A DNA stretch of 64,000 nt from Erysipelotrichaceae bacterium (GCA_017512885.1 JAFWEP010000035.1:5606-69605), one strand, 5' to 3'; numbered from the stretch's first letter, positions 1 through 64,000 are shown. Made by a program: numbers and translations. Notes: generated by a model not told the origin, from the letters alone.

Positions 1-390
1 AAGCGTCTTGAGCAGCAAGGCGTTAGTCACGACACAGATATCGGTGCAGAGCCCGACCAGTTCCACTTCTTCGAAAGAGAAGTCCTGCCAGCCCTTATAA
101 CCGAAAGTCGGTTTGTCGATGATCAGCGAACCTTCCGTATCCAGTCCTTCGCGGATCTGCCAGCCTTCGCTGCCTTCGATGCAGTGGATGACCGGGAGGT
201 GTTTTCCTTCATTGGTCGACAGGTAATCTTCGTGATGGGTGTCCCGGGTAAAGATGATCTCATCTCCCGCTTCCCGATACGCTTCGATCTTCTTCCGGAC
301 GTTCTCCACGATCGCTTCGGCTTCTTTCGTACCCAGCGATCCGTCGATAAAGTCATTCTGCATGTCGATCACGATCAGTGTCTTCTTCAT
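1..390 (-). CDS. Isochorismatase/nicotinamidase-family cysteine hydrolase (3' end runs off the window)
   Basis: Own translation from ATG at 390-388: MKKTLIVIDMQNDFIDGSLG...HLPVIHCIEGSEGW...VELVGLCTDICVVTNALLL. The DMQNDF and LCTDIC motifs fit the D-K-C triad of this family. Missing from the ORF track because it is open at the window edge. Confidence 0.8.
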   Translation of the reverse strand, partial: MKKTLIVIDMQNDFIDGSLGTKEAEAIVENVRKKIEAYREAGDEIIFTRDTHHEDYLSTNEGKHLPVIHCIEGSEGWQIREGLDTEGSLIIDKPTFGYKGWQDFSFEEVELVGLCTDICVVTNALLLKTL

Positions 391-1192
391 GTCCGTCCTC
401 CTTTTTCCCTATTGTACAGAGTTTTCCCCGCAGCACGTAGCCGATCTTTTCATAGCAGGCATTGGAAGCCGCATAATCCGCATCCGTATACAGCATCGGC
501 ATCCTTCCTTCTTCGTGAATGAGGCAGCTCATCTGCCAGACCAGATTCTCAGCATAGTGCTTCCTTCTCTCTTCCGGCAGGGTAAAGACCCCGCTGATCG
601 TAGAGATCTCCCCGACAGGATGCTGGCGGCACATGGCCACGCTCTTCCCTGCAGGATCCTTCCACAGCCAGAGCATCCCTCCGGCGATGCAGTTCGTCAG
701 GATCTCCCGATAGGTCTCCCAGTCTCTTTCATCCAGCTGCAGTTCCCGATGGAAGGCCGCTTCCATCTGCAGGACATCCTGCAGATCCTTTTCCTCCGCT
801 CTTACGGCAGAGCCTTCCGCCGGATCCGGCCTCTTCGGAGAAGGACAGTCATAGGCATACATGTTGGTATAGATCTCGGCCGGACAGCCTTCTTCTGCGG
901 CCCTCTGCAGGAAGTATTCCGCCAGTTCATAGCGCAGATTATAACGATAGCCTTCTTTCAAAGGACAGAGCTCCCGGGCCAGCTGCCAGGTCGCTTCCTT
1001 TTCTTCAGTACCGGCATCCGCCGGGACCCAGATCCAGACCGGGAAAGGATCTTCGGAATGGCAGAGGATCAGCCTTTTGCGGTCCGTACGGATCAGCCGG
1101 CATTCTCCTTCCAGGATCCTCAGCAGGACCGCATAAGTATAGCGGTCATCCTGCAGCAGGATACGGTCTTCTTCGTGCCATATGGTTTCCAT
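353..1192 (-). CDS. GNAT-family N-acetyltransferase-like protein
   Basis: 279-aa ORF. The C-terminal half (...LPEERRKHYAENLVWQMSCL...YTDADYAASNACYEKIGY) looks like an acetyl-CoA-binding GNAT core. Its ATG shares one nt with the upstream stop (TGATG). Confidence 0.6.
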   Translation of the reverse strand: METIWHEEDRILLQDDRYTYAVLLRILEGECRLIRTDRKRLILCHSEDPFPVWIWVPADAGTEEKEATWQLARELCPLKEGYRYNLRYELAEYFLQRAAEEGCPAEIYTNMYAYDCPSPKRPDPAEGSAVRAEEKDLQDVLQMEAAFHRELQLDERDWETYREILTNCIAGGMLWLWKDPAGKSVAMCRQHPVGEISTISGVFTLPEERRKHYAENLVWQMSCLIHEEGRMPMLYTDADYAASNACYEKIGYVLRGKLCTIGKKEDGHEEDTDRDRHAE

Positions 1193-1998
1193 CAGTATTC
1201 CTCCCTTGCAAAGAAATCCCGCACCCGACGGTTGAAATCCTTTGCCTCTTCTTCATAGACGGCATGACCTCCGTTTTCATAGAGGTAAACTTCGCAGTTC
1301 AGTTTCCCGGCGATCTCTGCAGAAGCTTCCGGTGTTACGATCTTATCTTCCTTCCCGCCCAATACCAGGACCGGGCAGGAGATCTTCTCCAGCAGTTCAT
1401 AGCTCTCGCAGCTCAGGCAGGCCTGCGCACAGATCAGAAAACGGGACAGCGGCATCGTCTTCGTGAATCCCGCAAGCAGGGGCAGCAGGATACGGTAACG
1501 CTCCTGATAGGCTGCGGAATAGTTCTCCTGCAGATAATCCAGCAGGATCCCCTCCTTGTCGCCGGCTTCCGCCAGAGCGCACCAGCGTTCGATATGTCGA
1601 GCGAGCGTATCATTGCGGCGGCTGAGCGTCACTCCCAATACCAGTTTCCTGACCAGTTCCGGATGGTCGATCGCGAGATACTGCGCGATCATGCCGCCCT
1701 GCGAGACCCCCAGCACGCAGGCGTCCTTCAGTCCCAGCGCTTTCATCCCCAGAGCGATATCTTCTGCCATCTCCCGTACGGTACAGCCTTCCGGAAGGTC
1801 TTCCCGGCGGTCAAAACAGTACAGGGTATACTCCTTCGCAAACCCGCGATACAGCCACCAGAGCCCGAGAGCAACGGAAAGACCGCGCACATCCTGCACG
1901 TTCAGTCCGCTGATCAGCAGCATCGTTTTCTTTCCTTTGCCGAAGGAGATGCAGTTCATCTTCCTGCCTTCAGCCGTGATCGTCCGTTCCTGTATCAT
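1192..1998 (-). CDS. Alpha/beta-fold hydrolase
   Basis: 268 aa with a nucleophile elbow GVSQGG and a C-terminal GGHAVYEE histidine region. ATGA start/stop overlap with the rhodanese gene. Confidence 0.75.
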   Translation of the reverse strand: MIQERTITAEGRKMNCISFGKGKKTMLLISGLNVQDVRGLSVALGLWWLYRGFAKEYTLYCFDRREDLPEGCTVREMAEDIALGMKALGLKDACVLGVSQGGMIAQYLAIDHPELVRKLVLGVTLSRRNDTLARHIERWCALAEAGDKEGILLDYLQENYSAAYQERYRILLPLLAGFTKTMPLSRFLICAQACLSCESYELLEKISCPVLVLGGKEDKIVTPEASAEIAGKLNCEVYLYENGGHAVYEEEAKDFNRRVRDFFAREEY

Positions 1999-2372
1999 TC
2001 CTCTGTCGTGATCTCTCCGCTCCAGTCCTGGATCCCGCCCAGATCATAGACCCGGGCATAGCCTGCATCGCTCAGTTTCCGTGCTGCTTCCGCGCTCCTT
2101 CTGCCGCTGCGGCAGTAGACGATGATCGTCTGCGAAAGATCCGGATAGTCCGCGAAAGCTTCCTTTCCGATCGTTTCGTTGGGTATGCACACAGCCGTGG
2201 GAATGTGTCCGCTGCGGTATTCCTCTTCCGTCCGTACATCCAGCAGGAGGACGTCTCCCTTCTCCAGCAGGGCCAGAGCTTCTTCCTGCGTGATCTTCGT
2301 ATAGGAAGCCGCCGGAGCAGCCCTGCAGGCAAAGAGACAGATCAGCAGCAATACATATCGCAGGGTCTTCAT
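1995..2372 (-). CDS. Secreted rhodanese-domain sulfurtransferase
   Basis: 125 aa with an N-terminal signal peptide (MKTLRYVLLLICLFA). Rhodanese active-site loop CRSGRRS. Confidence 0.8.
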   Translation of the reverse strand: MKTLRYVLLLICLFACRAAPAASYTKITQEEALALLEKGDVLLLDVRTEEEYRSGHIPTAVCIPNETIGKEAFADYPDLSQTIIVYCRSGRRSAEAARKLSDAGYARVYDLGGIQDWSGEITTEE

Positions 2373-3292
2373 TTTCTTTCTTTCAGATCGTAGACGAAGA
2401 CTTCCGAGATCTCCCGTTCATAACCGGGATAGAATCCACGGGGCATGCCCAGGATGATACGGGCTCCCCGGTTATAGAGCAGGATGAACTGTTTCTTTGT
2501 CTTGTTGAAGGTAAGGCCTTCGATCTCGCCCGAAAAGGTCACATCATCAAAGGTCCTTTCCAGGGTGACGGTCGCATGGCTGTCTTCCGGAGAGACCTTC
2601 ATCCGGTAAAGATGATCCGGTTCCGAAAGATCGGCTTCGCCGTCATCTGCCGTCAGGAAGAGCTCTCCTTCGTAATAAGCGACGCCCTGCAGCCACTGCG
2701 GCGGCATCTGCAGATGGACTTTGCCGAGATAGGCTCCGCTGTCCAGATCGTATTTGTACAGATAGCGTCCGCTCTCTTCGCCGACCCAGGAGCACATCCA
2801 GACGAGGCGGCGGTCAGGATCGACAGCGATGCCGGAACATTCCAGCTGACCGCTTTCCGGTTCGAACGGAAAGGTCCTTTTCAGTTCGAGTGTATCTGCA
2901 TCATAGACAGCGATCTGGATATTGGTCCCGATCCCGTCCATGAAGTATTCCGCTCCGATATAGAGCTCATTCTGATAGACGTCGATGTCTCCGATATGAT
3001 TGACTTCCCGTTCATAACCGATGAAAGGTTCATCGTTCGTCTTCAGCAGGTTCCAGTCGGCATCGTATTTGCTTAAGGTCGTACTGCCGCTGACCCAGTA
3101 GAAGTCCCCTTCGCTGCAGACGCCCTGCCGGCCGTTCACTTCCGCTGACATCTGCAGGGTGTATTCATAGTGCGGCAGCATCACTGAGACATCTGTCTCT
3201 GGACGTCCTGTTTTCTCCTGTCCAGTGCATCCCATCAACATGATCAGTAACCCTCCGATCAGGATCTTCCGATATATCCTCTCTCTTTTCAT
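2369..3292 (-). CDS. Putative lipoprotein, function unknown (beta-propeller-like by composition)
   Basis: Start reset to MKRERIYRKILIGGLLIMLMGCTG (lipobox LMGC). The upstream part of the track ORF overlaps the tetR 3' end. Confidence 0.6.
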   Translation of the reverse strand: MKRERIYRKILIGGLLIMLMGCTGQEKTGRPETDVSVMLPHYEYTLQMSAEVNGRQGVCSEGDFYWVSGSTTLSKYDADWNLLKTNDEPFIGYEREVNHIGDIDVYQNELYIGAEYFMDGIGTNIQIAVYDADTLELKRTFPFEPESGQLECSGIAVDPDRRLVWMCSWVGEESGRYLYKYDLDSGAYLGKVHLQMPPQWLQGVAYYEGELFLTADDGEADLSEPDHLYRMKVSPEDSHATVTLERTFDDVTFSGEIEGLTFNKTKKQFILLYNRGARIILGMPRGFYPGYEREISEVFVYDLKERK

Positions 3293-3297
3293 TATAA

Positions 3298-3810
3298 CTA
3301 CCTCAGCGCATCCTCTGCGAAAGAGCTCCAATAACGGGCTACGGTAAGGCTCATCTCCTGCGGAGATCCCTTCATGCCCTGAAGCACCCATTCCGTGATC
3401 CAGCCATAGAGTCCGTATAAGACAAAGATCTTTTTATCCTTCTCCGATCCTGCCAGTGGAAAGAGCGCTCCGTTCTCTTTCAGCATCTCCAGCAGCGGGT
3501 AGCCCAGCCGGTTTTCAAAAAGCGGGCGGTAAAGCGCACGATACTGCTTGATATGCATGAAGAGCGCCAGAAAGCGGCTCTCCGGACTGCTGTCCGGTTC
3601 CTGCAGCAGAGCCCAGTCCTGCAGCAGTTTTTCAGCATAGACGGTCAGGATATCCTCGACCCGTTCGTAATTGCGGTAGAAGGATGCCCTTCCGACACCG
3701 GACTCCCGGCAGAGGGAGCGGACTTCGATCTCCCGCAGTTTCTTCTCCTGCAGATCCTGCAGCAGGGTCTCGGTGATCTTCTCCTGCAGCGGTGTTAACG
3801 ATCTTCTCAT
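3298..3810 (-). CDS. TetR/AcrR-family transcriptional regulator
   Basis: Start at MRRSLTPLQEKI behind the RBS GGAGGT. HTH segment REIEVRSLCRESGVGRASFYRNY. Confidence 0.85.
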   Translation of the reverse strand: MRRSLTPLQEKITETLLQDLQEKKLREIEVRSLCRESGVGRASFYRNYERVEDILTVYAEKLLQDWALLQEPDSSPESRFLALFMHIKQYRALYRPLFENRLGYPLLEMLKENGALFPLAGSEKDKKIFVLYGLYGWITEWVLQGMKGSPQEMSLTVARYWSSFAEDALR

Positions 3811-3822
3811 AAGACCTCCATA

Positions 3823-3861
3823 GATACATATGTCTCTCATTATTATATATGATACATATGT
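3823..3861 (-). promoter_or_regulatory. Candidate TetR operator/promoter: two direct copies of GATACATATGT around a TATAAT
   Basis: GATACATATGT sits at 3823-3833 and 3851-3861, each with the core palindrome ACATATGT. A minus-strand TATAAT lies at 3842-3847, immediately upstream of tetR. Confidence 0.45.
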
Positions 3862-3883
3862 TTCGTTTTGCTGTCAAATCAAA

Positions 3884-3909
3884 GAAAAAAGAGTCGACAG
3901 ACTCTTTTT
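3884..3909 (-). terminator. Intrinsic terminator after the 3912-4349 gene
   Basis: Stem AAAAAGAGTC/GACTCTTTTT with a 4-nt loop, followed by a T-run on the minus strand. Confidence 0.7.
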
Positions 3910-3911
3910 GC

Positions 3912-4349
3912 TCAGAAGAATAACTGACGGCTGCTCCCTCTCAGCAGGATGAACAGGATCAGCAGATAGGCCGCCAGTTTCAGCAGCGGGAAAGCATTGA
4001 TCTTCCCTTTCAGTTTCCAGGATACGGAAGCCAGCGAGAACAGGGTAAAGCCAAGAGCCAACAGATAGTTTCCCGGACTCCCTGCCTTCAGGATCACCGC
4101 GGCAGTCAGGCCCTGTACGATCCCGACAAGGAAGGTCACACCGCCCATCTTTCGGGCAAAGGTGCTTCGCTTCTCTGCAGTATCCAGTTTCTGCAGGAAA
4201 CTGTCTGAAAGCTCCAGCGGGTTCAGCTCCCGCCTGCCGCTCAGATAGATCAGACCGGTCACGACGCTGAAGACGCACAGCACCGCATAGAATACCGAGC
4301 AGAGGATCAGAGGGATATTTCCGGAAAGGACCGTTCTCATTTCATTCAT
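3912..4349 (-). CDS. Small integral membrane protein, function unknown
   Basis: Start at MNEMRTVL behind GGAGG. About four hydrophobic spans. Confidence 0.55.
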   Translation of the reverse strand: MNEMRTVLSGNIPLILCSVFYAVLCVFSVVTGLIYLSGRRELNPLELSDSFLQKLDTAEKRSTFARKMGGVTFLVGIVQGLTAAVILKAGSPGNYLLALGFTLFSLASVSWKLKGKINAFPLLKLAAYLLILFILLRGSSRQLFF

Positions 4350-4399
4350 CGAACTGCCTCCATTCCCTGCCATTATACGATAGATTCAGGAAAACAGAA

Positions 4400-5665
4400 C
4401 TAGGACCAGATCACCCAGATCAGCAGATAGCCGGCAATGACAGCCGTCAGAGTGAAAGGCACACCGATCCGTAAGAAGTCCTTCGTCGTCGGCTCATAGC
4501 CTTCCCGGCGCAGGATGCCGATACCGGCGATATTGGCACTGGCACCGACCGGCGTGATGTTGCCGCCCAGCGTCGCACCGATCAGAAGACCGAAATCAAA
4601 GAGATAGGGAGAAACGCCCATCGCAGCCGCGATCCCGTTCACGACCGGCAGCATGGCCGCTACGTAGGGGATATTGTCGACGAAGGCGGAGACCAGCACA
4701 GAGACGAAGACGATCAGGGTATACATCAGGAAGAGACTGCTGCCGCCTGCCTTGACGAAGGCATTGGCGATCGCATCGATCACGCCGGCCCGGGTGATCC
4801 CTTCGATGACCATGAAGAGGCCGCAGAGCAGCAGTAAGGTCTCGTAGTCCACCGATGCCAGGACATCCCGGATGACGGTCTCTTTCTTCTGACGGAAAGT
4901 CTCGCACAGTGTGCCCAGGATCCCCAGAGACATGCAGATCAGACCGTTGGTCAGTTCCGGTTTCTGTTCAAACTGGGAAGCCACGATCAGCAGCACAACT
5001 AACGACACCAGCAATGCCGTCGGTACATGATCCTTTACCTCGGTCGTCACTTCCGCTTCGACCTTCCCCTGCTCCTTGCGGAACAGGAAGAGGATGACCG
5101 GGATCGTCAGCAATGCACCCAGTTCGACCGCCCAGCAGATGCCCGGACGGCCCTGGAACCAGAAGAAATCATTGAAGCTCAGGTTGGCATAAGAACCTAA
5201 AAGGATACTGGTCGTATCCCCGACCAGAGTGGCAGCGCCCTGCAGGTTCGAGGAGACGGCGATACTGATGATGACCGAGATCGGGTTCGTGCCGATCTTC
5301 CTGGCGGCTGCCAGTCCTACCGGCGCTACCATCAGCACGGTCGCGACATTATCGACGAAGGCCGAGATGATCCCGGCAAAGAGGCTCAAGACAACGACCG
5401 CCCACTGAACGTTGGGCACCCTCTTCAGCAGTCTTTCCGACATCCTGGCCGACATGCCGCTGTCGATGAACAGTTTGACGATCATCATCGTCCCCATCAG
5501 CATCAGGATCACATTGAGATTGATCGCCCGCAGCGCATCCAGCGGCTTGACGATCTGTAAGACCATAAACAGCGCTGCCGTGACCAGTGCCGTCAGATGA
5601 CGGTACTTCGGAAACATCAGCAGCAGAACATACATCACAACAAAAATACACAGTGCCTTTACCAT
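4400..5665 (-). CDS. ArsB/NhaD (SLC13-like) superfamily permease
   Basis: Start at MVKALCIF behind GGAGG. It is polytopic, with duplicated SAFVDNV/AFVDNIP and GGNITPVGASAN motifs typical of the superfamily. Confidence 0.75.
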   Translation of the reverse strand: MVKALCIFVVMYVLLLMFPKYRHLTALVTAALFMVLQIVKPLDALRAINLNVILMLMGTMMIVKLFIDSGMSARMSERLLKRVPNVQWAVVVLSLFAGIISAFVDNVATVLMVAPVGLAAARKIGTNPISVIISIAVSSNLQGAATLVGDTTSILLGSYANLSFNDFFWFQGRPGICWAVELGALLTIPVILFLFRKEQGKVEAEVTTEVKDHVPTALLVSLVVLLIVASQFEQKPELTNGLICMSLGILGTLCETFRQKKETVIRDVLASVDYETLLLLCGLFMVIEGITRAGVIDAIANAFVKAGGSSLFLMYTLIVFVSVLVSAFVDNIPYVAAMLPVVNGIAAAMGVSPYLFDFGLLIGATLGGNITPVGASANIAGIGILRREGYEPTTKDFLRIGVPFTLTAVIAGYLLIWVIWS

Positions 5666-5682
5666 ATCTACCTCCGGTAAAT

Positions 5683-5863
5683 CAAAAAGCACAGTCAAAA
5701 CTGTGCCTGTTCCTCATTCGAGTCCCATCCACAGTTTCCCTGTGCATGAGTCTCACCATTTCAAGACAGTCCGGGTCGATAGACCGCGATGACGAACTGT
5801 CTGCTAACTGCCGGTTACTCCCTCAGCATTGCCGATTATAGCGCTTTTCGTCCCCGGGAACAA
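5683..5863 (-). promoter_or_regulatory. Promoter plus structured leader: candidate yybP-ykoY-like (Mn2+) riboswitch with intrinsic terminator
   Basis: On the minus strand, TTGTTC-N17-TATAAT spans 5863-5835. An aptamer-like segment follows at about 5827-5743 (GCUGAGGGAGUAACC...AGACAGU-UCGUCA-...GGUC-UAUC-GACC-CGG-ACUGUCU-UGAAAUGGUGAGACUCAUGCA). The terminator GCACAG-UUUGA-CUGUGC-UUUUU sits at 5706-5685. The motif assignment is from memory of the family consensus. Confidence 0.4.
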
Positions 5864-5865
5864 TC

Positions 5866-6492
5866 TCATCTTATGGGGTGCCGGATCACTGTCTTCAGCT
5901 TTTCCGGAGGAGTCTTCCGGGCGTCGCTGAGATAGATCTCATGGTGGAGCCGTTTTTCCGTGATATCCAGGACATGGCCCTGTTCTTTCATGTATTCATG
6001 CATCCGTGCCACTGTAGCAGGCTCCTCGTCATAAGGACCGTTATGCAGGCACTGGATGCAGAGACCTTCATCATAGCTCAGGAATTCCACTTTCGAGAAG
6101 TCTTCCTTCTTTTTCCGGGAGGCTTCCCCGACTGCCCACTCCACATCTGCCTCTGACACGAAATCCGGGAGCCGGATCAGTGATATCCAGTGAAAGTCTT
6201 CCTTATGGGCATAGTCGACACCTTCGACGCCCTCCTGCCGCCAGAGGCCTTCCAGGGGCGGGACCACATAATCAAAGAAGCCCTCGATGCGATGGTCGCC
6301 CTTCTTACTCATTTTCAGGGTATAGGCAACGCCGTACAGCAGGCCGATCGCCCGCTGATATGCTCCGCCTTCTTCGTTCGGATCGCCTTCCCCGCGCACT
6401 GCCAGATAGTTCATATGCGGGATATCGACGATGGCAGGGGCTTCCCCCGGCATATAGAACTCTTTGTATTCCTTCTTGAAATCGAAAACCAT
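5866..6492 (-). CDS. GyrI-like small-molecule-binding domain protein
   Basis: Start at MVFDFKKEYKEFY behind GGAGGAG. The sequence (PPLEGLWRQEG..., HHEIYLSDARKTPPEKLKTVIRHPI) matches the common Firmicutes GyrI-like family. Confidence 0.7.
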   Translation of the reverse strand: MVFDFKKEYKEFYMPGEAPAIVDIPHMNYLAVRGEGDPNEEGGAYQRAIGLLYGVAYTLKMSKKGDHRIEGFFDYVVPPLEGLWRQEGVEGVDYAHKEDFHWISLIRLPDFVSEADVEWAVGEASRKKKEDFSKVEFLSYDEGLCIQCLHNGPYDEEPATVARMHEYMKEQGHVLDITEKRLHHEIYLSDARKTPPEKLKTVIRHPIR

Positions 6493-6555
6493 GGGTCTCC
6501 TCCTTCCCATCATATCTTATCGATCGGACCGCGTACGACTTCCGCCTCGCGTATC

Positions 6556-7032
6556 TCAGGACTCCTTGACGATCTTTCCGGTCATGTGTTCCGGGATGAG
6601 CGCAAACATCAGCGTACCGGGACCGGAATGTTGGATCACATGCTGGATATAGGCTTCGTCATCAGTGAATTTGCGGCTCAGCCTTGCAGCGATATCGTAG
6701 ATCTTCTCCCGGTCCTCGATGAATTCGATATGACCGAAAAGGATCACACTGCGGATATGCAGGGCCCAGTCCCCTTCCTCCCGGTAACCTTCATCATAGA
6801 CACAGTAAGAGACCTTCGGGTCCTTCTTCAGCATCTCCACCTTATAGCCCAGCTTCCCGCCGTGGAAATACAGTTTCCCGTCTTCCTCGTTATAGTAATG
6901 ATTCAGCGGCATCCCATAGGGATAGCCGTCATCTCCGTTGACCGAAAGGACGCCCCGTTTCTCCTTCTTCAGGATCGCGATGCATTCTTCTTCCGGCAGT
7001 TTCTGCCGGATCCTTTTCAGTTCATGAAACAT
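6556..7032 (-). CDS. Pyridoxamine 5'-phosphate oxidase-family (Nim-like) flavoprotein
   Basis: 158 aa: MFHELKRIRQKLPEEECIAILKKEKRGVLSVNGDDGYPYGMPLNHYY...LYFHG. RBS AGGAGG. Confidence 0.8.
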   Translation of the reverse strand: MFHELKRIRQKLPEEECIAILKKEKRGVLSVNGDDGYPYGMPLNHYYNEEDGKLYFHGGKLGYKVEMLKKDPKVSYCVYDEGYREEGDWALHIRSVILFGHIEFIEDREKIYDIAARLSRKFTDDEAYIQHVIQHSGPGTLMFALIPEHMTGKIVKES

Positions 7033-7089
7033 GGCCTTACCTCCTGCCCATATACAAGATATCTTTCACTGTGTAGTGACACAGATCGG

Positions 7090-7779
7090 TCACTTCCTGT
7101 TAAGCGACCTCAGAAACTCCAGCTCTCCTCTTTTGTTCAGAAGACGTTCGTTGTATTTCACGTTGTCTTCGATATATATCGCGAACAGTTCTGCTGCTGC
7201 CGTTTCCGGATCATCGTTTTCAACGGCATCCCGGAAAACATGATACGCTGTACCGGAACGTGCTGTATAGTCGATGAGATCCTTTGCGATCATAGATACT
7301 GCCTCGTCTTCCGATATTTCTTCTTCATGAACGCCGTAGTCTTCAACGATATACTTTTGAAACGGTTTCGTAACGCGCGGCTGCGTGAAAGAGACCCTTA
7401 TCTTGTTTTTGTCTGTTACTTTTCTGTCGCTGGAAAATGTCCTTATGCCCGCATGGTACTTTCCGTCCGATGTCAGGAACAGGTCGTAGCATTCGCTTCC
7501 TCGCGGCAGAAGATAGTATCCCCACATGCACTTTACCGATTCGCCGAAAAAGAGACTTGGATTCTTCTCCACAACGAGCGGAAGCGGTTCTACACCGATC
7601 TGCTGCATTGCCCCGGGCAGTTCCTTCAATCCCTGCAGGAGGAAAGGATGGACAGCATCAGCAAGCTCCTTTTCTCTTTTCAGTTTGTGCATTTCAGAGG
7701 AAAACTTCACCAGTTCCTCTCTGTTCTTCTGCTCGCTCTTCGCGATCTCTTTTCTGACTGCATTATCCAGCAATCCCAT
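7090..7779 (-). CDS. Hypothetical protein
   Basis: 229-aa ORF behind the RBS AAGGGGGA. I recognise no family. GC looks lower than in the neighbours. Confidence 0.5.
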   Translation of the reverse strand: MGLLDNAVRKEIAKSEQKNREELVKFSSEMHKLKREKELADAVHPFLLQGLKELPGAMQQIGVEPLPLVVEKNPSLFFGESVKCMWGYYLLPRGSECYDLFLTSDGKYHAGIRTFSSDRKVTDKNKIRVSFTQPRVTKPFQKYIVEDYGVHEEEISEDEAVSMIAKDLIDYTARSGTAYHVFRDAVENDDPETAAAELFAIYIEDNVKYNERLLNKRGELEFLRSLNRK

Positions 7780-7811
7780 CTGTATATCCCCCTTTCCGTA
7801 TCACAGAACGC

Positions 7812-9224
7812 TCAGTCGGTGTACAGGATATCCAGATCCACTCTTTCCGGAACACCGTCCAGTTTCCCCTTCTCCGATACCTGCCAGATCTCATAGGGAC
7901 CGTTATAGGTCGGACGCGAAGCATACTGGGCCAGCCAGACCGGACGGGTATCGGTATGGTTCCAGACCGACTGCAGATAGTACTTGCTGCCGTACAGCAT
8001 CGCCTGATACCCTCTGCTCTCCGCATCCTTCGCAAAGACGTCATAGAGATGGTTCAGCTGCTGGAAACTGACTTCGTACTCCTGATAGTTGCCGAAGTTC
8101 TCCCAGTCGAAGACGACCGGCAGTTCCAGGGCGGTATCGCCCAGTTCCTGATAGACCTGTTCCAGTGACTTCCGCAGGTCTTCTTCATTGTTGTCGTAAC
8201 AGAAGAGATAGATGCCGACCGGCAGACCGGCTGCTTTGGCTCCGTCCAGATTCTGATGGAAACGTTTGTCGACCGTCAGTTCACCCTGGAAGGAATAGCC
8301 GACCCGGATGATCACGAACTCACAGCCGGCGGCTTTGGCAGCCCGGAAATCGATGTCGCCCTGCCAGTTGGAGATATCGATGCCCAGTTTCCGGCCCGGA
8401 CCGCCGTGATCGGCCCGAAACTCTTCAAAGGCATAATAGGAATCATCGGGTTCCGAAGGTTCCGGCTCCTCATCGGTCACCGTAACGTTCAGTTCCCAGT
8501 CCGTTACATTGCCGGAGGCATCGGTCAGGACTGCATACAGGGAATACTCTCCGGGCTCGGAGGTATCGACCTTTCCGCTCAGTTCCAGGACCGGACGGGG
8601 ATCGGCGTTGTCGCCGTAGCTCATGATCGCATTGGCGTCGAATTCCTCGCCGACCTGAAAGACCGCTCCGTTGCCGCTGCGGAAAACGACCGGTGCTTCG
8701 GTATCGCGGACCACGATGTTGAAGGAGGCTTCGGAAACGTTGCCGCTGTCGTCCTCGGCCCGGACCTTTACCGGATAGGTGCCGGAGAACTCGGCTTCGT
8801 AGTCCGTCTCGACAGTAAGCGTTCCTTCGTTGATCTCTGCATTAGCCCGGATCTCTTCTTCGCTCAGGGCTACGCCCGGATCACAGAAGAGCACTTCCCG
8901 CAGGAGAGCGATCTGCGGAGGTATCGTATCTTCAACTGTGTAGGTAAAAACGATGTCTCTTTCAAAGATCCATTTCTTTACCTTGTAGTGGAAGCTCTGT
9001 TCGCCGACTTCCTCGGTATCCAGCATCTCTGTTTCCGGCGCGACCGTACCGTTGGCTCTCCCAACGTAGTCCAGCGCCCGATAGCTTTCCGTCCTCTCCA
9101 GAACGGGATGTTGCTGCGTAAAATGAATACTCGGTCTTAACAGCAGGACGCCTCCGGCCAGTACAGCGATCAGCAGGACTGCGATGCCCGCCGCAAGTTT
9201 CACGTTCTTCTTCATCAACATCAC
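7812..9224 (-). CDS. Membrane-anchored GH25 muramidase (lysozyme) with Ig-like repeats
   Basis: N-terminal TM helix and two TIPP/TEAP Ig-like modules. The C-terminal GH25 domain reads GIDISNWQGDIDFRAAKAAGCEFVIIRVGY...DLDILY. Start is ambiguous (GTG 9224, ATG 9221 or ATG 9215). Confidence 0.8.
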   Translation of the reverse strand: MMLMKKNVKLAAGIAVLLIAVLAGGVLLLRPSIHFTQQHPVLERTESYRALDYVGRANGTVAPETEMLDTEEVGEQSFHYKVKKWIFERDIVFTYTVEDTIPPQIALLREVLFCDPGVALSEEEIRANAEINEGTLTVETDYEAEFSGTYPVKVRAEDDSGNVSEASFNIVVRDTEAPVVFRSGNGAVFQVGEEFDANAIMSYGDNADPRPVLELSGKVDTSEPGEYSLYAVLTDASGNVTDWELNVTVTDEEPEPSEPDDSYYAFEEFRADHGGPGRKLGIDISNWQGDIDFRAAKAAGCEFVIIRVGYSFQGELTVDKRFHQNLDGAKAAGLPVGIYLFCYDNNEEDLRKSLEQVYQELGDTALELPVVFDWENFGNYQEYEVSFQQLNHLYDVFAKDAESRGYQAMLYGSKYYLQSVWNHTDTRPVWLAQYASRPTYNGPYEIWQVSEKGKLDGVPERVDLDILYTD

Positions 9225-9310
9225 CCGTTTTTATTATAGCGGAAGGATCGTTTCTCTGTGTCCATAAGGAAAGGAATTCTCTTCCGAGACTTCCTTACTG
9301 CTTTAAAGGT

Positions 9311-11125
9311 TTATTCAGCTTCGAAATCGAAGTTGACCAGTACGCCGCTCTGCTGTTCGAAGAAGTCGATGCCCACCAGCATGCCTTTCTCTTCATTGTA
9401 GATCGCGATCGCTTTCGGCGAACCGGCCATATCCGGACTGACCCGGTCGAATCCCTGTGCGTTCAGCGCTTCTTCGTACTTGTTCAGGAATTCTTCAGCT
9501 TCCGCCGTCGTGGCATAGTTCTGGCTGACCGTCAGGAACAGTTTGTCATCCTTGCCGTAACGTGCTTTCTCGAAGAGGGTCAGATCACGGCAGGTGATCG
9601 GATCGTTCAGATCGATCTCCGGGAATCCGGCAGCGACCAGCATCTTCTCAGCTTCTTCTGCCGGGATATTCTTTTCGGCCCGGAACAGCATCGTGACCTT
9701 GTTGCCGGAGGGGAAGATGTAACGGAAGTTCACCCGGCCGGTATCCAGTTCATAGTATTCCGGGGTCTCTTCATCATCGGTATAGACCGGATGGAAGCCG
9801 TTATCCAGCAGAGACTGTACATACTCATCCAGATAGGTCTGCATCTTGTCCCGGTCATCGAATTCGACGTTCACATAGAGGTTGGCATCATAAGCGAAGA
9901 AGTACAGCCAGGACTCCGTCAGTTCGACCGCCCGGTCTTCAGCCAGGATAGACACGAAGTTCGTGGAGGCCGGCAGTTCCTGATAGCCCAGAGGCGTGAG
10001 CCGTTCATTGATCGTATCGAGGCCGGCATAGGTCGGGACATCATAGTACTTCCGGGCAGCCATATCGACACCGTTGTTGTATTCCAGTTCAACGGAGGTG
10101 TAGCAGTTGAAATCCTCTCTGAGCAGTCTGCGGTAGACTGTCACTTCGTTTCCGTCTTCATCGGTCTCTTTGGCTTCCTGGAACCCTTCCTGCTTCAGAA
10201 GAGCGATATACTCCTGCAGATCCTCTTCGGTCGCGTGGGAGTCACGGATATAGACCGCATCTTCCATCACGAAGTTTTCTTCATCCATCTTCATCGCATA
10301 GCTGGCGAAGCTCGGGAACGGAAGCACCTCTTTCCCTTCGGTGGTGATAAAGACGGAATTCAGGACGAACTCATCGGCATCCGTCCAGCCGGTACGGGCT
10401 TTCGGATAGACCGGAGCAGCCATCCAGGCTTCGGCAGCAGCATTTCCTTCAGCATCCCCGAGGGTAATGAGCACATCGATGTCATCGAAGGAGATCCGGG
10501 CGACCAGATCATCGTTGACGACAGCCTTCAGACGGACGATCGTGGGATCTTCGCTGTCCATCTCCATGTAGACATCTTCCATCAGCCGCAGCGCAGTCTC
10601 TCCGTAGCCGACGAAGTTCAGCAGCGTACGCTTGACCGTCTCCTCATGGGAAACGAAGGTCAGAGGGGTCTCGATCTGATTGTAGAAGAATTCAAACAGA
10701 TTGCCGTTCGAGAGAGTCAGCCAGTTGTTCGGCAGACGGGTAGAGGCCGCATCCAGGGCATTCCCCTCCCCGAGGAAACTGGCATAACCCAGATTTCCGT
10801 CTCCCAACTGGGCCTGGAAGGCTTCCTCGTTCACGCTCATGACCGCAAAGTCATGATAGAGCTCTTCGGCATAATCGAACCAGACCAGATCTTTGGAAGG
10901 TACGGAGATCTTTACGAAAGGCGATGTAACAGTATAGTCTCCGGCCTGGAGCTTCTTTACGAAGTTCTCCATGGCTTTCTCGGAGATCTCAGCAGGACTC
11001 GCTTCCGCACTCGGCTCTGCCGAGGGTTCCGCCGTCGGGGTCACCGACGGCTCCGTTTTGGAACAGGCCGTCAGGGAAAGGCAGAGAGCCGCCAGCAAAA
11101 TCAGCAAAGGTTTCAGGACCTTCAT
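9311..11125 (-). CDS. Large lipoprotein, function unknown
   Basis: Start at MKVLKPLLILLAALCLSLTAC (lipobox) behind GGAGGAG. It is acidic, with several repeated ...GF.E/P... alpha/beta-like modules. Confidence 0.65.
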   Translation of the reverse strand: MKVLKPLLILLAALCLSLTACSKTEPSVTPTAEPSAEPSAEASPAEISEKAMENFVKKLQAGDYTVTSPFVKISVPSKDLVWFDYAEELYHDFAVMSVNEEAFQAQLGDGNLGYASFLGEGNALDAASTRLPNNWLTLSNGNLFEFFYNQIETPLTFVSHEETVKRTLLNFVGYGETALRLMEDVYMEMDSEDPTIVRLKAVVNDDLVARISFDDIDVLITLGDAEGNAAAEAWMAAPVYPKARTGWTDADEFVLNSVFITTEGKEVLPFPSFASYAMKMDEENFVMEDAVYIRDSHATEEDLQEYIALLKQEGFQEAKETDEDGNEVTVYRRLLREDFNCYTSVELEYNNGVDMAARKYYDVPTYAGLDTINERLTPLGYQELPASTNFVSILAEDRAVELTESWLYFFAYDANLYVNVEFDDRDKMQTYLDEYVQSLLDNGFHPVYTDDEETPEYYELDTGRVNFRYIFPSGNKVTMLFRAEKNIPAEEAEKMLVAAGFPEIDLNDPITCRDLTLFEKARYGKDDKLFLTVSQNYATTAEAEEFLNKYEEALNAQGFDRVSPDMAGSPKAIAIYNEEKGMLVGIDFFEQQSGVLVNFDFEAE

Positions 11126-11244
11126 GCATACTCCTCCTCGTTTTCTTTTTAACAAGTTCTGCCTTTATTATACTGTATTCTTTCCAAGTTTGATCTGTGC
11201 GATAAGGACAAGCGCATCGTTCTGTCCGGAATGATGCGCTGCTT

Positions 11245-11649
11245 TCATTTTCTCTGTTCTTTCCGCAGCCGGACAACGATCAGAGCGATGAGAGAGACCA
11301 GCAGGAAGAGACCGGTATAGTTGATCGTGATATCGGTATAGGCACCGGGTGAGAGCGGATCGATGAAACTGCTCAGCCAGACCGTCAGCAGCACTAACGG
11401 CATCGTCAGGGCATAGACGATCACTGCCCGTAACAACATATTCCTTACCGGCAGATGCAGGGCCAGTTCGTAAGCCAGCACGCCGATCAGCACTACAGCA
11501 GCTCTCGTCAGTTCGTGCCAGTTGCCGTTAGGATCATGGTGTATCCCCTGCAGCAGATAACCGATACTGTTCAGGATCGTTGTCACGGTATAGATCGCGC
11601 AGTAGAGCACGGCGCCTTCTTTGACGCTTTCATTCAGGAACTTCTTCAT
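11245..11649 (-). CDS. Small 4-TM membrane protein
   Basis: Start at MKKFLNESVKEG behind AGGAGG. Four hydrophobic helices. Confidence 0.55.
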   Translation of the reverse strand: MKKFLNESVKEGAVLYCAIYTVTTILNSIGYLLQGIHHDPNGNWHELTRAAVVLIGVLAYELALHLPVRNMLLRAVIVYALTMPLVLLTVWLSSFIDPLSPGAYTDITINYTGLFLLVSLIALIVVRLRKEQRK

Positions 11650-11750
11650 CTTCTTCCTCCTTGAATGAGAACATTCTTTCCCCATTATAGTGCCGTTCCC
11701 CCTTTTCCTCACGGGAAATGAAAAGCGAAGACCACTGTCTTCGCTCCGAT

Positions 11751-12032
11751 TCATCTTCCGGCCTTTTCCTGCAGCAATCTGCAGAAGCGTTCACGTCCGA
11801 AAACGATATAACGGTAGTCCAGTCGATCGCGCATATGCAGGGTAACGGTCGGGAAACAGAAGAGCCATCCTTTCTCGAAAGAAAGGATATCCGCATACCT
11901 CATCTCGATATGGCGCAGCCTCTTCGCGACCGAGACTTTCCCGGTCCGGTAGACCAGGGCTTCTTCTTCGGCAGTGATCGCTCCCCCGAGGATCCCGTTA
12001 TAACAGAGGCTGACGATAAAGTGTCTTTTCAC
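11751..12032 (-). CDS. Small protein, possibly a bacterial PH/GRAM-like domain
   Basis: 93 aa with an ATGA overlap to the upstream gene. The pattern ...ALVYRTGKVS...IEMRYADILSFEKG... resembles YokE-type bPH domains. This assignment is weak. Confidence 0.45.
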   Translation of the reverse strand: MKRHFIVSLCYNGILGGAITAEEEALVYRTGKVSVAKRLRHIEMRYADILSFEKGWLFCFPTVTLHMRDRLDYRYIVFGRERFCRLLQEKAGR

Positions 12033-12418
12033 TTTTTCTCCCGTTCTTTCCTCTTCCGGCGGCGCTGTTCACGGTTATCTGCTTCAGAGGCAAAGACTTC
12101 CACTGCCGCGTCGGTCAGTTCTGTCGGCCACACCGTTCCGCTGATCTTCGTTTTCGCCCAGGGGCAGATCTCCTGATAGTCTTCGTCCAGGATGACCGTA
12201 TAGGGCGGTCCGCAGCGGTCATCGACAGCCATATAGAGATGCCTTCCTTTACTGATGAGACTGCTCGGCCATTCGACATCCGGATCATCCACCCGCTCAT
12301 AGATCTCTTTGGTGATCTCATAGAGATCATGGTTGGGTCCTCCGCCGATCTCAGCAGTATACCTGCCGGTCTCCGGATCGTAGCAGCAGCGCCAGCCGAT
12401 CCCTTTCTTGAATTCCAT
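12029..12418 (-). CDS. Hypothetical acidic protein with a basic tail
   Basis: 129 aa (MEFKKGIGWRCCYDPETGRYTAEIGGG...), translationally coupled to both neighbours. Confidence 0.55.
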   Translation of the reverse strand: MEFKKGIGWRCCYDPETGRYTAEIGGGPNHDLYEITKEIYERVDDPDVEWPSSLISKGRHLYMAVDDRCGPPYTVILDEDYQEICPWAKTKISGTVWPTELTDAAVEVFASEADNREQRRRKRKEREKK

Positions 12419-12420
12419 AT

Positions 12421-13038
12421 CTAGTCTCCGGAGCCGAAGGAGATCGAGACCGAACTGTCATTCTCCTGACGGGCTTCGATCATCTTCTCGAGCTGGATCA
12501 CGATCGCTACGATCACATCTTCATATTCCGGCTGATAGACCGCGATGCTGTACTTGCTGTGCAGGGAGACCATCTTCCGGCTGATGGTCGCTGCCGGTTC
12601 TCCTTTCTCATCGATCAGATTGAAAGCGAGTCCCAGGACATTGCCCCGGATCTGCCAGTCCAGACCTTCGATATTAGTGATGTCTTCCACGACATGGAAG
12701 AGCTCATTGGACAAGGTAAAATTCCTGCCGTCAGCCATCGTGATGTAGTGGATCTCATGCAGGCTGATCGGTTTCTTTTCCAGATGAGCGATCACATTGT
12801 CCCGGGCATCCATGATGTCGGTCTCTCCCTTGATCTGGATGAAACTGGACTGGGTATAATACTTTATTTCGCCTGTCTCATCAGTGACATTGATCCGCCA
12901 ATGGATATCCCCCAGATCACGGGCGGTATACAGGGTATAAAAAGGTTCTCCGTAATCGGTGACCGAGCTCTTTCCGACGCTGTCGGCAGCTTCATTCACC
13001 TGTTCAGCCAGTTCCTGCAGTTTCGATAACAGTCCCAT
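12421..13038 (-). CDS. LURP-one-related / YxjI (tubby-scramblase-like fold) family protein
   Basis: 205 aa. The C-terminal pattern WQIRGNVLGLAFNLIDEKGEPAATISRKMVSLHSKYSIAVY fits the LURP-one repeat signature. RBS AGGAGGT. Confidence 0.6.
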   Translation of the reverse strand: MGLLSKLQELAEQVNEAADSVGKSSVTDYGEPFYTLYTARDLGDIHWRINVTDETGEIKYYTQSSFIQIKGETDIMDARDNVIAHLEKKPISLHEIHYITMADGRNFTLSNELFHVVEDITNIEGLDWQIRGNVLGLAFNLIDEKGEPAATISRKMVSLHSKYSIAVYQPEYEDVIVAIVIQLEKMIEARQENDSSVSISFGSGD

Positions 13039-13094
13039 GGGTACCTCCTGTCTGCGTACGATAGGGTAATGCAGAGCTTCTCTGTCTTCATTAT

Positions 13095-13119
13095 ACAGAA
13101 ACAGGACCTTTCGGTCCTG
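13095..13119 (-). terminator. Intrinsic terminator after the XRE gene
   Basis: Minus strand reads CAGGACC-GAAA-GGTCCTG followed by TTTCTG. A TATAAT for the next operon follows. Confidence 0.65.
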
Positions 13120-13135
13120 CGGAATGTCGAAATGA

Positions 13136-13648
13136 TCAGCCCGTTCTCTTTCTGCTCAGAAAGATCCCGGCTCCGGCAGCGATCAGCAATAACGGAGCCA
13201 CCCGGACAAAGAGCCATTCAAAAGAATGGAAGGCTACGCCCAGCACAGCCGTTTCCGGATCGCTGTAGTCCCAGTTCAGATACGGACTGCCCTGCACGAA
13301 GAGGACTGCCGTGATCAGCAGGATCACCACGGCCAGAGAGATAAAAGACCAGTGGATCATCTTCCTTCGTGCCTCTTTCTTTTGAGCCAGCTGGAGGTTG
13401 ATCACTTCCAGTTTCTGTGTGATCGTCTTCAGGTCATCGGCTTCCGGCTCACTGACATTCTCTCCCAACAGAGTGCTGACCGGGGTCTCCAGCGCTTCGG
13501 AGAGAGCGATCAGCAGATCGGAATCCGGTACCGAGAGACCGTTCTCCCATTTGGAGACGGTCTGGCGCACCACGTTCAGTTTGGCAGCCAGTTCTTCCTG
13601 AGAAAGGCCTTTGGCCTTACGGATGGTCTTGATATTTTCATTCAGCAT
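13136..13648 (-). CDS. XRE-family HTH regulator with C-terminal transmembrane segments
   Basis: MLNENIKTIRKAKGLSQEELAAKLNVVRQTVSKWENG is a classic Cro/C1 HTH. Two hydrophobic helices lie in the C-terminal half. Confidence 0.8.
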   Translation of the reverse strand: MLNENIKTIRKAKGLSQEELAAKLNVVRQTVSKWENGLSVPDSDLLIALSEALETPVSTLLGENVSEPEADDLKTITQKLEVINLQLAQKKEARRKMIHWSFISLAVVILLITAVLFVQGSPYLNWDYSDPETAVLGVAFHSFEWLFVRVAPLLLIAAGAGIFLSRKRTG

Positions 13649-13775
13649 AACGAAGATCTCCTTTCGCCGTCATGATGCCTCTGCAGAGAGCGTTGCACAA
13701 GCAACGCATCCTAACATCACCCTTATTCCCTTCCCGACTATCCCTGTAGGAAGATCCGGATCTCGCTGACCGGGA

Positions 13776-14660
13776 TCAGGGCTCCGTATTCACAGGAATT
13801 GTCACTTCGCAGGCATAGTCTTTGGGCAAGGCGTCACGCGTCCCTCTCAAACGCCAGTAGTCTTTCCAGTATTCCCACCATTTTCTTGACAACGGCTCTA
13901 TTTCTTCTTCCGTATATTTTCCCTTTTTTCCTGCGATCTCTATTTCATCACCGCCAACGATAAAGCCAACTTCATCACATCGGGCACAGAGGATGTGTTT
14001 TGCGGTTGCCAGAGTTTCTGCACCTTTGAAGTCTTTGACGATGACCCGGTTTCTGTAATCATTCAGTAACGACTCGGCCTCTTTATGATCATCGAATGCC
14101 ATGTCATATGTATCGACAGTATAAAGGATCGAATCGTCATCACGGAAACGTTCATGCCAGTTTTTATCATTCAGATCATCCAGAAAGACCGCAAAGACAT
14201 GACCATAGAAGCGCACAGCCAAAACACCAGTAGTATGAGTTTCTTTTTCGGCTTTTGTTTCATCATAAAGCTGCACATCACAGAACTCCAGCTGAAGCAT
14301 ATCGTCGCCCACGTGCCAGCACCACCACGATCCTACATCAGATATGGCGTCTGCCAGTATGTTGAGCGTATCTCTGCCTGTGATGCTTTTATGAGAATCG
14401 GGCTTTGAATCGTTATAAAACACATCTGAGACAGGAACTCTGTTTGTAAATCCTGATTTAATATCATGAAAAGTAACGGAATCATTGTCCTCTATAAAAA
14501 CAGCTTCGTCATACTGCATTTCTTCAGCGTATTCAATATCATCATGTTCCTCTACAGGAACGATATCCGCTGCCGCATGATCACGTGCACGATAGTTGTC
14601 GCGCAGTTTTATTGCCAAATCAGCATATTCGGGCTTGTAAAAAATCAACGTCTTCTTCAT
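13776..14660 (-). CDS. Hypothetical acidic protein (lower-GC patch)
   Basis: 294 aa behind the RBS GGGAGGA. It is very acidic and Trp-rich (WWCWHVGDD, RKWWEYWKDYWRL). I recognise no family. Confidence 0.55.
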   Translation of the reverse strand: MKKTLIFYKPEYADLAIKLRDNYRARDHAAADIVPVEEHDDIEYAEEMQYDEAVFIEDNDSVTFHDIKSGFTNRVPVSDVFYNDSKPDSHKSITGRDTLNILADAISDVGSWWCWHVGDDMLQLEFCDVQLYDETKAEKETHTTGVLAVRFYGHVFAVFLDDLNDKNWHERFRDDDSILYTVDTYDMAFDDHKEAESLLNDYRNRVIVKDFKGAETLATAKHILCARCDEVGFIVGGDEIEIAGKKGKYTEEEIEPLSRKWWEYWKDYWRLRGTRDALPKDYACEVTIPVNTEP

Positions 14661-14683
14661 GAATCCTCCCAGGTTGGAATTTG

Positions 14684-15049
14684 TTAATCTGCAAGATAGA
14701 AGGACGGCACTAAATCGTGGCTGATGTATTTGTCACCAAGAATAAGACCCTGCTCTCTCGTTTCATGAATATAAGCTTTTATATCTTCAAGTGACCTTTC
14801 TTCAAATCCATCTTCATGAAGCCAGGTCTCGGCATACATCCATTCCTGATCATCAGGATCAGTGTATCCGCCGCTTCCGCAGGATACATGATTCATATTC
14901 TTCCTGCAGTGATCCCACCAAAGGATGGACGAAACGCGGCCACCTTCTTCATAGAGATAATCCAGGAATGCTTCCCAGTCTTTGAAAAGGTATTCCGAGC
15001 AGAAGGAATGATCCTCTATATATTTCTGTATCTCACCCAAACATTTCAT
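14684..15049 (-). CDS. Hypothetical acidic protein (lower-GC patch)
   Basis: Start reset to MKCLGEIQKY (ATG 15049-15047). It overlaps the ankyrin gene end by 17 nt. The longer track ORF would run deep into the ankyrin CDS. Confidence 0.45.
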   Translation of the reverse strand: MKCLGEIQKYIEDHSFCSEYLFKDWEAFLDYLYEEGGRVSSILWWDHCRKNMNHVSCGSGGYTDPDDQEWMYAETWLHEDGFEERSLEDIKAYIHETREQGLILGDKYISHDLVPSFYLAD

Positions 15050-15695
15050 CAAACAGGATCGAAACAGATCCTTCGCTGCAGAATTCTCTGACGGAATAAC
15101 CGAGATTCGGAGCTTTGTAAGAATCATCTGCTCCGGCGTCTTTTAATGCCTGCAGCACACTTCTGAGATCTTCGTGCAATTCCTCTGTAAAGATACGATC
15201 TTTCCCTTCACGATGTTCCGCATAATTGTATGATGGCAATATCTGCTTTGTCTGCAGTGCAAAACGGTTCAATCCTGAATTGCCATATGAATCAAGCGCG
15301 TTTACATCTGCTCCCATATCAAGCATTCGTTTCAGAACAGCGAGTGCTTCAACAGCTCTCTCTTTTGTCGAGAAAACCCGGAAGCCTGTATATTTATCAT
15401 CTGTATTCCACCTGCATGACATCACAGCACAGTTGATCGCATCATGGAGCACCGGTGTTCTCCATGTGTTGCAGCAGGTCTCATCCTCGATAAAGTTCAC
15501 ATCTGCGCCCATATCCAGTAAATAGCTGGCAATTGCGGTATTTCCTGTTTTGAGCGCGACCTGCAAAGGCGATTGTCCGTCATCCTTCTTAGGCGGCTTC
15601 TTTGCAGCACAATTTACCAGTTCAGGTTTCTTTTCAATAATTTGTCTTACCATTTCAAGGTCAGATGCTCTTATAGCAGTAAACAGTTTGTTCAT
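15033..15695 (-). CDS. Ankyrin-repeat protein
   Basis: 220 aa with repeated ...G.SPLQVALKTGNTAIASYLLDMGADVN... and ...LKRMLDMGADVNALDSYGNSGL... RBS GGAAGGTGA. Confidence 0.8.
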   Translation of the reverse strand: MNKLFTAIRASDLEMVRQIIEKKPELVNCAAKKPPKKDDGQSPLQVALKTGNTAIASYLLDMGADVNFIEDETCCNTWRTPVLHDAINCAVMSCRWNTDDKYTGFRVFSTKERAVEALAVLKRMLDMGADVNALDSYGNSGLNRFALQTKQILPSYNYAEHREGKDRIFTEELHEDLRSVLQALKDAGADDSYKAPNLGYSVREFCSEGSVSILFDEMFG

Positions 15696-15701
15696 GTCGT
15701 T

Positions 15702-15893
15702 TCACCTTCCTGAATTATGCTTTATTTTTTCTCCGGCAATTTCACAGATCATATCAAACTCTTTTTTTATAATGTCCGCACAGGCAGGGAAGTCCTGGCG
15801 CATTACTTTCCTTATCATTTTTTCTCTTCCAGCCACTCTGCCGTCATAATCAAACGGGAATTTGTCAGCATTACCTATGCAATATCGATCCAA
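15702..15893 (-). CDS. Small ORF, possibly a remnant of a GNAT N-terminus
   Basis: 63 aa. The internal MIRKVMRQDFPACADIIKKEF resembles a GNAT N-terminal strand-helix. It overlaps the end of the next gene by 19 nt, so the coding status is doubtful. Confidence 0.25.
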   Translation of the reverse strand: MDRYCIGNADKFPFDYDGRVAGREKMIRKVMRQDFPACADIIKKEFDMICEIAGEKIKHNSGR

Positions 15894-16336
15894 ATGCCTG
15901 TATCATGCATTGACGCATTTTCTACGCTTTTATAAAAACTTTGTGCTTCATTGTTATTCGCCATCAATGCGATCAGCACTCCCACACCCAGCTCCTTGCA
16001 CCTCTTTCTTAAGGCGCTCAACAAGGCATGTGCAACTTTATGATGTCGTTCGCTTTTCAATACACAGATCCAGTCCATATATGCGCTAAAGCAGGACGCA
16101 TCACTTCTGCTGCTGATAAGCGAGGCATCAATTCTGCCAATCACTTTATCATCTTGCACAGCGATAAATGATATTGCATTTCTGAATCGGTCATCCTCAA
16201 AGCTCTGTTCCAGAAGCTTTCTGTATGTTGGATCCGGTTCCCAGTAATATGTATCCGGTTCCTGTTTTCTCAACTCACGTTCAAAAGCGATCACGCTGTC
16301 GATGTCATCTTTCTCAAATTCTTTTACCTTGAACAT
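15875..16336 (-). CDS. GNAT-family N-acetyltransferase
   Basis: Start reset to MFKVKEFEKDD (ATG 16336-16334). It has a GNAT core (...FIAVQDDKVIGRID...HHKVAHALLSALRKRCKELG...). A TATAAT lies at 16378-16373. Confidence 0.75.
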   Translation of the reverse strand: MFKVKEFEKDDIDSVIAFERELRKQEPDTYYWEPDPTYRKLLEQSFEDDRFRNAISFIAVQDDKVIGRIDASLISSRSDASCFSAYMDWICVLKSERHHKVAHALLSALRKRCKELGVGVLIALMANNNEAQSFYKSVENASMHDTGIWIDIA

Positions 16337-16379
16337 GTTGATCTCTCCAAATCCCGACTTCTCTCTGTATGAATTATAC

Positions 16380-16404
16380 AAAAACAGGACCATTACAGTC
16401 CTGT
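16380..16404 (-). terminator. Intrinsic terminator of ssrA
   Basis: Minus strand reads ACAGGAC-TGTAATG-GTCCTGT-TTTT, 10 nt after the tmRNA CCA end. Confidence 0.8.
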
Positions 16405-16414
16405 CTGTTTTCAT

Positions 16415-16763
16415 TGGTGGAGCTGACGGGAATCGAACCCGTGTCCAAAATGCGCCCCACATCCCCACATCTACAGTTTATTCCGAATTTGTTGTAAGAC
16501 GACCTATTTAGCCCGGACTGCCATAAGCCGAATCTGCCTTTTCGGTTTTCGGTAGACGAGATACAGGCTAACTCGTTTTCCCTAGTTCGTACCTACGATC
16601 GGAAGCTACGAACCTTACTTCCGAAAGCTGCTTAGAGCCTATGTCGGCTAACGTTTAAGCAAATGCTAATTCAGTGTTGTCGTTTCTTTTGTTTTGGTGA
16701 TTAGGTCACCGCTCCACTGCCGTTGGGATCCAGCAACATCCTGTCGAGACCAAGTACAGCCCC
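16415..16763 (-). ncRNA. ssrA: tmRNA (transfer-messenger RNA)
   Basis: The 5' end is GGGGCUGUACUUGGUCUCGACAGG. The 3' end is ACGGGUUCGAUUCCCGUCAGCUCCACCA, a tRNA-Ala-like acceptor/T-arm. The internal tag frame reads ...AAC GAC AAC ACU GAA UUA GCA UUU GCU UAA (..NDNTELAFA-stop, stop at 16657-16655). It lies next to smpB. Confidence 0.95.
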
Positions 16764-16774
16764 ATGTGTAATTA

Positions 16775-16803
16775 GTTTTACTATCTTTGCCCCGAAAAGT
16801 CAA
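16775..16803 (-). promoter_or_regulatory. Candidate ssrA promoter
   Basis: Minus strand TTGACT (16803-16798), N17, then TAAAAC (16780-16775), 11 nt upstream of the mature 5' end. Confidence 0.45.
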
Positions 16804-16824
16804 ACCCTGTGCTATGCTCAGGGT

Positions 16825-17184
16825 ATGCAGACCATCGAAGAAGCCCTGAACAGACTGGAAAGATCGAAGTTCCGTTCTTCCTTTCATCTGAAAGAAAAAG
16901 ACCGGGAATATATCGACCGGGTCGGCATGGAGACCATTGAAAGACACTGCCGGGACTTCGTCCGGCAGAAGCTCTCTGCCGCCCATCCCGAGAATGACGG
17001 CAAACAGACACCGATGAAGGGCCACCCCGTCTTCATTGCCCAGCATGCGACCGCCTGCTGCTGCCGCGGCTGTCTGCAGAAATGGTATAGAGTACCGCAG
17101 GGCACGGAACTGAACGAAGTCCAGCAGGAGAAGATCGTACACCTGCTGATGGCCTGGATCGAACGGGAAAGAAAAAGGGGCTAA
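16825..17184 (+). CDS. DUF4186-family protein
   Basis: Start reset to MQTIEEALNRL, because the track start overlaps ssrA. The motif HPVFIAQHATACCCRGCLQKWY is characteristic of DUF4186. Confidence 0.75.
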   Translation: MQTIEEALNRLERSKFRSSFHLKEKDREYIDRVGMETIERHCRDFVRQKLSAAHPENDGKQTPMKGHPVFIAQHATACCCRGCLQKWYRVPQGTELNEVQQEKIVHLLMAWIERERKRG

Positions 17185-17192
17185 GCTCCTCT

Positions 17193-17639
17193 TTAGTATT
17201 TCATCGCTTTTTCCGCTTCCCGTTTCATGGTCCGGATGCGGGCATCCTCACGTTTGTCGTAGAGCAGTTTGCCGCGGGCCAGGGCGATCTCGACCTTGGC
17301 CAGACCTTCCTTCAGGTAGATCCGTAAGGGGATCAGGGTATAGCCCTGCAGTTTGGCCTTGTTCTGGAGCTTGCGCAGCTCCTGTTTATGCAGCAGCAGC
17401 TTGCGGTCGCGGTCTTCCTCATGATTGTGGCGGTTGCCGAAATCATAAGCGGAGATATGCAGCCCTTTCAGCCAGGCTTCCCCGTTGCGGAAGGAGACAT
17501 AGGTATCCTGAAAGGAAGCTTTGCCGGCACGCAGAGACTTGATCTCCGTTCCGCGCAGGACCAGACCGGCTTCGTACTTTTCATCGATGAAATAGTCGTG
17601 ATAGGCTTTGCGGTTAACACTGACGTCTTTTACGGCCAT
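17193..17639 (-). CDS. smpB: SsrA-binding protein SmpB
   Basis: 148 aa: NRKAYHDYFIDEKYEAGLVLRGTEIKSLR...LLLHKQELRKL...GYTLIPLRIY. Confidence 0.95.
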   Translation of the reverse strand: MAVKDVSVNRKAYHDYFIDEKYEAGLVLRGTEIKSLRAGKASFQDTYVSFRNGEAWLKGLHISAYDFGNRHNHEEDRDRKLLLHKQELRKLQNKAKLQGYTLIPLRIYLKEGLAKVEIALARGKLLYDKREDARIRTMKREAEKAMKY

Positions 17640-19671
17640 AGTCTTCCCTCCTTTCCGTCACCGGATACAGATCGATCGTCCTTCTGGAAAGATCGACTCC
17701 TTCTACTATGATACGCATTTTCTGTCCCAAACGGTAGGTATTCTCACCGTCGGACAAAGTACCGTCGCTTCGCAAGGAATAGTAGCCCGGCAGGTTCCGT
17801 AAGGGGATCATCCCTTCGATCGTATTGGGCAGCTGAACGAAGATCCCGAAGGACGTGATCCCGGAGATGACTCCTTCGTACTCTTTCCCAACCTTATCAG
17901 ACATGTAACGGGCACACATCAGATCTTCCACAGTGCGTTCCGTTTCGACTGCCCGTTCTTCTTTCTGACTGCAGAGGAGGCCGTATTCTTCGGCTCTCTT
18001 TTCATCTTTGGAACGCTGCGGCTGATGGGCAAAGAGATACTTCTTCAACATGCGGTGCACGAAGAGATCGGGATAGCGGCGGATCGGCGAAGTGAAATGA
18101 CAGTAGTATTCCCGGCTCAGGGCATAGTGTCCCTGACAGCGGGAATCATAGTGTGCCTTCGCCATGCAGCGTAAAAGCTGTCCGCTGAAGACCTCTTCGT
18201 TCCCTTCCTTCCGGAAGTGTTCCAGACAGTCGGAAAGATCTCTGGCGGTCAGAGCGCTGACAGGCTTCTCAAAGAGATAGCCCTGTTCTTCAACAGCCTT
18301 GCAGAAGTCTTCCAGTTTCTCGCTGTTGGGAGACTGATGGACCCGGTATAATGCCGGGATCCCGTTCTTCTCGCAGGTCTCGGCTGCCGCACAGTTGGCT
18401 TCGATCATGAAGCTCTCGATCAGTTCTTCCGCTTCGCCGTGTTCGCGGGGACGGACGTCGACGACTCTTCCGCCGGTGACGCTGATCGCCTTCTCAGCCT
18501 GCCGGAAATCGATATTGCCGCGCTCATGGGATCGTTTCTGCAGGATCTTCGCCAGAGCTGCCATCTCTTTCAGCATCCCTTCCAGTTCCTCGTCAGCGAA
18601 GACCCCTTCTCCCTGCAGGAAGACATTCACGGCATTGTAGGTCAGCCGTTTATGGGATACGATCACTGCCGGATAGAACTTATAGCTCAGTCTCTCTCCG
18701 CGTTCATTGAACAGCAGCTCACAGGTCAGGGTCAGCCGCTCTTCGCCCGGATTCAGGGAACAGAGACCGTTGGACAGGGCCTCCGGCAGCATCGGGATGA
18801 CCTGTCCCGGGAAATAGACGGAAGTGCCTCTGTCCAGAGCCTCCCGGTCCAATATCGAGTTCTCCGTTACATAGGAGCTGACATCGGCAATATGCACCCG
18901 CAGGCGGTAGTTCTTTTCTTCTTTCTGCAGTGATACTGCATCATCGAAGTCTTTGGCATCATCGCCGTCGATCGTGACTGCATAGATGTCCCGCAGATCG
19001 CGGTAGTCCGGATAGTCTTCCACAGCGGGATCCATGAAGCTGTCCGCTTCCTTCAGGACCTCTTCCGGAAAGAAGGTCCTGACCCCCTCCAGCATGCATA
19101 CCGCCCGGACCGCGGCATCGAGAGACCGGCTGTCGCCGAGGACCTCCTCGATCTCCAGTTCTTCTTTTTCATAAGAAGAGATCCGGCAGATCACGAGGCT
19201 CTGATCTTTGGGATGCATCTGCCGCCAGTTGACCACCCGATAGCCCTTCGGCAGATAGATATCCGGCCAGAAGCTGTATTCATGCCCCTTCTTGCGCACG
19301 ATGCCGCTCAGACGCTGCGTCCTTCTCTCCAGTACCTGCAGGATCCTTCCGCTCTTTTCCTCAGCCAGGACCCGATCCCGGCTCAGCAGATGGAAGGCCC
19401 GGAAGTCGCGGACTTCGAAAGTATGCTGCAGATCCTCTTCGTCGGTGACGAAGGCTGAACCGTTATGACGCAGGGTGATCAGCCCGCAGGTATAATTCTC
19501 TTTCAGAGCCAGTTCCTGTTCCGGGGTCAGAAAAAGAACTCCTTCTTTCAGAAGCTGATCGATCGCTCTGTGCAGTTCTTTCTCTTCCTTAACGGGAAGC
19601 TTCTCCCGCAGCCAGGCAAAGCTGAGCGGGATGCCTTCCTTCCGGAATACTCTCAGGATGGTCTCTCTCAT
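17614..19671 (-). CDS. rnr: Ribonuclease R
   Basis: It has an RNB catalytic region (DGDDAKDFDDAVS, HYALSREYYCHFTSPIRRYPDL) and a C-terminal S1 domain. Start taken at ATG 19671 (MRETIL) behind GGAG. The track start is a GTG. Confidence 0.9.
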   Translation of the reverse strand: MRETILRVFRKEGIPLSFAWLREKLPVKEEKELHRAIDQLLKEGVLFLTPEQELALKENYTCGLITLRHNGSAFVTDEEDLQHTFEVRDFRAFHLLSRDRVLAEEKSGRILQVLERRTQRLSGIVRKKGHEYSFWPDIYLPKGYRVVNWRQMHPKDQSLVICRISSYEKEELEIEEVLGDSRSLDAAVRAVCMLEGVRTFFPEEVLKEADSFMDPAVEDYPDYRDLRDIYAVTIDGDDAKDFDDAVSLQKEEKNYRLRVHIADVSSYVTENSILDREALDRGTSVYFPGQVIPMLPEALSNGLCSLNPGEERLTLTCELLFNERGERLSYKFYPAVIVSHKRLTYNAVNVFLQGEGVFADEELEGMLKEMAALAKILQKRSHERGNIDFRQAEKAISVTGGRVVDVRPREHGEAEELIESFMIEANCAAAETCEKNGIPALYRVHQSPNSEKLEDFCKAVEEQGYLFEKPVSALTARDLSDCLEHFRKEGNEEVFSGQLLRCMAKAHYDSRCQGHYALSREYYCHFTSPIRRYPDLFVHRMLKKYLFAHQPQRSKDEKRAEEYGLLCSQKEERAVETERTVEDLMCARYMSDKVGKEYEGVISGITSFGIFVQLPNTIEGMIPLRNLPGYYSLRSDGTLSDGENTYRLGQKMRIIVEGVDLSRRTIDLYPVTERREDYGRKRRQC

Positions 19672-19684
19672 AGTTTTCTCCACG

Positions 19685-19704
19685 AAAAAAGGGGCTAGCC
19701 CCTT
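19685..19704 (-). terminator. Hairpin/terminator after secG
   Basis: Minus strand AAGGGGC-UA-GCCCCUU followed by UUUUUU. The stem includes the secG stop codon. Confidence 0.6.
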
Positions 19705-19921
19705 ATTCCACGATGCGGATCACGATGACCAGTGCGAAGAACAGCACTCCCAGGACCAGCGTAGCCCGGGAGATGATCTTCTCCGGACCGCGCTCTTTGA
19801 CGTTCTGGAACAAGCCGAGATCGCCCGAGCCGGTGAAGGCGCTCAAGCCTTCCGATTTACCGCCCTGAAGCAGGGATAACAGAATCAATAATACCGCAAC
19901 GATCAGTAACAGAATCCTCAT
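19703..19921 (-). CDS. secG: Preprotein translocase subunit SecG
   Basis: Start at MRILLLIVAVLLILLSLLQGGKSEG behind AGGAG. Two TM helices and conserved synteny with rnr-smpB. Confidence 0.85.
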   Translation of the reverse strand: MRILLLIVAVLLILLSLLQGGKSEGLSAFTGSGDLGLFQNVKERGPEKIISRATLVLGVLFFALVIVIRIVE

Positions 19922-19969
19922 AATGGCACTCCTAACGTGCATATATTTTACTATCCTTGGCGAACTTCG

Positions 19970-22114
19970 TCAATCCAGGGACGAAAAGAAACTCAGGAGA
20001 AGAACGAAAACCGAATTGTAAGCCAGTGCTACTTCATTGGAAGAGTAGCTGTTCCGGTCATCGATATAGCGTTTGGCCGGCGGTGTGGCCTCGCTGAAGG
20101 CCTGCATCGCATCCTCACTGAGATACTGGTCCGGACCTCCGACCAATGCTCCGGGCAGGGTCTTTCCGCTCTTCATGGCGATCCGGTGATGGATATCCAC
20201 CGGGGATTCTTCTCCGAAGCCGGTCACGAAACAGAGACCGTTGCCGTTCTGTCCCAGCAGATAATCCAGTTCATAAGCCGCCAGTTCCCGGTAAGAAGGA
20301 TCTCCCGAAAACTTCCAGGCGCTGAGCAGCAGGAAGCCGTTCTCAGCGGCATGCTGGTTGCTGCCCCAGTGATAATCGTTCAGGGCATAGCCGTAGTTGC
20401 GGCTGCGCAGACATTCCGCACTGGCATTGGCATCGCTGATCAGCCGTTCATAGAGCTGCTGCGCCAGTTCGTCCTGACGGGGCAGTTCATTGAGCAGGAT
20501 ATAGATCCCGTAATCTTTCAGACCGTCGGAGAGATGGTTCTCGACGCCCTTCTGCCAGAGCTCTTTAGCTTTGTCGCGGTAGCTGTCTTCATGGGTCAGG
20601 GCCCAGAGGGCAGCAGCCGCAAAGAAGCGCTCATCGCTCTCATTCTCGTCGGAATACTCGCCGGTCTGGAAATCAGCCGGGTTGTGGACCATCCCCTGCG
20701 GTTCCGCCTGCAGGACCTGTCCGGCCCGGATCGCCGCATGAGCCAGAACTTCTGCATACTCCGGATCGGCATCCTTGAACAGCAGAGAAGCCAGCGCCGT
20801 CACTCCGGCATAGGAAGCTGTCGTCAGCGTCCAGGGAGGCAGGACAAAGACCGTTTCCTTATCCTCCTGAGGGAGCACGAGACCGGCGAAGTTCTGGGTC
20901 GTAGCCTTGTTGTAGGGGGTGCCGTCTTCCTTCGTCATCCGTAACAGCCAGTCCAGCTGATAGCGGCATTCATCCAGCAGGTCCGGCACGCCGTTGCCGG
21001 ATTCCGGGATATTCAGGGCATCATTCTCGCTGCGGAAGATATACTGGCTCATCAGCAGGGCAGCCAGAGCCTTGTTGCCGGTCTGCAGGTAGCGTCCGTA
21101 GTCTCCGGCATCGTGCCAGCCGCCGTGCACGTCGGCCGTTTTGCCGCCCCAGCCGTAGACGGAGGCTTCCGCCGTATGACAGGCTTCGTGGGCATAGTCT
21201 CCGGCGATCTCCGCCGACAGATCTATGCCACAGCGCTGCAGAGTAAAGAAGCGGATCGTGGATGCCAGCAGTTCCTGATAGGGATCCTCACTGATCGTAA
21301 AGGGATAGGAAGAGATCCCGGTCTCCGACATCAGATAATACTCTCCCTCTTCCTGCCAGTCGCTGAAATCGCAGAGATAGTTGTATTCTCCGTTGCGCTC
21401 ATCCTGCCGGCCGTTGACCACTTCTCCGCGGTAAACGATGCGGTCATCCTCGGCCCGGCAGAGATAGAAGACATCTCCTCCGTCATAGGCCAGGGAAGCC
21501 GTCTTGAAGCGTTCCCGGTTGTAACCGACCTGATCACAGCGGATGCCGATGGTCGGGGAAGATTCCGGCTTCAGCAGCAGATCGCGGATCACGATCTCAT
21601 GCGCAGTATCGCTGGAGTCATTCAGGTAGAAGGTCAGCTCCCCTTCCCAGGAAGTCTCTGCAGGCGTGAAGGAGAAGGTCATCTCCTCTTCTTCGCCGGC
21701 CCGGATATCGTAGGCATGGAAGACTTCCTTGCCGTTTGCCGAGACGCTCAGAGCGACAGTGACCGGCAGGGAGGAAAAGAGGACGAAGGAGAGCGTATAC
21801 TTCTCTCCGGCTTTCAGGTAGATCTTCCCCTTCTTCAGGGTCAGAGTGCCCTGCTTCTGTTCGACCTGGACGATCTTCGTCGCTTTCTCGCTGGTCAGGC
21901 TGCTTCCTTCGCCGGCTTCCAGCACCCAGGAATGCACAGTTTCTTCAGCATACTGAAAAGACGGAACTTCTTCCGTTTCTTCCTTCTCCGGTTCCGGGGT
22001 GCTCTGCGGTGTCGGCAAAGGTCTGCCTTCCGCATAGGCCGTGATATTCTTCTCTTCCGGCAGCAGACTGCAGGAAGTCAAAAGGACACATAACAGCAGC
22101 AGGAATGCTCGCAT
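19970..22114 (-). CDS. GH9 endoglucanase-like lipoprotein with an N-terminal Ig-like/CBM region
   Basis: Lipobox LLTSC. GH9 signatures HGGWHDAGDYGRY and ...ALVGGPD...YSSNEVALAYNS. Start taken at ATG 22114 (MRAFLL); the track start is TTG 22132. Confidence 0.8.
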   Translation of the reverse strand: MRAFLLLLCVLLTSCSLLPEEKNITAYAEGRPLPTPQSTPEPEKEETEEVPSFQYAEETVHSWVLEAGEGSSLTSEKATKIVQVEQKQGTLTLKKGKIYLKAGEKYTLSFVLFSSLPVTVALSVSANGKEVFHAYDIRAGEEEEMTFSFTPAETSWEGELTFYLNDSSDTAHEIVIRDLLLKPESSPTIGIRCDQVGYNRERFKTASLAYDGGDVFYLCRAEDDRIVYRGEVVNGRQDERNGEYNYLCDFSDWQEEGEYYLMSETGISSYPFTISEDPYQELLASTIRFFTLQRCGIDLSAEIAGDYAHEACHTAEASVYGWGGKTADVHGGWHDAGDYGRYLQTGNKALAALLMSQYIFRSENDALNIPESGNGVPDLLDECRYQLDWLLRMTKEDGTPYNKATTQNFAGLVLPQEDKETVFVLPPWTLTTASYAGVTALASLLFKDADPEYAEVLAHAAIRAGQVLQAEPQGMVHNPADFQTGEYSDENESDERFFAAAALWALTHEDSYRDKAKELWQKGVENHLSDGLKDYGIYILLNELPRQDELAQQLYERLISDANASAECLRSRNYGYALNDYHWGSNQHAAENGFLLLSAWKFSGDPSYRELAAYELDYLLGQNGNGLCFVTGFGEESPVDIHHRIAMKSGKTLPGALVGGPDQYLSEDAMQAFSEATPPAKRYIDDRNSYSSNEVALAYNSVFVLLLSFFSSLD

Positions 22115-22136
22115 AGGTCTATTATACCTCAATCAT

Positions 22137-22160
22137 GGAAAAGAGAGGCAGCGCCTCTCT
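22137..22160 (-). terminator. Intrinsic terminator after the ABC operon
   Basis: Minus strand AGAGAGGC-GCU-GCCUCUCU-UUUC. It overlaps the ATPase stop codon. Confidence 0.65.
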
Positions 22161-22833
22161 AAAGTGTCTGCAGGACTCCTTCGGACAGCAGTACCCGCTG
22201 GTCCGACATCTGCGATACCGCATCGGAATGGGTAACGACGATGACGGTCTTGCCGAAGTCGTGAGCCAGTTCCTTGAATACGGCAATGATCTCCTTCTCG
22301 GTAGCCGTATCCAGGTTTCCGGTCGGCTCATCGGCGAAGATCAGATCGACGTTGGAAGCCAGCGCCCGGGCGATCGCCACACGCTGCTGCTCACCGCCGG
22401 AGAGCTGGGAGACCAGACGGTCGGCCTTGGTACGGACGATACCGAACTTCTCCAGCAGGGCATAGGCAACGTTCTTATGGTCTTTCGGCAGTTCGTTGTC
22501 CGTCTCGCTCATGGCGACCAGTACGTTCTCCGCTGCCGTCAGGTAAGAGATCAGGTTGTACTGCTGGAAGACGATCGCGATCTTGTTGCGGCGGTATTTG
22601 CCCAGACCGATCTTGTTGATGTCTTCTCCGTTGTAGTAGATATGACCGCTCTTGGCTGTATCCAGACCGGCGATCAGCGACAGCAAGGTCGTCTTGCCGG
22701 ATCCGGAAGGACCGAGGATCGTATAGAACTGACCGGATTCGAAGCTGTAGCTGAGATCCTTCAGGATCTTTCGCTCATAGCCGCCGTCGATATAGGAATA
22801 GTTGATGTTTTCTAATCGTAAGATCTCCGACAT
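22159..22833 (-). CDS. ABC transporter ATP-binding protein (MacB/FtsE-like)
   Basis: Walker [10 protein letters not shown], signature LSGGEQQR, Walker [13 protein letters not shown]. Confidence 0.9.
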
Positions 22834-22842
22834 GGTACCCTC

Positions 22843-24465
22843 CTAGTTCTGATTCATCAGGATCCGTTTCGGATTGAAGCGCATGATCATCATCGAAGGA
22901 ATGATGGTCGAGATCAGCACGATCCCCAGACCTACCACGTAGATCTCGCCGATGATGACCGGAGAGACATTGACGTTGTATTCCTCGACCAGATCATCCA
23001 GGGTGATCTCGGTGGTATAGTCCGTATCCCAGATGCTGTTGTAGTTGTAGTAACCGGCCATCTCATCTTCTTCTCCGACACCGCTGGAAGTGATCTGATA
23101 ATCCAGAACGGTACGGCCGACCTTATTGGCGATGAAGGAACCGCTGACGATCGAGAGCGTGAAGCCCAGGATCGCTACGATCGCCAGTTCCGCAAAGAAC
23201 TGGGCAACGATCTTGGCTTTGGAAGCGCCGATCGAGAGGAGGACGCCGATCTCGTATTCCCGGGTCTTTAACGTTAAAGCCGTGACCAGGGTGATGATGA
23301 CGATCGCATTGATGACGACCAGCCAGACGATGAAGCTGGCATAGAGCGACAGCGTATCGAGCGGCTTGCTGAGACGGTCGAACTCTTCGTTGTTGGCGCT
23401 GATCTTCTTGAATTCACCGACCTTATCGGCATATTCTGAAACGAAGTCATCGACTTCCATCGGATCACGCAGGAGGATCGTTACTTCGGAGATATAGTTC
23501 TCATACATCTCCCCGCTCGGACGGTTGGCCGGATCACTGTAGTATTCATCATCCGGGTTCAGCTGAGCCTGATAGTCGAACTGCTTCTGCGAGACGATCA
23601 GCATCTTGTCGAAGTATACCGTCGAAGGCATCAGCAGCATGTTGTCGGGGTTCTCATAGGGAGAGAGCCAGTTGTAGTTGTCGTTGTCCGGAGTGATCGG
23701 GGAATGGTGGTCATAGATACCGATGACTTCCAGATCCAGACGGATATCATCCAGTTCCACGCCGGCCATCCAGCTGCCTTCCTGAATGTAGGCAGGATCC
23801 TGCATGTAGAAGGAGATGGTATCGCCCAGACGGATGTTGTTGGCATTGGCCAGTGCTTCCGAGATCAGGACGACCGCTTCGTGGTTGTCGATCTCTTCCT
23901 GGGTGTAGAAACGTCCTTCAGTCAGGGTATACATATTGTCGGCAAACTCGATCATATCCGGGAAGGCATTCGCCTTTACGAAGAAAGCCGGTTCATGGTA
24001 TTCCATGCAGGTCTCCTGACCGGTCGCATCATCGTAGTGGCAGGACTGCCCGTAACCGCCTTCGCGGTTCTCCGCTTCATTGTTCAGATGGACATAATCG
24101 ATACCACCGTCCACGCCGTAGATCTGCGAATTGACGATCGCATTGGCGGTCTTGACCCGTTCATCCTTCAGGATCTCCTGAACGTCTGCCACGGTGACCC
24201 GGGGATAGTGCTTTTCATAGAACTCGTTGAGCTCATCTTCGTCCTCGATCTGGTTGGTATAACGCCATACGGCATCATAATCGATGTTGTAGGTGACGAC
24301 GGCCCGCATCTTCTGACGGGTCAGGATCTTGGCGCTTTCGGAAGCTGCCGAAACGCCGAGACCGATGATCACGAAGTTGCCGATCACGAAGAAAGTGATC
24401 AGCAGCAGGATCGATTTGGTCTTCCTGCGGGTGATATTCTTCAGAGCACGCTGAAAGAAATTCAT
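22843..24465 (-). CDS. ABC transporter permease, MacB/FtsX type with a large extracytoplasmic domain
   Basis: 540 aa: an N-terminal TM helix, a loop of about 350 aa, then a C-terminal FtsX-type 3-TM bundle. Confidence 0.85.
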   Translation of the reverse strand: MNFFQRALKNITRRKTKSILLLITFFVIGNFVIIGLGVSAASESAKILTRQKMRAVVTYNIDYDAVWRYTNQIEDEDELNEFYEKHYPRVTVADVQEILKDERVKTANAIVNSQIYGVDGGIDYVHLNNEAENREGGYGQSCHYDDATGQETCMEYHEPAFFVKANAFPDMIEFADNMYTLTEGRFYTQEEIDNHEAVVLISEALANANNIRLGDTISFYMQDPAYIQEGSWMAGVELDDIRLDLEVIGIYDHHSPITPDNDNYNWLSPYENPDNMLLMPSTVYFDKMLIVSQKQFDYQAQLNPDDEYYSDPANRPSGEMYENYISEVTILLRDPMEVDDFVSEYADKVGEFKKISANNEEFDRLSKPLDTLSLYASFIVWLVVINAIVIITLVTALTLKTREYEIGVLLSIGASKAKIVAQFFAELAIVAILGFTLSIVSGSFIANKVGRTVLDYQITSSGVGEEDEMAGYYNYNSIWDTDYTTEITLDDLVEEYNVNVSPVIIGEIYVVGLGIVLISTIIPSMMIMRFNPKRILMNQN

Positions 24466-24485
24466 ACTTACTTCTCCTTTACTGC

Positions 24486-26207
24486 TTAGTTATCTGCCAC
24501 AATCTGGTACTTCTTATCCGAGAAGACCTGATTGCCTTCCAGATCTGAGCCGTCTTCGTTGACGACTTTCGCATCATCGCTGTTGTTTAATCCGCCTTCT
24601 ACGGTAAATCCGGCCACATTGCCCTGCAGCTGGTTCTTGAGTTCGACGACCGTGCCGTAGACCTTGATCGAGGTGCCGACCGGCGGTTCGGGAGTCGGGT
24701 CCGGCGTGGGTGTCGGTGTCGGCTCCGGGGTCGGAGCGCCGCCGGTCAGCACGATGCGGTATTCCTTATCCTCATAGACCTTGCCGTCAGACAGGGAACT
24801 GCCGTCCGCATTGACGACCTTTGCCGGATAACCGTAACGGTCAGCAGTGATGTTGCTGTCGAGCTTGAAGGATACGACTTTCGTCAGTTCATCCATCAGT
24901 TCCGTGACAGTGCCTTCCTCATCGATCGGCGTGACCTTGCCCTTGGAGATGACGACGTCGAAGCGCGCATCCAGCGGCAGCGGACCATCGCAGGCATAGA
25001 CCTTGTTGTCGGAATAACCGGTGCACTGAACGGAAATGATCTGTCCGCGGTTGTATGTCTCGGAATAGACCTCATTGCCGGCGGTCCAGTTGTCGGTATA
25101 GGCATCGATGCCCTGCGGACGCAGATCGTTCAGTTTGTCGACCAGACGGTCGAAATCATTGCCGATCAAAGTGATCCCGGCATCCTCTGCATAGAACGTA
25201 CTGCCCAGGTTCACGACGACTTCCATCTTGTAGAGCTCGCTCTCTGAGACCATCGTGCCTGCCGGCAGGCTCTGCGAGACGATGTGATGCGTCGTATTGG
25301 AATAACGCTGTTTGGTGACGACCGGATACTGTGCCAGCCATTCCTCGGCCTGCGTCTTGTTCATGGAGACGAGATCCGGCACCATGACGCCCTTGCCCTT
25401 GGAGATATAGACAGTGACCGTATCACCGGTCTTGACGGTCTGATCTTTCTTCGGGTTCTGGTCTACGACATAGCCTTCCAGCTTGTCATTGTTGAAGGAT
25501 TCGATGATCTGAACAGTGATCTTGTTGGTCTTGCCCCAGTTCTCCGCCTGTTCCTTGCTGGTGAATTCCGGGACGGTGACCGTACCGGCCGGAGCCGGTC
25601 CCTTCGATACCGAGATGTTCAGCGTACTGCCGCGGGTGAAGCTGTCAGCTTCCACCCCTTTGAATTCATAATTGATGACTTCGCCGTTCGGAACGGTCTC
25701 ACTGTAGGCGGTCGTGATCTTTACCTTCTGCAGCTTGTTCTTCTTGACCCAGTCATTCAGTTCATCCTTGGTCATATTGGCGATATCCGGCACACTGATC
25801 TTTTCATCCGGATCCGCTCCCTTGGAGACCGTAAAGTCGATCTTGACGTCTTCCTTGACCTTGGTGCCTTCCTTGACGGACTGCGTCATGATCACGTTCT
25901 CGTCATAGTCCAGGGAATACTCCCCTTTCATGATGATGCCGCTGCTGTCGATGCCCTGCTGCCGGACCCAGGCTGCCACTTCCGACTGGTTCTTTCCGAC
26001 AAAATCCGGCATCACGATCTTCGGCCGTAAAAAGAAGAACCAGACCGCTGCCAGGGCCACCAGGGCCACAGCAGCCAGTCCGCCGATCAGCTTCCAGTTC
26101 GGCTGGAAACTGTTCTGTACCGGGATCCGTTCCTCTTCCTGGAAGCTCTTCGGCTTGTTTTCGGAAGAGAACTGACTCAGGAAATCTTTTTCATTTTTTT
26201 CGCTCAT
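24486..26207 (-). CDS. Membrane-anchored multi-PASTA-domain protein with no kinase or PBP domain
   Basis: Start at MSEKNEK behind GAGGT. It has one TM helix, then at least four PASTA-like repeats (MPDFVGK...TVSKG, VPDIANM...SVSKG, VPEFTSK...YISKG, VPDLVSM...VNLG). A PT-rich linker and two C-terminal repeats follow. Confidence 0.7.
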   Translation of the reverse strand: MSEKNEKDFLSQFSSENKPKSFQEEERIPVQNSFQPNWKLIGGLAAVALVALAAVWFFFLRPKIVMPDFVGKNQSEVAAWVRQQGIDSSGIIMKGEYSLDYDENVIMTQSVKEGTKVKEDVKIDFTVSKGADPDEKISVPDIANMTKDELNDWVKKNKLQKVKITTAYSETVPNGEVINYEFKGVEADSFTRGSTLNISVSKGPAPAGTVTVPEFTSKEQAENWGKTNKITVQIIESFNNDKLEGYVVDQNPKKDQTVKTGDTVTVYISKGKGVMVPDLVSMNKTQAEEWLAQYPVVTKQRYSNTTHHIVSQSLPAGTMVSESELYKMEVVVNLGSTFYAEDAGITLIGNDFDRLVDKLNDLRPQGIDAYTDNWTAGNEVYSETYNRGQIISVQCTGYSDNKVYACDGPLPLDARFDVVISKGKVTPIDEEGTVTELMDELTKVVSFKLDSNITADRYGYPAKVVNADGSSLSDGKVYEDKEYRIVLTGGAPTPEPTPTPTPDPTPEPPVGTSIKVYGTVVELKNQLQGNVAGFTVEGGLNNSDDAKVVNEDGSDLEGNQVFSDKKYQIVADN

Positions 26208-26394
26208 CTTGTTACCTCTATATCTACGATCTCTGTCGTGCAAAAAGCATTCTGTCTGTATTAACTGTACTAAGCATAGCACAGGGGGGTAGAATGTCAA
26301 GGCTTGTTATCAGGGAGAAAATATGCTTCTTCTGTTCTGTACCGTTTTTCTGCTTTTCGGTCACATCTCCTGGAAAAACAGGTACAATGGAACC

Positions 26395-27030
26395 ATGAAA
26401 AAGATCATACTGCTCCTGCTGTGCCTGTTTCTTGCAGGCTGCAGCTGGCTGAAAAGACCGGATCCCGTTCCGACGGAGGTCGTGACCCCGGCTCCGACGA
26501 GCGCTCCGGCTCCGACGCCTTCCCCGACTCCGAAGCCGACTTCCACCCCGAAGCCTACGGCCACCCCGAAACCCACACCGACACCGACCCCGGAACCAGT
26601 GGTCTACACCAGCGATGATCTGGAGGATCTCACGGATACCCAGCACTTCCGCAGGAGCACCATCGAGCACATCTTCATGGGCTCGATCAATTCCAGCGGC
26701 AAGGCGACCGGTTATCACTATGACGGGATCGCCGATTCTCCCGGCAAGATCATCGAAGGCAGCCGCAGCGAAAAAGACGAACACGGTGTCTATACCGCCA
26801 GAGTCACGGTCGACGGAAAGAAGAAGAGCGGCAACAACGGCTATTCCTCCTTCTTCCCGGATGATATGTCTCCGCAGGAAGTGGTCGATGCGATCAACCA
26901 GGCCTATGAGAACCGCGAGAAACTGAGCGGCGATCTCTATGCCGGCTTAACGGACGAAGGGATCGAGATCGACATGGCCCTCGACAACAAGGGCCGGATC
27001 ATTACCGCCTATCCCATCTACGAGGAGTGA
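26395..27030 (+). CDS. Lipoprotein with a C-terminal bacterial EndoU-like nuclease domain
   Basis: Start at [16 protein letters not shown] (lipobox), then a Pro/Thr linker. The C-terminal motifs are [51 protein letters not shown] and [10 protein letters not shown]. They match my recollection of the EndoU_bacteria family (His, His, Lys, Ser). Confidence 0.6.
26458..26604 (+). repeat. Low-complexity Pro/Thr/Ala-rich linker-coding tract
   Basis: Encodes [47 protein letters not shown] through iterated CCG/ACN codons. Confidence 0.85.
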
Positions 27031-27034
27031 TACG

Positions 27035-27421
27035 ATGCTGGAACACGCTTATCATGAAGTAAAACTGCGCGGCAAGAATCAGACCAAACGCCGCCTGGTC
27101 ATCGAATTCGAAGAAGGCTATGACCTGCTGTCCGTCTTTCTGGAGAGCGAAGTCACGAACTTCTATGAACCGATCCGGAAGGAACTGCTTGCCGTTCTGA
27201 ACGGAGAAAAAGAGGACGGAGCCTTCAGCGGCAATCACTGCCGGCTCTCGGTGATGGGAGATCTCAGTATCCTCTGGGATGATACCGCCGAAGATGAGAT
27301 CGGCAACTGGTGTCAGCTCGACAGCAGTGATCTGCTGGAGCTGGTCGAAGAATGGAAGGAAAAGAACGATGCCTTCCGGCAGAAACAGAAAGAGATCGAA
27401 GAAAAAGAGAGAGTCGAATGA
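27035..27421 (+). CDS. Small acidic cytoplasmic protein, candidate cognate immunity/partner of the EndoU-like protein
   Basis: 128 aa, beginning 4 nt after the upstream stop and sharing its terminator. There is no signal peptide. The function is inferred from position only. Confidence 0.5.
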   Translation: MLEHAYHEVKLRGKNQTKRRLVIEFEEGYDLLSVFLESEVTNFYEPIRKELLAVLNGEKEDGAFSGNHCRLSVMGDLSILWDDTAEDEIGNWCQLDSSDLLELVEEWKEKNDAFRQKQKEIEEKERVE

Positions 27422-27434
27422 CTCTCTCTTTTAT
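27401..27434. terminator. Bidirectional terminator hairpin between convergent genes
   Basis: AAGAGAGAGT (27405-27414) pairs with ACTCTCTCTT (27421-27430), flanked by A- and T-runs. Confidence 0.7.
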
Positions 27435-30400
27435 TCTGTCCGTAAGGCGGTAACAGGGTCGCTGTGCGCGGCTTTGCGGGAAGGGATCAGTCCTCCGATC
27501 AGGGTCAGAACGACGCTCAGAATGACCAGGATGACCGCTGAGGAGGGTTCCAGATAGGCCGTGACATCGGCATCGGTCAGATGATGGATCAGGGCATTGC
27601 CCGGGATCAGCAGCAGTTCGCTGATGACGATGCCTAAGACGCCGGCCAATAGACCGATGATGAAGGTCTCGGCATTGAAGACTTCGGAGATGTTGCGCTT
27701 GGAGGCGCCGATCGCCCGCAGGATGCCGATCTCTTTCCTTCGCTCCAGGACGGAGATGTAGGTGATGACCCCGATCATGATCGAAGAGACCACCAGCGAG
27801 ATCGCCACGAAGGCGATCAGGACATAACCGATCGCATTGATGATATCAGTGACGGAAGACATCAGGGTCCCGACGATATCGGTATAGACGATGACCTTTT
27901 CCTTGTCTGTCTCCCGCATATCATCATTGTAGGCATCGAGGATATTCTTGATCTCGCCCTTGCCGGCAAAGTCGTAAGGGAAGATCGTGATCATATAGGG
28001 CTGATCGGGATCGGCATAGCCGAAGAGTTTCAGGTTGCCGTTATAGGAAGAAGTCTCATTGGCCATCAGGGAACTCAGCAGTTCCTGCAGTTCTTCTTCG
28101 CTGAAATTCATGGAGATGGCATTGCTGAAGGAGGATGCATCGAAACGGAAGGCATCCATGAAGGAGCCGCCCATCGAGGACACGGCCTTCTGCATGCCGT
28201 CTGCCAGCTGTGAAGCCATCTTCTGCATGCCGCCGCCGATCTGCTTCGCCAGTTCATCCGAATAGGAGGACATCTGGGAAGCGACCGCTTTCTCAACTTC
28301 TGAAGTATCGACCGACTTTTGCAGGAAGTCGCTGATCTGTTTCTGTGCTCCTTCGCTCTGCAGATAGGTCCCGAAGGAAGCAGAGATCTTCTCCGGCTGC
28401 GGCAGTTCCTTGCCGGAGGCATATTCCTGGTACCCGTTCAGGAGGTCGCTGCCGATCTGTCCGGCAGCCTTTTCGACCACTTCCGGGTCGATCTCACCGA
28501 TCAGTTCGCTGTCCTTGGCCGTGATCAGCTGCTGCACTTCCGGCAGCTGCAGGTATTCGGCGATATACGTGCTGAACTGTTCCGGGTCATTATAGCCCTT
28601 CTCCATGGCCCACTGCGGATAGCCGGCCATGACTTCGCTGATCAGCTGGGTCAGATCCTCAGCAGAGATCTGATCCAGACCGGAGTCTTTTAGGAAGGCA
28701 GCCAGATCCTGCTGCAGCAGGGCACGTGCTTCGTCGCTCTGCAGATAGCTGCGGAAGGCATCCGGCAGAGCGGTGATGTCCGTCTGCGGATCGGCCTTGG
28801 CATATTCGGCATACTCCTGCAGCAAGCTCTCAAAGAGCTTCTGCAGTTCCTCTTCATCAAGATCGATCTTCACCTGACTGAGCAGCGATCCGAGATCGAG
28901 CTCAGGCATCGCCGAAGACAGGGCATTGGGATCGATCAAAGAAGACATATCCAGTGAGGACATGTCGAAGGCAGAGGCATCGATACGGAGCTTGCTGGTA
29001 TCGAAGGAGAAGGCATCGTTCATGGCCTGTTCATCGATGCTGAAGAGCGTGGACATGTCCAGTGTCCCCTTCCCGGCTTCCCCGAACTTCTGGCCGGTGA
29101 TCACATCGGTATCCGGATCGGCTTTCTGGGCCCGAACGATAGTGCTGCCTGCCGAGCGCTCCATCATGTTACGGATCAGTTCCGACGGGAAAGAGATCCC
29201 GCTCTCCAGGATCGCGACCGAAGCCTCTTCGGAAGGCCGGACGACCCCGACGATCGTCAGCTGCGGCGCTTCTTTCAGCAATGAACGCATATAACTGCCG
29301 TCAGAGGATTTATCGACATAGACCTTGTATTCTTCATCGTAACTGTAGCGCTGCCAGGCATCGATGACCCGGAAAGAGATCCCCAGGAAGTCCTTGTAGG
29401 AATACTTCCCGATCTCTCCTTCGATGGTCACGTTCTCTCCGGAAGAGAAGGCCTTCATCAGTTCATCCAGTTCCTTCTGATCCTTGATGCCCATCGCGTA
29501 CAACGAAAGGTCACTGACTCCGCCGTTGCGGGTCAGTACCAGTACGGCTTCTTCGGCATTCTCCGGCCAGCGTCCGCTCTCCAGCAGATACTGTTCACGG
29601 TACAGTTCTTCGTGTTCCGGCAGAACATGGAAGAGATCGGTGCTCATGGCACTGGAATATATCATATTGGAAGAGAAGCCCATCGAGGCAAAGACCTGGT
29701 TGGGATTGACCTGCCGGTAATCCTTCCCATCGAAGCGGTAGATCAGCGGAGAAAGATCATAGGAATACTCGATCGCCCGGGTATAGGGCTTCATGCCGCT
29801 TTCCGGACTCTCCAGGAAGATCTTCAGGGAAGCCAGGTCATTGGAACTCAGACGCGAAAAGAGCGAGGTGATCGTACGCATCTCATGGACTTCGGAAGGT
29901 TCTTCTTCCTCCTGGGTCCCCATCGTTAAGAGAAACGTGGAATCAAAGGCGGAATTCTGGATCGTCAGCGGGTATTCCTGCAAAGTCTCTTCTTCGATGT
30001 CCTGAATGTAGCGGTTGACGCCGTTGGAGAGAGACAGGATCAGAGCGATGCCGATGATGCCGATCGATCCGGCAAAAGCGACCAGCAGGGTCCTGGTCAG
30101 TTTGGTACGCAGGTTGTTGAAACTTAAGGAGAGCGAAGTCAGGAAAGACATCGAAGACTTTCCCAGATTCTTATGGACCGCTTCTCCGGCTTCTACATGA
30201 TAGGGATCGGTATCCGAGAGGATCACTCCGTCCTTCAAACGGACGATGCGGGTCGCATACTGCTCAGCCAGTTCCGGGTTATGGGTGACCATGACCACCA
30301 GACGGTCTTCAGCGACTTCCTTCAGCAGATCCATGACCTGCACGCTGGTCTCGGAATCCAGAGCACCGGTCGGTTCGTCCGCCAGCAGGATATCCGGGTC

Positions 30401-30874
30401 ATTGACCAGGGCCCGGGCGATCGCAACACGCTGCATCTGACCGCCGGAGAGCTGATTCGGTTTCTTATGGATATGATCCTTCAGACCGACCTTCTCCAGA
30501 GAAGCTATGGCTTTCTGCCGTCTTTCCGCACCGGAGATGCCGGAGATCGTCAAAGCCAGTTCAACATTGGCCAGAATATTCTGATGGGGGATCAGGTTAT
30601 AGCTCTGGAAGACGAAACCGATGGTGTGGTTGCGGTAACTATCCCAGTCCCGGTCCTTGTACTGTTTGGTGGAGATGCCGTTGATGATCAGATCCCCGCT
30701 GTCATAACGGTCCAGACCGCCGATAATGTTCAAAAGCGTCGTCTTTCCGGATCCGGAAGGTCCCAGAATGGCGACGAATTCATTATCCCGCAGATTGAGA
30801 CTGACATGGTCCAACGCCTGCTGGACCAGTTCACCGGTACGGTATTCCTTGCATATGTCCTGAACCTGCAGCAA
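27431..30874 (-). CDS. Fused ABC transporter ATPase + MacB/FtsX-type permease with an extracytoplasmic domain of about 700 aa
   Basis: 1147 aa. The N-terminal NBD has [17 protein letters not shown] and LLADEPTGALD. The C-terminal FtsX bundle follows. It uses a TTG start 9 nt after AGGAGG. Confidence 0.85.
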   Translation of the reverse strand: MLQVQDICKEYRTGELVQQALDHVSLNLRDNEFVAILGPSGSGKTTLLNIIGGLDRYDSGDLIINGISTKQYKDRDWDSYRNHTIGFVFQSYNLIPHQNILANVELALTISGISGAERRQKAIASLEKVGLKDHIHKKPNQLSGGQMQRVAIARALVNDPDILLADEPTGALDSETSVQVMDLLKEVAEDRLVVMVTHNPELAEQYATRIVRLKDGVILSDTDPYHVEAGEAVHKNLGKSSMSFLTSLSLSFNNLRTKLTRTLLVAFAGSIGIIGIALILSLSNGVNRYIQDIEEETLQEYPLTIQNSAFDSTFLLTMGTQEEEEPSEVHEMRTITSLFSRLSSNDLASLKIFLESPESGMKPYTRAIEYSYDLSPLIYRFDGKDYRQVNPNQVFASMGFSSNMIYSSAMSTDLFHVLPEHEELYREQYLLESGRWPENAEEAVLVLTRNGGVSDLSLYAMGIKDQKELDELMKAFSSGENVTIEGEIGKYSYKDFLGISFRVIDAWQRYSYDEEYKVYVDKSSDGSYMRSLLKEAPQLTIVGVVRPSEEASVAILESGISFPSELIRNMMERSAGSTIVRAQKADPDTDVITGQKFGEAGKGTLDMSTLFSIDEQAMNDAFSFDTSKLRIDASAFDMSSLDMSSLIDPNALSSAMPELDLGSLLSQVKIDLDEEELQKLFESLLQEYAEYAKADPQTDITALPDAFRSYLQSDEARALLQQDLAAFLKDSGLDQISAEDLTQLISEVMAGYPQWAMEKGYNDPEQFSTYIAEYLQLPEVQQLITAKDSELIGEIDPEVVEKAAGQIGSDLLNGYQEYASGKELPQPEKISASFGTYLQSEGAQKQISDFLQKSVDTSEVEKAVASQMSSYSDELAKQIGGGMQKMASQLADGMQKAVSSMGGSFMDAFRFDASSFSNAISMNFSEEELQELLSSLMANETSSYNGNLKLFGYADPDQPYMITIFPYDFAGKGEIKNILDAYNDDMRETDKEKVIVYTDIVGTLMSSVTDIINAIGYVLIAFVAISLVVSSIMIGVITYISVLERRKEIGILRAIGASKRNISEVFNAETFIIGLLAGVLGIVISELLLIPGNALIHHLTDADVTAYLEPSSAVILVILSVVLTLIGGLIPSRKAAHSDPVTALRTE

Positions 30875-31108
30875 GCCCTTCTCCTCCTTGACGTTCTTAT
30901 TCTAATGAATGAAGGCTGTTTAATCAATCGATACTCATTGTACACAATCATTTAGAGGCAGAACATAGCCGGGAGGGCCCGGCTGTTCTGTAGGAAAGGA
31001 GTACGTATATCTTCAATAAGGAAGTTCCTTATGAGACCATCGTACTCCTGTCTGTTCTATGGAATTCGTCAGAAATGCAGAGAATTATGGGATTTCCGCA
31101 AACGAGTG

Positions 31109-31852
31109 CTACTGCCAGCTGCGGACAGAGACTTCACCCGAATCCAGGACCCGGATCCCCTCTTCCGTTTCGACGAGCAGTCTTCCCTCATCATCGATGG
31201 CCATGGCTTTGCCGCTGTAAAGCACATCGTTCTCCCGGAAAGTGATCTCCTTTCCTAAAAGGAGCGAAGCTTCGCGGTATTCCGGCAGCAGTTCTTCCTT
31301 CGGCAGACTGACCGCCCGGTTCAGTTCTTTCCAGAGCAGTCCGGCCAGCTTGCTGCGGTCTTCTTCCGAGATATCCAGACTGCCGGCGATATCTGCGATC
31401 TCCGGCGGGAACGCCTGATCGGTGCAGTTGATGCCGATGCCGATGATGATCCAGGAATGTTCCGCCTGCAGCGCTTCGGCCAGGATCCCGCAGACTTTCT
31501 TTCCGTTATAGAAGAGGTCGTTGACCCATTTGATGCCGCATTCCCTGCCGCAGCATTCCTTGATCGCCCGCTGTACGGCGACTCCAGCTGCGATCGTCGG
31601 CAGTTCAGTCTCCTTCCGATCCTGATCGAGCAGGATCGTCAGATAGAGTCCGCTTCCCTTCGGAGAGTAGAAGTCATGACCGTGCCGGCCTCTTCCGGCG
31701 GACTGGAAATCCGAGAGGACCAGCGAGCCGTGAACGGCCTCTCCTCTGCGGATCAGTTCCTTGGCATGATCATTGGTGGAATCGATCTCTTCAAACAGCA
31801 GCAAAGGTGCGTCGCTTTCTGCCAAAGAGAGGATCTTTTCCCGCTCCAGCAT
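31109..31852 (-). CDS. birA: Biotin-[acetyl-CoA-carboxylase] ligase, group I (no N-terminal HTH)
   Basis: 247 aa with QSAGRGRHGHDFYSPKGSGLY and KWVNDLFYNGKKVCGILAE. Confidence 0.9.
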   Translation of the reverse strand: MLEREKILSLAESDAPLLLFEEIDSTNDHAKELIRRGEAVHGSLVLSDFQSAGRGRHGHDFYSPKGSGLYLTILLDQDRKETELPTIAAGVAVQRAIKECCGRECGIKWVNDLFYNGKKVCGILAEALQAEHSWIIIGIGINCTDQAFPPEIADIAGSLDISEEDRSKLAGLLWKELNRAVSLPKEELLPEYREASLLLGKEITFRENDVLYSGKAMAIDDEGRLLVETEEGIRVLDSGEVSVRSWQ

Positions 31853-31853
31853 A

Positions 31854-32426
31854 TTATCCGCGCAGAGCCTTGTCAGCCAGCGGCTGCAGTCTGCTGCTCA
31901 GCAGGCAGACGGCAACGATCTTCAGAGCATCGCCGAACAGGAAGGGAACGACGCAGACGCTGAGGGCATAGCCCAGTCCGGAACCGGTCGAAACACAGAA
32001 CCAGACAGTGCCCAGGATATAGCAGGCAGCCGTACCCAGCAGCATGCCCGCTACCAGCATGCCGATCTTCTTCGAACCGGTCATGCCGGCACTCTTTTCA
32101 GCGAACAGTCCGGAGAGCCAGGCATAGGGGATGTAACCGATCATATAACCGCCGGTGACGCCCAGGATCTTGGCGAAACCGCTGCTGTAACCGGCAAAGA
32201 CCGGCATGCCGATGGAACCCAGGATCAGATAGATGATCACTGCCAGAACACTGTTGCGTTTTCCCAACAGGACTCCCGTCAGCATAACGCTCAGCGTTGC
32301 CAGCGAGATCGGTACGCTTCCGGTCAGCGGGATGGAGATCGGAGCAGTAACCGAGATCAGGGCAGCGAAGATACCGATGAGAGCGATCTCACGGGTGGTC
32401 AGCAGTGAAAGACTTTTCTGATTCAT
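31854..32426 (-). CDS. bioY: Biotin transporter S-component BioY
   Basis: Start at MNQKSLSLLTTREIALIGIFAAL behind GAGGT. It has a 6-TM BioY pattern, and its stop lies 1 nt from the birA start. Confidence 0.9.
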   Translation of the reverse strand: MNQKSLSLLTTREIALIGIFAALISVTAPISIPLTGSVPISLATLSVMLTGVLLGKRNSVLAVIIYLILGSIGMPVFAGYSSGFAKILGVTGGYMIGYIPYAWLSGLFAEKSAGMTGSKKIGMLVAGMLLGTAACYILGTVWFCVSTGSGLGYALSVCVVPFLFGDALKIVAVCLLSSRLQPLADKALRG

Positions 32427-32560
32427 AAAAATACCTCTTGTGATTCTATTATCCAACTTTTCCGGGAGACAAATAATACATCTTTCTATATCCTTATATA
32501 CATTGTCGGGTATAACAAACCTGCATGTATACAATAAACGAAATATTTCTGATCATAAAC

Positions 32561-32592
32561 AAAAAAGGACCGCTGCAAGGCTATAGCGGTCC
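32561..32592 (-). terminator. Orphan intrinsic terminator, 210 nt downstream of the nearest stop codon
   Basis: Minus strand GGACCGCU-N10-AGCGGUCC-UUUUUU. A second hairpin, GGGCCG-UAC-CGGCCC, lies just before it at 32594-32611. Confidence 0.65.
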
Positions 32593-32801
32593 CAGGGCCG
32601 GTACGGCCCTTTGCACTGTATTTCGCGGTAAATAGAAAGGGGAATAAACGAAACACAGCCGTCAGAAGGAAGAACGACTTTTCTTCTGAACTCGCCTTTA
32701 GTATACATAAATATCAATAGATTAAAAATACAGAATAAATAGTTTTATATATCAGTATTGTTATGTATACAAAAAGCGCATTTTTTGTTGTTTTTCGGCC
32801 T

Positions 32802-33446
32802 TTACCGCATCGCTACGATCGAGATCACCAGCAGTGCACAGGGGATCATGACCGCCTGGACGCCCATCATCCGCGAGAAGATCCCGCCCAGTCCCGCTCC
32901 CAGCATGAACACCAGCAGCAGACTGCCGACCAGGGTTGCCCTTTTCGCATAGTATTCTTCACCGGTATTCAGCGAATAGACCAGAGCGTAAGCGAAACTG
33001 CGCAGATTTCCGGTCGCCATCGTCGTGGTAAAGGTGTATTCCCCTACTTTCCGGAAGGTCTGCAGCTGGATCCCGCAGGCGAAAGCGATCAGCGTATTGG
33101 CGATCGTGTTATGCGCCTCCGGCAGGAAGGCGACGATCAGCAGGATCGCCGCTTCGATCAGGACCGTTTCCTGACGCCAGTGCAGGCCCTGGATATGGCG
33201 GATATCCCGGACATAGACGACCAAAAAGATACCCAGCGTGAAAGTCAGGATCGAGAAGAGATAACGGAAGCAGGAAAAGAGATCTCCGTTCATCAGGGCC
33301 ATGCCGCACTGTACGACATTACCGGTCTGGGTATTCGCAAAGACCCCTCCTCTTACAACATAGCTATAGGCATCGAGGAATCCGCCGGCAACGGTCAGCA
33401 CGACATACAGCGCGAAACTGTTCGATACCTGTTCAGTTTTTGACAT
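32802..33446 (-). CDS. YoaK/DUF1275-family membrane protein
   Basis: Start at MSKTEQVSNSF. The motifs GGFLDAYSY, FANTQTGN and TTTMATGNLR are typical of DUF1275. Confidence 0.75.
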   Translation of the reverse strand: MSKTEQVSNSFALYVVLTVAGGFLDAYSYVVRGGVFANTQTGNVVQCGMALMNGDLFSCFRYLFSILTFTLGIFLVVYVRDIRHIQGLHWRQETVLIEAAILLIVAFLPEAHNTIANTLIAFACGIQLQTFRKVGEYTFTTTMATGNLRSFAYALVYSLNTGEEYYAKRATLVGSLLLVFMLGAGLGGIFSRMMGVQAVMIPCALLVISIVAMR

Positions 33447-33459
33447 ATGCTTCTCCCAT

Positions 33460-33490
33460 AGAAAAGGCGGTGCCGCTCGCACCGCCTTTC
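33460..33490 (-). terminator. Terminator after the decarboxylase operon
   Basis: An 11-bp stem, AAAGGCGGTGC / GCACCGCCTTT, directly after the beta-subunit stop. Confidence 0.65.
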
Positions 33491-33494
33491 TGTT

Positions 33495-34658
33495 TTACTT
33501 GAAGAACAGCAGCAGCATACCGGCCGCAACAGCGGAACCGATAACGCCGGCTACGTTCGGGCCCATGGCATGCATGAGCAGGAAGTTGGAAGGATTGTAC
33601 TTGACGCCTTCCTTCTGGACGACACGCGCAGCCATCGGGACAGCCGAGACACCGGCCGCACCGATCATCGGGTTGGTCTTGCCGCCATCGAGCTTGCTCA
33701 TGATCTTGCCCAGAACGACACCGCCGGCAGTACCAAGGCTGAAGGCGATGATACCGAGGGCAATGATCTTGATGGTCTCAGCACGCAGGAACATTTCCGC
33801 AGTAGCCTTCGCACCGACGGTCATACCCAGGAAGACCGAGATGATGTACATCAGGGAGTTCTGTAAGCAGTTGACCAGGAGCGGGACCTGATTGGACTCT
33901 TTCAGCAGGTTACCGAGCATCAGCATGCCGATCAGCGGAGCAGCGTCCGGGAGCAGCAGGCAGGTGAACAGGGTAACGACGACCGGGAAGACGATCTTTT
34001 CCGTCTGAGAGACCGGACGCAGCTGTTCCATCTTGATCTTGCGTTCTTCTTCCGTCGTCAGCAGTTTGATGATCGGAGGCTGGATGACCGGGACCAGAGC
34101 CATGTAGGAGTACGCTGCGATAGCGATCGCACCCAGGAGGTTCGGAGCCAGCTGAGAAGTCAGCAGCAGAGCGGTCGGACCGTCAGCGCCACCGATGATA
34201 CCGATGGAAGCTGCTTCCGGACCGGTGAAGCCCAGAACGATCGCGCCCAGGAAGGTAAAGAAGATACCGAGCTGAGCAGCAGCGCCGAGCAGCAGGGACT
34301 TCGGGTTCGCCAGCAGCGGACCGAAGTCGGTGCCGGCACCGATGCAGAGGAAGATCAGCGGCGGGTAGATACCGAGATCGACACCCTGGTAAAGGTAGTA
34401 CAGCAATCCGCCTTTCGCCGATTCGGTCGCATGATCCATCAGACCGGCCAGAGGCAGGTTGACGAGCAGCATACCGAAGGCGATCGGGATCAGCAGGTAA
34501 GGCTCATAGCCTCTTCCGATAGCCAGGTACAGGAAGAAGCAGGCCAGACACAGCATGATCAGATTGCCAGGCAGAGAGACCGGGCCCAACTGTGTATTGC
34601 AGACAAAGAGCTGAGCCAGACCGGAACTCTGCCAGAATTGCAGAAGGATATCCAGCAT
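33495..34658 (-). CDS. Na+-translocating biotin-dependent decarboxylase, beta (membrane pump) subunit (OadB/MmdB/GcdB/MadB family)
   Basis: 387 aa, polytopic, with family-typical N- and C-terminal halves (...GADGPTALLL..., ...NPMIGAAGVSAVPMAARVV...). Confidence 0.9.
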   Translation of the reverse strand: MLDILLQFWQSSGLAQLFVCNTQLGPVSLPGNLIMLCLACFFLYLAIGRGYEPYLLIPIAFGMLLVNLPLAGLMDHATESAKGGLLYYLYQGVDLGIYPPLIFLCIGAGTDFGPLLANPKSLLLGAAAQLGIFFTFLGAIVLGFTGPEAASIGIIGGADGPTALLLTSQLAPNLLGAIAIAAYSYMALVPVIQPPIIKLLTTEEERKIKMEQLRPVSQTEKIVFPVVVTLFTCLLLPDAAPLIGMLMLGNLLKESNQVPLLVNCLQNSLMYIISVFLGMTVGAKATAEMFLRAETIKIIALGIIAFSLGTAGGVVLGKIMSKLDGGKTNPMIGAAGVSAVPMAARVVQKEGVKYNPSNFLLMHAMGPNVAGVIGSAVAAGMLLLFFK

Positions 34659-34669
34659 GGGTGGCCTCC

Positions 34670-35038
34670 TTACTTCAGAGAGATCAGCAGATCACCGGCA
34701 GAGACTTTATCACCCTTCTTGACAGCAACGCTGGCAACGACGGCATCACGCGGAGCAACGATCTCGTTTTCCATCTTCATGGCTTCGATGATCGCAACGA
34801 CCTGGCCTTCCTTGACGGAATCGCCGGCCTTAACAGCAACGGAAGAGACCGTGCCCTGCAGCGGAGCACTGATATCTCCTGCGCCGCCGGCCGGAGCTGC
34901 GGCCTTCTTCTTGGGAGCCGGTGCGACCGGAGCCGGTGCAGCAGCGACAGCTGCCGGAGCAGCAACGCCGCCCAGTTCTTCTACTTCTACTTCGTGTTCA
35001 ACGCCATCTAAGACGATACGGAATTTCTTGACTGCCAT
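34670..35038 (-). CDS. Biotin carboxyl carrier subunit
   Basis: 122 aa with an Ala/Pro linker and the biotinylation motif EAMKMENEI. Confidence 0.9.
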   Translation of the reverse strand: MAVKKFRIVLDGVEHEVEVEELGGVAAPAAVAAAPAPVAPAPKKKAAAPAGGAGDISAPLQGTVSSVAVKAGDSVKEGQVVAIIEAMKMENEIVAPRDAVVASVAVKKGDKVSAGDLLISLK

Positions 35039-35053
35039 TTTAAGTTCTCCTCC

Positions 35054-35401
35054 TTAATCATTCAGGAAGCCAGTACGGCTTACAGTTGCCCAACTGCCTT
35101 CATCATTGACTTTACGTACACCACGTACGATAAAGCGGTCGGTGCCGAGATATGCGGCGATAGCAGCTGCGGCCAGGATGAACTTGTCGGAATCATCGGT
35201 TTCTTCCTCTTCGACGACAGGTTCAGCGGCCGGAGCAGCCTTGACGGGTTCTTCTTTCTTGCCTTTGTTCAGGATCATGTCGAGGACCTTGGCGACCAGC
35301 TGGATCATGTAACTGATGGCCAGCAGGACCAGGAAGACGACCAGGATACTGACTACAGAGACCAGCAGAGCATCCCCGATGGAAAGTTTATCTCCGAACA
35401 T
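35054..35401 (-). CDS. OadG/MmdD-like small membrane-anchor subunit
   Basis: 115 aa with one N-terminal TM helix and an acidic linker. Its position between the carboxyltransferase and the biotin carrier matches mmd/oad operons. Confidence 0.7.
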   Translation of the reverse strand: MFGDKLSIGDALLVSVVSILVVFLVLLAISYMIQLVAKVLDMILNKGKKEEPVKAAPAAEPVVEEEETDDSDKFILAAAAIAAYLGTDRFIVRGVRKVNDEGSWATVSRTGFLND

Positions 35402-35410
35402 GTCCCCTCC

Positions 35411-36958
35411 TTATAACGGCATGTTGCCGTGTTTCTTGCGGGGTTTGTAGACCTGCTTGCCCTTCAGCGAAGCGAAGGCATCGATCAGACGCTTGCGGCT
35501 CTCGTGCGGCATGATGACGTCATCAACATAGCCACGGGCAGCAGCGACATAGGGGTTCATCGCCATTTCCTGGTATTCAGCCAGCTTTTCAGCTCTCTTG
35601 GCAGCCGGATCTTCAGCGTTCTTGATCTCCTTCGCGAAGATGATGTTGGCAGCACCGTCGCCGCCCATGACCGCGATCTCAGAATCCGGCCAGGCGAAGG
35701 CGATGTCGCTTCCCAGGTGCTTGGAGCACATACCGATGTAAGCGCCGCCGTAAGCCTTACGCATGATCAGGGTGACCATCGGTACGCTTGCTTCCGAGTA
35801 AGCATACAGCATCTTGGCACCGTGACGGATGATTCCGCCGTGTTCCTGAGCGGAGCCCGGCAGGAAGCCAGGAGTATCTTCCAGCGTCAGCATCGGGATG
35901 TTGAAGCAGTCGCAGGTACGGATGAAGCGGGCAGCCTTGTCAGCAGCGTCGATATTCAGACAGCCGGCATTGACCTTCGGCTGGTTGGCGATGACGCCAA
36001 CGCTCTCACCGTTCAGACGGATGAAGCCGGTAACGATGTTCTGAGCGAAAGCTTCCTGCGTTTCGAAGAAGACGCCGTTGTCGGCGATCTTTTCGATAAC
36101 GTCCTTGACATCGTAGGGCTTGTTCGGGTTTTCCGGAACCAGGCTGTCCAGTTCAGCATCAGCGCGGTCGATCGGATCAGCGCATTCATAGCTCGGAGCA
36201 GCTTCCAGATGGTTGGACGGCAGATAGCTCAGCAGTTCACGGATCTGGTTCAGGCATTCGTCTTCGTTCTCGCAGGAGAAGTGAGCGACACCGCTGATAC
36301 GGTTGTGGGCATCAGCGCCGCCCAGAGCTTCACCGGTAACTTCTTCGCCGGTGACCGCACGGATGACGTTCGGGCCGGTGATGTACATCTGACCGATGCC
36401 CTGGACCATGAAGATGAAGTCCGTGATCGCCGGGGAATAGACAGCACCGCCGGCGCACGGTCCCATGATAACGGAGATCTGCGGGATGACACCGGAAGCG
36501 ATGGTGTTGTTGTAGAAGAGACGGCCGTAGCCAGACAGAGCGTCAACGCCCTCCTGGATACGGGCTCCGCCGGAGTCATTGATGCAGACCATCGGAGCGC
36601 CGACCTTCAGTGCAGCTTCCTGCGCTTCAGCGATCTTCATGGCATGCATTTCACCCAGCGAACCGCCAACGACGGTGAAGTCCTGCGCAGCAGCGTAGAC
36701 CAAACGTCCGTTGACCTTACCGTAACCGGTAACGACACCGTCTCCGGCCAGATCTTTCTTTTCCATGCCGAAGTTGGTGCAGCGATGTTTGACGAAGATA
36801 CCGGTTTCCGTGAAGGTGCCTTCATCAAAGAACATTTCGATACGCTCACGAGCGGTGTACTTGCCTAAGCTGTGCTGCTTTTCGATGGCTTTCTCGCCGC
36901 CCCCGAGCATGAGTGCTTTTTTCTTATCCAGCATTTCCTGCTGTCTTTTTGTGGGCAT
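35411..36958 (-). CDS. Acyl-CoA carboxyltransferase, single chain (MmdA/PccB/GcdA family)
   Basis: 515 aa carrying both the N- and C-terminal crotonase-like CT halves (...GGARIQEG..., ...GGAYIGMCSKHLG...). Confidence 0.9.
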   Translation of the reverse strand: MPTKRQQEMLDKKKALMLGGGEKAIEKQHSLGKYTARERIEMFFDEGTFTETGIFVKHRCTNFGMEKKDLAGDGVVTGYGKVNGRLVYAAAQDFTVVGGSLGEMHAMKIAEAQEAALKVGAPMVCINDSGGARIQEGVDALSGYGRLFYNNTIASGVIPQISVIMGPCAGGAVYSPAITDFIFMVQGIGQMYITGPNVIRAVTGEEVTGEALGGADAHNRISGVAHFSCENEDECLNQIRELLSYLPSNHLEAAPSYECADPIDRADAELDSLVPENPNKPYDVKDVIEKIADNGVFFETQEAFAQNIVTGFIRLNGESVGVIANQPKVNAGCLNIDAADKAARFIRTCDCFNIPMLTLEDTPGFLPGSAQEHGGIIRHGAKMLYAYSEASVPMVTLIMRKAYGGAYIGMCSKHLGSDIAFAWPDSEIAVMGGDGAANIIFAKEIKNAEDPAAKRAEKLAEYQEMAMNPYVAAARGYVDDVIMPHESRKRLIDAFASLKGKQVYKPRKKHGNMPL

Positions 36959-36975
36959 TTATACTCTTCCTTTCT

Positions 36976-38619
36976 TTATTTGTTTTCTTCCGGCTTGTAT
37001 TTCAGCTTCTCCGGGATCTCATAGAGTCCGCCGGAGATCTCTGCGATCTCTTCCAGAGACTTCGCAGCAAGCAGGTCCTTATTGGCACGGCTTCTGTCGA
37101 TGCCCAGATCTTCCGGCAGAGCGACCTTGCCCTGACGGCGCAGGCTTTCGATCTCGGAAGCAGGTACCATATCGCCTAACGGAGTACCCTGAGCAACAGC
37201 GCCCATCAGCTTTCCTCTCTCGGCTGCATCCTTTGCAGTGTAGAGGTAAGCGATACCCTGTTCGGTAACGACATGGGTGACATCCTCACCGTACATCATG
37301 ACCGGAACGGAATCCATACCGGCATCCTTACCGATCTTGACCGCATCCAGTTCCGGAACGAAGGCCGGACCGAACTTGGAGGAGGACTTGATCATCTGAA
37401 CGTTCAGCTTGCGGCCGGAGATCAGAGAACCGTTGCCCGGTGCCATATCCATCCAGGCTTTCGTCGTATGACGACGGCCGCCGGTGGAGTTACCCATATT
37501 CGGAGCTCCGCCGTAACCGGAGAGACGTCCATTGGTGACCGTAGAAGAGTTACCGGCATAGTCCATCTGCAGCGTTCCGCCTAAGAACAGATCCATACCG
37601 TACAGACCGGCGCACTGTGCATAAGCACGGTTGGAACGGAGGGAGCCGTCCTTACCGGTGAAGAAGATATCCGGGTGAGCGGAAGTATACTTGTCCATGC
37701 CGACTTCGCCGCCGAAGGCAACGACAGACTTGACCCAGCCGTCTTCGATCGCCGGGATCAGCGTCGGATGCGGGTTCAGGACCCAGTTGGTGCAGATCTT
37801 GCCCTTCAGACCCAGTTCGTTACCGTAGGTCGGGAGCAGCAGTTCGATCGCGCATCCGTTGTAACCGATACCATGGTTCAGCGTCTTGACTTCGTGCTTT
37901 GCGTAGATGCCCTTGATGACCATCATCGCCTGCAGGATGTGAGCATCCTGGATCTTGCGCGGATCTCTGGTGAACAGCGGTACCATCGGGTAGGGCTGAT
38001 CAGCCTGAACGATGAAGTCGACCCAGTCGGACGGAATGTCGACGCGCGGCAGATCTTCGGTATCAACGATGCTGTTGACCTGAGCGATGACGATGCCATC
38101 CTTGAAGGCAGCAGCCTCGGTGATCATCGGGGTGTCTTCCGTGTTGAAACCGGTGTAGAGGTTACCGTTGCGGTCAGCCTTATCAGCAGCGATCAGGCAG
38201 ACGTTCGGGATCAGGTCGACATACATACGGCTGTAAAGTTCCAGATACGTATGGATGGCACCGATCTTCAGTTTGTGTTCTGCCAGCATCTGGGAGAGCT
38301 GTAAGCTCTGAACACCGGCAAAGGCGAAGTTAAGTTCCTCAGCAATGCCCTTCTCGAAGATCTCGAGGTGTTCATTACGGGAAATGGACGGGATCAGCAT
38401 GTTCAGGTGGTTGACCTTGGACGGATCCACTTTCGTCAGAGCACCGGCCAGGAATGCGGCCTGTTTCTGGTTGCAGCCCTCCAGTACGACTTTGTCATAA
38501 GGATGAATGACTGCTTCCAGCAGCTTGACGATGTCTTCGGTCGCGACGACTTTGCCGTCAGCGAACGAAGCGGCGTTGAGGCGCTCTTTTTTAGATTGTC
38601 TCTGTGTGTCCCACTTCAT
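36976..38619 (-). CDS. mdcA: Malonate decarboxylase alpha subunit homolog (acetyl-S-ACP:malonate ACP-transferase / CoA-transferase-like)
   Basis: 547 aa with long collinear similarity to MdcA/MadA as I remember them (LEGCNQKQAAFLA..., IGAIHTYLELYSRMYVDLIPNV..., DGIVIAQVN..., LNPHPTLIPAIEDGWV..., GGAPNMG). Confidence 0.85.
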   Translation of the reverse strand: MKWDTQRQSKKERLNAASFADGKVVATEDIVKLLEAVIHPYDKVVLEGCNQKQAAFLAGALTKVDPSKVNHLNMLIPSISRNEHLEIFEKGIAEELNFAFAGVQSLQLSQMLAEHKLKIGAIHTYLELYSRMYVDLIPNVCLIAADKADRNGNLYTGFNTEDTPMITEAAAFKDGIVIAQVNSIVDTEDLPRVDIPSDWVDFIVQADQPYPMVPLFTRDPRKIQDAHILQAMMVIKGIYAKHEVKTLNHGIGYNGCAIELLLPTYGNELGLKGKICTNWVLNPHPTLIPAIEDGWVKSVVAFGGEVGMDKYTSAHPDIFFTGKDGSLRSNRAYAQCAGLYGMDLFLGGTLQMDYAGNSSTVTNGRLSGYGGAPNMGNSTGGRRHTTKAWMDMAPGNGSLISGRKLNVQMIKSSSKFGPAFVPELDAVKIGKDAGMDSVPVMMYGEDVTHVVTEQGIAYLYTAKDAAERGKLMGAVAQGTPLGDMVPASEIESLRRQGKVALPEDLGIDRSRANKDLLAAKSLEEIAEISGGLYEIPEKLKYKPEENK

Positions 38620-38663
38620 AATGATTTGGTTCCTTTCTATATGCCTCCATCGTAACGATGCGC

Positions 38664-38705
38664 TTTCATAGCGTCTAATATAAGATTTGGTATTGTTTCA
38701 TAGCG
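38664..38705. promoter_or_regulatory. Direct repeat TTTCATAGCG x2 (32-nt spacing) in the mdcA/madL divergent control region
   Basis: Exact 10-mers at 38664-38673 and 38696-38705. A third TCATAGC sits at 38811-38817, and ATGCAT-N6-ATGCAT at 38859-38876. Confidence 0.4.
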
Positions 38706-39019
38706 GGATTGTTATTTTTCGTACAAAAGAATGGCATAAAGTTAACCGTCATTGGTTTCTGTCAAAGTCTCGTGAAAACAGGGTGTTTTATCTACAAATT
38801 TTTTTACAGATCATAGCTTATATAAGAACTGTGCAGTCATACAGGACTATTTCGGTCTATGCATAAGCAAATGCATTTTCTGTTATCAATTCGGTAATTC
38901 CTTCGGTAAATCTTAACAGTTTCGTTATATGTGATTGTTCAAACATATATTAGACACCGGAAATCATTCACCGCTATTCTTTGGCTATATTGATACAGGT
39001 GAAAGGAGTATTTAGAATC

Positions 39020-39379
39020 ATGGGTATTTATGGTTTAGGCATCATCGGCGCCTGCATGTTCGCCGGATGCTTCCTCGGAAACCTGCTGGGTGCCGCACTG
39101 GGTCTGAACAGTGATGTCGGCGGCGTAGGTTTTGCGATGGTCTTCTTTATTCTTATTCAGGTCTATCTTGCAAAGACCGGTAAGAAACTTCATCCGAAGA
39201 CGGAAGGCGGCATTGAATTCATCTCCGCCCTCTACATCCCGGTCGTTGTCGCTATGAGCATGAACCAGGATGTTTATTCCGCTGTTGCTTCCGGACTGGT
39301 TCCGATCATCTCCGGTATCCTGGCCGTTATCATCCCGCTTCTGTGCATTCCGCTCATCAGCAAGCTGGCGAAGGACTAA
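39020..39379 (+). CDS. madL: Malonate transporter subunit MadL
   Basis: Start at MGIYGLGIIGACMFAGCFLGNLLG behind AAAGGAG. It is about 120 aa with 4 TM helices and is paired with a MadM-like gene. Confidence 0.8.
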   Translation: MGIYGLGIIGACMFAGCFLGNLLGAALGLNSDVGGVGFAMVFFILIQVYLAKTGKKLHPKTEGGIEFISALYIPVVVAMSMNQDVYSAVASGLVPIISGILAVIIPLLCIPLISKLAKD

Positions 39380-39399
39380 GAAGAGGAGGTATCTGATAA

Positions 39400-40227
39400 A
39401 TGGCAATCTTTGCAAAAATGGCTGCCGGCTACGGCTTAGTCGGTTCCTTCATCCTCACTGCAGTTGTAACGTTCCTCGGCTACAAGGTAGCTGAACTGAT
39501 CGGTCAGAAGAGAATGGGCTCCGCCTTCGCGATCCTGCTCGCTCTGGTCGTTGCCTACATCGGCGGCGTCATCGCTCACAAGCAGATGGATGCCGGTGTC
39601 CTGACTTCCGCTTCCAAAGGTATCACCGATGTCGTCTACGCTGTCGGTTCCGGCGATTCCCTGAAGAAGTTTGCGATCTTCTCCGGTGTCGGTATCCTCG
39701 GCGGCGGTATGATGCGTGACTTTGCGATCATCTCCACAGCCTGGGGCATCGATCCGAAGAACCTGGTCAAGGCCGGTCTGGCAGGTATCGTTGCTCTGGC
39801 TCTCGGTCTCTTCTTCTCCTTCGCTATCGGCGTCGTTGTCGGTCTGATCTTCGGTTACAGAGATGTATACGAACTCGCTACGATCGGTGCCGGCGTTCAG
39901 ACCTTCGTTGTCGGTCCGGTCACAGGCGCTGCCTTCGGTGTCAGCTCTGACGTCGTCGCTCTGTCCATCGCTGCCGGTGCCGTCAAGTCCATCGCTGCGA
40001 TGATCATCGCTCCGCTGATCGCCAAGAAGATCAAGCTGGACAACCCGACTGCTGCCATGATCTTCGGCGGTCTGATCGGCTCTACTTCCGGTACTGCCGG
40101 CGGTCTGGCTGCTGTCGATGCCAAGCTGGTCCCCTACGGCGCCATGGTCGCTACCTTCTACACCGGCCTCGGCTGTCTGCTCACTCCAACAGTCTTCACG
40201 GCTGCGCTGCGTCTCTTCATCCACTAA
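39400..40227 (+). CDS. madM: Malonate transporter subunit MadM
   Basis: 275 aa, polytopic and Gly/Ala-rich, behind the RBS GAGGAGG. It starts 20 nt after madL. Confidence 0.8.
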   Translation: MAIFAKMAAGYGLVGSFILTAVVTFLGYKVAELIGQKRMGSAFAILLALVVAYIGGVIAHKQMDAGVLTSASKGITDVVYAVGSGDSLKKFAIFSGVGILGGGMMRDFAIISTAWGIDPKNLVKAGLAGIVALALGLFFSFAIGVVVGLIFGYRDVYELATIGAGVQTFVVGPVTGAAFGVSSDVVALSIAAGAVKSIAAMIIAPLIAKKIKLDNPTAAMIFGGLIGSTSGTAGGLAAVDAKLVPYGAMVATFYTGLGCLLTPTVFTAALRLFIH

Positions 40228-40254
40228 TTCAAATTCAATACTGTATCAAGGATC

Positions 40255-40282
40255 CAGACAGGCTTCGGCCTGTCTGTTTTTT
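40255..40282 (+). terminator. Intrinsic terminator after madM
   Basis: CAGACAGGC-TTCG-GCCTGTCTG-TTTTTT. Confidence 0.85.
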
Positions 40283-40389
40283 AATTGCGGAAGTTTTTAT
40301 CGTATTCCAAAAAAACTATTGACGGATTGTTAATAAATTATTATTCTTTTATTACAAAACGGCTATAAAGCATACCATGGAGGCTAACG

Positions 40390-41325
40390 ATGAATTTCCA
40401 CAGTTTGTATTTTTTCAAAAAAGTCGCTGAACTCCAGCATCTTACCAAAGCAGCCGAAAAACTCTTCATCTCCCAGCCCTCGCTGAGCCGCTCGATCTCC
40501 TCTCTGGAGGACGAGCTCGGGGTAAAGCTTTTTGACCGTGTAGGCAAAAGCATCGTCCTGAACGACTACGGGCGCATCGTCCTGCAGCATGCCGAAAACA
40601 TCTTCAAGGAAGAAGAAGCGATCCATTCCGAGATCGCCGACTTCAAGAAGGAAGGTTCCAAGACCGTCCACCTGTCCATGCGGGCCGGTACCCAGCACCT
40701 GGCCGAGCTCTTATACGGCTTTGCCCGTCTTTATCCCAACATCAAAGTCTCGACCCTGCAGGGCTATATCGAGAAAGAAGACTTTGAAAAGATGGATCTC
40801 CGGATCATCGCCCGCAACCAGAAAGAAACCAATCCCCATGAATTCCTCCTCTATTCCGAGCGGATCATGGTCGCTCTGCCGGCCGATCATCCTCTGGCCT
40901 TCCATAAGACCATCAATATCTCCGAACTGAAGGACCAGCATTTCGTCTCTCTGAAGAAAGGCAACGCTCTGCGTGATCTGCTGGACCAGTACTGCCTGAA
41001 TGCCGGTTTCGAACCGAATATCTTCATCGAATGCAACTCTGCCGAGACGGTCCGTAAGATGCTGCGTCTGGGCGGAAACATCTCGCTGGTACCGGAACTC
41101 TCCTGGGGCGGCATCTCCACCGACAACACCGTCCTGCGCCCGCTGTCCTCACCGCAGGGCACCCGTTACCTGTACCTGATCGAAAACAAGCCCTACCTCA
41201 GCGAATCGGCCAAGTGCTTCCGCGATTATACCCTGCAGTATTTCCGGGACATCGTCGAGAACGGACCGAATGCCTATATCTCCGGTCACTTCCAGAAAAA
41301 GAAAAAAACAGATAAGACCGTCTGA
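40390..41325 (+). CDS. LysR-family transcriptional regulator
   Basis: N-terminal HTH FKKVAELQHLTKAAEKLFISQPSLSRSISSLEDELGVKLFDR, followed by a periplasmic-binding-protein-like effector domain. Confidence 0.9.
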   Translation: MNFHSLYFFKKVAELQHLTKAAEKLFISQPSLSRSISSLEDELGVKLFDRVGKSIVLNDYGRIVLQHAENIFKEEEAIHSEIADFKKEGSKTVHLSMRAGTQHLAELLYGFARLYPNIKVSTLQGYIEKEDFEKMDLRIIARNQKETNPHEFLLYSERIMVALPADHPLAFHKTINISELKDQHFVSLKKGNALRDLLDQYCLNAGFEPNIFIECNSAETVRKMLRLGGNISLVPELSWGGISTDNTVLRPLSSPQGTRYLYLIENKPYLSESAKCFRDYTLQYFRDIVENGPNAYISGHFQKKKKTDKTV

Positions 41326-41444
41326 CAGGCGGTCTTATAACTGTTTCGGTATAAAGGATTCGAATTATTCTTGCATCGCCGTCTGAAAGAAGGACCTATA
41401 ATCGGTATATACAACCTTTTACTGCCGATTTGGAGGTCCTTCCT

Positions 41445-42386
41445 ATGAACAGTTTTCTCATGGCCCTCAATGCCGTCGTACCCATGTTCTGCATGCTGGG
41501 GCTGGGCTATTTCCTGAGACGCATCGCCTTCCTGGACGAAACGACCCTGAACCGCCTGAACAAGCTCTGCTTCAAGGTCTTCCTGGCCACCAATGTCTAC
41601 TACAACATCTATAAGACCGATATCGCCGAAGTCTTTAATGCCAGGCTGCTGCTCTATGCCTGTTTTTCACAGATCCTGGTCCTGGCCATCTCCGTAGCTG
41701 CCGCTCTGTTCACAGAGAAAGACAAAAAGAGACGGGGCGCCCTCGCCCACGGCATCTTCCATACCAATTTCGTCATCTTCGGCACCCTCATCGGTACGGC
41801 CATCTGCGGTGAAAACAATATCGGCGGCATCGTCCTGCTGATCGCCGTCATCGTCCCCCTCCAGAACATCCTTTCCGTAGCCCTGCTGGAACACTTCCGG
41901 GAAGGCGGCAGTTCCTCTCTTTCATCCACTCTGCGCTCGGTGCTGAAGAATCCTTACGTGATCGCTGCTCTGCTGGGCTTTGCCACCCAGCTGCTGCACA
42001 TTCACTTCCCGGACTTCCTGGCCGGGGTCTTCCGCGATCTCGGCCGCTGCGGCACCCCGCTGGCACTGATCGCCATGGGCGGTCTCTTCAACTTCGGTTC
42101 CATCAGGGACAATCTGCGTCCGATCTTCACCGGTGTCCTCTTCCGTCTGGTCATCGTTCCGACCCTGCTGATCGCCCTGACTCTGCTGCTGGGCTTCCGC
42201 GGCAATGAATTCGTCGCCCTGATGTGCATCTTCATCGCTCCCTGCGCTACAACTTCCTTCAACCTGGCCAGCCAGATGGATTCCGATGCCGATCTGGCCG
42301 GACAGCTGGTCGTCTTCACTTCCCTCTTCTCCCTGCTGACGATCTTCCTATGGATCTTCGGACTGAGTTCAGCCGGTATCTTCTAG
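41445..42386 (+). CDS. AEC (auxin efflux carrier) family permease, same family as the Klebsiella malonate carrier MdcF
   Basis: Start at MNSFLMALNAVVPMF behind GGAGG. About 10 TM helices. Confidence 0.8.
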   Translation: MNSFLMALNAVVPMFCMLGLGYFLRRIAFLDETTLNRLNKLCFKVFLATNVYYNIYKTDIAEVFNARLLLYACFSQILVLAISVAAALFTEKDKKRRGALAHGIFHTNFVIFGTLIGTAICGENNIGGIVLLIAVIVPLQNILSVALLEHFREGGSSSLSSTLRSVLKNPYVIAALLGFATQLLHIHFPDFLAGVFRDLGRCGTPLALIAMGGLFNFGSIRDNLRPIFTGVLFRLVIVPTLLIALTLLLGFRGNEFVALMCIFIAPCATTSFNLASQMDSDADLAGQLVVFTSLFSLLTIFLWIFGLSSAGIF

Positions 42387-42472
42387 GATGCGCTCAGAGG
42401 CATTTACAGGCCGTTTGAACGACTTTTTCCGGGAATTCGGATCAATACTCATTTCAAGGGAAAAACCAATAG

Positions 42473-42506
42473 AAAAGACCGGGATCGTGTGATCCCGGTC
42501 TTCTTT
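42473..42506. terminator. Bidirectional terminator between the AEC permease and eno
   Basis: A 12-bp stem AAGACCGGGATC / GATCCCGGTCTT with a GTGT loop, flanked by A/T runs. Confidence 0.8.
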
Positions 42507-42513
42507 GTCATAC

Positions 42514-44596
<2,083 letters not shown>

Positions 44597-44597
44597 C

Positions 44598-45797
44598 TTA
44601 TTTCTCCTCGATGATAGCGATGCCGGGCAGTTCCTTGCCTTCCATGTATTCCAGGGAAGCGCCGCCGCCGGTGGAGATGTGGCTGAACTTCTCAGCGAAG
44701 CCCAGGTTCTTGGCAGCAGATGCGGAATCACCGCCGCCGATGACGCTCATGCAGTCATCCAGCGCTGCGATCGCCTTGCAGACACCGGTCGTACCGGCTG
44801 CGAACTGTTCTCTTTCGAAGACACCCATCGGACCGTTCCAGAAGACGGTCTTGGCTCCTGCCAGTTCCTTGCTGAAGAGTTCGATGGACTTCGGACCGAT
44901 ATCCATGCCCATGTAGTCTTCCGGGATCTCGTTGGAAGCGACGACCTTGATGTCGGTCGGATTCTCGAAGTCGTTGGCGACAACGGTATCGACCGGCAGG
45001 ACCAGCTTGCCGGCGCCTTCTTCCAGGAACTTCTTCGCCGTCTCGATCTTGTCGGCTTCGAGCAGGGAAGTACCGACATTCCAGCCCTTGGCTGCATAGA
45101 AGGTGTAAGCCATGCCGCCGCCGACGATGACCTTGTCAGCCAGTTTCAGCAGGTTCTCGATGACACCGATCTTGTCGGAGACTTTCGCTCCGCCCAGGAC
45201 GGCAACGAAGGGACGCTTCGGATCATCCAGGGCCTTGCCCAGATACTTCAGTTCCTTTTCGATCAGGAAACCGACAGCGCTCGGCAGATGGCTCGGGATA
45301 CCGACGGTGGAAGCGTGTGCTCTGTGTACGGAGCCGAAGGCATCCGAGACATAGAGATCCCCGAGGGATGCCCAGTAGGCGCCCAGTTCGGGATCGTTCT
45401 TGGATTCGCCCTTTTCGTAACGGGTGTTCTGCATCAGCAGGACTTCCCCTTCCTTCAGTTCGGCAACCGCCTTTTCCAGGGCTTCTCCGCGGGTAGCGTT
45501 GACGAAGGTGACCTTGTTGTCAGGAAGCAGTTCCTGCAGACGTACGGCGACCGGAGCCATGTCGTTCTTCTTCTTGTCGGCTTCCGTCTTCTCCGGGTCC
45601 TTGTGGTCGACCTTTCCTAAGTGAGAGAGCAGGATGACTTTGGCGTCATTCTCCAGCAGATGTTTAATAGTAGGCAAAGCAGCCTGGATCCGGTTGTCGT
45701 CCGTGATCTTATCGCCCTTGTGCGGTACGTTGAAATCAACGCGGACGATGACCTTTTTTCCGGCAACATTCAGATCTGTGACCAGTTTCTTTCCCAT
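44598..45797 (-). CDS. pgk: Phosphoglycerate kinase
   Basis: [25 protein letters not shown]...[20 protein letters not shown]. Confidence 0.97.
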
Positions 45798-45883
45798 GAT
45801 ATTTCCTCCTTCAGCCTTACTATTATACTACAGGAAAAGGGCCTTGTTAAAGGATTAACGATGCCTGTAAACGCTCTCAGGAA

Positions 45884-45911
45884 GAAAAAAGGAATATCCT
45901 TCGATATTCCT
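45884..45911 (-). terminator. Intrinsic terminator after tex
   Basis: Minus strand AGGAATATC-GAAG-GATATTCCT-TTTTTT. Confidence 0.8.
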
Positions 45912-45913
45912 CC

Positions 45914-48064
45914 TTACTTCAGTAAGCCTAAAGAGATCTTTCCCCTTTCCGGATCGACAGAAAGGACCTCCACTTCGATGATATCCCCGACAGAGACTGC
46001 TTCCCGCGGCGACTGCGAACGGCTGATATGCATCTTGCTGCGGTGGACCAGACCGTCATCGTGCAGACCGATATCGACGAAGGCGCCGAAGTCGACGACA
46101 TTGCGCACCGTGCCCTGCAGCCGGTCTCCGACCTGCAGGTCTTCGATCTTCAGGATGTCGCTGCGTAAGAGCGGGGCATCGTATTCATCGCGGTAATCGC
46201 GCAGCGGTTCCTTTAAGGCCGAAAGGATGTCTGCCACAGTGTAGGCATCGGAAGAGAGCTCTTCTGCGAGCTTCCCGGCGTCTTCCTTCTGCAGGGCTTC
46301 CTGCAGTTCCCGCGTACCGGGCTGCCAGGGAGCGTATCTTGCCAGGATCGCCCGGGCCGTCGGATAGCTCTCGGGATGGATGGAAGTGCCGTCCAGGACT
46401 TCCTTTCCGCCCTGGATGCGCAGGAAACCGGCACACTGCTGGAAAGCCTTGGCGCCGATGCCCTTGACCTTCAGCAGATCCTGACGGTCAGCAAACTTCC
46501 CCTTCTCATTGCGGTAGGCGACGATGTTTTTTGCCAGCGAAGCGCTGAGACCGGAGACGTGGGTCAGCAGTTCCGGCGAAGCAGTCGCCAGATCGGCACC
46601 GACCCGGTTGACTGCCTTTTCCACGACGAAGTCCAGACGCTGGCGCAGTTCCTTCTTCGGCAGATCGTGCTGATACTGCCCGACGCCGATGCTTTCGGGA
46701 TCGATCTTGATCAGTTCCGAGAGCGGATCGAGGATCCGGCGGGCGATCGAGACCGCACTGCGCTCTTCGACTTCCAGGTCCGGGAATTCCGCCCGGGCGA
46801 TATCGCCGGCAGAGTAGACGCTGGCGCCGGCTTCGGAAACGATCGTGTACTGGGTGCGCAGTCCGTTGCGGCGGATCACGTCTGCTACGAAGGCTTCCGA
46901 TTCCCGGGAGGCAGTGCCGTTGCCGATGGCGATGATGTCGACGTCGTATCTCTTTATCAGTTCCAGCAGGGTCTTCTCGGAAGAAACCTTCTGACGGTCT
47001 CCGAAGGTCGGGAAGATCTTGGCCACTTCCAGCATCCTTCCGGTCTTGTCGACTACCGCCAGCTTGCAGCCGTGGGCATAGCCGGGGTCGAAGCCCAGCA
47101 CCGTACGTCCTTTTAAAGGTGCCTGCAGCAGCAGTTTCTCAACGTTCTCGGAGAAAACTTCGATCGAAGCGGCCTGAGCCTTCTCGCTGCATTCATTGCG
47201 GACTTCTCTTTCCAGGGAAGGATAGGCCAGACGTTTCAATCCGTCGGCGACCGCATCTTCGATATCATCGATGGTGATGCCGTTCCTGCCGCCGGTCATC
47301 TTCAGCAGGGCGAAACGTTCCAGTTTGTCCTTGTTGTAGTCGAGGGTAACGGTGATGACGTTCTCCTTCTCAGCCCGGTCGATCGCCATCGTCCGGTGCG
47401 GCTCCAGCAGACGCAGCGGTTCATTGTGATCGTAATAGAGCTGATAGGTCTTCTTTTCGTCTTTGGCATCCTTGCGGACCTTGGTGATGATCCTGCCGTT
47501 GCGGAAGATCTCCTGCCGGATCTGATCACGGATCAAAGGCGAATCGGCACAGACTTCGGCCAGGATGTCTCTTGCGCCCTGCAGAGCAGCTTCCGCATCG
47601 GGAACTTCCTCGTTCAGGTATTTCTTCGCTTCCTGATAGACATTGCCGTAGTGCGGCAGTTCCAGCATCCAGTCGGCCAGCGGCTGCAGGCCCTTCCTTC
47701 TGGCTTCGGAAGCTCTCGTCTTCTTCTTCTGTTTGTAGGGACGGTAGATGTCTTCCACTTCGGAAAGCTTCTCCGCCTTCGCTAAAGCTTCTTTGATCTC
47801 TTCGCTCAGCTGCCCCTGCGCTTCGATCAGCCGGGCGACATCCTCCTTGCGCTGGGCAAGGTTCTTCGCATAGCGGAAGGCTTCATCGATGGCACGGATC
47901 TGTTCCTCATCCAGATTCCCGGTCACTTCCTTGCGGTAACGGGCAATAAAGGGAACGGTGGCATCTTCCGCCAGCAGATCCAGGACCGCTTTGGCCTGCC
48001 GGGCGCTGACACCGGCCTCGGCAGCGGCTTTCTGTATCAGTTTCTCTTCCTGATTCTCGTTCAT
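45914..48064 (-). CDS. tex: Tex-like transcription accessory protein (S1 domain)
   Basis: 716 aa: ...ATVPFIARYRKEVTG..., YqgF/HhH region, and a C-terminal S1 domain (GTVRNVVDFGAFVDIG). Confidence 0.9.
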   Translation of the reverse strand: MNENQEEKLIQKAAAEAGVSARQAKAVLDLLAEDATVPFIARYRKEVTGNLDEEQIRAIDEAFRYAKNLAQRKEDVARLIEAQGQLSEEIKEALAKAEKLSEVEDIYRPYKQKKKTRASEARRKGLQPLADWMLELPHYGNVYQEAKKYLNEEVPDAEAALQGARDILAEVCADSPLIRDQIRQEIFRNGRIITKVRKDAKDEKKTYQLYYDHNEPLRLLEPHRTMAIDRAEKENVITVTLDYNKDKLERFALLKMTGGRNGITIDDIEDAVADGLKRLAYPSLEREVRNECSEKAQAASIEVFSENVEKLLLQAPLKGRTVLGFDPGYAHGCKLAVVDKTGRMLEVAKIFPTFGDRQKVSSEKTLLELIKRYDVDIIAIGNGTASRESEAFVADVIRRNGLRTQYTIVSEAGASVYSAGDIARAEFPDLEVEERSAVSIARRILDPLSELIKIDPESIGVGQYQHDLPKKELRQRLDFVVEKAVNRVGADLATASPELLTHVSGLSASLAKNIVAYRNEKGKFADRQDLLKVKGIGAKAFQQCAGFLRIQGGKEVLDGTSIHPESYPTARAILARYAPWQPGTRELQEALQKEDAGKLAEELSSDAYTVADILSALKEPLRDYRDEYDAPLLRSDILKIEDLQVGDRLQGTVRNVVDFGAFVDIGLHDDGLVHRSKMHISRSQSPREAVSVGDIIEVEVLSVDPERGKISLGLLK

Positions 48065-48074
48065 GGTTCCTCCT

Positions 48075-48105
48075 GTAAAAAAGCCCTAAGCTATTCCTTA
48101 GGGCT
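48075..48105 (-). terminator. Intrinsic terminator downstream of the MATE gene
   Basis: Minus strand AGCCCTAAG-GAATAG-CTTAGGGCT-TTTTTT. Confidence 0.75.
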
Positions 48106-48253
48106 CTTCTTTTTACTTTCTTCGATCCCGTAAAGGGCACATTTTTCCTGATATTCTTTTTCGGCCTCTTCCAGCTCTTTCAGGATCTCATCCAGATCTT
48201 TGTTCATGACTACGATTGTAGCAGACTCTTTGGAAATGTATAGTCTTGACTTT

Positions 48254-49606
48254 CTATACGGCCTGTGCAAATGCCTTCTTATAGGCTTTCATGATCAGCG
48301 GCAGGAAGATCGCCACGACCAGCACTTCCGCGATCGGATAGGAGAACCACACGGCTTCCAGACCGATATTGGCCAGGATGTAGGCAGCCGGGATCAGGAA
48401 CCCGATCTGCCGCAGGACGGACAGGGTCATACTCATCACACCCTTGCCGAAGCTCTGGTACATCGTCGAGAAGACGATGGAACAGGCAGCCGGAACGAAG
48501 GAGAGGGATACGATGCGCAGGGTGACCCGGGAGATCGCCTTCAGGGAATCCGTCATCGTGAAGAAGGACAGGATCAGATCCGGGGCGAAGTTGAACAGCA
48601 GGGTGCCGGCGATCATGATCGCGACTGCTGTCGTGATATAGATGCGCACCGTATTCTTATAGCGTTCCGCATTGCGGGCGCCGTAGTTATAGGAGAGGAT
48701 CGGCAGTGCGCCCTGGTTGAAGCCGAAGACCGGCATGAAGACGAAGCTCTGCAGCTTGAAGTAGATGCTGAGGCTGGTGACTGCTTCTTCCGAGAAACGG
48801 ACCAGGATGTTGTTCATCAGGGTGGTGGTGAAGGAACCGATCATGTTCATGATGGCGGTCGGCAGACCGACGGAATAGATCGCCTTCAGCCGTTCCTTCT
48901 CAAAGAGATCCATGCCGCGGAACTTCAGTTTCACTTCGTGTTTGCCCAGTAAGGCTACCGCTGTGATGAAGATGCCGGAGAGGATCTGACCGCCGACCGT
49001 TGCGACCGCAGCTCCGACGACGCCCATCTCAGGCATGCCGAAACGGCCGAAGATGAAGACCGGATCCAGTACGATGTTGGTGACCGCACCCAAGAGCTGA
49101 GCAAACATCGGGAAGAGCATATTGCCCTGGGCCTGCAGCATGCGTTCAAAGAGCAGGGAATAGAAGAAACCGAAGGAGACGCCCATGCAGATGAGCAGAT
49201 ACTGGTAGCCCAGTTCCACGATCTCCGCACGCTGCGTAAAGATCCGTAAGAACGGTTTTGATACGAAGATCCCTAAGAAGACCACGATCAGCATATGCAG
49301 GAAGGCCAGGATGACACCGGTCGAAGCAGTGGCATTCGCTTCTTCGCGGCGCTGTTCGCCCAGCCGGCGGGAGACCAGGGTGGAGACACCGACGGCCGTA
49401 CCCATGGCGATCGAGAAACCGATCATCTGGAACGGGGAAGCCAAACCGATCGCAAACATGCCGTCCTGCGAATACTGAGAGATATAGATGGAATCGACGA
49501 CGTTGTACATCGCCTGGATCAGCATCGAGAACACAGCCGGGATGCCCATTGAGAATAACAGTCTGCCTACCGGCCAGTTGGCCATTTTATCTGATTTACG
49601 ACTCAT
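48254..49606 (-). CDS. MATE-family efflux transporter
   Basis: Start taken at MSRKSDKMANWPVGRLLFSMGIPAVFSMLIQAMYNVVDSIYI. 12 TM helices. Confidence 0.85.
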   Translation of the reverse strand: MSRKSDKMANWPVGRLLFSMGIPAVFSMLIQAMYNVVDSIYISQYSQDGMFAIGLASPFQMIGFSIAMGTAVGVSTLVSRRLGEQRREEANATASTGVILAFLHMLIVVFLGIFVSKPFLRIFTQRAEIVELGYQYLLICMGVSFGFFYSLLFERMLQAQGNMLFPMFAQLLGAVTNIVLDPVFIFGRFGMPEMGVVGAAVATVGGQILSGIFITAVALLGKHEVKLKFRGMDLFEKERLKAIYSVGLPTAIMNMIGSFTTTLMNNILVRFSEEAVTSLSIYFKLQSFVFMPVFGFNQGALPILSYNYGARNAERYKNTVRIYITTAVAIMIAGTLLFNFAPDLILSFFTMTDSLKAISRVTLRIVSLSFVPAACSIVFSTMYQSFGKGVMSMTLSVLRQIGFLIPAAYILANIGLEAVWFSYPIAEVLVVAIFLPLIMKAYKKAFAQAV

Positions 49607-49612
49607 GCGTCG

Positions 49613-49700
49613 ATTATAGCACATCCTCTTTCCTATATATAGGGCGAATTTCACAAATCGCTGCGCTCTTTTGGCTATTTCCGCAAAGCTCCGTTATACT
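49613..49700. promoter_or_regulatory. Back-to-back -10 boxes, each exactly 6 nt from a divergent ATG (candidate leaderless promoters)
   Basis: Minus strand TGcTATAAT (49618-49613), then CGACGC, then ATG 49606. Plus strand TATACT (49695-49700), then GGAATC, then ATG 49707. Neither has an SD. Confidence 0.45.
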
Positions 49701-49706
49701 GGAATC

Positions 49707-50318
49707 ATGAAGATCGCCGAAGAATGTTTTGCGGAATACATCGTGGAGCGCTCCCGTTTCCTCTGCACCGTTTTCCCCTGCGAGAGCGAAGAGGCTTTCA
49801 AGGAGAGACTGCAGGAACTGAAAGCCGCCGACCACGATGCCACCCATGCCTGCTACGCCTGGTGCATCGGCGGACGCAGCCGCAGCAACGATGACGGGGA
49901 ACCGGCCGGTACGGCCGGGATGCCGATCCTGGCAGTCCTGCAGCGCAAGGGCCTGGAAGACTGTGCAGCGGTCGTGATCCGCTATTTCGGCGGCATCAAA
50001 CTGGGCAAGGGCGGCCTCTTCCGGGCTTACGGCAAGGCAGTCGAAGAAGCGCTGGCCTCTGCCGTCTATGAGGAAGAAGTCGAGATGGAGCGCTACCAGC
50101 TGGTGCTTCCCTATGATCAGGCCGAGAAGGTACGTTTCCTGCTGGAGAAGGAAGCAGTCGATCCGTCCACGGAATACGGGGAGCAGGTGATCTACCGTTT
50201 CTGCTGCGAAGATGGCGCGCTTTTAAAGAAACTGGCAGCTCTGACCAAGGGGGCACAGCCTGTCTCGCTGGGAAAAGAAATGCGGAAACGGAAGATAGGA
50301 GGTATAATGGAATCATGA
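49707..50318 (+). CDS. YigZ/IMPACT-family protein
   Basis: Start at MKIAEECFAEYIVERSRFL. Also has ATHACYAW, DDGEPAGTAGMPIL and RYFGGIKLGKGGL. Confidence 0.8.
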   Translation: MKIAEECFAEYIVERSRFLCTVFPCESEEAFKERLQELKAADHDATHACYAWCIGGRSRSNDDGEPAGTAGMPILAVLQRKGLEDCAAVVIRYFGGIKLGKGGLFRAYGKAVEEALASAVYEEEVEMERYQLVLPYDQAEKVRFLLEKEAVDPSTEYGEQVIYRFCCEDGALLKKLAALTKGAQPVSLGKEMRKRKIGGIMES

Positions 50319-50698
50319 ATACGGTGATCGCTTCTCTGCAGTCTGTCAATCAGTATGCGAAATACGCCTATCTGCTGGTCATCCTGATCCTGCTGGCTTT
50401 CGTGATCGCTCTTCTGGTCACGCTGGCGAAAACGCTCAAAGGCCTGCAGCCGGAGCTGGAACAGATCAACGGCATCAGCCAGCGGGCAACAGCCGTCAGC
50501 GAAGGCTACAGCGACCTCTTCAATAAGACGAAGAAGAGCGTCGGTTCCCTGATCAAGGTCGGTTCCGTGCTCCTGTTTGCGAAATACGTCCTGGAGGACT
50601 ACCGCCGGAGCGAGAAACGCTCGCTGAGCGTCTCCGTCAACCGGGCGATGAAGGATACCCGCTATCTCAACAGTTTCAAAGGCAAAAAGAAGAAGTGA
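50315..50698 (+). CDS. Hypothetical single-pass membrane protein
   Basis: 127 aa with an ATGA overlap to yigZ, one TM helix and a basic C-terminus. Confidence 0.5.
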   Translation: MNTVIASLQSVNQYAKYAYLLVILILLAFVIALLVTLAKTLKGLQPELEQINGISQRATAVSEGYSDLFNKTKKSVGSLIKVGSVLLFAKYVLEDYRRSEKRSLSVSVNRAMKDTRYLNSFKGKKKK

Positions 50699-50720
50699 CG
50701 GCTGTCACTTCTTTTCGTAC

Positions 50721-50742
50721 AGGCACGATGTGCCTTTTTTTT
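50721..50742 (+). terminator. Intrinsic terminator
   Basis: AGGCAC-GAT-GTGCCT-TTTTTTTT. It overlaps the ridA stop on the other strand. Confidence 0.75.
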
Positions 50743-51118
50743 AATCCTTTACGGCGATCGCTTCGATCTCGAAGAGCGCACCGGCCGGCAGCGCGGCGAC
50801 CTGGTAGCAGGAGCGTCCGGGATAGGGTTCCGGGAAGTATTCCGCATAGATCGCATTGATGGCCGTGAAATCGGCGATGTCCTTGAGGAAGACCGTCGTC
50901 TTCAGGACACTGGCCAGCGAGGAGCCGCCTTCTTCCAGGACGGCTTTGAGGTTCCGGATGGCCTGGTGGGCCTGCGCTTCGACGCCTTCCGGGACTTTGC
51001 CGGTCAGCGGATCGATCGGCAGCTGACCGGAAGTGAAGATCAGATCTCCGCAGACAGTTGCCTGGGAGTAAGGCCCTACGGCCTTGGGAGCGTTGCCGGT
51101 GGCGATGATCGTTTTCAT
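50741..51118 (-). CDS. ridA: RidA/YjgF-family reactive-intermediate deaminase
   Basis: Start at MKTIIATGNAPKAVGPYSQA behind GGAGGAG. It ends ...EIEAIAV. Confidence 0.9.
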   Translation of the reverse strand: MKTIIATGNAPKAVGPYSQATVCGDLIFTSGQLPIDPLTGKVPEGVEAQAHQAIRNLKAVLEEGGSSLASVLKTTVFLKDIADFTAINAIYAEYFPEPYPGRSCYQVAALPAGALFEIEAIAVKD

Positions 51119-51318
51119 TCTGTCTCCTCCGCTTTCTCTACCATCTTCTTGCATTTGCGTTCGAAATCCCGTCTCTCCATCATGACCACGGCTCCGCAGC
51201 CCTGACATTTGATCTTGATGTCGGCCCCGACCCGGATGATCTTCCAGGTCTTTGCCTTGTGACAGGGATGTTCCTTCTTCATCTCTACGATATCATTCAG
51301 TCCGTATTCACTGATCAT
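51115..51318 (-). CDS. DUF951-family small protein
   Basis: 67 aa: DIVEMKKEHPCH...WKIIRVGADIKIKCQGCG..V. Confidence 0.7.
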   Translation of the reverse strand: MISEYGLNDIVEMKKEHPCHKAKTWKIIRVGADIKIKCQGCGAVVMMERRDFERKCKKMVEKAEETE

Positions 51319-52153
51319 AGCCTTCCCTCCAGCAATAAGCCTGCCAGGTATTGCGCAGCAGCCGGGCGATGGTCATCGGACCGGTGCCCTTGGGCATCGG
51401 GGTGATCCCGGCGCAGAGCTCTTTGATGTTGTCGAAGTCGAGGTCGCCGCAGATCTTTCCGTCGACCCGGGAGATCCCGACATCGACCGCATAGACCCCT
51501 TCCTTGATGTAGTCTTTCGTAAACATGCGGGCCTTGCCGACCGCCGTGACCAGGATATCGGCCTGCCGGCAGACAGCCGGCAGATCCTGCGTACGGGAGT
51601 GGCAGACCGTCACCGTGCAGTTCTTCTTCAGCAGCAGATGGATCAGAGGCAGTCCGACCAGACGGGTGCGGCCGACGATGACCGCATGTTTGCCGGAGAA
51701 ATCGCAGCCCATCTCTTCCAGAAGATCGATGACTCCCAGCGGAGTGCAGGGCACATGCCCGGAAAGACCGTTGGCCAGCCTTCCGGCATTGATGCTGGTG
51801 AGGCCGTCGACGTCCTTCTCCGCTGCGATCTTATCGATCAGTTTATCCTTGTCGAGGCCTTTGGGCAGCGGCAGCTGCAGCAGGATCCCGTCGACTGCAG
51901 GATCTTCGTTCAGTCTTTCGATCAGTCCGGCAACTTCCACTTCCCGGCTCTCCGCCGGCAGCAGGAAGGTCTCCGCCTCAATGCCGACTTTATGACAGGC
52001 CTTCTCCTTGGAGCGGACATAGATCTGCGAAGCCGGGTCTTCCCCGACCAGGATCACCGCCAGTCTGGGCTTTCTGCCCGTCAGCGCAGCGACTTTCGCT
52101 GCCAGTTCCTGATTCATCCTTTCGGACAGTTCACTGCCGTAAACGATATTCAT
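51308..52153 (-). CDS. folD: Bifunctional methylenetetrahydrofolate dehydrogenase/cyclohydrolase
   Basis: Start reset to MNIVYGSEL. Also has LAVILVGEDPASQIYVRSK, DGILLQLPLP and TPMPKGTGPMTIA. Confidence 0.92.
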   Translation of the reverse strand: MNIVYGSELSERMNQELAAKVAALTGRKPRLAVILVGEDPASQIYVRSKEKACHKVGIEAETFLLPAESREVEVAGLIERLNEDPAVDGILLQLPLPKGLDKDKLIDKIAAEKDVDGLTSINAGRLANGLSGHVPCTPLGVIDLLEEMGCDFSGKHAVIVGRTRLVGLPLIHLLLKKNCTVTVCHSRTQDLPAVCRQADILVTAVGKARMFTKDYIKEGVYAVDVGISRVDGKICGDLDFDNIKELCAGITPMPKGTGPMTIARLLRNTWQAYCWREGYDQ

Positions 52154-52154
52154 T

Positions 52155-52598
52155 TTAAGCCTCCTCTTCCAGCAGGATCGTGACCGGACCGTCATTGACC
52201 AGAGCGATCTTCATATCGGCGCCGAAGATCCCGGTCTCTGTCCGCAGTCCTTCCTGCCTCAGACAGTCATTAAAATATTCGTAGTATTCCTTTGCCTGTT
52301 CTCCCTTCATGGCCCTCACGAAACTGGGCCGGTTGCCCTTGCGGGCATCCCCGTAAAGGGTGAACTGGGAGATCGAGAGGATCGCTCCTCCGACCGCAAA
52401 GATATCCCTGTTCAGTTTCTGCTGCTCATCTTCGAAGATGCGCAGATGTGCGACTTTATATGCCTGATGGGCAATGATCTCTTTCGTATCGCGCTCTTCG
52501 ATGCCGACCAGCAGGAGATAGCCCTTTCCGATCTCTCCGGTGATCTTTCCCTCCACGCTGCAGGAAGCCGAAGAGACCCTTTGTACAACGATCCTCAT
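52155..52598 (-). CDS. dtd: D-aminoacyl-tRNA deacylase
   Basis: MRIVVQRVSSASCSVEGK...SQFTLYGDARKGNRPSF...NDGPVTILL. Confidence 0.92.
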   Translation of the reverse strand: MRIVVQRVSSASCSVEGKITGEIGKGYLLLVGIEERDTKEIIAHQAYKVAHLRIFEDEQQKLNRDIFAVGGAILSISQFTLYGDARKGNRPSFVRAMKGEQAKEYYEYFNDCLRQEGLRTETGIFGADMKIALVNDGPVTILLEEEA

Positions 52599-54028
52599 TT
52601 CCGGCTGAGCTCCGGCTCCTTACGGAGCTTGCTGGCCTGTTCGAAGGCATAGCCGTAGGAGAGCAGCTCTCCGTCGCTGAAGGCGGTGCCGACGAAGGAG
52701 ATGCCCATCGGACGTCCGTCGGCAGCGATGCCGGCCGGTACATTCAGGATCGGATAGCCGCAGGTCGGAGCCAGTGCGGTCGGACCCGGACAGACCAGCA
52801 CATCGAGATCCTTCTCTTTCAGCAGATCGTCGATGCCGTGGCTGCAGGCCGCCAGAAGACGGATCTTCTCCTTCAGGTAATCCGGTTCGGTCATGGTGCC
52901 GGAAGTCTTCGCACAGTCTTCCAGGATGTCCTGACCGTAACGGATCGCCGTTTCTTTGTGGGCGTTGTTGTAGTCGACGATATCCTGCAGGGTGCGGATA
53001 TCGGCCAGAGAGCAGTATTTGGCGAGCCAATGATCCATGTAGCACTTGAACTCATAGCGTAAGACCATGTCGCTGAGGAAGCCTGACGGCGGGAAGACGT
53101 CCGGCAGATCACAGTCTTCGACCAGCGTCGCTCCGGCTTTCTCGAGATAGGGCAGAGCTGCTTCATAGACTGCCAGCTGTTCTGCAGAATACCAGGGCCG
53201 TGCCTTGCGGCTGATGCCGACCCGCTTCCCTTTCAGGGCGTCTTTCTTCAGATAGGGCCAGTATTCCCCGGGAACGACTTCTTCCGTTGCCAGGGTCGCC
53301 GGATCTTCCGGATCGGGACCGACCATCCCCGCATAGAGCAGGGCTACATCTTCCACGCTCCTTCCCATCGGACCGGCCGTATCCTGCGAGTTGATGGGGA
53401 TGATGCCGGAACGGCTGACGGCGCCGATCGTCGGTTTCAGACCGACGATGCCGTTGGCGCTGGACGGCGAGATGATCGAACCGGAAGTCTCGGTACCGAC
53501 GGCTGCCGCACAGAAGCTCATCGCAGCCGCTACCGCCGAACCGGTCGAGGATCCTAAAGGATCCAGTTCTTCCCCATAGGGATTCTTGCACTGTCCGCCC
53601 CGGGCGGAATAGCCGTTGGGGATCTCCGTGGCCATATAGCGGGCAAACTCGGAGAGATTGGCCTTGCCCAGGATCACAGCGCCGGCATTGCGCAGGTATT
53701 CGATCACTTTGGCATCTCTCAGAGAGAAATTGTCTTTCAGAGACTCCGCTCCGGCTGAAGTATGCAGCCGGTCAGCGGTCGAGATATTGTCCTTGACCAG
53801 GAGCGGGATCCCGTGCAGAGGACCTCTTCCCTTCCCGTTCGTTCTTTCCCGGTCCAGGGAACGGGCGATGAACAGGGCATCAGGATTGATCTCCAGGACG
53901 GAGTGCAGCTGCGGATCCAGCCGGGCGATACGTTCCATATAGGCCAGTACCAGTTCTTCAGAAGTCGTTTCCTTATTCTCCATTGCCGTCTGCAGTTCAC
54001 GCAGGCTCTTTTCACATACATCAAACAT
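52595..54028 (-). CDS. Amidase-signature family amidase
   Basis: Start at MFDVCEKSL behind AAGGGGG. Also has GPLHGIPLLVKDNI and the GGSSTGSAVAAA-type signature (LGSSTGSAVAAAMS). Confidence 0.85.
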   Translation of the reverse strand: MFDVCEKSLRELQTAMENKETTSEELVLAYMERIARLDPQLHSVLEINPDALFIARSLDRERTNGKGRGPLHGIPLLVKDNISTADRLHTSAGAESLKDNFSLRDAKVIEYLRNAGAVILGKANLSEFARYMATEIPNGYSARGGQCKNPYGEELDPLGSSTGSAVAAAMSFCAAAVGTETSGSIISPSSANGIVGLKPTIGAVSRSGIIPINSQDTAGPMGRSVEDVALLYAGMVGPDPEDPATLATEEVVPGEYWPYLKKDALKGKRVGISRKARPWYSAEQLAVYEAALPYLEKAGATLVEDCDLPDVFPPSGFLSDMVLRYEFKCYMDHWLAKYCSLADIRTLQDIVDYNNAHKETAIRYGQDILEDCAKTSGTMTEPDYLKEKIRLLAACSHGIDDLLKEKDLDVLVCPGPTALAPTCGYPILNVPAGIAADGRPMGISFVGTAFSDGELLSYGYAFEQASKLRKEPELSRK

Positions 54029-54126
54029 ATACAGATCCCCCTTTCTGTCATTATACCCTATCGGGAAAGGTATCTCTTCGGTTTTGCGCGGAACGTAGTA
54101 TGATAGATACAAACGGAGGAAGTGTT

Positions 54127-55083
54127 ATGCGTTCATCCCTGATCGGCACCTGCCGTACCTATATCCATAACCAGGACGTCCTGGCCGAGACGATGCGTTT
54201 CAGTTCGGTCACGACCATCCATGCGGCCGCTCTGCTGCTGGCCCAGGAAAGAAGAGAACTGGACCTCGAACAGATGAAGAAGATCCGGGAGATCTTTACC
54301 GAGGAGACTTCGCTCTTTTCCGCTTTCCGCGGTTCCGCCCAGCTGGTCGCTCTGGCTCTGCTGTCGGGGGTCGATGATCCCCGCACTGCCATTCAGCGGG
54401 CGCAGGAGATCTATTCTCTCTTCAAGGGCTTCTTCTATACCAATTCCTATGCCCCTCTGGCCTGTCTCCTGCTGGTGCCTTATGAGAACCAGGCGGACCT
54501 GCCGGAGATCATGCGTGTAGCCCGGGAGATCTATGACCGCATGGATGAAGTCCATCCCTTCCTGACCGGCGGCAACGACGTCCTGCCCTCTCTGTTGCTG
54601 GCGCTGCGGGGAAGAGATCCGGAGACCGTCTGCGCAGAGATCGAAGAGTGTCTTTCCTATCTCCGTACGGGACGTTTCAGTTCCGAAGGAGAGCAGGGCA
54701 TCGCCGAACTGCTGGCGCTGAGCGATGAGAGCGTCCGCACGAAAGCCGCCAGAGTCCTGCAGCTGCGGAGCCTGCTGCCTGATCCCTTCTGGCGTACGAG
54801 CGAGATGGAGAAATTGCCGCTGGCCCTGCTGGCTGTTCTGAACATGGATCCGCAGGAGATCGCCCGGGATGTCGAAGACTGCGCCGACTGGCTGAAAGGT
54901 CAGCGCCAATACGGGCTCCTGGGAGTCACCAGGTCCTTCCGTTACTTTGAAGCATCGGTCCTGACCGCAGCCGACTGGCTGGGACAGGAAGATACCGGTT
55001 CCTCCTTCTCTTCCGCCGTGGTGACGGCGATCATCTCAGTCATCCAGGCTCAGCAGGCAGCTGCCGCTGCAGCTGCTGCCTAG
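54127..55083 (+). CDS. Hypothetical protein with a Gln/Ala-rich C-terminal tail
   Basis: Start at MRSSLIGTC behind GGAGGA. 318 aa, ending ...IQAQQAAAAAAAA. The family assignment is uncertain. Confidence 0.5.
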   Translation: MRSSLIGTCRTYIHNQDVLAETMRFSSVTTIHAAALLLAQERRELDLEQMKKIREIFTEETSLFSAFRGSAQLVALALLSGVDDPRTAIQRAQEIYSLFKGFFYTNSYAPLACLLLVPYENQADLPEIMRVAREIYDRMDEVHPFLTGGNDVLPSLLLALRGRDPETVCAEIEECLSYLRTGRFSSEGEQGIAELLALSDESVRTKAARVLQLRSLLPDPFWRTSEMEKLPLALLAVLNMDPQEIARDVEDCADWLKGQRQYGLLGVTRSFRYFEASVLTAADWLGQEDTGSSFSSAVVTAIISVIQAQQAAAAAAAA

Positions 55084-55090
55084 CCTATGA

Positions 55091-55110
55091 GCTGCAGAAA
55101 TGCAGCTTTT
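55091..55110 (+). terminator. Intrinsic terminator
   Basis: GCTGCA-GAAA-TGCAGC-TTTTCTTTC. Confidence 0.7.
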
Positions 55111-55118
55111 CTTTCTGC

Positions 55119-55147
55119 TTGACATCCGTTATATACTGTTATACACT
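55119..55147 (+). promoter_or_regulatory. Candidate promoter/operator of the GntR-ABC operon
   Basis: TTGACA (55119-55124), N17, then TACACT (55142-55147). The spacer and -10 carry the tandem ACTGTTATAC / ACTGTTTATG. Confidence 0.5.
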
Positions 55148-55167
55148 GTTTATGCAGGAGGTGATCT

Positions 55168-55539
55168 ATGAACATCGTTGTGAATACTTCTTCGATGATC
55201 CCGATCTATGAACAGATCGTCGATCAGGTCAAGAAGATGATCATCTCCGGAGAACTGCAGGAGAATGATCCTCTGCCTTCCGTAAGGTCACTGGCCAGAG
55301 ATCTGAAGATCAGCGCTCTGACCGTCAAGAAAGCCTACGATCAGCTGGAGGAGGAAGGTCTGACCGCCACGGTCCACGGCAAGGGCAGTTATGTCCGTTC
55401 GGCCGATCCCGGAAAGGTGGCGGAAGAGCGCCGGAAAGAGATCGAAGAGGATCTCTCGGCATTGCTGCAGAAAGCGAACGTTTACGGTGTATCCCCGGAA
55501 GAGATCCGGGAGATGCTGGATATCCTGACGGAGGAATAA
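55168..55539 (+). CDS. GntR-family regulator, YtrA subfamily
   Basis: 123 aa: IYEQIVDQVKKMIISGELQENDPLPSVRSLARDLKISALTVKKAYDQLEEEG. Confidence 0.9.
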   Translation: MNIVVNTSSMIPIYEQIVDQVKKMIISGELQENDPLPSVRSLARDLKISALTVKKAYDQLEEEGLTATVHGKGSYVRSADPGKVAEERRKEIEEDLSALLQKANVYGVSPEEIREMLDILTEE

Positions 55540-55543
55540 AGAA

Positions 55544-56395
55544 ATGCTGAAATGCACGAATATCCGGAAAAGCTATCCGGGGTTCACCCTGGATTGCAGT
55601 TTTACTGTACCTTCCGGCCGGATCAGCGGTCTGATCGGGGCCAACGGAGCCGGAAAGAGTACAGCCTTCAAAGCGATCCTCGGACTGGTCCGCCGGGACA
55701 GCGGGACGCTCTCTCTGTTCGGGGAAGAGAAGGAAGCCCTCAGCGAAGAGGACAAACGCAGGCTGGGAGTGGTACTGGCGGATGCCGGCTACAACCCTTA
55801 CCTGACTGTCGAAGATACGATCCTGATCCAGAAAGCTTTCTACCCTGCTTTCCGGGAGGACTTCTTCCGGCAGAAATGCCAGGAACTGGATCTGCCCCTG
55901 CAGAAACTGATCAAGGACTTTTCGACCGGGATGAAAGCAAAGCTGCGGGTCCTCTGTGCCGTCAGTCATGATGCCGATCTCCTGATCCTGGATGAACCGA
56001 CAGCCGGACTGGATGTCCTGGCCCGGGATCAGATCCTGGACCTGCTGCGCGACTTCATGGCGGAAAAGGAGGAGCGTTCGGTCCTGATCAGTTCGCACAT
56101 CTCAGCCGATCTGGAGACGCTCTGTGATGACTTCTACATGATCGACCGGGGAAAGATCTTCTTCCACGAAGAGACTGACCGGCTGCTGAGCGAATACGGT
56201 ATCCTGAAGGTCACGGAAGAAGAACTGCAGCAGCTCGATCTGCGTTATATCCGCCGCAAGCGTAAAGAGAGCTGGGGCTACAGTCTGCTCTGCGATCAGA
56301 AACGTTACTACTTTGAGAACTGTCCCGGGATCACGATCGAGAAAGCCGGGATCGATGAACTGATCATGATGATGCTGAAGGGGGAGGAAATATGA
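55544..56395 (+). CDS. ABC transporter ATP-binding protein
   Basis: Walker A GANGAGKST, signature-like FSTGMKAKL, Walker B LLILDEPTAGLD. Confidence 0.85.
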   Translation: MLKCTNIRKSYPGFTLDCSFTVPSGRISGLIGANGAGKSTAFKAILGLVRRDSGTLSLFGEEKEALSEEDKRRLGVVLADAGYNPYLTVEDTILIQKAFYPAFREDFFRQKCQELDLPLQKLIKDFSTGMKAKLRVLCAVSHDADLLILDEPTAGLDVLARDQILDLLRDFMAEKEERSVLISSHISADLETLCDDFYMIDRGKIFFHEETDRLLSEYGILKVTEEELQQLDLRYIRRKRKESWGYSLLCDQKRYYFENCPGITIEKAGIDELIMMMLKGEEI

Positions 56396-57039
56396 AAGGG
56401 CTCCTGTTAAAAGATCTTCTTCTGCTGAAGAACCAGAAACGTATCCTGCCGCTGTTCCTCTTCGTACTGATCTGGATGGTCATGCTGGGAAGTGCTTCCT
56501 TTGCGATCCCCTTCTTAAGCATGATGGCGGTCGTTCTCGCCCAGAGCTCCTTTTCCTACGATGAGATCGACCACAGCGATTCCTTCCTCTTTACCCTGCC
56601 TTTCTCCGGAAGGACCTATGTGCTGGAGAAGTATCTCTTCTCCCTGCTCTGCGTGCTGAGCGTTGAAGTGCTGGCAGTCATCCTGATCGCTGTCGGTTCG
56701 TTCTTTGCGCCGCAGTTCTTCTCGCTGCAGGAAGGACTGGAATACGTGATCGCCTTCCTGCCGATCTGCATCCTGCTTACGGCTTTTGCCTTACCGATGC
56801 GCATCCGCTTCACCGGCGAACAAAGTCGCTTCATCTATATGGCGCTTTACGGGGTCATCGCCCTGCTGTTCATCGTCCTGCGAAAGCTCGTTCCGCAGGA
56901 AGCAGCAGAGAAGCTGTTAGCGGCCATCACTTCCGTACCGGTCGTGGTCTACGCAGTCGGGATCCCGCTGCTGATCATACTGCTGCTGTTATTGAGCTAC
57001 CGGCTCTCCTGCCGCTGGCTCAAAGCGAAAGAATACTAA
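56392..57039 (+). CDS. ABC-2-type membrane permease
   Basis: 215 aa with 6 TM helices and an ATGA overlap to the ATPase gene. Confidence 0.6.
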   Translation: MKGLLLKDLLLLKNQKRILPLFLFVLIWMVMLGSASFAIPFLSMMAVVLAQSSFSYDEIDHSDSFLFTLPFSGRTYVLEKYLFSLLCVLSVEVLAVILIAVGSFFAPQFFSLQEGLEYVIAFLPICILLTAFALPMRIRFTGEQSRFIYMALYGVIALLFIVLRKLVPQEAAEKLLAAITSVPVVVYAVGIPLLIILLLLLSYRLSCRWLKAKEY

Positions 57040-57040
57040 G

Positions 57041-57069
57041 AAAACACCCTCTGCCATTGCAGAGGGTGT
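57041..57069. terminator. Shared terminator hairpin between convergent genes
   Basis: An 11-bp stem ACACCCTCTGC / GCAGAGGGTGT. Confidence 0.75.
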
Positions 57070-57084
57070 CATTTCCTATAAGAC

Positions 57085-59028
57085 TTACCTTACCCGGGAA
57101 CCGTTCTCCAGCGAGGAAGTCAGCACTTCGACATGAGCCTTCCCGTCTTCATCGATATATTCCGAAGTCAGGATCATGCCCTGGGAAAGGATGCCGCGCA
57201 GTTTGCGGGGCGCCAGGTTCAGGACAGCGATGACCTTTTTGCCGATCAGCTCTTCCGGTTTGTAGAACTCGGCCAGACCGGAGACGATCGTACGCGGCTG
57301 TTCATCGCCGAAGTCCAGCGTGAAGACCAGCAGTTTGTCGGCCTTGGGATGACGTTCACAGGTCAGTACCTGACCAACGGTCATCTCCAGTTTCTCAAAG
57401 TCGGCATATTCGATCTCCGGAAGGTGCTGGACCGGCTCCTTTTTCTTTTCCGCCGGAGCGGCTGCTTCCAGCTGTTTCTTCAGGGCTTCCGGATCCTTGC
57501 GTTCAAAGAGCGTTTCCGGGTTTTCCGTGACCTTGTTGCCGGAAGGATAGCGTCCGAAGACATCCATCTCTTCCAGAGGCCTCTTTTCGGTATTCAGCTG
57601 ACGGAGGACGGCAGCAGAAGTTTCCGGCATGAAGCTCTCGAGCAGCGAGGCACCGATCGTGATCGCCTCTGTCAGGTTATACATGACGGTACGCAGACGG
57701 TCGGCCTTTTCTTCGTCCTTGGCTAAGAGCCAGGGTTCCGTTTCATCGATATACTTGTTGCAGCGGCGGAAGATGTTGAAGACGGTACCGAGCGCATCGG
57801 CGACCCTTAACTGGTCCATCTTCTCACTGCAGACCTTAACACAGTCTAAGACCGTATTGGCCAGATCCTCATCGACCTCAGCCTTGACCCCGGCATTGGT
57901 GACGACACCGCCGAAGTACTTGTTGGTCATGGAGATCGTCCGTTTGACCAGGTTGCCGAGGATGTTCGCCAGCATGGTATTGTATCTCTCGATCATCAGA
58001 TCCCAGGAGATGACGCCGTCATTCTCGAAAGGCATCTCATGGATGACGAAGAAACGTACAGCATCGACACCGAAGATATCAGCCAGATCATCGGCATAGA
58101 GCACATTGCCCTTGGACTTGGACATCTTGCCGTCCGCCTGCAGGAGCCAGGGATGACCGAAGACCTGCTTCGGCAGCGGTTCTCCCAGAGACATCAGGAA
58201 GATCGGCCAGTAGAGAGTATGGAAACGGATGATATCCTTGCCGATCAGATGCAGATCGGCCGGCCAGTATTTCTTATACAGTTCATCGCTGTTGCCGTCG
58301 ACGTCATAACCCAGTCCGGTCGTATAGTTGCTTAAGGCATCGAGCCAGACATAGACGACATGTTTGGGGTCGAAATCGACCGGGATGCCCCACTTGAAGC
58401 TCGTACGGGAGACGCAGAGATCCTGCAGTCCCGGCTTCAGGAAGTTGTTGACCATCTCGTTCTTGCGGGAGACCGGCTGGATGAATTCCGGATGTTCCTC
58501 GATATGCTTCATCAGACGGTCGGCATACTTGGACATCTTAAAGAAGTAGGCTTCTTCCTTGGCCTTCTTGACCGGGCGTCCGCAATCCGGACACTTGCCG
58601 TCGACCAGCTGGGAATCCGTCCAGAAGGATTCACAGGGCGTACAGTACCAGCCTTCGTATTCGGACTTGTAGATATCGCCCTTCTCGTACATCTTCTTGA
58701 ACATCTTCTGGACCTGCTTCTCATGATCCTCGTCCGTCGTACGGATGAACTTGTCATAGGAAGTGTTCATCAGGTCCCAGATGCGCTTGATCTCGGCAGC
58801 TGTCTTATCGACGTATTCCTTCGGCGTTACACCGGCAGCCTTGGCCTTTTCCTCGATCTTCTGACCGTGTTCATCGGTACCGGTCTGGAAACGGACATCG
58901 TAGCCCTGGAAACGTTTATAGCGGGCGATCGCATCGGCCAGGATGATCTCATAGGTATTGCCGATATGCGGCTTTCCCGAAGCATAGGCGATCGCAGTAG
59001 TGATGTAATACGGTTTCTTCTCGCTCAT
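57085..59028 (-). CDS. metG: Methionine-tRNA ligase with a C-terminal tRNA-binding (EMAP-like) domain
   Basis: KPYYITTAIAYASGKPHIGN (HIGH), KMSKSKGN (KMSKS), a CPDCG zinc knuckle, and a C-terminal OB domain. Confidence 0.96.
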   Translation of the reverse strand: MSEKKPYYITTAIAYASGKPHIGNTYEIILADAIARYKRFQGYDVRFQTGTDEHGQKIEEKAKAAGVTPKEYVDKTAAEIKRIWDLMNTSYDKFIRTTDEDHEKQVQKMFKKMYEKGDIYKSEYEGWYCTPCESFWTDSQLVDGKCPDCGRPVKKAKEEAYFFKMSKYADRLMKHIEEHPEFIQPVSRKNEMVNNFLKPGLQDLCVSRTSFKWGIPVDFDPKHVVYVWLDALSNYTTGLGYDVDGNSDELYKKYWPADLHLIGKDIIRFHTLYWPIFLMSLGEPLPKQVFGHPWLLQADGKMSKSKGNVLYADDLADIFGVDAVRFFVIHEMPFENDGVISWDLMIERYNTMLANILGNLVKRTISMTNKYFGGVVTNAGVKAEVDEDLANTVLDCVKVCSEKMDQLRVADALGTVFNIFRRCNKYIDETEPWLLAKDEEKADRLRTVMYNLTEAITIGASLLESFMPETSAAVLRQLNTEKRPLEEMDVFGRYPSGNKVTENPETLFERKDPEALKKQLEAAAPAEKKKEPVQHLPEIEYADFEKLEMTVGQVLTCERHPKADKLLVFTLDFGDEQPRTIVSGLAEFYKPEELIGKKVIAVLNLAPRKLRGILSQGMILTSEYIDEDGKAHVEVLTSSLENGSRVR

Positions 59029-59092
59029 ACAAAAACCTCTCAGCGTCTTACGCGTCTCTTATTGTAACATGTCCCCCTGCGTTTAAAAAGCC

Positions 59093-59503
59093 TTATGGTT
59101 CGCAGCTGAAGCCGGCATCCCGCCACTGCTGCAAGGTCTGCAGCGAAGAGACGTAAGCCGCTCCTTCTTCGATCTCGATGAAGCCGTAGAGATGCAGATC
59201 TTTCAGGGAAGCCTTACGGGTATCGATGGTGATCTCTTCATAGAAGGGATCCCCGTTCTGATAACGGTAGCTCACTCCTTCCAGAGAGTTGTAGAGTCCA
59301 GACATCTTCTGCAGTTCCTTTTCCGAAAAGGCATACCGGGAAGTACGCCGGTAGGTCAGCTGCAGGATCTCATCATCCTGAACGGTATAGGTATTCTGCC
59401 ACTCTTCATTCTCATCCTGATAATGACAGCTGAAGGTATAGACCTCCTTCTGCCCGCAGCAGGACAGCAGGAATATCAGCAGCAGGAACAGAACTCTTTT
59501 CAT
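59093..59503 (-). CDS. Small lipoprotein, function unknown
   Basis: MKRVLFLLLIFLLSCCGQ (lipobox), 136 aa. Confidence 0.6.
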   Translation of the reverse strand: MKRVLFLLLIFLLSCCGQKEVYTFSCHYQDENEEWQNTYTVQDDEILQLTYRRTSRYAFSEKELQKMSGLYNSLEGVSYRYQNGDPFYEEITIDTRKASLKDLHLYGFIEIEEGAAYVSSLQTLQQWRDAGFSCEP

Positions 59504-59517
59504 AAACCTATTCTACT

Positions 59518-59556
59518 AAAAAAGATCGTTCCTTCGTACGTTAGGAACGATCTTTT
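59518..59556 (-). terminator. Strong terminator-like hairpin ending an ORF-free AT-rich region
   Basis: A 13-bp stem AAAGATCGTTCCT / AGGAACGATCTTT, followed by a T-run on the minus strand (and a weaker one on plus). Confidence 0.6.
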
Positions 59557-59960
59557 CCGCTGTATCACCGCAGTTTCTATTCCTTGAATCTTTTCTCTGC
59601 CTGATACAACTGGTTTTGAAGATCAAACTCGATCAGCTCTGCTTAGTGCTAGAATTCTGGATAGGGTTCCTTGTCTCTGTAAATGAGTCATGTTTCTATT
59701 TACAGATAACTATGATCGAACTGTCACATCTCTGATCTAAGTTTGTGGGCGTCTTCTTGTTTCATACTCATGAAGACGTTCAATTATTTGTTGTCCATGG
59801 GTCTGAACCTTCGGTTTTTGACCGCCCTTTCTTCACCTACATACTAGCAGATCCAAAACACAATACAAGTCTATTATTTCAAATATATTTCCTGTATAAT
59901 AAGAATGTTGAGGGTCGTAAGATCTTTTTATTTTGGGCTCTGAGCCCGGATCATCTACAT

Positions 59961-59986
59961 CAAAAAGCCCCTGTACAGACAGGGGC
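59961..59986 (-). terminator. Intrinsic terminator after the P-type ATPase
   Basis: Minus strand GCCCCTGT-CTGT-ACAGGGGC-TTTTT. Confidence 0.8.
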
Positions 59987-59998
59987 CTGTTTGTATTC

Positions 59999-61870
59999 CT
60001 ACTTTCCGGCATTCAGACAGCGCATGGCGTTGAGCACGCAGAGGAAGGCGACGCCGACATCCGCAAAGACCGCGGCCCACATATTGGTATAGCCCAGAGC
60101 GCTGAGCAACAGGACCAGGACCTTGACGCCGATCGCGAAGTAGATGTTCTGGTAGACGATGCGGTTGGTCTTGCGGGCGATGCGGATGGCCGTCACCAGC
60201 TTGGAGAGCCTGTCATCCATCAGCACGATATCGGCTGCTTCGATCGCCGCATCGGAGCCCAGAGCTCCCATCGCGATGCCGACATCGGAGCGCATCAGCA
60301 CCGGGGCATCGTTGATGCCGTCGCCGACATAGGCCAGTTTCTCGTTCTCTTTCTTCTGTTTCAGCAGTACTTCCACGGCAGAGACCTTCTCTTCCGGCAG
60401 CAGTTCCGCCTTTACTTCATCGATCGCCAGTTTCCTGCCGACGGCTTCTGCCGTCTTTCTGGCATCACCGCTCAGGAGCACGGTCTTCTGAATGCCGCTC
60501 TTCTTCAGGGCAGCGATCGTTTCAGCGGCTTCTTCCTTGATCTGATCGGCGATCAGGATCCTTCCGGCATACTCTCCGTCAACAGCCACATAGACGGTCG
60601 TACCGAGATCGTTCTCTTCTTCCGGAAAGGCGATCCCCGCTTCCGCCAGGAGTTTGCGGTTGCCGACCAGGACATTCTTCCCGTCAACGTTTGCACTCAC
60701 TCCGTGACCGGCTGTCTCCTTTACTTCCGTGACGGTACCGGCCAGCTCGCCGGCTGCTTCCTTAAGAGAGACCGCGATCGGATGATCGGAGTAGCTTTCA
60801 GCCAGTGCTGCAGCGTGCAGCACTTCTTCTTTCGTATATCCTTCAGAGGGGGCAACTTCACTGACCCGGAAGACACCTTTGGTCAGGGTGCCGGTCTTGT
60901 CCATAGCCAGGATCTTCACCTGACAGAGGGCTTCCAGATAGTTGCCGCCCTTGATCAGGATGCCGCGCTTGCTGGCGCCGCCGATGCCGCCGAAGAAGGA
61001 CAGCGGAACGGAGAGGACCAGAGCGCAGGGACAGGAGATGACCAGGAAGGTCAGCGCCCGGTAGATCCACTGCTTCCAGACAGTGATATCGGCCATGCCG
61101 GTAAAGAGCGGCGGCAGTACCGCCAGAGCCAGGGCACAGTAGACCACGATCGGGGTATAGTATTTCGCAAAGCGGGTGATGAAGGCTTCCGAACGGCTCT
61201 TCTTCTCTGCGGAATTCTCGACCAGGTCGAGAATGCGGGCAACGGTGGAGTCTTCGAATTCCTTGGTGACTTTTATCTTCAGCAGTCCGCTCTCATTGAT
61301 GCAGCCGGAGATGACTTCTTCCCCTTCCTGCACCTGCCGCGGTACGGATTCCCCGGTCAGAGCGGAAGTATCCAGGCGGGAAGTACCGGAAAGGACGATC
61401 CCGTCTAATGGGACCCTCTCCCCCGGTTTGACCACGATCACGGAGCCTTTCTCCACTTCTTCCGGATCCACTTCTTCGAGCTGTCCGTTTACTTCGATAT
61501 TGGCATAGTCCGGACGCAGATCCATCAGGGAAGAGACCGACTTGCGGGAACGGTTGACGGCATAATCCTGGAACCACTCCCCTACCTGATAAAACAGCAT
61601 GACCGCCGCCGCTTCCGAGAACTCGCCCAGGGCAAAAGCACCCAGAGAGGCAACTGCCATTAAGAAGTTCTCATCGAAGACCTGACCGTTGCGGATATTG
61701 CGGAAAGCTTTGCGTAAGACAGTCTCCGCAACGATCAGATAGGAGACCAGAAAGAGGATGAACTTCCCGATCTGAGGCAGCGGCAGCAATACCGCCAGAA
61801 GATAAAGAAGCGCTGCAGCCAGTATCCGCTGCAGCATCTTCTTCTGTTTCGTCGTCAGTTCAGCGAACAT
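59999..61870 (-). CDS. Heavy-metal (Cd/Zn/Co-type) P1B-type ATPase lacking an N-terminal metal-binding domain
   Basis: 623 aa with the CPC motif (LVISCPCALVLS), DKTGTLT, and GDGINDAP. Confidence 0.9.
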   Translation of the reverse strand: MFAELTTKQKKMLQRILAAALLYLLAVLLPLPQIGKFILFLVSYLIVAETVLRKAFRNIRNGQVFDENFLMAVASLGAFALGEFSEAAAVMLFYQVGEWFQDYAVNRSRKSVSSLMDLRPDYANIEVNGQLEEVDPEEVEKGSVIVVKPGERVPLDGIVLSGTSRLDTSALTGESVPRQVQEGEEVISGCINESGLLKIKVTKEFEDSTVARILDLVENSAEKKSRSEAFITRFAKYYTPIVVYCALALAVLPPLFTGMADITVWKQWIYRALTFLVISCPCALVLSVPLSFFGGIGGASKRGILIKGGNYLEALCQVKILAMDKTGTLTKGVFRVSEVAPSEGYTKEEVLHAAALAESYSDHPIAVSLKEAAGELAGTVTEVKETAGHGVSANVDGKNVLVGNRKLLAEAGIAFPEEENDLGTTVYVAVDGEYAGRILIADQIKEEAAETIAALKKSGIQKTVLLSGDARKTAEAVGRKLAIDEVKAELLPEEKVSAVEVLLKQKKENEKLAYVGDGINDAPVLMRSDVGIAMGALGSDAAIEAADIVLMDDRLSKLVTAIRIARKTNRIVYQNIYFAIGVKVLVLLLSALGYTNMWAAVFADVGVAFLCVLNAMRCLNAGK

Positions 61871-62078
61871 AGATGACCGTATCCGGATCGGCTTTCGCTA
61901 CTCTCTTGACCGCTTCTTCCACGATCGCTTCCATCTTTTCGGCCGGAGCCTTGATGGAGAGCTTCTGGGTCATGAAACTGACCGTGGCGTCTTCGACGCC
62001 TTCGATCTCCTTGATCAGATTCTCTACTCTGGCAGCGCAGTTGGCGCAGTCGACTTCGATCTTGAATACCTTCTTCAT
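61860..62078 (-). CDS. Stand-alone HMA (heavy-metal-associated) domain protein
   Basis: 72 aa: MKKVFKIEVDCANCAARVENLIKEIEGVEDATVSF (a CxxC ferredoxin-like fold). RBS GAGGTG. It overlaps the ATPase start by 11 nt. Confidence 0.75.
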   Translation of the reverse strand: MKKVFKIEVDCANCAARVENLIKEIEGVEDATVSFMTQKLSIKAPAEKMEAIVEEAVKRVAKADPDTVIYVR

Positions 62079-62090
62079 ACGTCACCTCTT

Positions 62091-62132
62091 AGTTGAATAC
62101 TTGTTCAACTGTTCATAGTTACAGTATACTGT
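62091..62132. promoter_or_regulatory. Inverted repeats in the divergent HMA/ArsR control region
   Basis: AGTTGAA-N6-TTCAACT at 62091-62110, and the palindrome ACAGTATACTGT at 62121-62132. Confidence 0.45.
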
Positions 62133-62194
62133 GTACACTGTATCCTGTCAATGCAGAACTCGCAAATCGGGAAAGAAAAAATTATAATAGAGTC

Positions 62195-62539
62195 ATGCAG
62201 GAATTTCTTTACGAAGCGATGGATCGGGAACTGATCGAAAGGACCTTAAAAGCCCTGCCGGGAAACGAAGAGATCGAAGCCCTGGCCGAGTTTTACAAAG
62301 TCATGGGCGATCCGACCCGTCTGCAGCTACTGATGGCGCTGGAGAACGGAGAGTTCTGTGTTTCCGATCTCTGCAATGTGCTGAATATGAACCGTTCCGC
62401 GGTATCCCACCAGTTAAAGGCCTTGAAGACCGCCAAACTGGCCAAATCCCGCAAGGACGGCAAGACCGTCTATTACTCCCTCGATGACGAACATGTCCGT
62501 TCGGTCCTGGAAGTCGCCCTGGAACATATCCGGGAGTAA
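62195..62539 (+). CDS. ArsR/SmtB-family metalloregulator
   Basis: Start at MQEFLYEAMD. Also has FYKVMGDPTRLQLLMALENGEFCVSDLC...SAVSHQLKALK. Confidence 0.85.
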   Translation: MQEFLYEAMDRELIERTLKALPGNEEIEALAEFYKVMGDPTRLQLLMALENGEFCVSDLCNVLNMNRSAVSHQLKALKTAKLAKSRKDGKTVYYSLDDEHVRSVLEVALEHIRE

Positions 62540-62590
62540 GATCCGCAAGGGTCTTTTTTTTATAAAGAAAGGCTCACCTTCCGGTGAACC
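62540..62590. terminator. Two adjacent terminator hairpins for the convergent ArsR and prfB genes
   Basis: Plus strand GATCC-GCAA-GGGTC-TTTTTTTT. Minus strand GGTTCACC-GGAA-GGTGAGCC-TTTCTTT. Confidence 0.7.
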
Positions 62591-63689
62591 CTATAACTGT
62601 GCTTTGAGATAAGCGAAGAGGAAGGCATCGATGTCTCCGTCCATGACCTTGTTGACATTGCCCTCTTCATAATTGGTGCGGTTGTCCTTGACCAGGGTAT
62701 AGGGACAGAAGACATAGGAACGGATCTGGGAACCCCACTCGATCTTCTTCTGTTCGCCTTTCAGGGCTTCCTTTTCCGCTTTCTGCTGTTCGATCTTCAG
62801 CTTGTAGAGCTTCGAACGGAGCAGTTCCATGCAGGTCTCGCGGTTCTGGATCTGGGAGCGTCCGCTCTGACAGAAGACCACGATCCCGGTCGGGATATGT
62901 TTGATGCGGACTGCCGAGTCCGTTTTGTTGATGTGCTGACCGCCGGCACCCGAAGAACGCATGGTGTCGACTTCGAGATCCTTGTCGTCGATGACGATAT
63001 CGACGTCTTCCGGCAGCTCCGGTGTCACTTCGACGCTGGCGAAGGAAGTATGTCTCCTCGCTCCCGCATCAAAAGGCGAGATGCGCACCAGCCGGTGGAC
63101 GCCGTTCTCTCCCTTCAGATAACCGTAGGCCAGATCGCCTTTGATCAATACCCGGACCGACTTGATCCCGGCATCATCGGCTTCTTCATAATCCTGCACC
63201 TCAAAACCGAAGCCCTTCTTTTCCGCATAGCGCTGGTACATCCTGTACAACATGCTGGCCCAGTCCTGGGCCTCAGTGCCGCCGGCACCGGGATGGATCT
63301 CCAGGTAGGCATTGGAATGGTCGTAGCGGTCGGAAAGTAGGACATCGATCTCGAACTTGTCGAAGGCTTCCTGGATCGCGGAGTATTCCTCCTCGATCAG
63401 GGCAAACATCTCCGGATCATAGTCCTTGGTGATCTCTTCGACGCTGGCCGAAAGATCCTGCAGATCGCGCTGGTTCTTTTCGTACTCGGTCCTGAGGTTC
63501 TTTAAGGTGTTGTATTCCTTGATGACGCCCTGCGCCTTCCTGGGATCATCCCAGAAGGTGCTCTCGTTCTGGCGGGCATCCAGTTCCTTTATCTTTTCTT
63601 CTAAGGCAGGCAGGTCAAAGAGAGTCGCCCAGCTCTTTGAGCTTCTTTAAGGAAGCGGCCAGGCTCTGTTTGATTTCGTAGATCTCCAT
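62591..63689 (-). CDS. prfB: Peptide chain release factor 2 with a programmed +1 frameshift
   Basis: Frame 0 reads MEIYEIKQSLAASLKKLKELGDSL, then CTT TGA C (TGA at 63617-63615). The +1 frame continues DLPALEEKIKELD... into the 272-aa ORF, which carries SGAGGQHINK (GGQ). Confidence 0.92.
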
Positions 63690-63690
63690 A

Positions 63691-64000
63691 TTACTTCTCC
63701 TTTTTGATCACGATCCGTACGTTATTGCAGAAGGTGACGATCTCTCTGGCGACAGTATTCATCATCTCTTCGAAGAGGTCATAACCCTCGGAGACATAAG
63801 CCTGCAGAGGATTGTTCTGGGCATAGGAGCGCAAGTGGATACCTTCACGCAGCTTGCTCATGATATCGATATGGTTGATCCAGGCCCGGTCCATGACCCG
63901 CAGACACATCGTCTTCTCGACCGGCAGGACCTGCTCCTTCACCGGAGCGATCTTGGCTTCGTAGCCTTCCCAGGCTTTGCCGGCGAGCAGGCTGACGACT
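63691..64000 (-). CDS. secA: Preprotein translocase ATPase SecA, C-terminal end (5' part outside the window)
   Basis: ...RVMDRAWINHIDIMSKLREGIHLRSYAQNNPLQAYVSEGYDLFEEMM... The stop lies 1 nt before the prfB start. Confidence 0.9.
   Translation of the reverse strand, partial: VVSLLAGKAWEGYEAKIAPVKEQVLPVEKTMCLRVMDRAWINHIDIMSKLREGIHLRSYAQNNPLQAYVSEGYDLFEEMMNTVAREIVTFCNNVRIVIKKEK

What the first reader, a model, noticed from the sequence alone, without database searches (positions are those of the whole stretch)
33495..38619. MdcA/MadA homolog inside a methylmalonyl-CoA-decarboxylase-type Na+ pump operon, with no ACP or prosthetic-group genes
Seen in the sequence:
- Five co-directional genes are separated by only 9-17 nt.
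- They are a 547-aa MdcA-like gene, a 515-aa single-chain acyl-CoA carboxyltransferase (MmdA/PccB type), an OadG-like anchor, a biotin carrier with EAMKMENE, and an OadB/MmdB-type membrane subunit.

Established knowledge:
- The characterised malonate decarboxylases are Klebsiella mdcABCDEGH and Malonomonas madABCDEFGH.
- They move malonate onto a dedicated ACP that carries a 2'-(5''-phosphoribosyl)-3'-dephospho-CoA group.
- They need MdcB/MdcG-type genes to make and attach that group.
- They use two-subunit carboxyltransferases (MdcD/E or MadC/D).

None of those genes is in this 64-kb window. The carboxyltransferase here is the type that acts on free acyl-CoA esters.

Inference:
- The MdcA homolog may act as an acetyl-CoA:malonate CoA-transferase.
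- It would feed malonyl-CoA to a biotin-dependent, Na+-translocating decarboxylase.
- That would be an ACP-independent hybrid route for energy-conserving malonate decarboxylation.
- As far as I know, this gene architecture has not been characterised.
Basis: partly seen in the sequence, partly recalled or inferred. Interest (0 to 1): 0.8.

Follow-up and report, generated by a model that had tools for sequence, protein, structure and literature searches.

The report
ACP-free sodium-pumping malonate decarboxylase operon
This gut or rumen Firmicute carries an operon that most likely converts malonate to acetate and CO2 through free malonyl-CoA and a biotin-driven sodium pump; no paper I could search describes this design of malonate decarboxylase, yet it is common in uncultured gut and rumen bacteria.

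Summary
Five minus-strand genes at 38619..33495, separated by 9-17 nt, encode an MdcA homolog, a single-chain acyl-CoA carboxyltransferase, an OadG-like anchor, a biotin carrier (EAMKMENE) and an OadB-type beta subunit.

madL-madM, a LysR regulator and an AEC transporter lie divergently upstream. BioY and a biotin ligase lie downstream.

No MdcC, MdcB, MdcG, MdcH or MdcD/E gene was found in the window or in 42 related species-level loci. All 46 ACP-type comparison loci have the ACP gene.

The ACP-less MdcAs form one clade. They keep every catalytic and malonate-binding residue of P. aeruginosa MdcA. They have replaced the MdcA-MdcC docking residues: F424 to non-aromatic, E466 to Q, G489 to Q, I490 to G. 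A Bradyrhizobium MdcA linked to a soluble malonyl-CoA decarboxylase lost the same residues independently.

The carboxyltransferase carries Ile at the PccB D422 specificity position in 37 of 37 cases.

It remains untested biochemically, and absence of the ACP genes from the whole genome could not be checked. I rate it a new variant of a known kind, interest about 0.65.

The parts
36976..38619 (-). mdcA homolog (547 aa): proposed acetyl-CoA:malonate CoA-transferase acting on free CoA esters
   Evidence: Pfam PF16957, 837 bits; TIGR01110, 809.8 bits against cutoff 789. Aligns to P. aeruginosa MdcA 5VIT with 697 bits. Catalytic and malonate-binding residues are conserved: N50, Y125, R218, N248, N282, F302, R331, Q335, G371. 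ACP-docking positions are replaced: K411, S413, Q454, Q477, G478.
35411..36958 (-). Single-chain acyl-CoA:biotin carboxyltransferase (515 aa): proposed malonyl-CoA:biotin-protein carboxyltransferase
   Evidence: Carboxyl_trans, 657 bits; TIGR01117, 832 bits, below its cutoff. Best PDB matches are 1vrg, 3n6r, PccB and 12S; GcdA is not among them. Ile408 sits at the PccB D422 / D407 position, as in 37 of 37 MdcA-linked homologs.
35054..35401 (-). OadG/MmdD-like small membrane anchor subunit (115 aa)
   Evidence: Pfam OAD_gamma, 43 bits; TIGR01195, 30.5 bits. Its position is conserved in 27 related loci.
34670..35038 (-). Biotin carboxyl carrier protein (122 aa) with an Ala/Pro linker and the EAMKMENE biotinylation motif
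   Evidence: Pfam Biotin_lipoyl, 70 bits; translation.
33495..34658 (-). OadB/MmdB-type carboxybiotin decarboxylase, the Na+-translocating beta subunit (387 aa)
   Evidence: OAD_beta, 516 bits; TIGR01109, 478 bits against cutoff 191. The MadB model TIGR03136 gives only 183 bits against cutoff 597. The alignment to Salmonella OadB 6iva keeps D203, Y229, N373, G377, S382 and R389. Identity to R. capsulatus MadB is 33%.
32802..33482 (-). DUF1275 membrane protein. It lies on the same strand, but whether it belongs to the system is doubtful.
   Evidence: Pfam DUF1275. It is absent from all related loci. A strong hairpin at 33463-33489 overlaps its annotated start.
31854..32534 (-). BioY biotin transporter
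   Evidence: Pfam BioY. It recurs next to the operon in 8 related loci and in the R. capsulatus mad cluster.
31109..31852 (-). Biotin--protein ligase (BirA-like, no HTH domain)
   Evidence: Pfam BPL_LplA_LipB plus BPL_C. It recurs in 13 related loci.
38620..39020 (.). AT-rich divergent control region between mdcA and madL, carrying repeated motifs that are candidate LysR operators
   Evidence: TTTCATAGCG occurs twice. GTCTAATATAAGA lies near the mdcA side (38673-38687) and its inverted copy near the madL side (38941-38955). An ATAAC..GCTAT / ATA..TAT core upstream of mdcA is conserved in related loci. A promoter-like site lies at 38990-39018.
39021..39379 (+). madL, malonate:Na+ symporter small subunit. 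The real start is probably ATG 39021 (119 aa), not the TTG at 38981.
   Evidence: TIGR00807 malonate_madL, 103.7 bits. Called as 119 aa with Pfam MadL on identical metagenome contigs. An RBS sequence precedes ATG 39021.
39400..40227 (+). madM, malonate:Na+ symporter large subunit
   Evidence: Pfam MadM, 274 bits. A terminator-like hairpin follows at 40255-40276.
40390..41325 (+). LysR-family regulator (MdcR-like role inferred)
   Evidence: Pfam HTH_1 plus LysR_substrate. A LysR gene is adjacent to mdcA in 32 of 42 related loci.
41430..42386 (+). AEC-family transporter, the same family as Klebsiella MdcF. Possibly a second malonate carrier or an acetate exporter.
   Evidence: Pfam Mem_trans; TIGR00946. 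24% identity to the Klebsiella AEC gene that follows mdcE, E = 8e-8. Orthologs (67-76% identity) are present in 7 related loci.

Best explanation
The locus encodes an ACP-independent, biotin-dependent, Na+-translocating malonate decarboxylase that works through free CoA thioesters.

Proposed cycle:
1. MadLM, and perhaps the AEC carrier, import malonate.
2. The MdcA homolog transfers CoA from acetyl-CoA to malonate, giving malonyl-CoA and acetate.
3. [quoted passage not shown] This regenerates acetyl-CoA, so CoA cycles catalytically and no priming enzyme is needed.
4. The OadB-type beta subunit, held together with the soluble parts by the OadG-like anchor, decarboxylates carboxybiotin and exports Na+.
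5. BioY and the biotin ligase supply and attach biotin.
6. The LysR protein switches the two divergent transcription units on.

What the sequence shows: gene identities, conserved synteny, absence of ACP-system genes near the operon, loss of the ACP-docking residues, and conservation of catalytic, malonate-binding, biotinylation and Na+-site residues.

What is inferred: the actual CoA-transferase activity, the malonyl-CoA preference of the carboxyltransferase, Na+ coupling, and induction by malonate.
For: **Gene content and spacing:**

**Malonate context:** madL/madM, LysR and the AEC transporter are adjacent.

**Conserved synteny:** In 42 species-level loci from the ACP-less clade (GTDB representative genomes), 34 have the carboxyltransferase directly after mdcA. 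28 have carboxyltransferase, biotin carrier and OadB. None has any ACP-system gene within +/-10 kb. All 46 ACP-type loci have mdcC.

**HMM searches:** Profiles for MdcC, MdcB, MdcG and MdcH found nothing in 944,014 residues of six-frame ORFs (E > 1). Controls gave 1e-44 to 1e-132.

**MdcA catalytic residues:** All residues named in the P. aeruginosa structure paper (PMC5534430) are invariant.

**MdcA docking residues:** Of 538 aligned columns, 14 have disjoint residue sets between ACP-less and ACP-linked MdcAs. These 14 include 3 of the 4 MdcA-MdcC interface residues mutated in that paper (F424, E466, I490), hypergeometric P = 5.6e-5. F424A alone broke the holoenzyme.

**Independent loss:** A Bradyrhizobium MdcA followed by a soluble malonyl-CoA decarboxylase gene changed the same positions (Q422, H424, K466, D490). 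A classical Bradyrhizobium MdcA keeps E, F, E, Y at those positions.

**Phylogeny:** The ACP-less Firmicute MdcAs are monophyletic and sister to ACP-type Firmicute MdcAs.

**Split variants:** Some genomes have LysR + MdcA + carboxyltransferase only, or LysR + MdcA alone. This fits a freely diffusing intermediate.

**Carboxyltransferase specificity:** Ile at the PccB D422 position in 37 of 37 cases. D-to-I substitutions raise acetyl-CoA use, and the promiscuous acyl-CoA carboxylase beta subunit of S. coelicolor (AccB), which accepts acetyl-CoA, naturally has Ile (PMC7835884).

**Na+ pump:** The Na+-site residues of OadB are conserved.

**In vitro precedent:** Isolated MdcA makes malonyl-CoA from acetyl-CoA and malonate (PMC8288269).
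Against: - Only 64 kb of this genome, and at most +/-10 kb around each relative, could be inspected. An ACP with MdcB/MdcG elsewhere is not excluded.
- The MdcA still passes NCBI's equivalog model for the ACP transferase (809.8 bits against 789). It is 58% identical to P. aeruginosa MdcA, so sequence alone cannot prove a change of acceptor.
- The changed surface could instead serve docking to a different partner.
- Ile at the D422 position is not diagnostic. The T. maritima homolog 1vrg also has Ile, and a genuine propionyl-CoA carboxylase (3n6r) has Val.
- I had no verified MmdA sequence for comparison.
- No cultured organism with the operon was found, and no expression or enzyme data exist.
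Confidence: 0.75

Rival explanations
1. The system is a Mad-like, ACP-dependent malonate decarboxylase. Its ACP (MadE/MdcC) and prosthetic-group genes (MdcB/CitG, MdcG/CitX, MdcH/MadH) are encoded elsewhere in the genome.
For: The MdcA homolog passes the TIGR01110 equivalog cutoff. Whole genomes could not be searched. Clostridium luticellarii and C. moutaii show that mdcB/G/H can lie away from mdcA-mdcC-mdcDE.
Against: mdcC lies within about 1 kb downstream of mdcA in every ACP-type locus examined, and 46 of 46 have it. None of the 42 loci of this clade has it. The docking residues F424, E466, G489 and I490 are all replaced. The carboxyltransferase is a free acyl-CoA type, not MadC/D or MdcD/E. 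HMM searches were negative.
Confidence: 0.08
2. The operon is an ordinary methylmalonyl-CoA decarboxylase Na+ pump for succinate-to-propionate fermentation. The MdcA homolog would serve as a succinate, propionate or methylmalonate CoA-transferase.
For: The four pump genes resemble mmdA, mmdD, mmdC and mmdB, and TIGR01117 mmdA is the best NCBIfam hit. The known route in Propionigenium begins with a CoA-transferase (PMC8085960).
Against: The malonate pocket is unchanged (R331, N282, Q335, F302 in window numbering). madL/madM lie next door. The window contains no methylmalonyl-CoA mutase or epimerase. The mmdA score is below the curated cutoff. Ile rather than Asp occupies the propionyl-specificity position.
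Confidence: 0.07
3. The chemistry is the same, but the role is not energy conservation. The operon might detoxify malonate (an inhibitor of succinate dehydrogenase and fumarate reductase). Alternatively the pump might run in reverse, using the Na+ gradient to carboxylate acetyl-CoA.
For: Malonate uptake by MadLM costs Na+, so the net gain is small (PMC8085960). Variants with MdcA alone or MdcA plus carboxyltransferase lack a linked pump.
Against: The Na+-site residues and the complete pump operon are conserved in 28 loci. A dedicated uptake system argues for catabolism.
Confidence: 0.07

Closest known systems
Biotin-dependent Na+-translocating malonate decarboxylase of Malonomonas rubra (madABCDEFGH + madLM, EC 7.2.4.4). 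A mad-type cluster on Rhodobacter capsulatus pRCB133 served as the comparison here (L083).
   Same: A MadA/MdcA-family transferase activates malonate. The carboxyl group is passed to a biotin carrier. A membrane beta subunit decarboxylates carboxybiotin. MadL/MadM perform uptake. Biotin ligase and BioY genes are linked.
   Different: This locus has no ACP (MadE), no MdcB/MdcG/MadH and no two-subunit MadC/MadD carboxyltransferase. It has a single-chain PccB/MmdA-type carboxyltransferase instead. The beta subunit is OadB-type: 33% identity to MadB, and the TIGR03136 score is far below its cutoff. An OadG-like anchor is present. The ACP-docking residues of the transferase are lost.
Biotin-independent malonate decarboxylase of Klebsiella, Pseudomonas and Acinetobacter (mdcABCDEGH, EC 4.1.1.88). 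Structure 5VIT.
   Same: The MdcA homolog is 58% identical over its full length, with identical catalytic and malonate-binding residues. A LysR regulator and MadLM or AEC transporters are also present.
   Different: This locus has no MdcC, MdcD/E, MdcB, MdcG or MdcH. It depends on biotin and is membrane-coupled. The MdcA-MdcC interface residues are replaced.
Na+-translocating methylmalonyl-CoA decarboxylase of Veillonella parvula and Propionigenium modestum (mmdADECB / mmdADCB, EC 7.2.4.3).
   Same: The same four-part architecture acting on a free acyl-CoA: single-chain carboxyltransferase, OadG-like delta subunit, small biotin carrier and OadB-type beta subunit. From my own recollection, these enzymes also decarboxylate malonyl-CoA.
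   Different: The operon starts with mdcA and sits beside malonate transporter genes. No mutase or epimerase is nearby. The carboxyltransferase scores below the mmdA cutoff. The proposed substrate is malonyl-CoA.
Malonyl-CoA-dependent malonate fermentation of Sporomusa malonica (Dehning and Schink 1994, Antonie van Leeuwenhoek). This is my own recollection; the paper is not in the searchable library.
   Same: Physiological evidence for malonate activation by CoA transfer from acetyl-CoA, followed by a malonyl-CoA decarboxylase. This is exactly the route proposed here.
   Different: No genes were assigned. A 2021 review treats S. malonica together with the ACP-dependent M. rubra system. I could not check whether the S. 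malonica genome carries this operon.
Malonyl-CoA routes with a soluble decarboxylase: Rhizobium matABC (synthetase plus MatA), and the mdcA + malonyl-CoA decarboxylase pair on Bradyrhizobium sp. CB82 plasmid pCB82_1 (L089).
   Same: Free malonyl-CoA is the intermediate. In CB82 an MdcA homolog without an ACP has lost the same docking residues.
   Different: The decarboxylase is soluble and biotin-independent, so no ion pumping occurs. MatB spends ATP instead of transferring CoA.

Membership tests
Biotin-independent malonate decarboxylase (Mdc, EC 4.1.1.88) | MdcA alpha subunit (acetyl-S-ACP:malonate ACP transferase) | tested here: met
   TIGR01110, 809.8 bits against cutoff 789; PF16957, 837 bits. 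697 bits to 5VIT chain A.
Biotin-independent malonate decarboxylase (Mdc, EC 4.1.1.88) | MdcC acyl carrier protein encoded with mdcA | tested here: not met
   tblastn found none. An unfiltered MdcC HMM gave best E = 3.3 across the window and 43 related loci, against controls of 1e-44. Whole genome not testable.
Biotin-independent malonate decarboxylase (Mdc, EC 4.1.1.88) | MdcD/MdcE decarboxylase subunits | tested here: not met
   The only match is a weak one of the MdcD part to the acyl-CoA carboxyltransferase (TIGR03133, 68 bits against cutoff 278).
Biotin-independent malonate decarboxylase (Mdc, EC 4.1.1.88) | Prosthetic-group genes mdcB and mdcG, and the priming transacylase mdcH | tested here: not met
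   The HMMs found nothing (E > 1), while controls gave 1e-75 to 1e-132.
Biotin-independent malonate decarboxylase (Mdc, EC 4.1.1.88) | MdcA surface that docks MdcC (F424, E466, I490, R521 of P. aeruginosa MdcA) | tested here: not met
   The window has S413, Q454 and G478; R509 is retained. The first three are replaced in all 30 ACP-less sequences and conserved in all 47 ACP-linked sequences.
Biotin-dependent Na+ malonate decarboxylase (Mad, EC 7.2.4.4) | MadE ACP with MadG/MadH-type activation genes | tested here: not met
   Same searches as above. For comparison, the R. capsulatus mad cluster has all of them.
Biotin-dependent Na+ malonate decarboxylase (Mad, EC 7.2.4.4) | Two-subunit malonyl-S-ACP:biotin carboxyltransferase MadC/MadD | tested here: not met
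   A single 515-aa Carboxyl_trans protein of the PccB/MmdA type is present instead.
Biotin-dependent Na+ malonate decarboxylase (Mad, EC 7.2.4.4) | MadB carboxybiotin decarboxylase | tested here: not met
   TIGR03136, 183 bits against cutoff 597. 33% identity to R. capsulatus MadB. The protein is a homolog, but of the OadB type.
Biotin-dependent Na+ malonate decarboxylase (Mad, EC 7.2.4.4) | Biotin carrier and MadL/MadM uptake system | tested here: met
   Biotin_lipoyl domain with EAMKM. MadM, 274 bits; MadL, 103.7 bits against cutoff 113.
Na+-translocating methylmalonyl-CoA decarboxylase (Mmd, EC 7.2.4.3) | MmdA carboxyltransferase at equivalog or subfamily level | tested here: inconclusive
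   TIGR01117, 832.5 bits against cutoff 998.8. Ile408 at the specificity position. No verified MmdA was available for comparison.
Na+-translocating methylmalonyl-CoA decarboxylase (Mmd, EC 7.2.4.3) | Beta subunit, delta (OadG-like) subunit and small biotin carrier | tested here: met
   TIGR01109, 478 bits against cutoff 191. Pfam OAD_gamma is above its cutoff. A biotin carrier is present, although NF047903 MmdC gives 92.6 bits against cutoff 200.
Na+-translocating methylmalonyl-CoA decarboxylase (Mmd, EC 7.2.4.3) | Physiological substrate (S)-methylmalonyl-CoA, with a mutase/epimerase/succinate context | tested here: not met
   No mutase or epimerase among the window genes examined. The context is malonate transport. 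Substrate preference itself is not testable with these tools.
Na+-transporting carboxylic acid decarboxylase superfamily (TC 3.B.1) | Beta subunit with the conserved Na+ and proton pathway residues (OadB D203, Y229, N373, G377, S382, R389; the list is from my own knowledge) | tested here: met
   All six align to identical residues in the window protein.

The most novel reading that the evidence does not exclude
This operon would be a third class of malonate decarboxylase with no gene-level description in the papers I could search. It needs no ACP and works through free malonyl-CoA. An MdcA lineage has become a true CoA-transferase, and the pump is of the methylmalonyl-CoA decarboxylase type. 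It would be the missing genetic basis for the malonyl-CoA-dependent malonate fermentation seen in Sporomusa malonica. It would also give many uncultured gut and rumen Firmicutes a decarboxylation-driven source of sodium-motive force.
Probability: 0.6. Interest if true: 0.72.

Novelty: new variant of a known kind. Interest (0 to 1): 0.65.

Why it matters
Textbook and review accounts, including a 2021 review, recognise two malonate decarboxylase designs. Both depend on a dedicated ACP with an unusual prosthetic group.

A third design that recycles ordinary CoA would have several consequences:
- It would explain old enzymology that was never tied to genes.
- It would correct the automatic annotation of thousands of metagenomic genes now labelled 'malonate decarboxylase subunit alpha' and 'methylmalonyl-CoA decarboxylase / propionyl-CoA carboxylase beta'.
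- It would add malonate, which is abundant in legumes and other plant material, to the substrates that gut and rumen Firmicutes can use for Na+-based energy conservation.
- It would supply a natural malonate CoA-transferase for making malonyl-CoA in biotechnology.

The residue signature also gives a simple sequence test that separates ACP-dependent from ACP-independent MdcA proteins. In P. aeruginosa numbering it is E422, aromatic 424, E466, G489 and hydrophobic 490 in the ACP-dependent forms, with these residues lost in the ACP-independent forms.

Tried and rejected
- **Literature.** Ten full-text searches found no paper describing an mdcA + mmdA-type operon. The comparative-genomics paper of Suvorova et al. 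2012 (PMC3370838) is not held. Dehning and Schink 1994 is not in the library, so the Sporomusa precedent rests on my memory.

- **Representative-library search**. At 50% identity the whole MdcA family collapses into essentially one full-length representative plus fragments. A family-wide census of the docking signature was therefore not possible. This also shows why the two kinds have not been separated by clustering.

- **Search for a cultured carrier.** None was found among the ACP-less loci or among the members of the ten clusters examined.

- **Carboxyltransferase specificity.** The D422-equivalent residue is consistently Ile, but it is not diagnostic. I could not obtain a verified Veillonella or Propionigenium MmdA for comparison.

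- **First HMM run with --max including the long MdcDE model.** It timed out. It was repeated without that model.

- **Succinate/propionate reading.** Considered and rejected. No mutase or epimerase was found in the window.

- **Citrate-lyase-type carrier system in the window.** Considered and rejected. There was no CitG/MdcB hit.

- **GC content.** It shows no sign that the locus is a recent foreign island.

Full report
**1. The observation**

The region holds five co-directional ORFs on the minus strand:
- 38619..36976, 547 aa
- 36958..35411, 515 aa
- 35401..35054, 115 aa
- 35038..34670, 122 aa
- 34658..33495, 387 aa

The gaps between them are 17, 9, 15 and 11 nt.

Profile searches identify them as follows:
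- an MdcA-family protein (Pfam Mal_decarbox_Al, 837 bits; NCBIfam TIGR01110, 809.8 bits against a cutoff of 789)
- a single-chain acyl-CoA carboxyltransferase (Carboxyl_trans, 657 bits; TIGR01117 mmdA, 832 bits, below its cutoff of 999)
- an OAD_gamma protein
- a biotinyl carrier
- an OAD_beta protein (TIGR01109, 478 bits)

The carrier reads ...IIEAMKMENEIV....

**2. Surroundings**

Divergently upstream lie four genes:
- madL (TIGR00807, 103.7 bits; real start probably ATG 39021)
- madM (Pfam MadM, 274 bits)
- a LysR regulator
- an AEC-family transporter

The AEC transporter belongs to the same family as the AEC gene that follows mdcE in Klebsiella (24% identity, E = 8e-8).

Downstream on the operon strand lie a DUF1275 protein, BioY and a biotin-protein ligase.

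The other genes examined in the window are unrelated to this pathway: RNase R, a GH9 cellulase, Tex, MetRS, a P-type ATPase, an amidase, a MATE pump, a tmRNA and enolase. No methylmalonyl-CoA mutase or epimerase and no citrate lyase gene was seen.

The identical MdcA protein occurs on metagenome contigs with the same gene order. The closest genomes are ruminant-gut Erysipelotrichaceae and Solobacterium MAGs, with 83-92% identity for MdcA.

**3. Absence of the ACP machinery**

I took reference MdcB, MdcC, MdcD/E, MdcG and MdcH sequences from a Paraburkholderia locus, and MdcC and a fused MdcDE from a Clostridium locus. All were verified with NCBIfam or Pfam.

tblastn found none of them in the window. 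The only match was a weak one of the MdcD part to the acyl-CoA carboxyltransferase.

I then built profile HMMs from 8-15 diverse sequences each. They were run without filters over every six-frame ORF of at least 40 aa in the window and 43 related loci, 944,014 residues in all. No hit was better than E = 1.4. Loci held out as controls scored 1e-44 to 1e-132.

**4. The arrangement is conserved and widespread**

A scan of one genome per GTDB species returned 80 loci.

The 42 closest have MdcA 65-92% identical to the window. They come from Erysipelotrichaceae, Solobacterium, Bulleidia, Angelakisella, Ruthenibacterium, other Oscillospiraceae, Peptoniphilaceae, Mageeibacillus and Clostridiaceae MAGs, plus one Spirochaetaceae MAG. 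Their content is:

| Feature next to mdcA | Loci (of 42) |
|---|---|
| Carboxyltransferase directly after mdcA | 34 |
| Carboxyltransferase + biotin carrier + OadB | 28 |
| LysR gene beside mdcA | 32 |
| madLM | 6 |
| BioY | 8 |
| Biotin ligase | 13 |
| Any ACP-system gene | 0 |

Most of the loci lacking pump genes are cut by contig ends.

In contrast, all 46 ACP-type loci carry mdcC, and where I read the positions it lies within about 1 kb downstream of mdcA. These are Paraburkholderia, three Clostridium species, Lactiplantibacillus, Streptomyces, Klebsiella, Acinetobacter, Azospirillum, Variovorax, Cupriavidus and R. capsulatus.

Independent gene calls with precomputed Pfam hits confirm the full operon in another lineage. 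There it is followed by an amidase, a biotin ligase and BioY.

Two reduced variants exist:
- LysR + MdcA + a 542-aa carboxyltransferase, in a very common gut organism
- LysR + MdcA alone beside a biotin ligase/repressor gene, in a protein cluster with 2690 members

Splitting the transferase from the decarboxylase is easy to understand if the intermediate is a diffusible CoA ester. It is harder to understand if the intermediate is a protein-bound thioester.

**5. The transferase has lost its ACP-docking surface**

The P. aeruginosa holoenzyme structure (PMC5534430) names two sets of MdcA residues:
- malonate-binding and catalytic: N59, Y134, R228, N258, I261, N292, F312, R341, Q345, G381
- at the MdcA-MdcC interface, by mutagenesis: F424, E466, I490, R521. 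F424A alone abolishes holoenzyme formation.

I verified the numbering against the PDB alignment and aligned 68-70 MdcA sequences.

The catalytic and malonate residues are invariant in all groups.

The interface is different:

| Position (P. aeruginosa) | 47 ACP-linked sequences | 30 ACP-less Firmicute sequences |
|---|---|---|
| 424 | aromatic (F/W/Y) | S/R/K/A/H/N |
| 466 | Glu | Gln |
| 489 | Gly | Gln (one Arg) |
| 490 | V/I/Y/F | Gly (one Ala) |

The ACP-linked set includes the mad-type R. capsulatus protein and Gram-positive representatives. In the window the four positions are S413, Q454, Q477 and G478.

Only 14 of 538 columns have disjoint residue sets between the two groups. Eight of them fall between positions 422 and 495. 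Three are among the four experimentally named interface residues (hypergeometric P = 5.6e-5).

E422, invariant in ACP-linked proteins, is usually Lys in the ACP-less clade (K411 in the window). I speculate that this helps bind the 3'-phosphate that free CoA has and the ACP prosthetic group lacks.

**6. An independent second case**

On Bradyrhizobium sp. CB82 plasmid pCB82_1, mdcA is followed by a gene annotated as a malonyl-CoA decarboxylase family protein. No ACP gene is present.

Its MdcA has Q422, H424, K466 and D490. A classical Bradyrhizobium plasmid mdcA with mdcC, D, E, G and B has E, F, E and Y at those positions.

In a neighbour-joining tree the CB82 protein lies far from the Firmicute ACP-less clade. 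That clade is monophyletic and sister to ACP-type Firmicute MdcAs.

Two lineages that pair MdcA with an enzyme acting on free malonyl-CoA have thus both shed the same docking residues. This is the strongest argument that these MdcAs no longer use an ACP.

**7. The decarboxylase module**

The carboxyltransferase is closest to T. maritima 1vrg, to propionyl-CoA carboxylase beta subunits and to the 12S transcarboxylase subunit. Glutaconyl-CoA decarboxylase is not among the matches.

Comparing wild-type and engineered M. extorquens PccB entries locates the D407 position, which is D422 in S. coelicolor PccB. The window protein has Ile408 there, as do all 37 MdcA-linked homologs.

According to PMC7835884:
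- Asp at this site is typical of propionyl-CoA-specific enzymes.
- The promiscuous acyl-CoA carboxylase beta subunit of S. coelicolor (AccB), which accepts acetyl-CoA, has Ile.
- D-to-I substitutions raise acetyl-CoA use.

This fits an acetyl-/malonyl-CoA pair but is not diagnostic. 1vrg also has Ile, and a genuine propionyl-CoA carboxylase (3n6r) has Val.

The beta subunit aligns to Salmonella OadB (385 bits). Identical residues occupy D203, Y229, N373, G377, S382 and R389; the list of functional residues is my own knowledge. It is only 33% identical to MadB.

**8. Mechanism**

The most likely cycle is:
1. Malonate is taken up by MadLM.
2. MdcA transfers CoA from acetyl-CoA to malonate.
3. 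The carboxyltransferase transfers the carboxyl group to biotin and regenerates acetyl-CoA.
4. The beta subunit decarboxylates carboxybiotin and exports Na+.

Because acetyl-CoA is an ordinary metabolite, none of the priming and prosthetic-group genes of the Mdc and Mad systems is needed. This matches their absence.

Isolated MdcA can perform the CoA transfer. It is used with phosphotransacetylase to make malonyl-CoA in a cell-free cannabinoid process, where the review calls it a non-natural cascade (PMC8288269). P. aeruginosa MdcD-MdcE also accepts malonyl-CoA (PMC5534430).

From memory, the Veillonella and Propionigenium methylmalonyl-CoA decarboxylases also decarboxylate malonyl-CoA. Also from memory, Dehning and Schink (1994) inferred a malonyl-CoA route in Sporomusa malonica. 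Neither source could be read here.

**9. Regulation (inferred)**

The 400-bp region between mdcA and madL carries TTTCATAGCG twice. It also carries GTCTAATATAAGA near mdcA, with an inverted copy near madL.

An ATAAC...GCTAT / ATA...TAT core upstream of mdcA is shared with related loci. These are plausible LysR operators.

Terminator-like hairpins follow madM (40255-40276) and the AEC gene (42475-42502).

**10. Comparison with known systems and novelty**

The locus fails the defining tests for Mdc: no ACP, no MdcD/E, no MdcB/G/H, and the docking surface is lost. It also fails those for Mad: no ACP, no MadC/D, and no MadB-type beta subunit.

It matches the architecture of methylmalonyl-CoA decarboxylase. 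It differs from that enzyme in its genetic context and in its leading transferase gene.

It is best described as a hybrid. A malonate-specific MdcA-lineage CoA-transferase feeds an Mmd-type Na+ pump.

Ten full-text searches found no description of this arrangement. A 2021 review of energy-conserving decarboxylases knows only the ACP route.

At 50% identity all MdcAs fall into one cluster, and NCBI's equivalog model accepts the window protein. This probably explains why the distinction has gone unnoticed.

I rate it a new variant of a known kind. The case rests on comparative genomics and is directly testable, but no enzyme or expression data exist for it yet.

**11. Limits**

- No whole genome was available.
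- No cultured carrier was found.
- No verified MmdA was available for the specificity comparison.
- The changed surface of MdcA could in principle dock a different partner rather than none.

Noticed in passing
L089 (Bradyrhizobium sp. CB82 plasmid pCB82_1, NZ_CP121651.1) 6020-9929: LysR, then mdcA, then a gene annotated 'malonyl-CoA decarboxylase family protein', with no ACP genes. This is a second ACP-less MdcA architecture, using a soluble decarboxylase. Its MdcA has also lost the ACP-docking residues (Q422, H424, K466, D490). Bradyrhizobium sp. 172 (L104) has the classical mdcACDEGB cluster and keeps them.
   Followed up: partly
L083 (Rhodobacter capsulatus SB 1003 plasmid pRCB133) 4779-17170: A complete Malonomonas-type (mad) cluster in a purple bacterium: mdcB, madB, biotin ligase, madA, ACP, two carboxyltransferase subunits, an AMP-binding protein, mdcG, a small biotin protein, madL, madM, ECF components and BioY. 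RefSeq labels the carboxyltransferase subunits 'biotin-independent'.
   Followed up: partly
L090-L092, L102-L103 (metagenome contigs carrying P0076/P0069); L099-L101 (P0115); L026, L027, L031-L034: Reduced variants of the system. One is LysR + MdcA + a longer (542 aa) carboxyltransferase with no pump genes nearby. The other is LysR + MdcA alone, next to a BirA-type ligase/repressor gene. Both are very abundant in metagenomes (hundreds of contigs; a 2690-member protein cluster). Where the remaining subunits are encoded is unknown.
   Followed up: partly
L093-L095, 15182-18207; window 52595-54112 (-): In Clostridiaceae and Saccharofermentanales MAGs the pump operon continues with an amidase-signature enzyme, a biotin ligase and BioY. 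The window also has an amidase gene 14 kb away. Malonamidase E2 of Bradyrhizobium belongs to this family (my own knowledge), so malonamate could be an upstream substrate.
   Followed up: no
window 38620-39020: Repeated motifs lie in the divergent mdcA/madL control region. TTTCATAGCG occurs twice (38664 and 38696). GTCTAATATAAGA at 38673-38687 has an inverted copy at 38941-38955. A related copy sits at 38812-38827. These are candidate LysR operators.
   Followed up: partly
window 33463-33489: A strong 11-bp GC-rich hairpin lies immediately after the beta-subunit stop codon and overlaps the annotated GTG start of the DUF1275 ORF. The DUF1275 gene probably starts later and may be a separate transcription unit. 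It is absent from all related loci.
   Followed up: no
L040 and L043 (Clostridium moutaii, C. luticellarii) 9000-13600: A compact LysR, mdcA, mdcC and fused mdcDE cluster with no mdcB, mdcG or mdcH within 10 kb. In C. luticellarii ethanolamine-utilisation genes follow it. This shows that prosthetic-group genes can be unlinked in some ACP-type systems.
   Followed up: no
window 16415-16763 (-): A tmRNA gene (Rfam RF00023, 104.6 bits) with the predicted tag peptide DNTELAFA.
   Followed up: no
window 19970-22132 (-): A GH9 cellulase with a CelD_N domain, consistent with a plant-fibre (rumen or gut) habitat for this organism.
   Followed up: no
P0189, P0198 (representative-library hits, 38% identity to the window MdcA): Divergent full-length MdcA-family proteins. 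They keep the ACP-docking signature (E422, F424, G489, Y490) but have lost most malonate-binding and catalytic residues (for example R341P/C, N292R/V, Q345V/A). They may be a paralogous ACP transferase for another acid.
   Followed up: no
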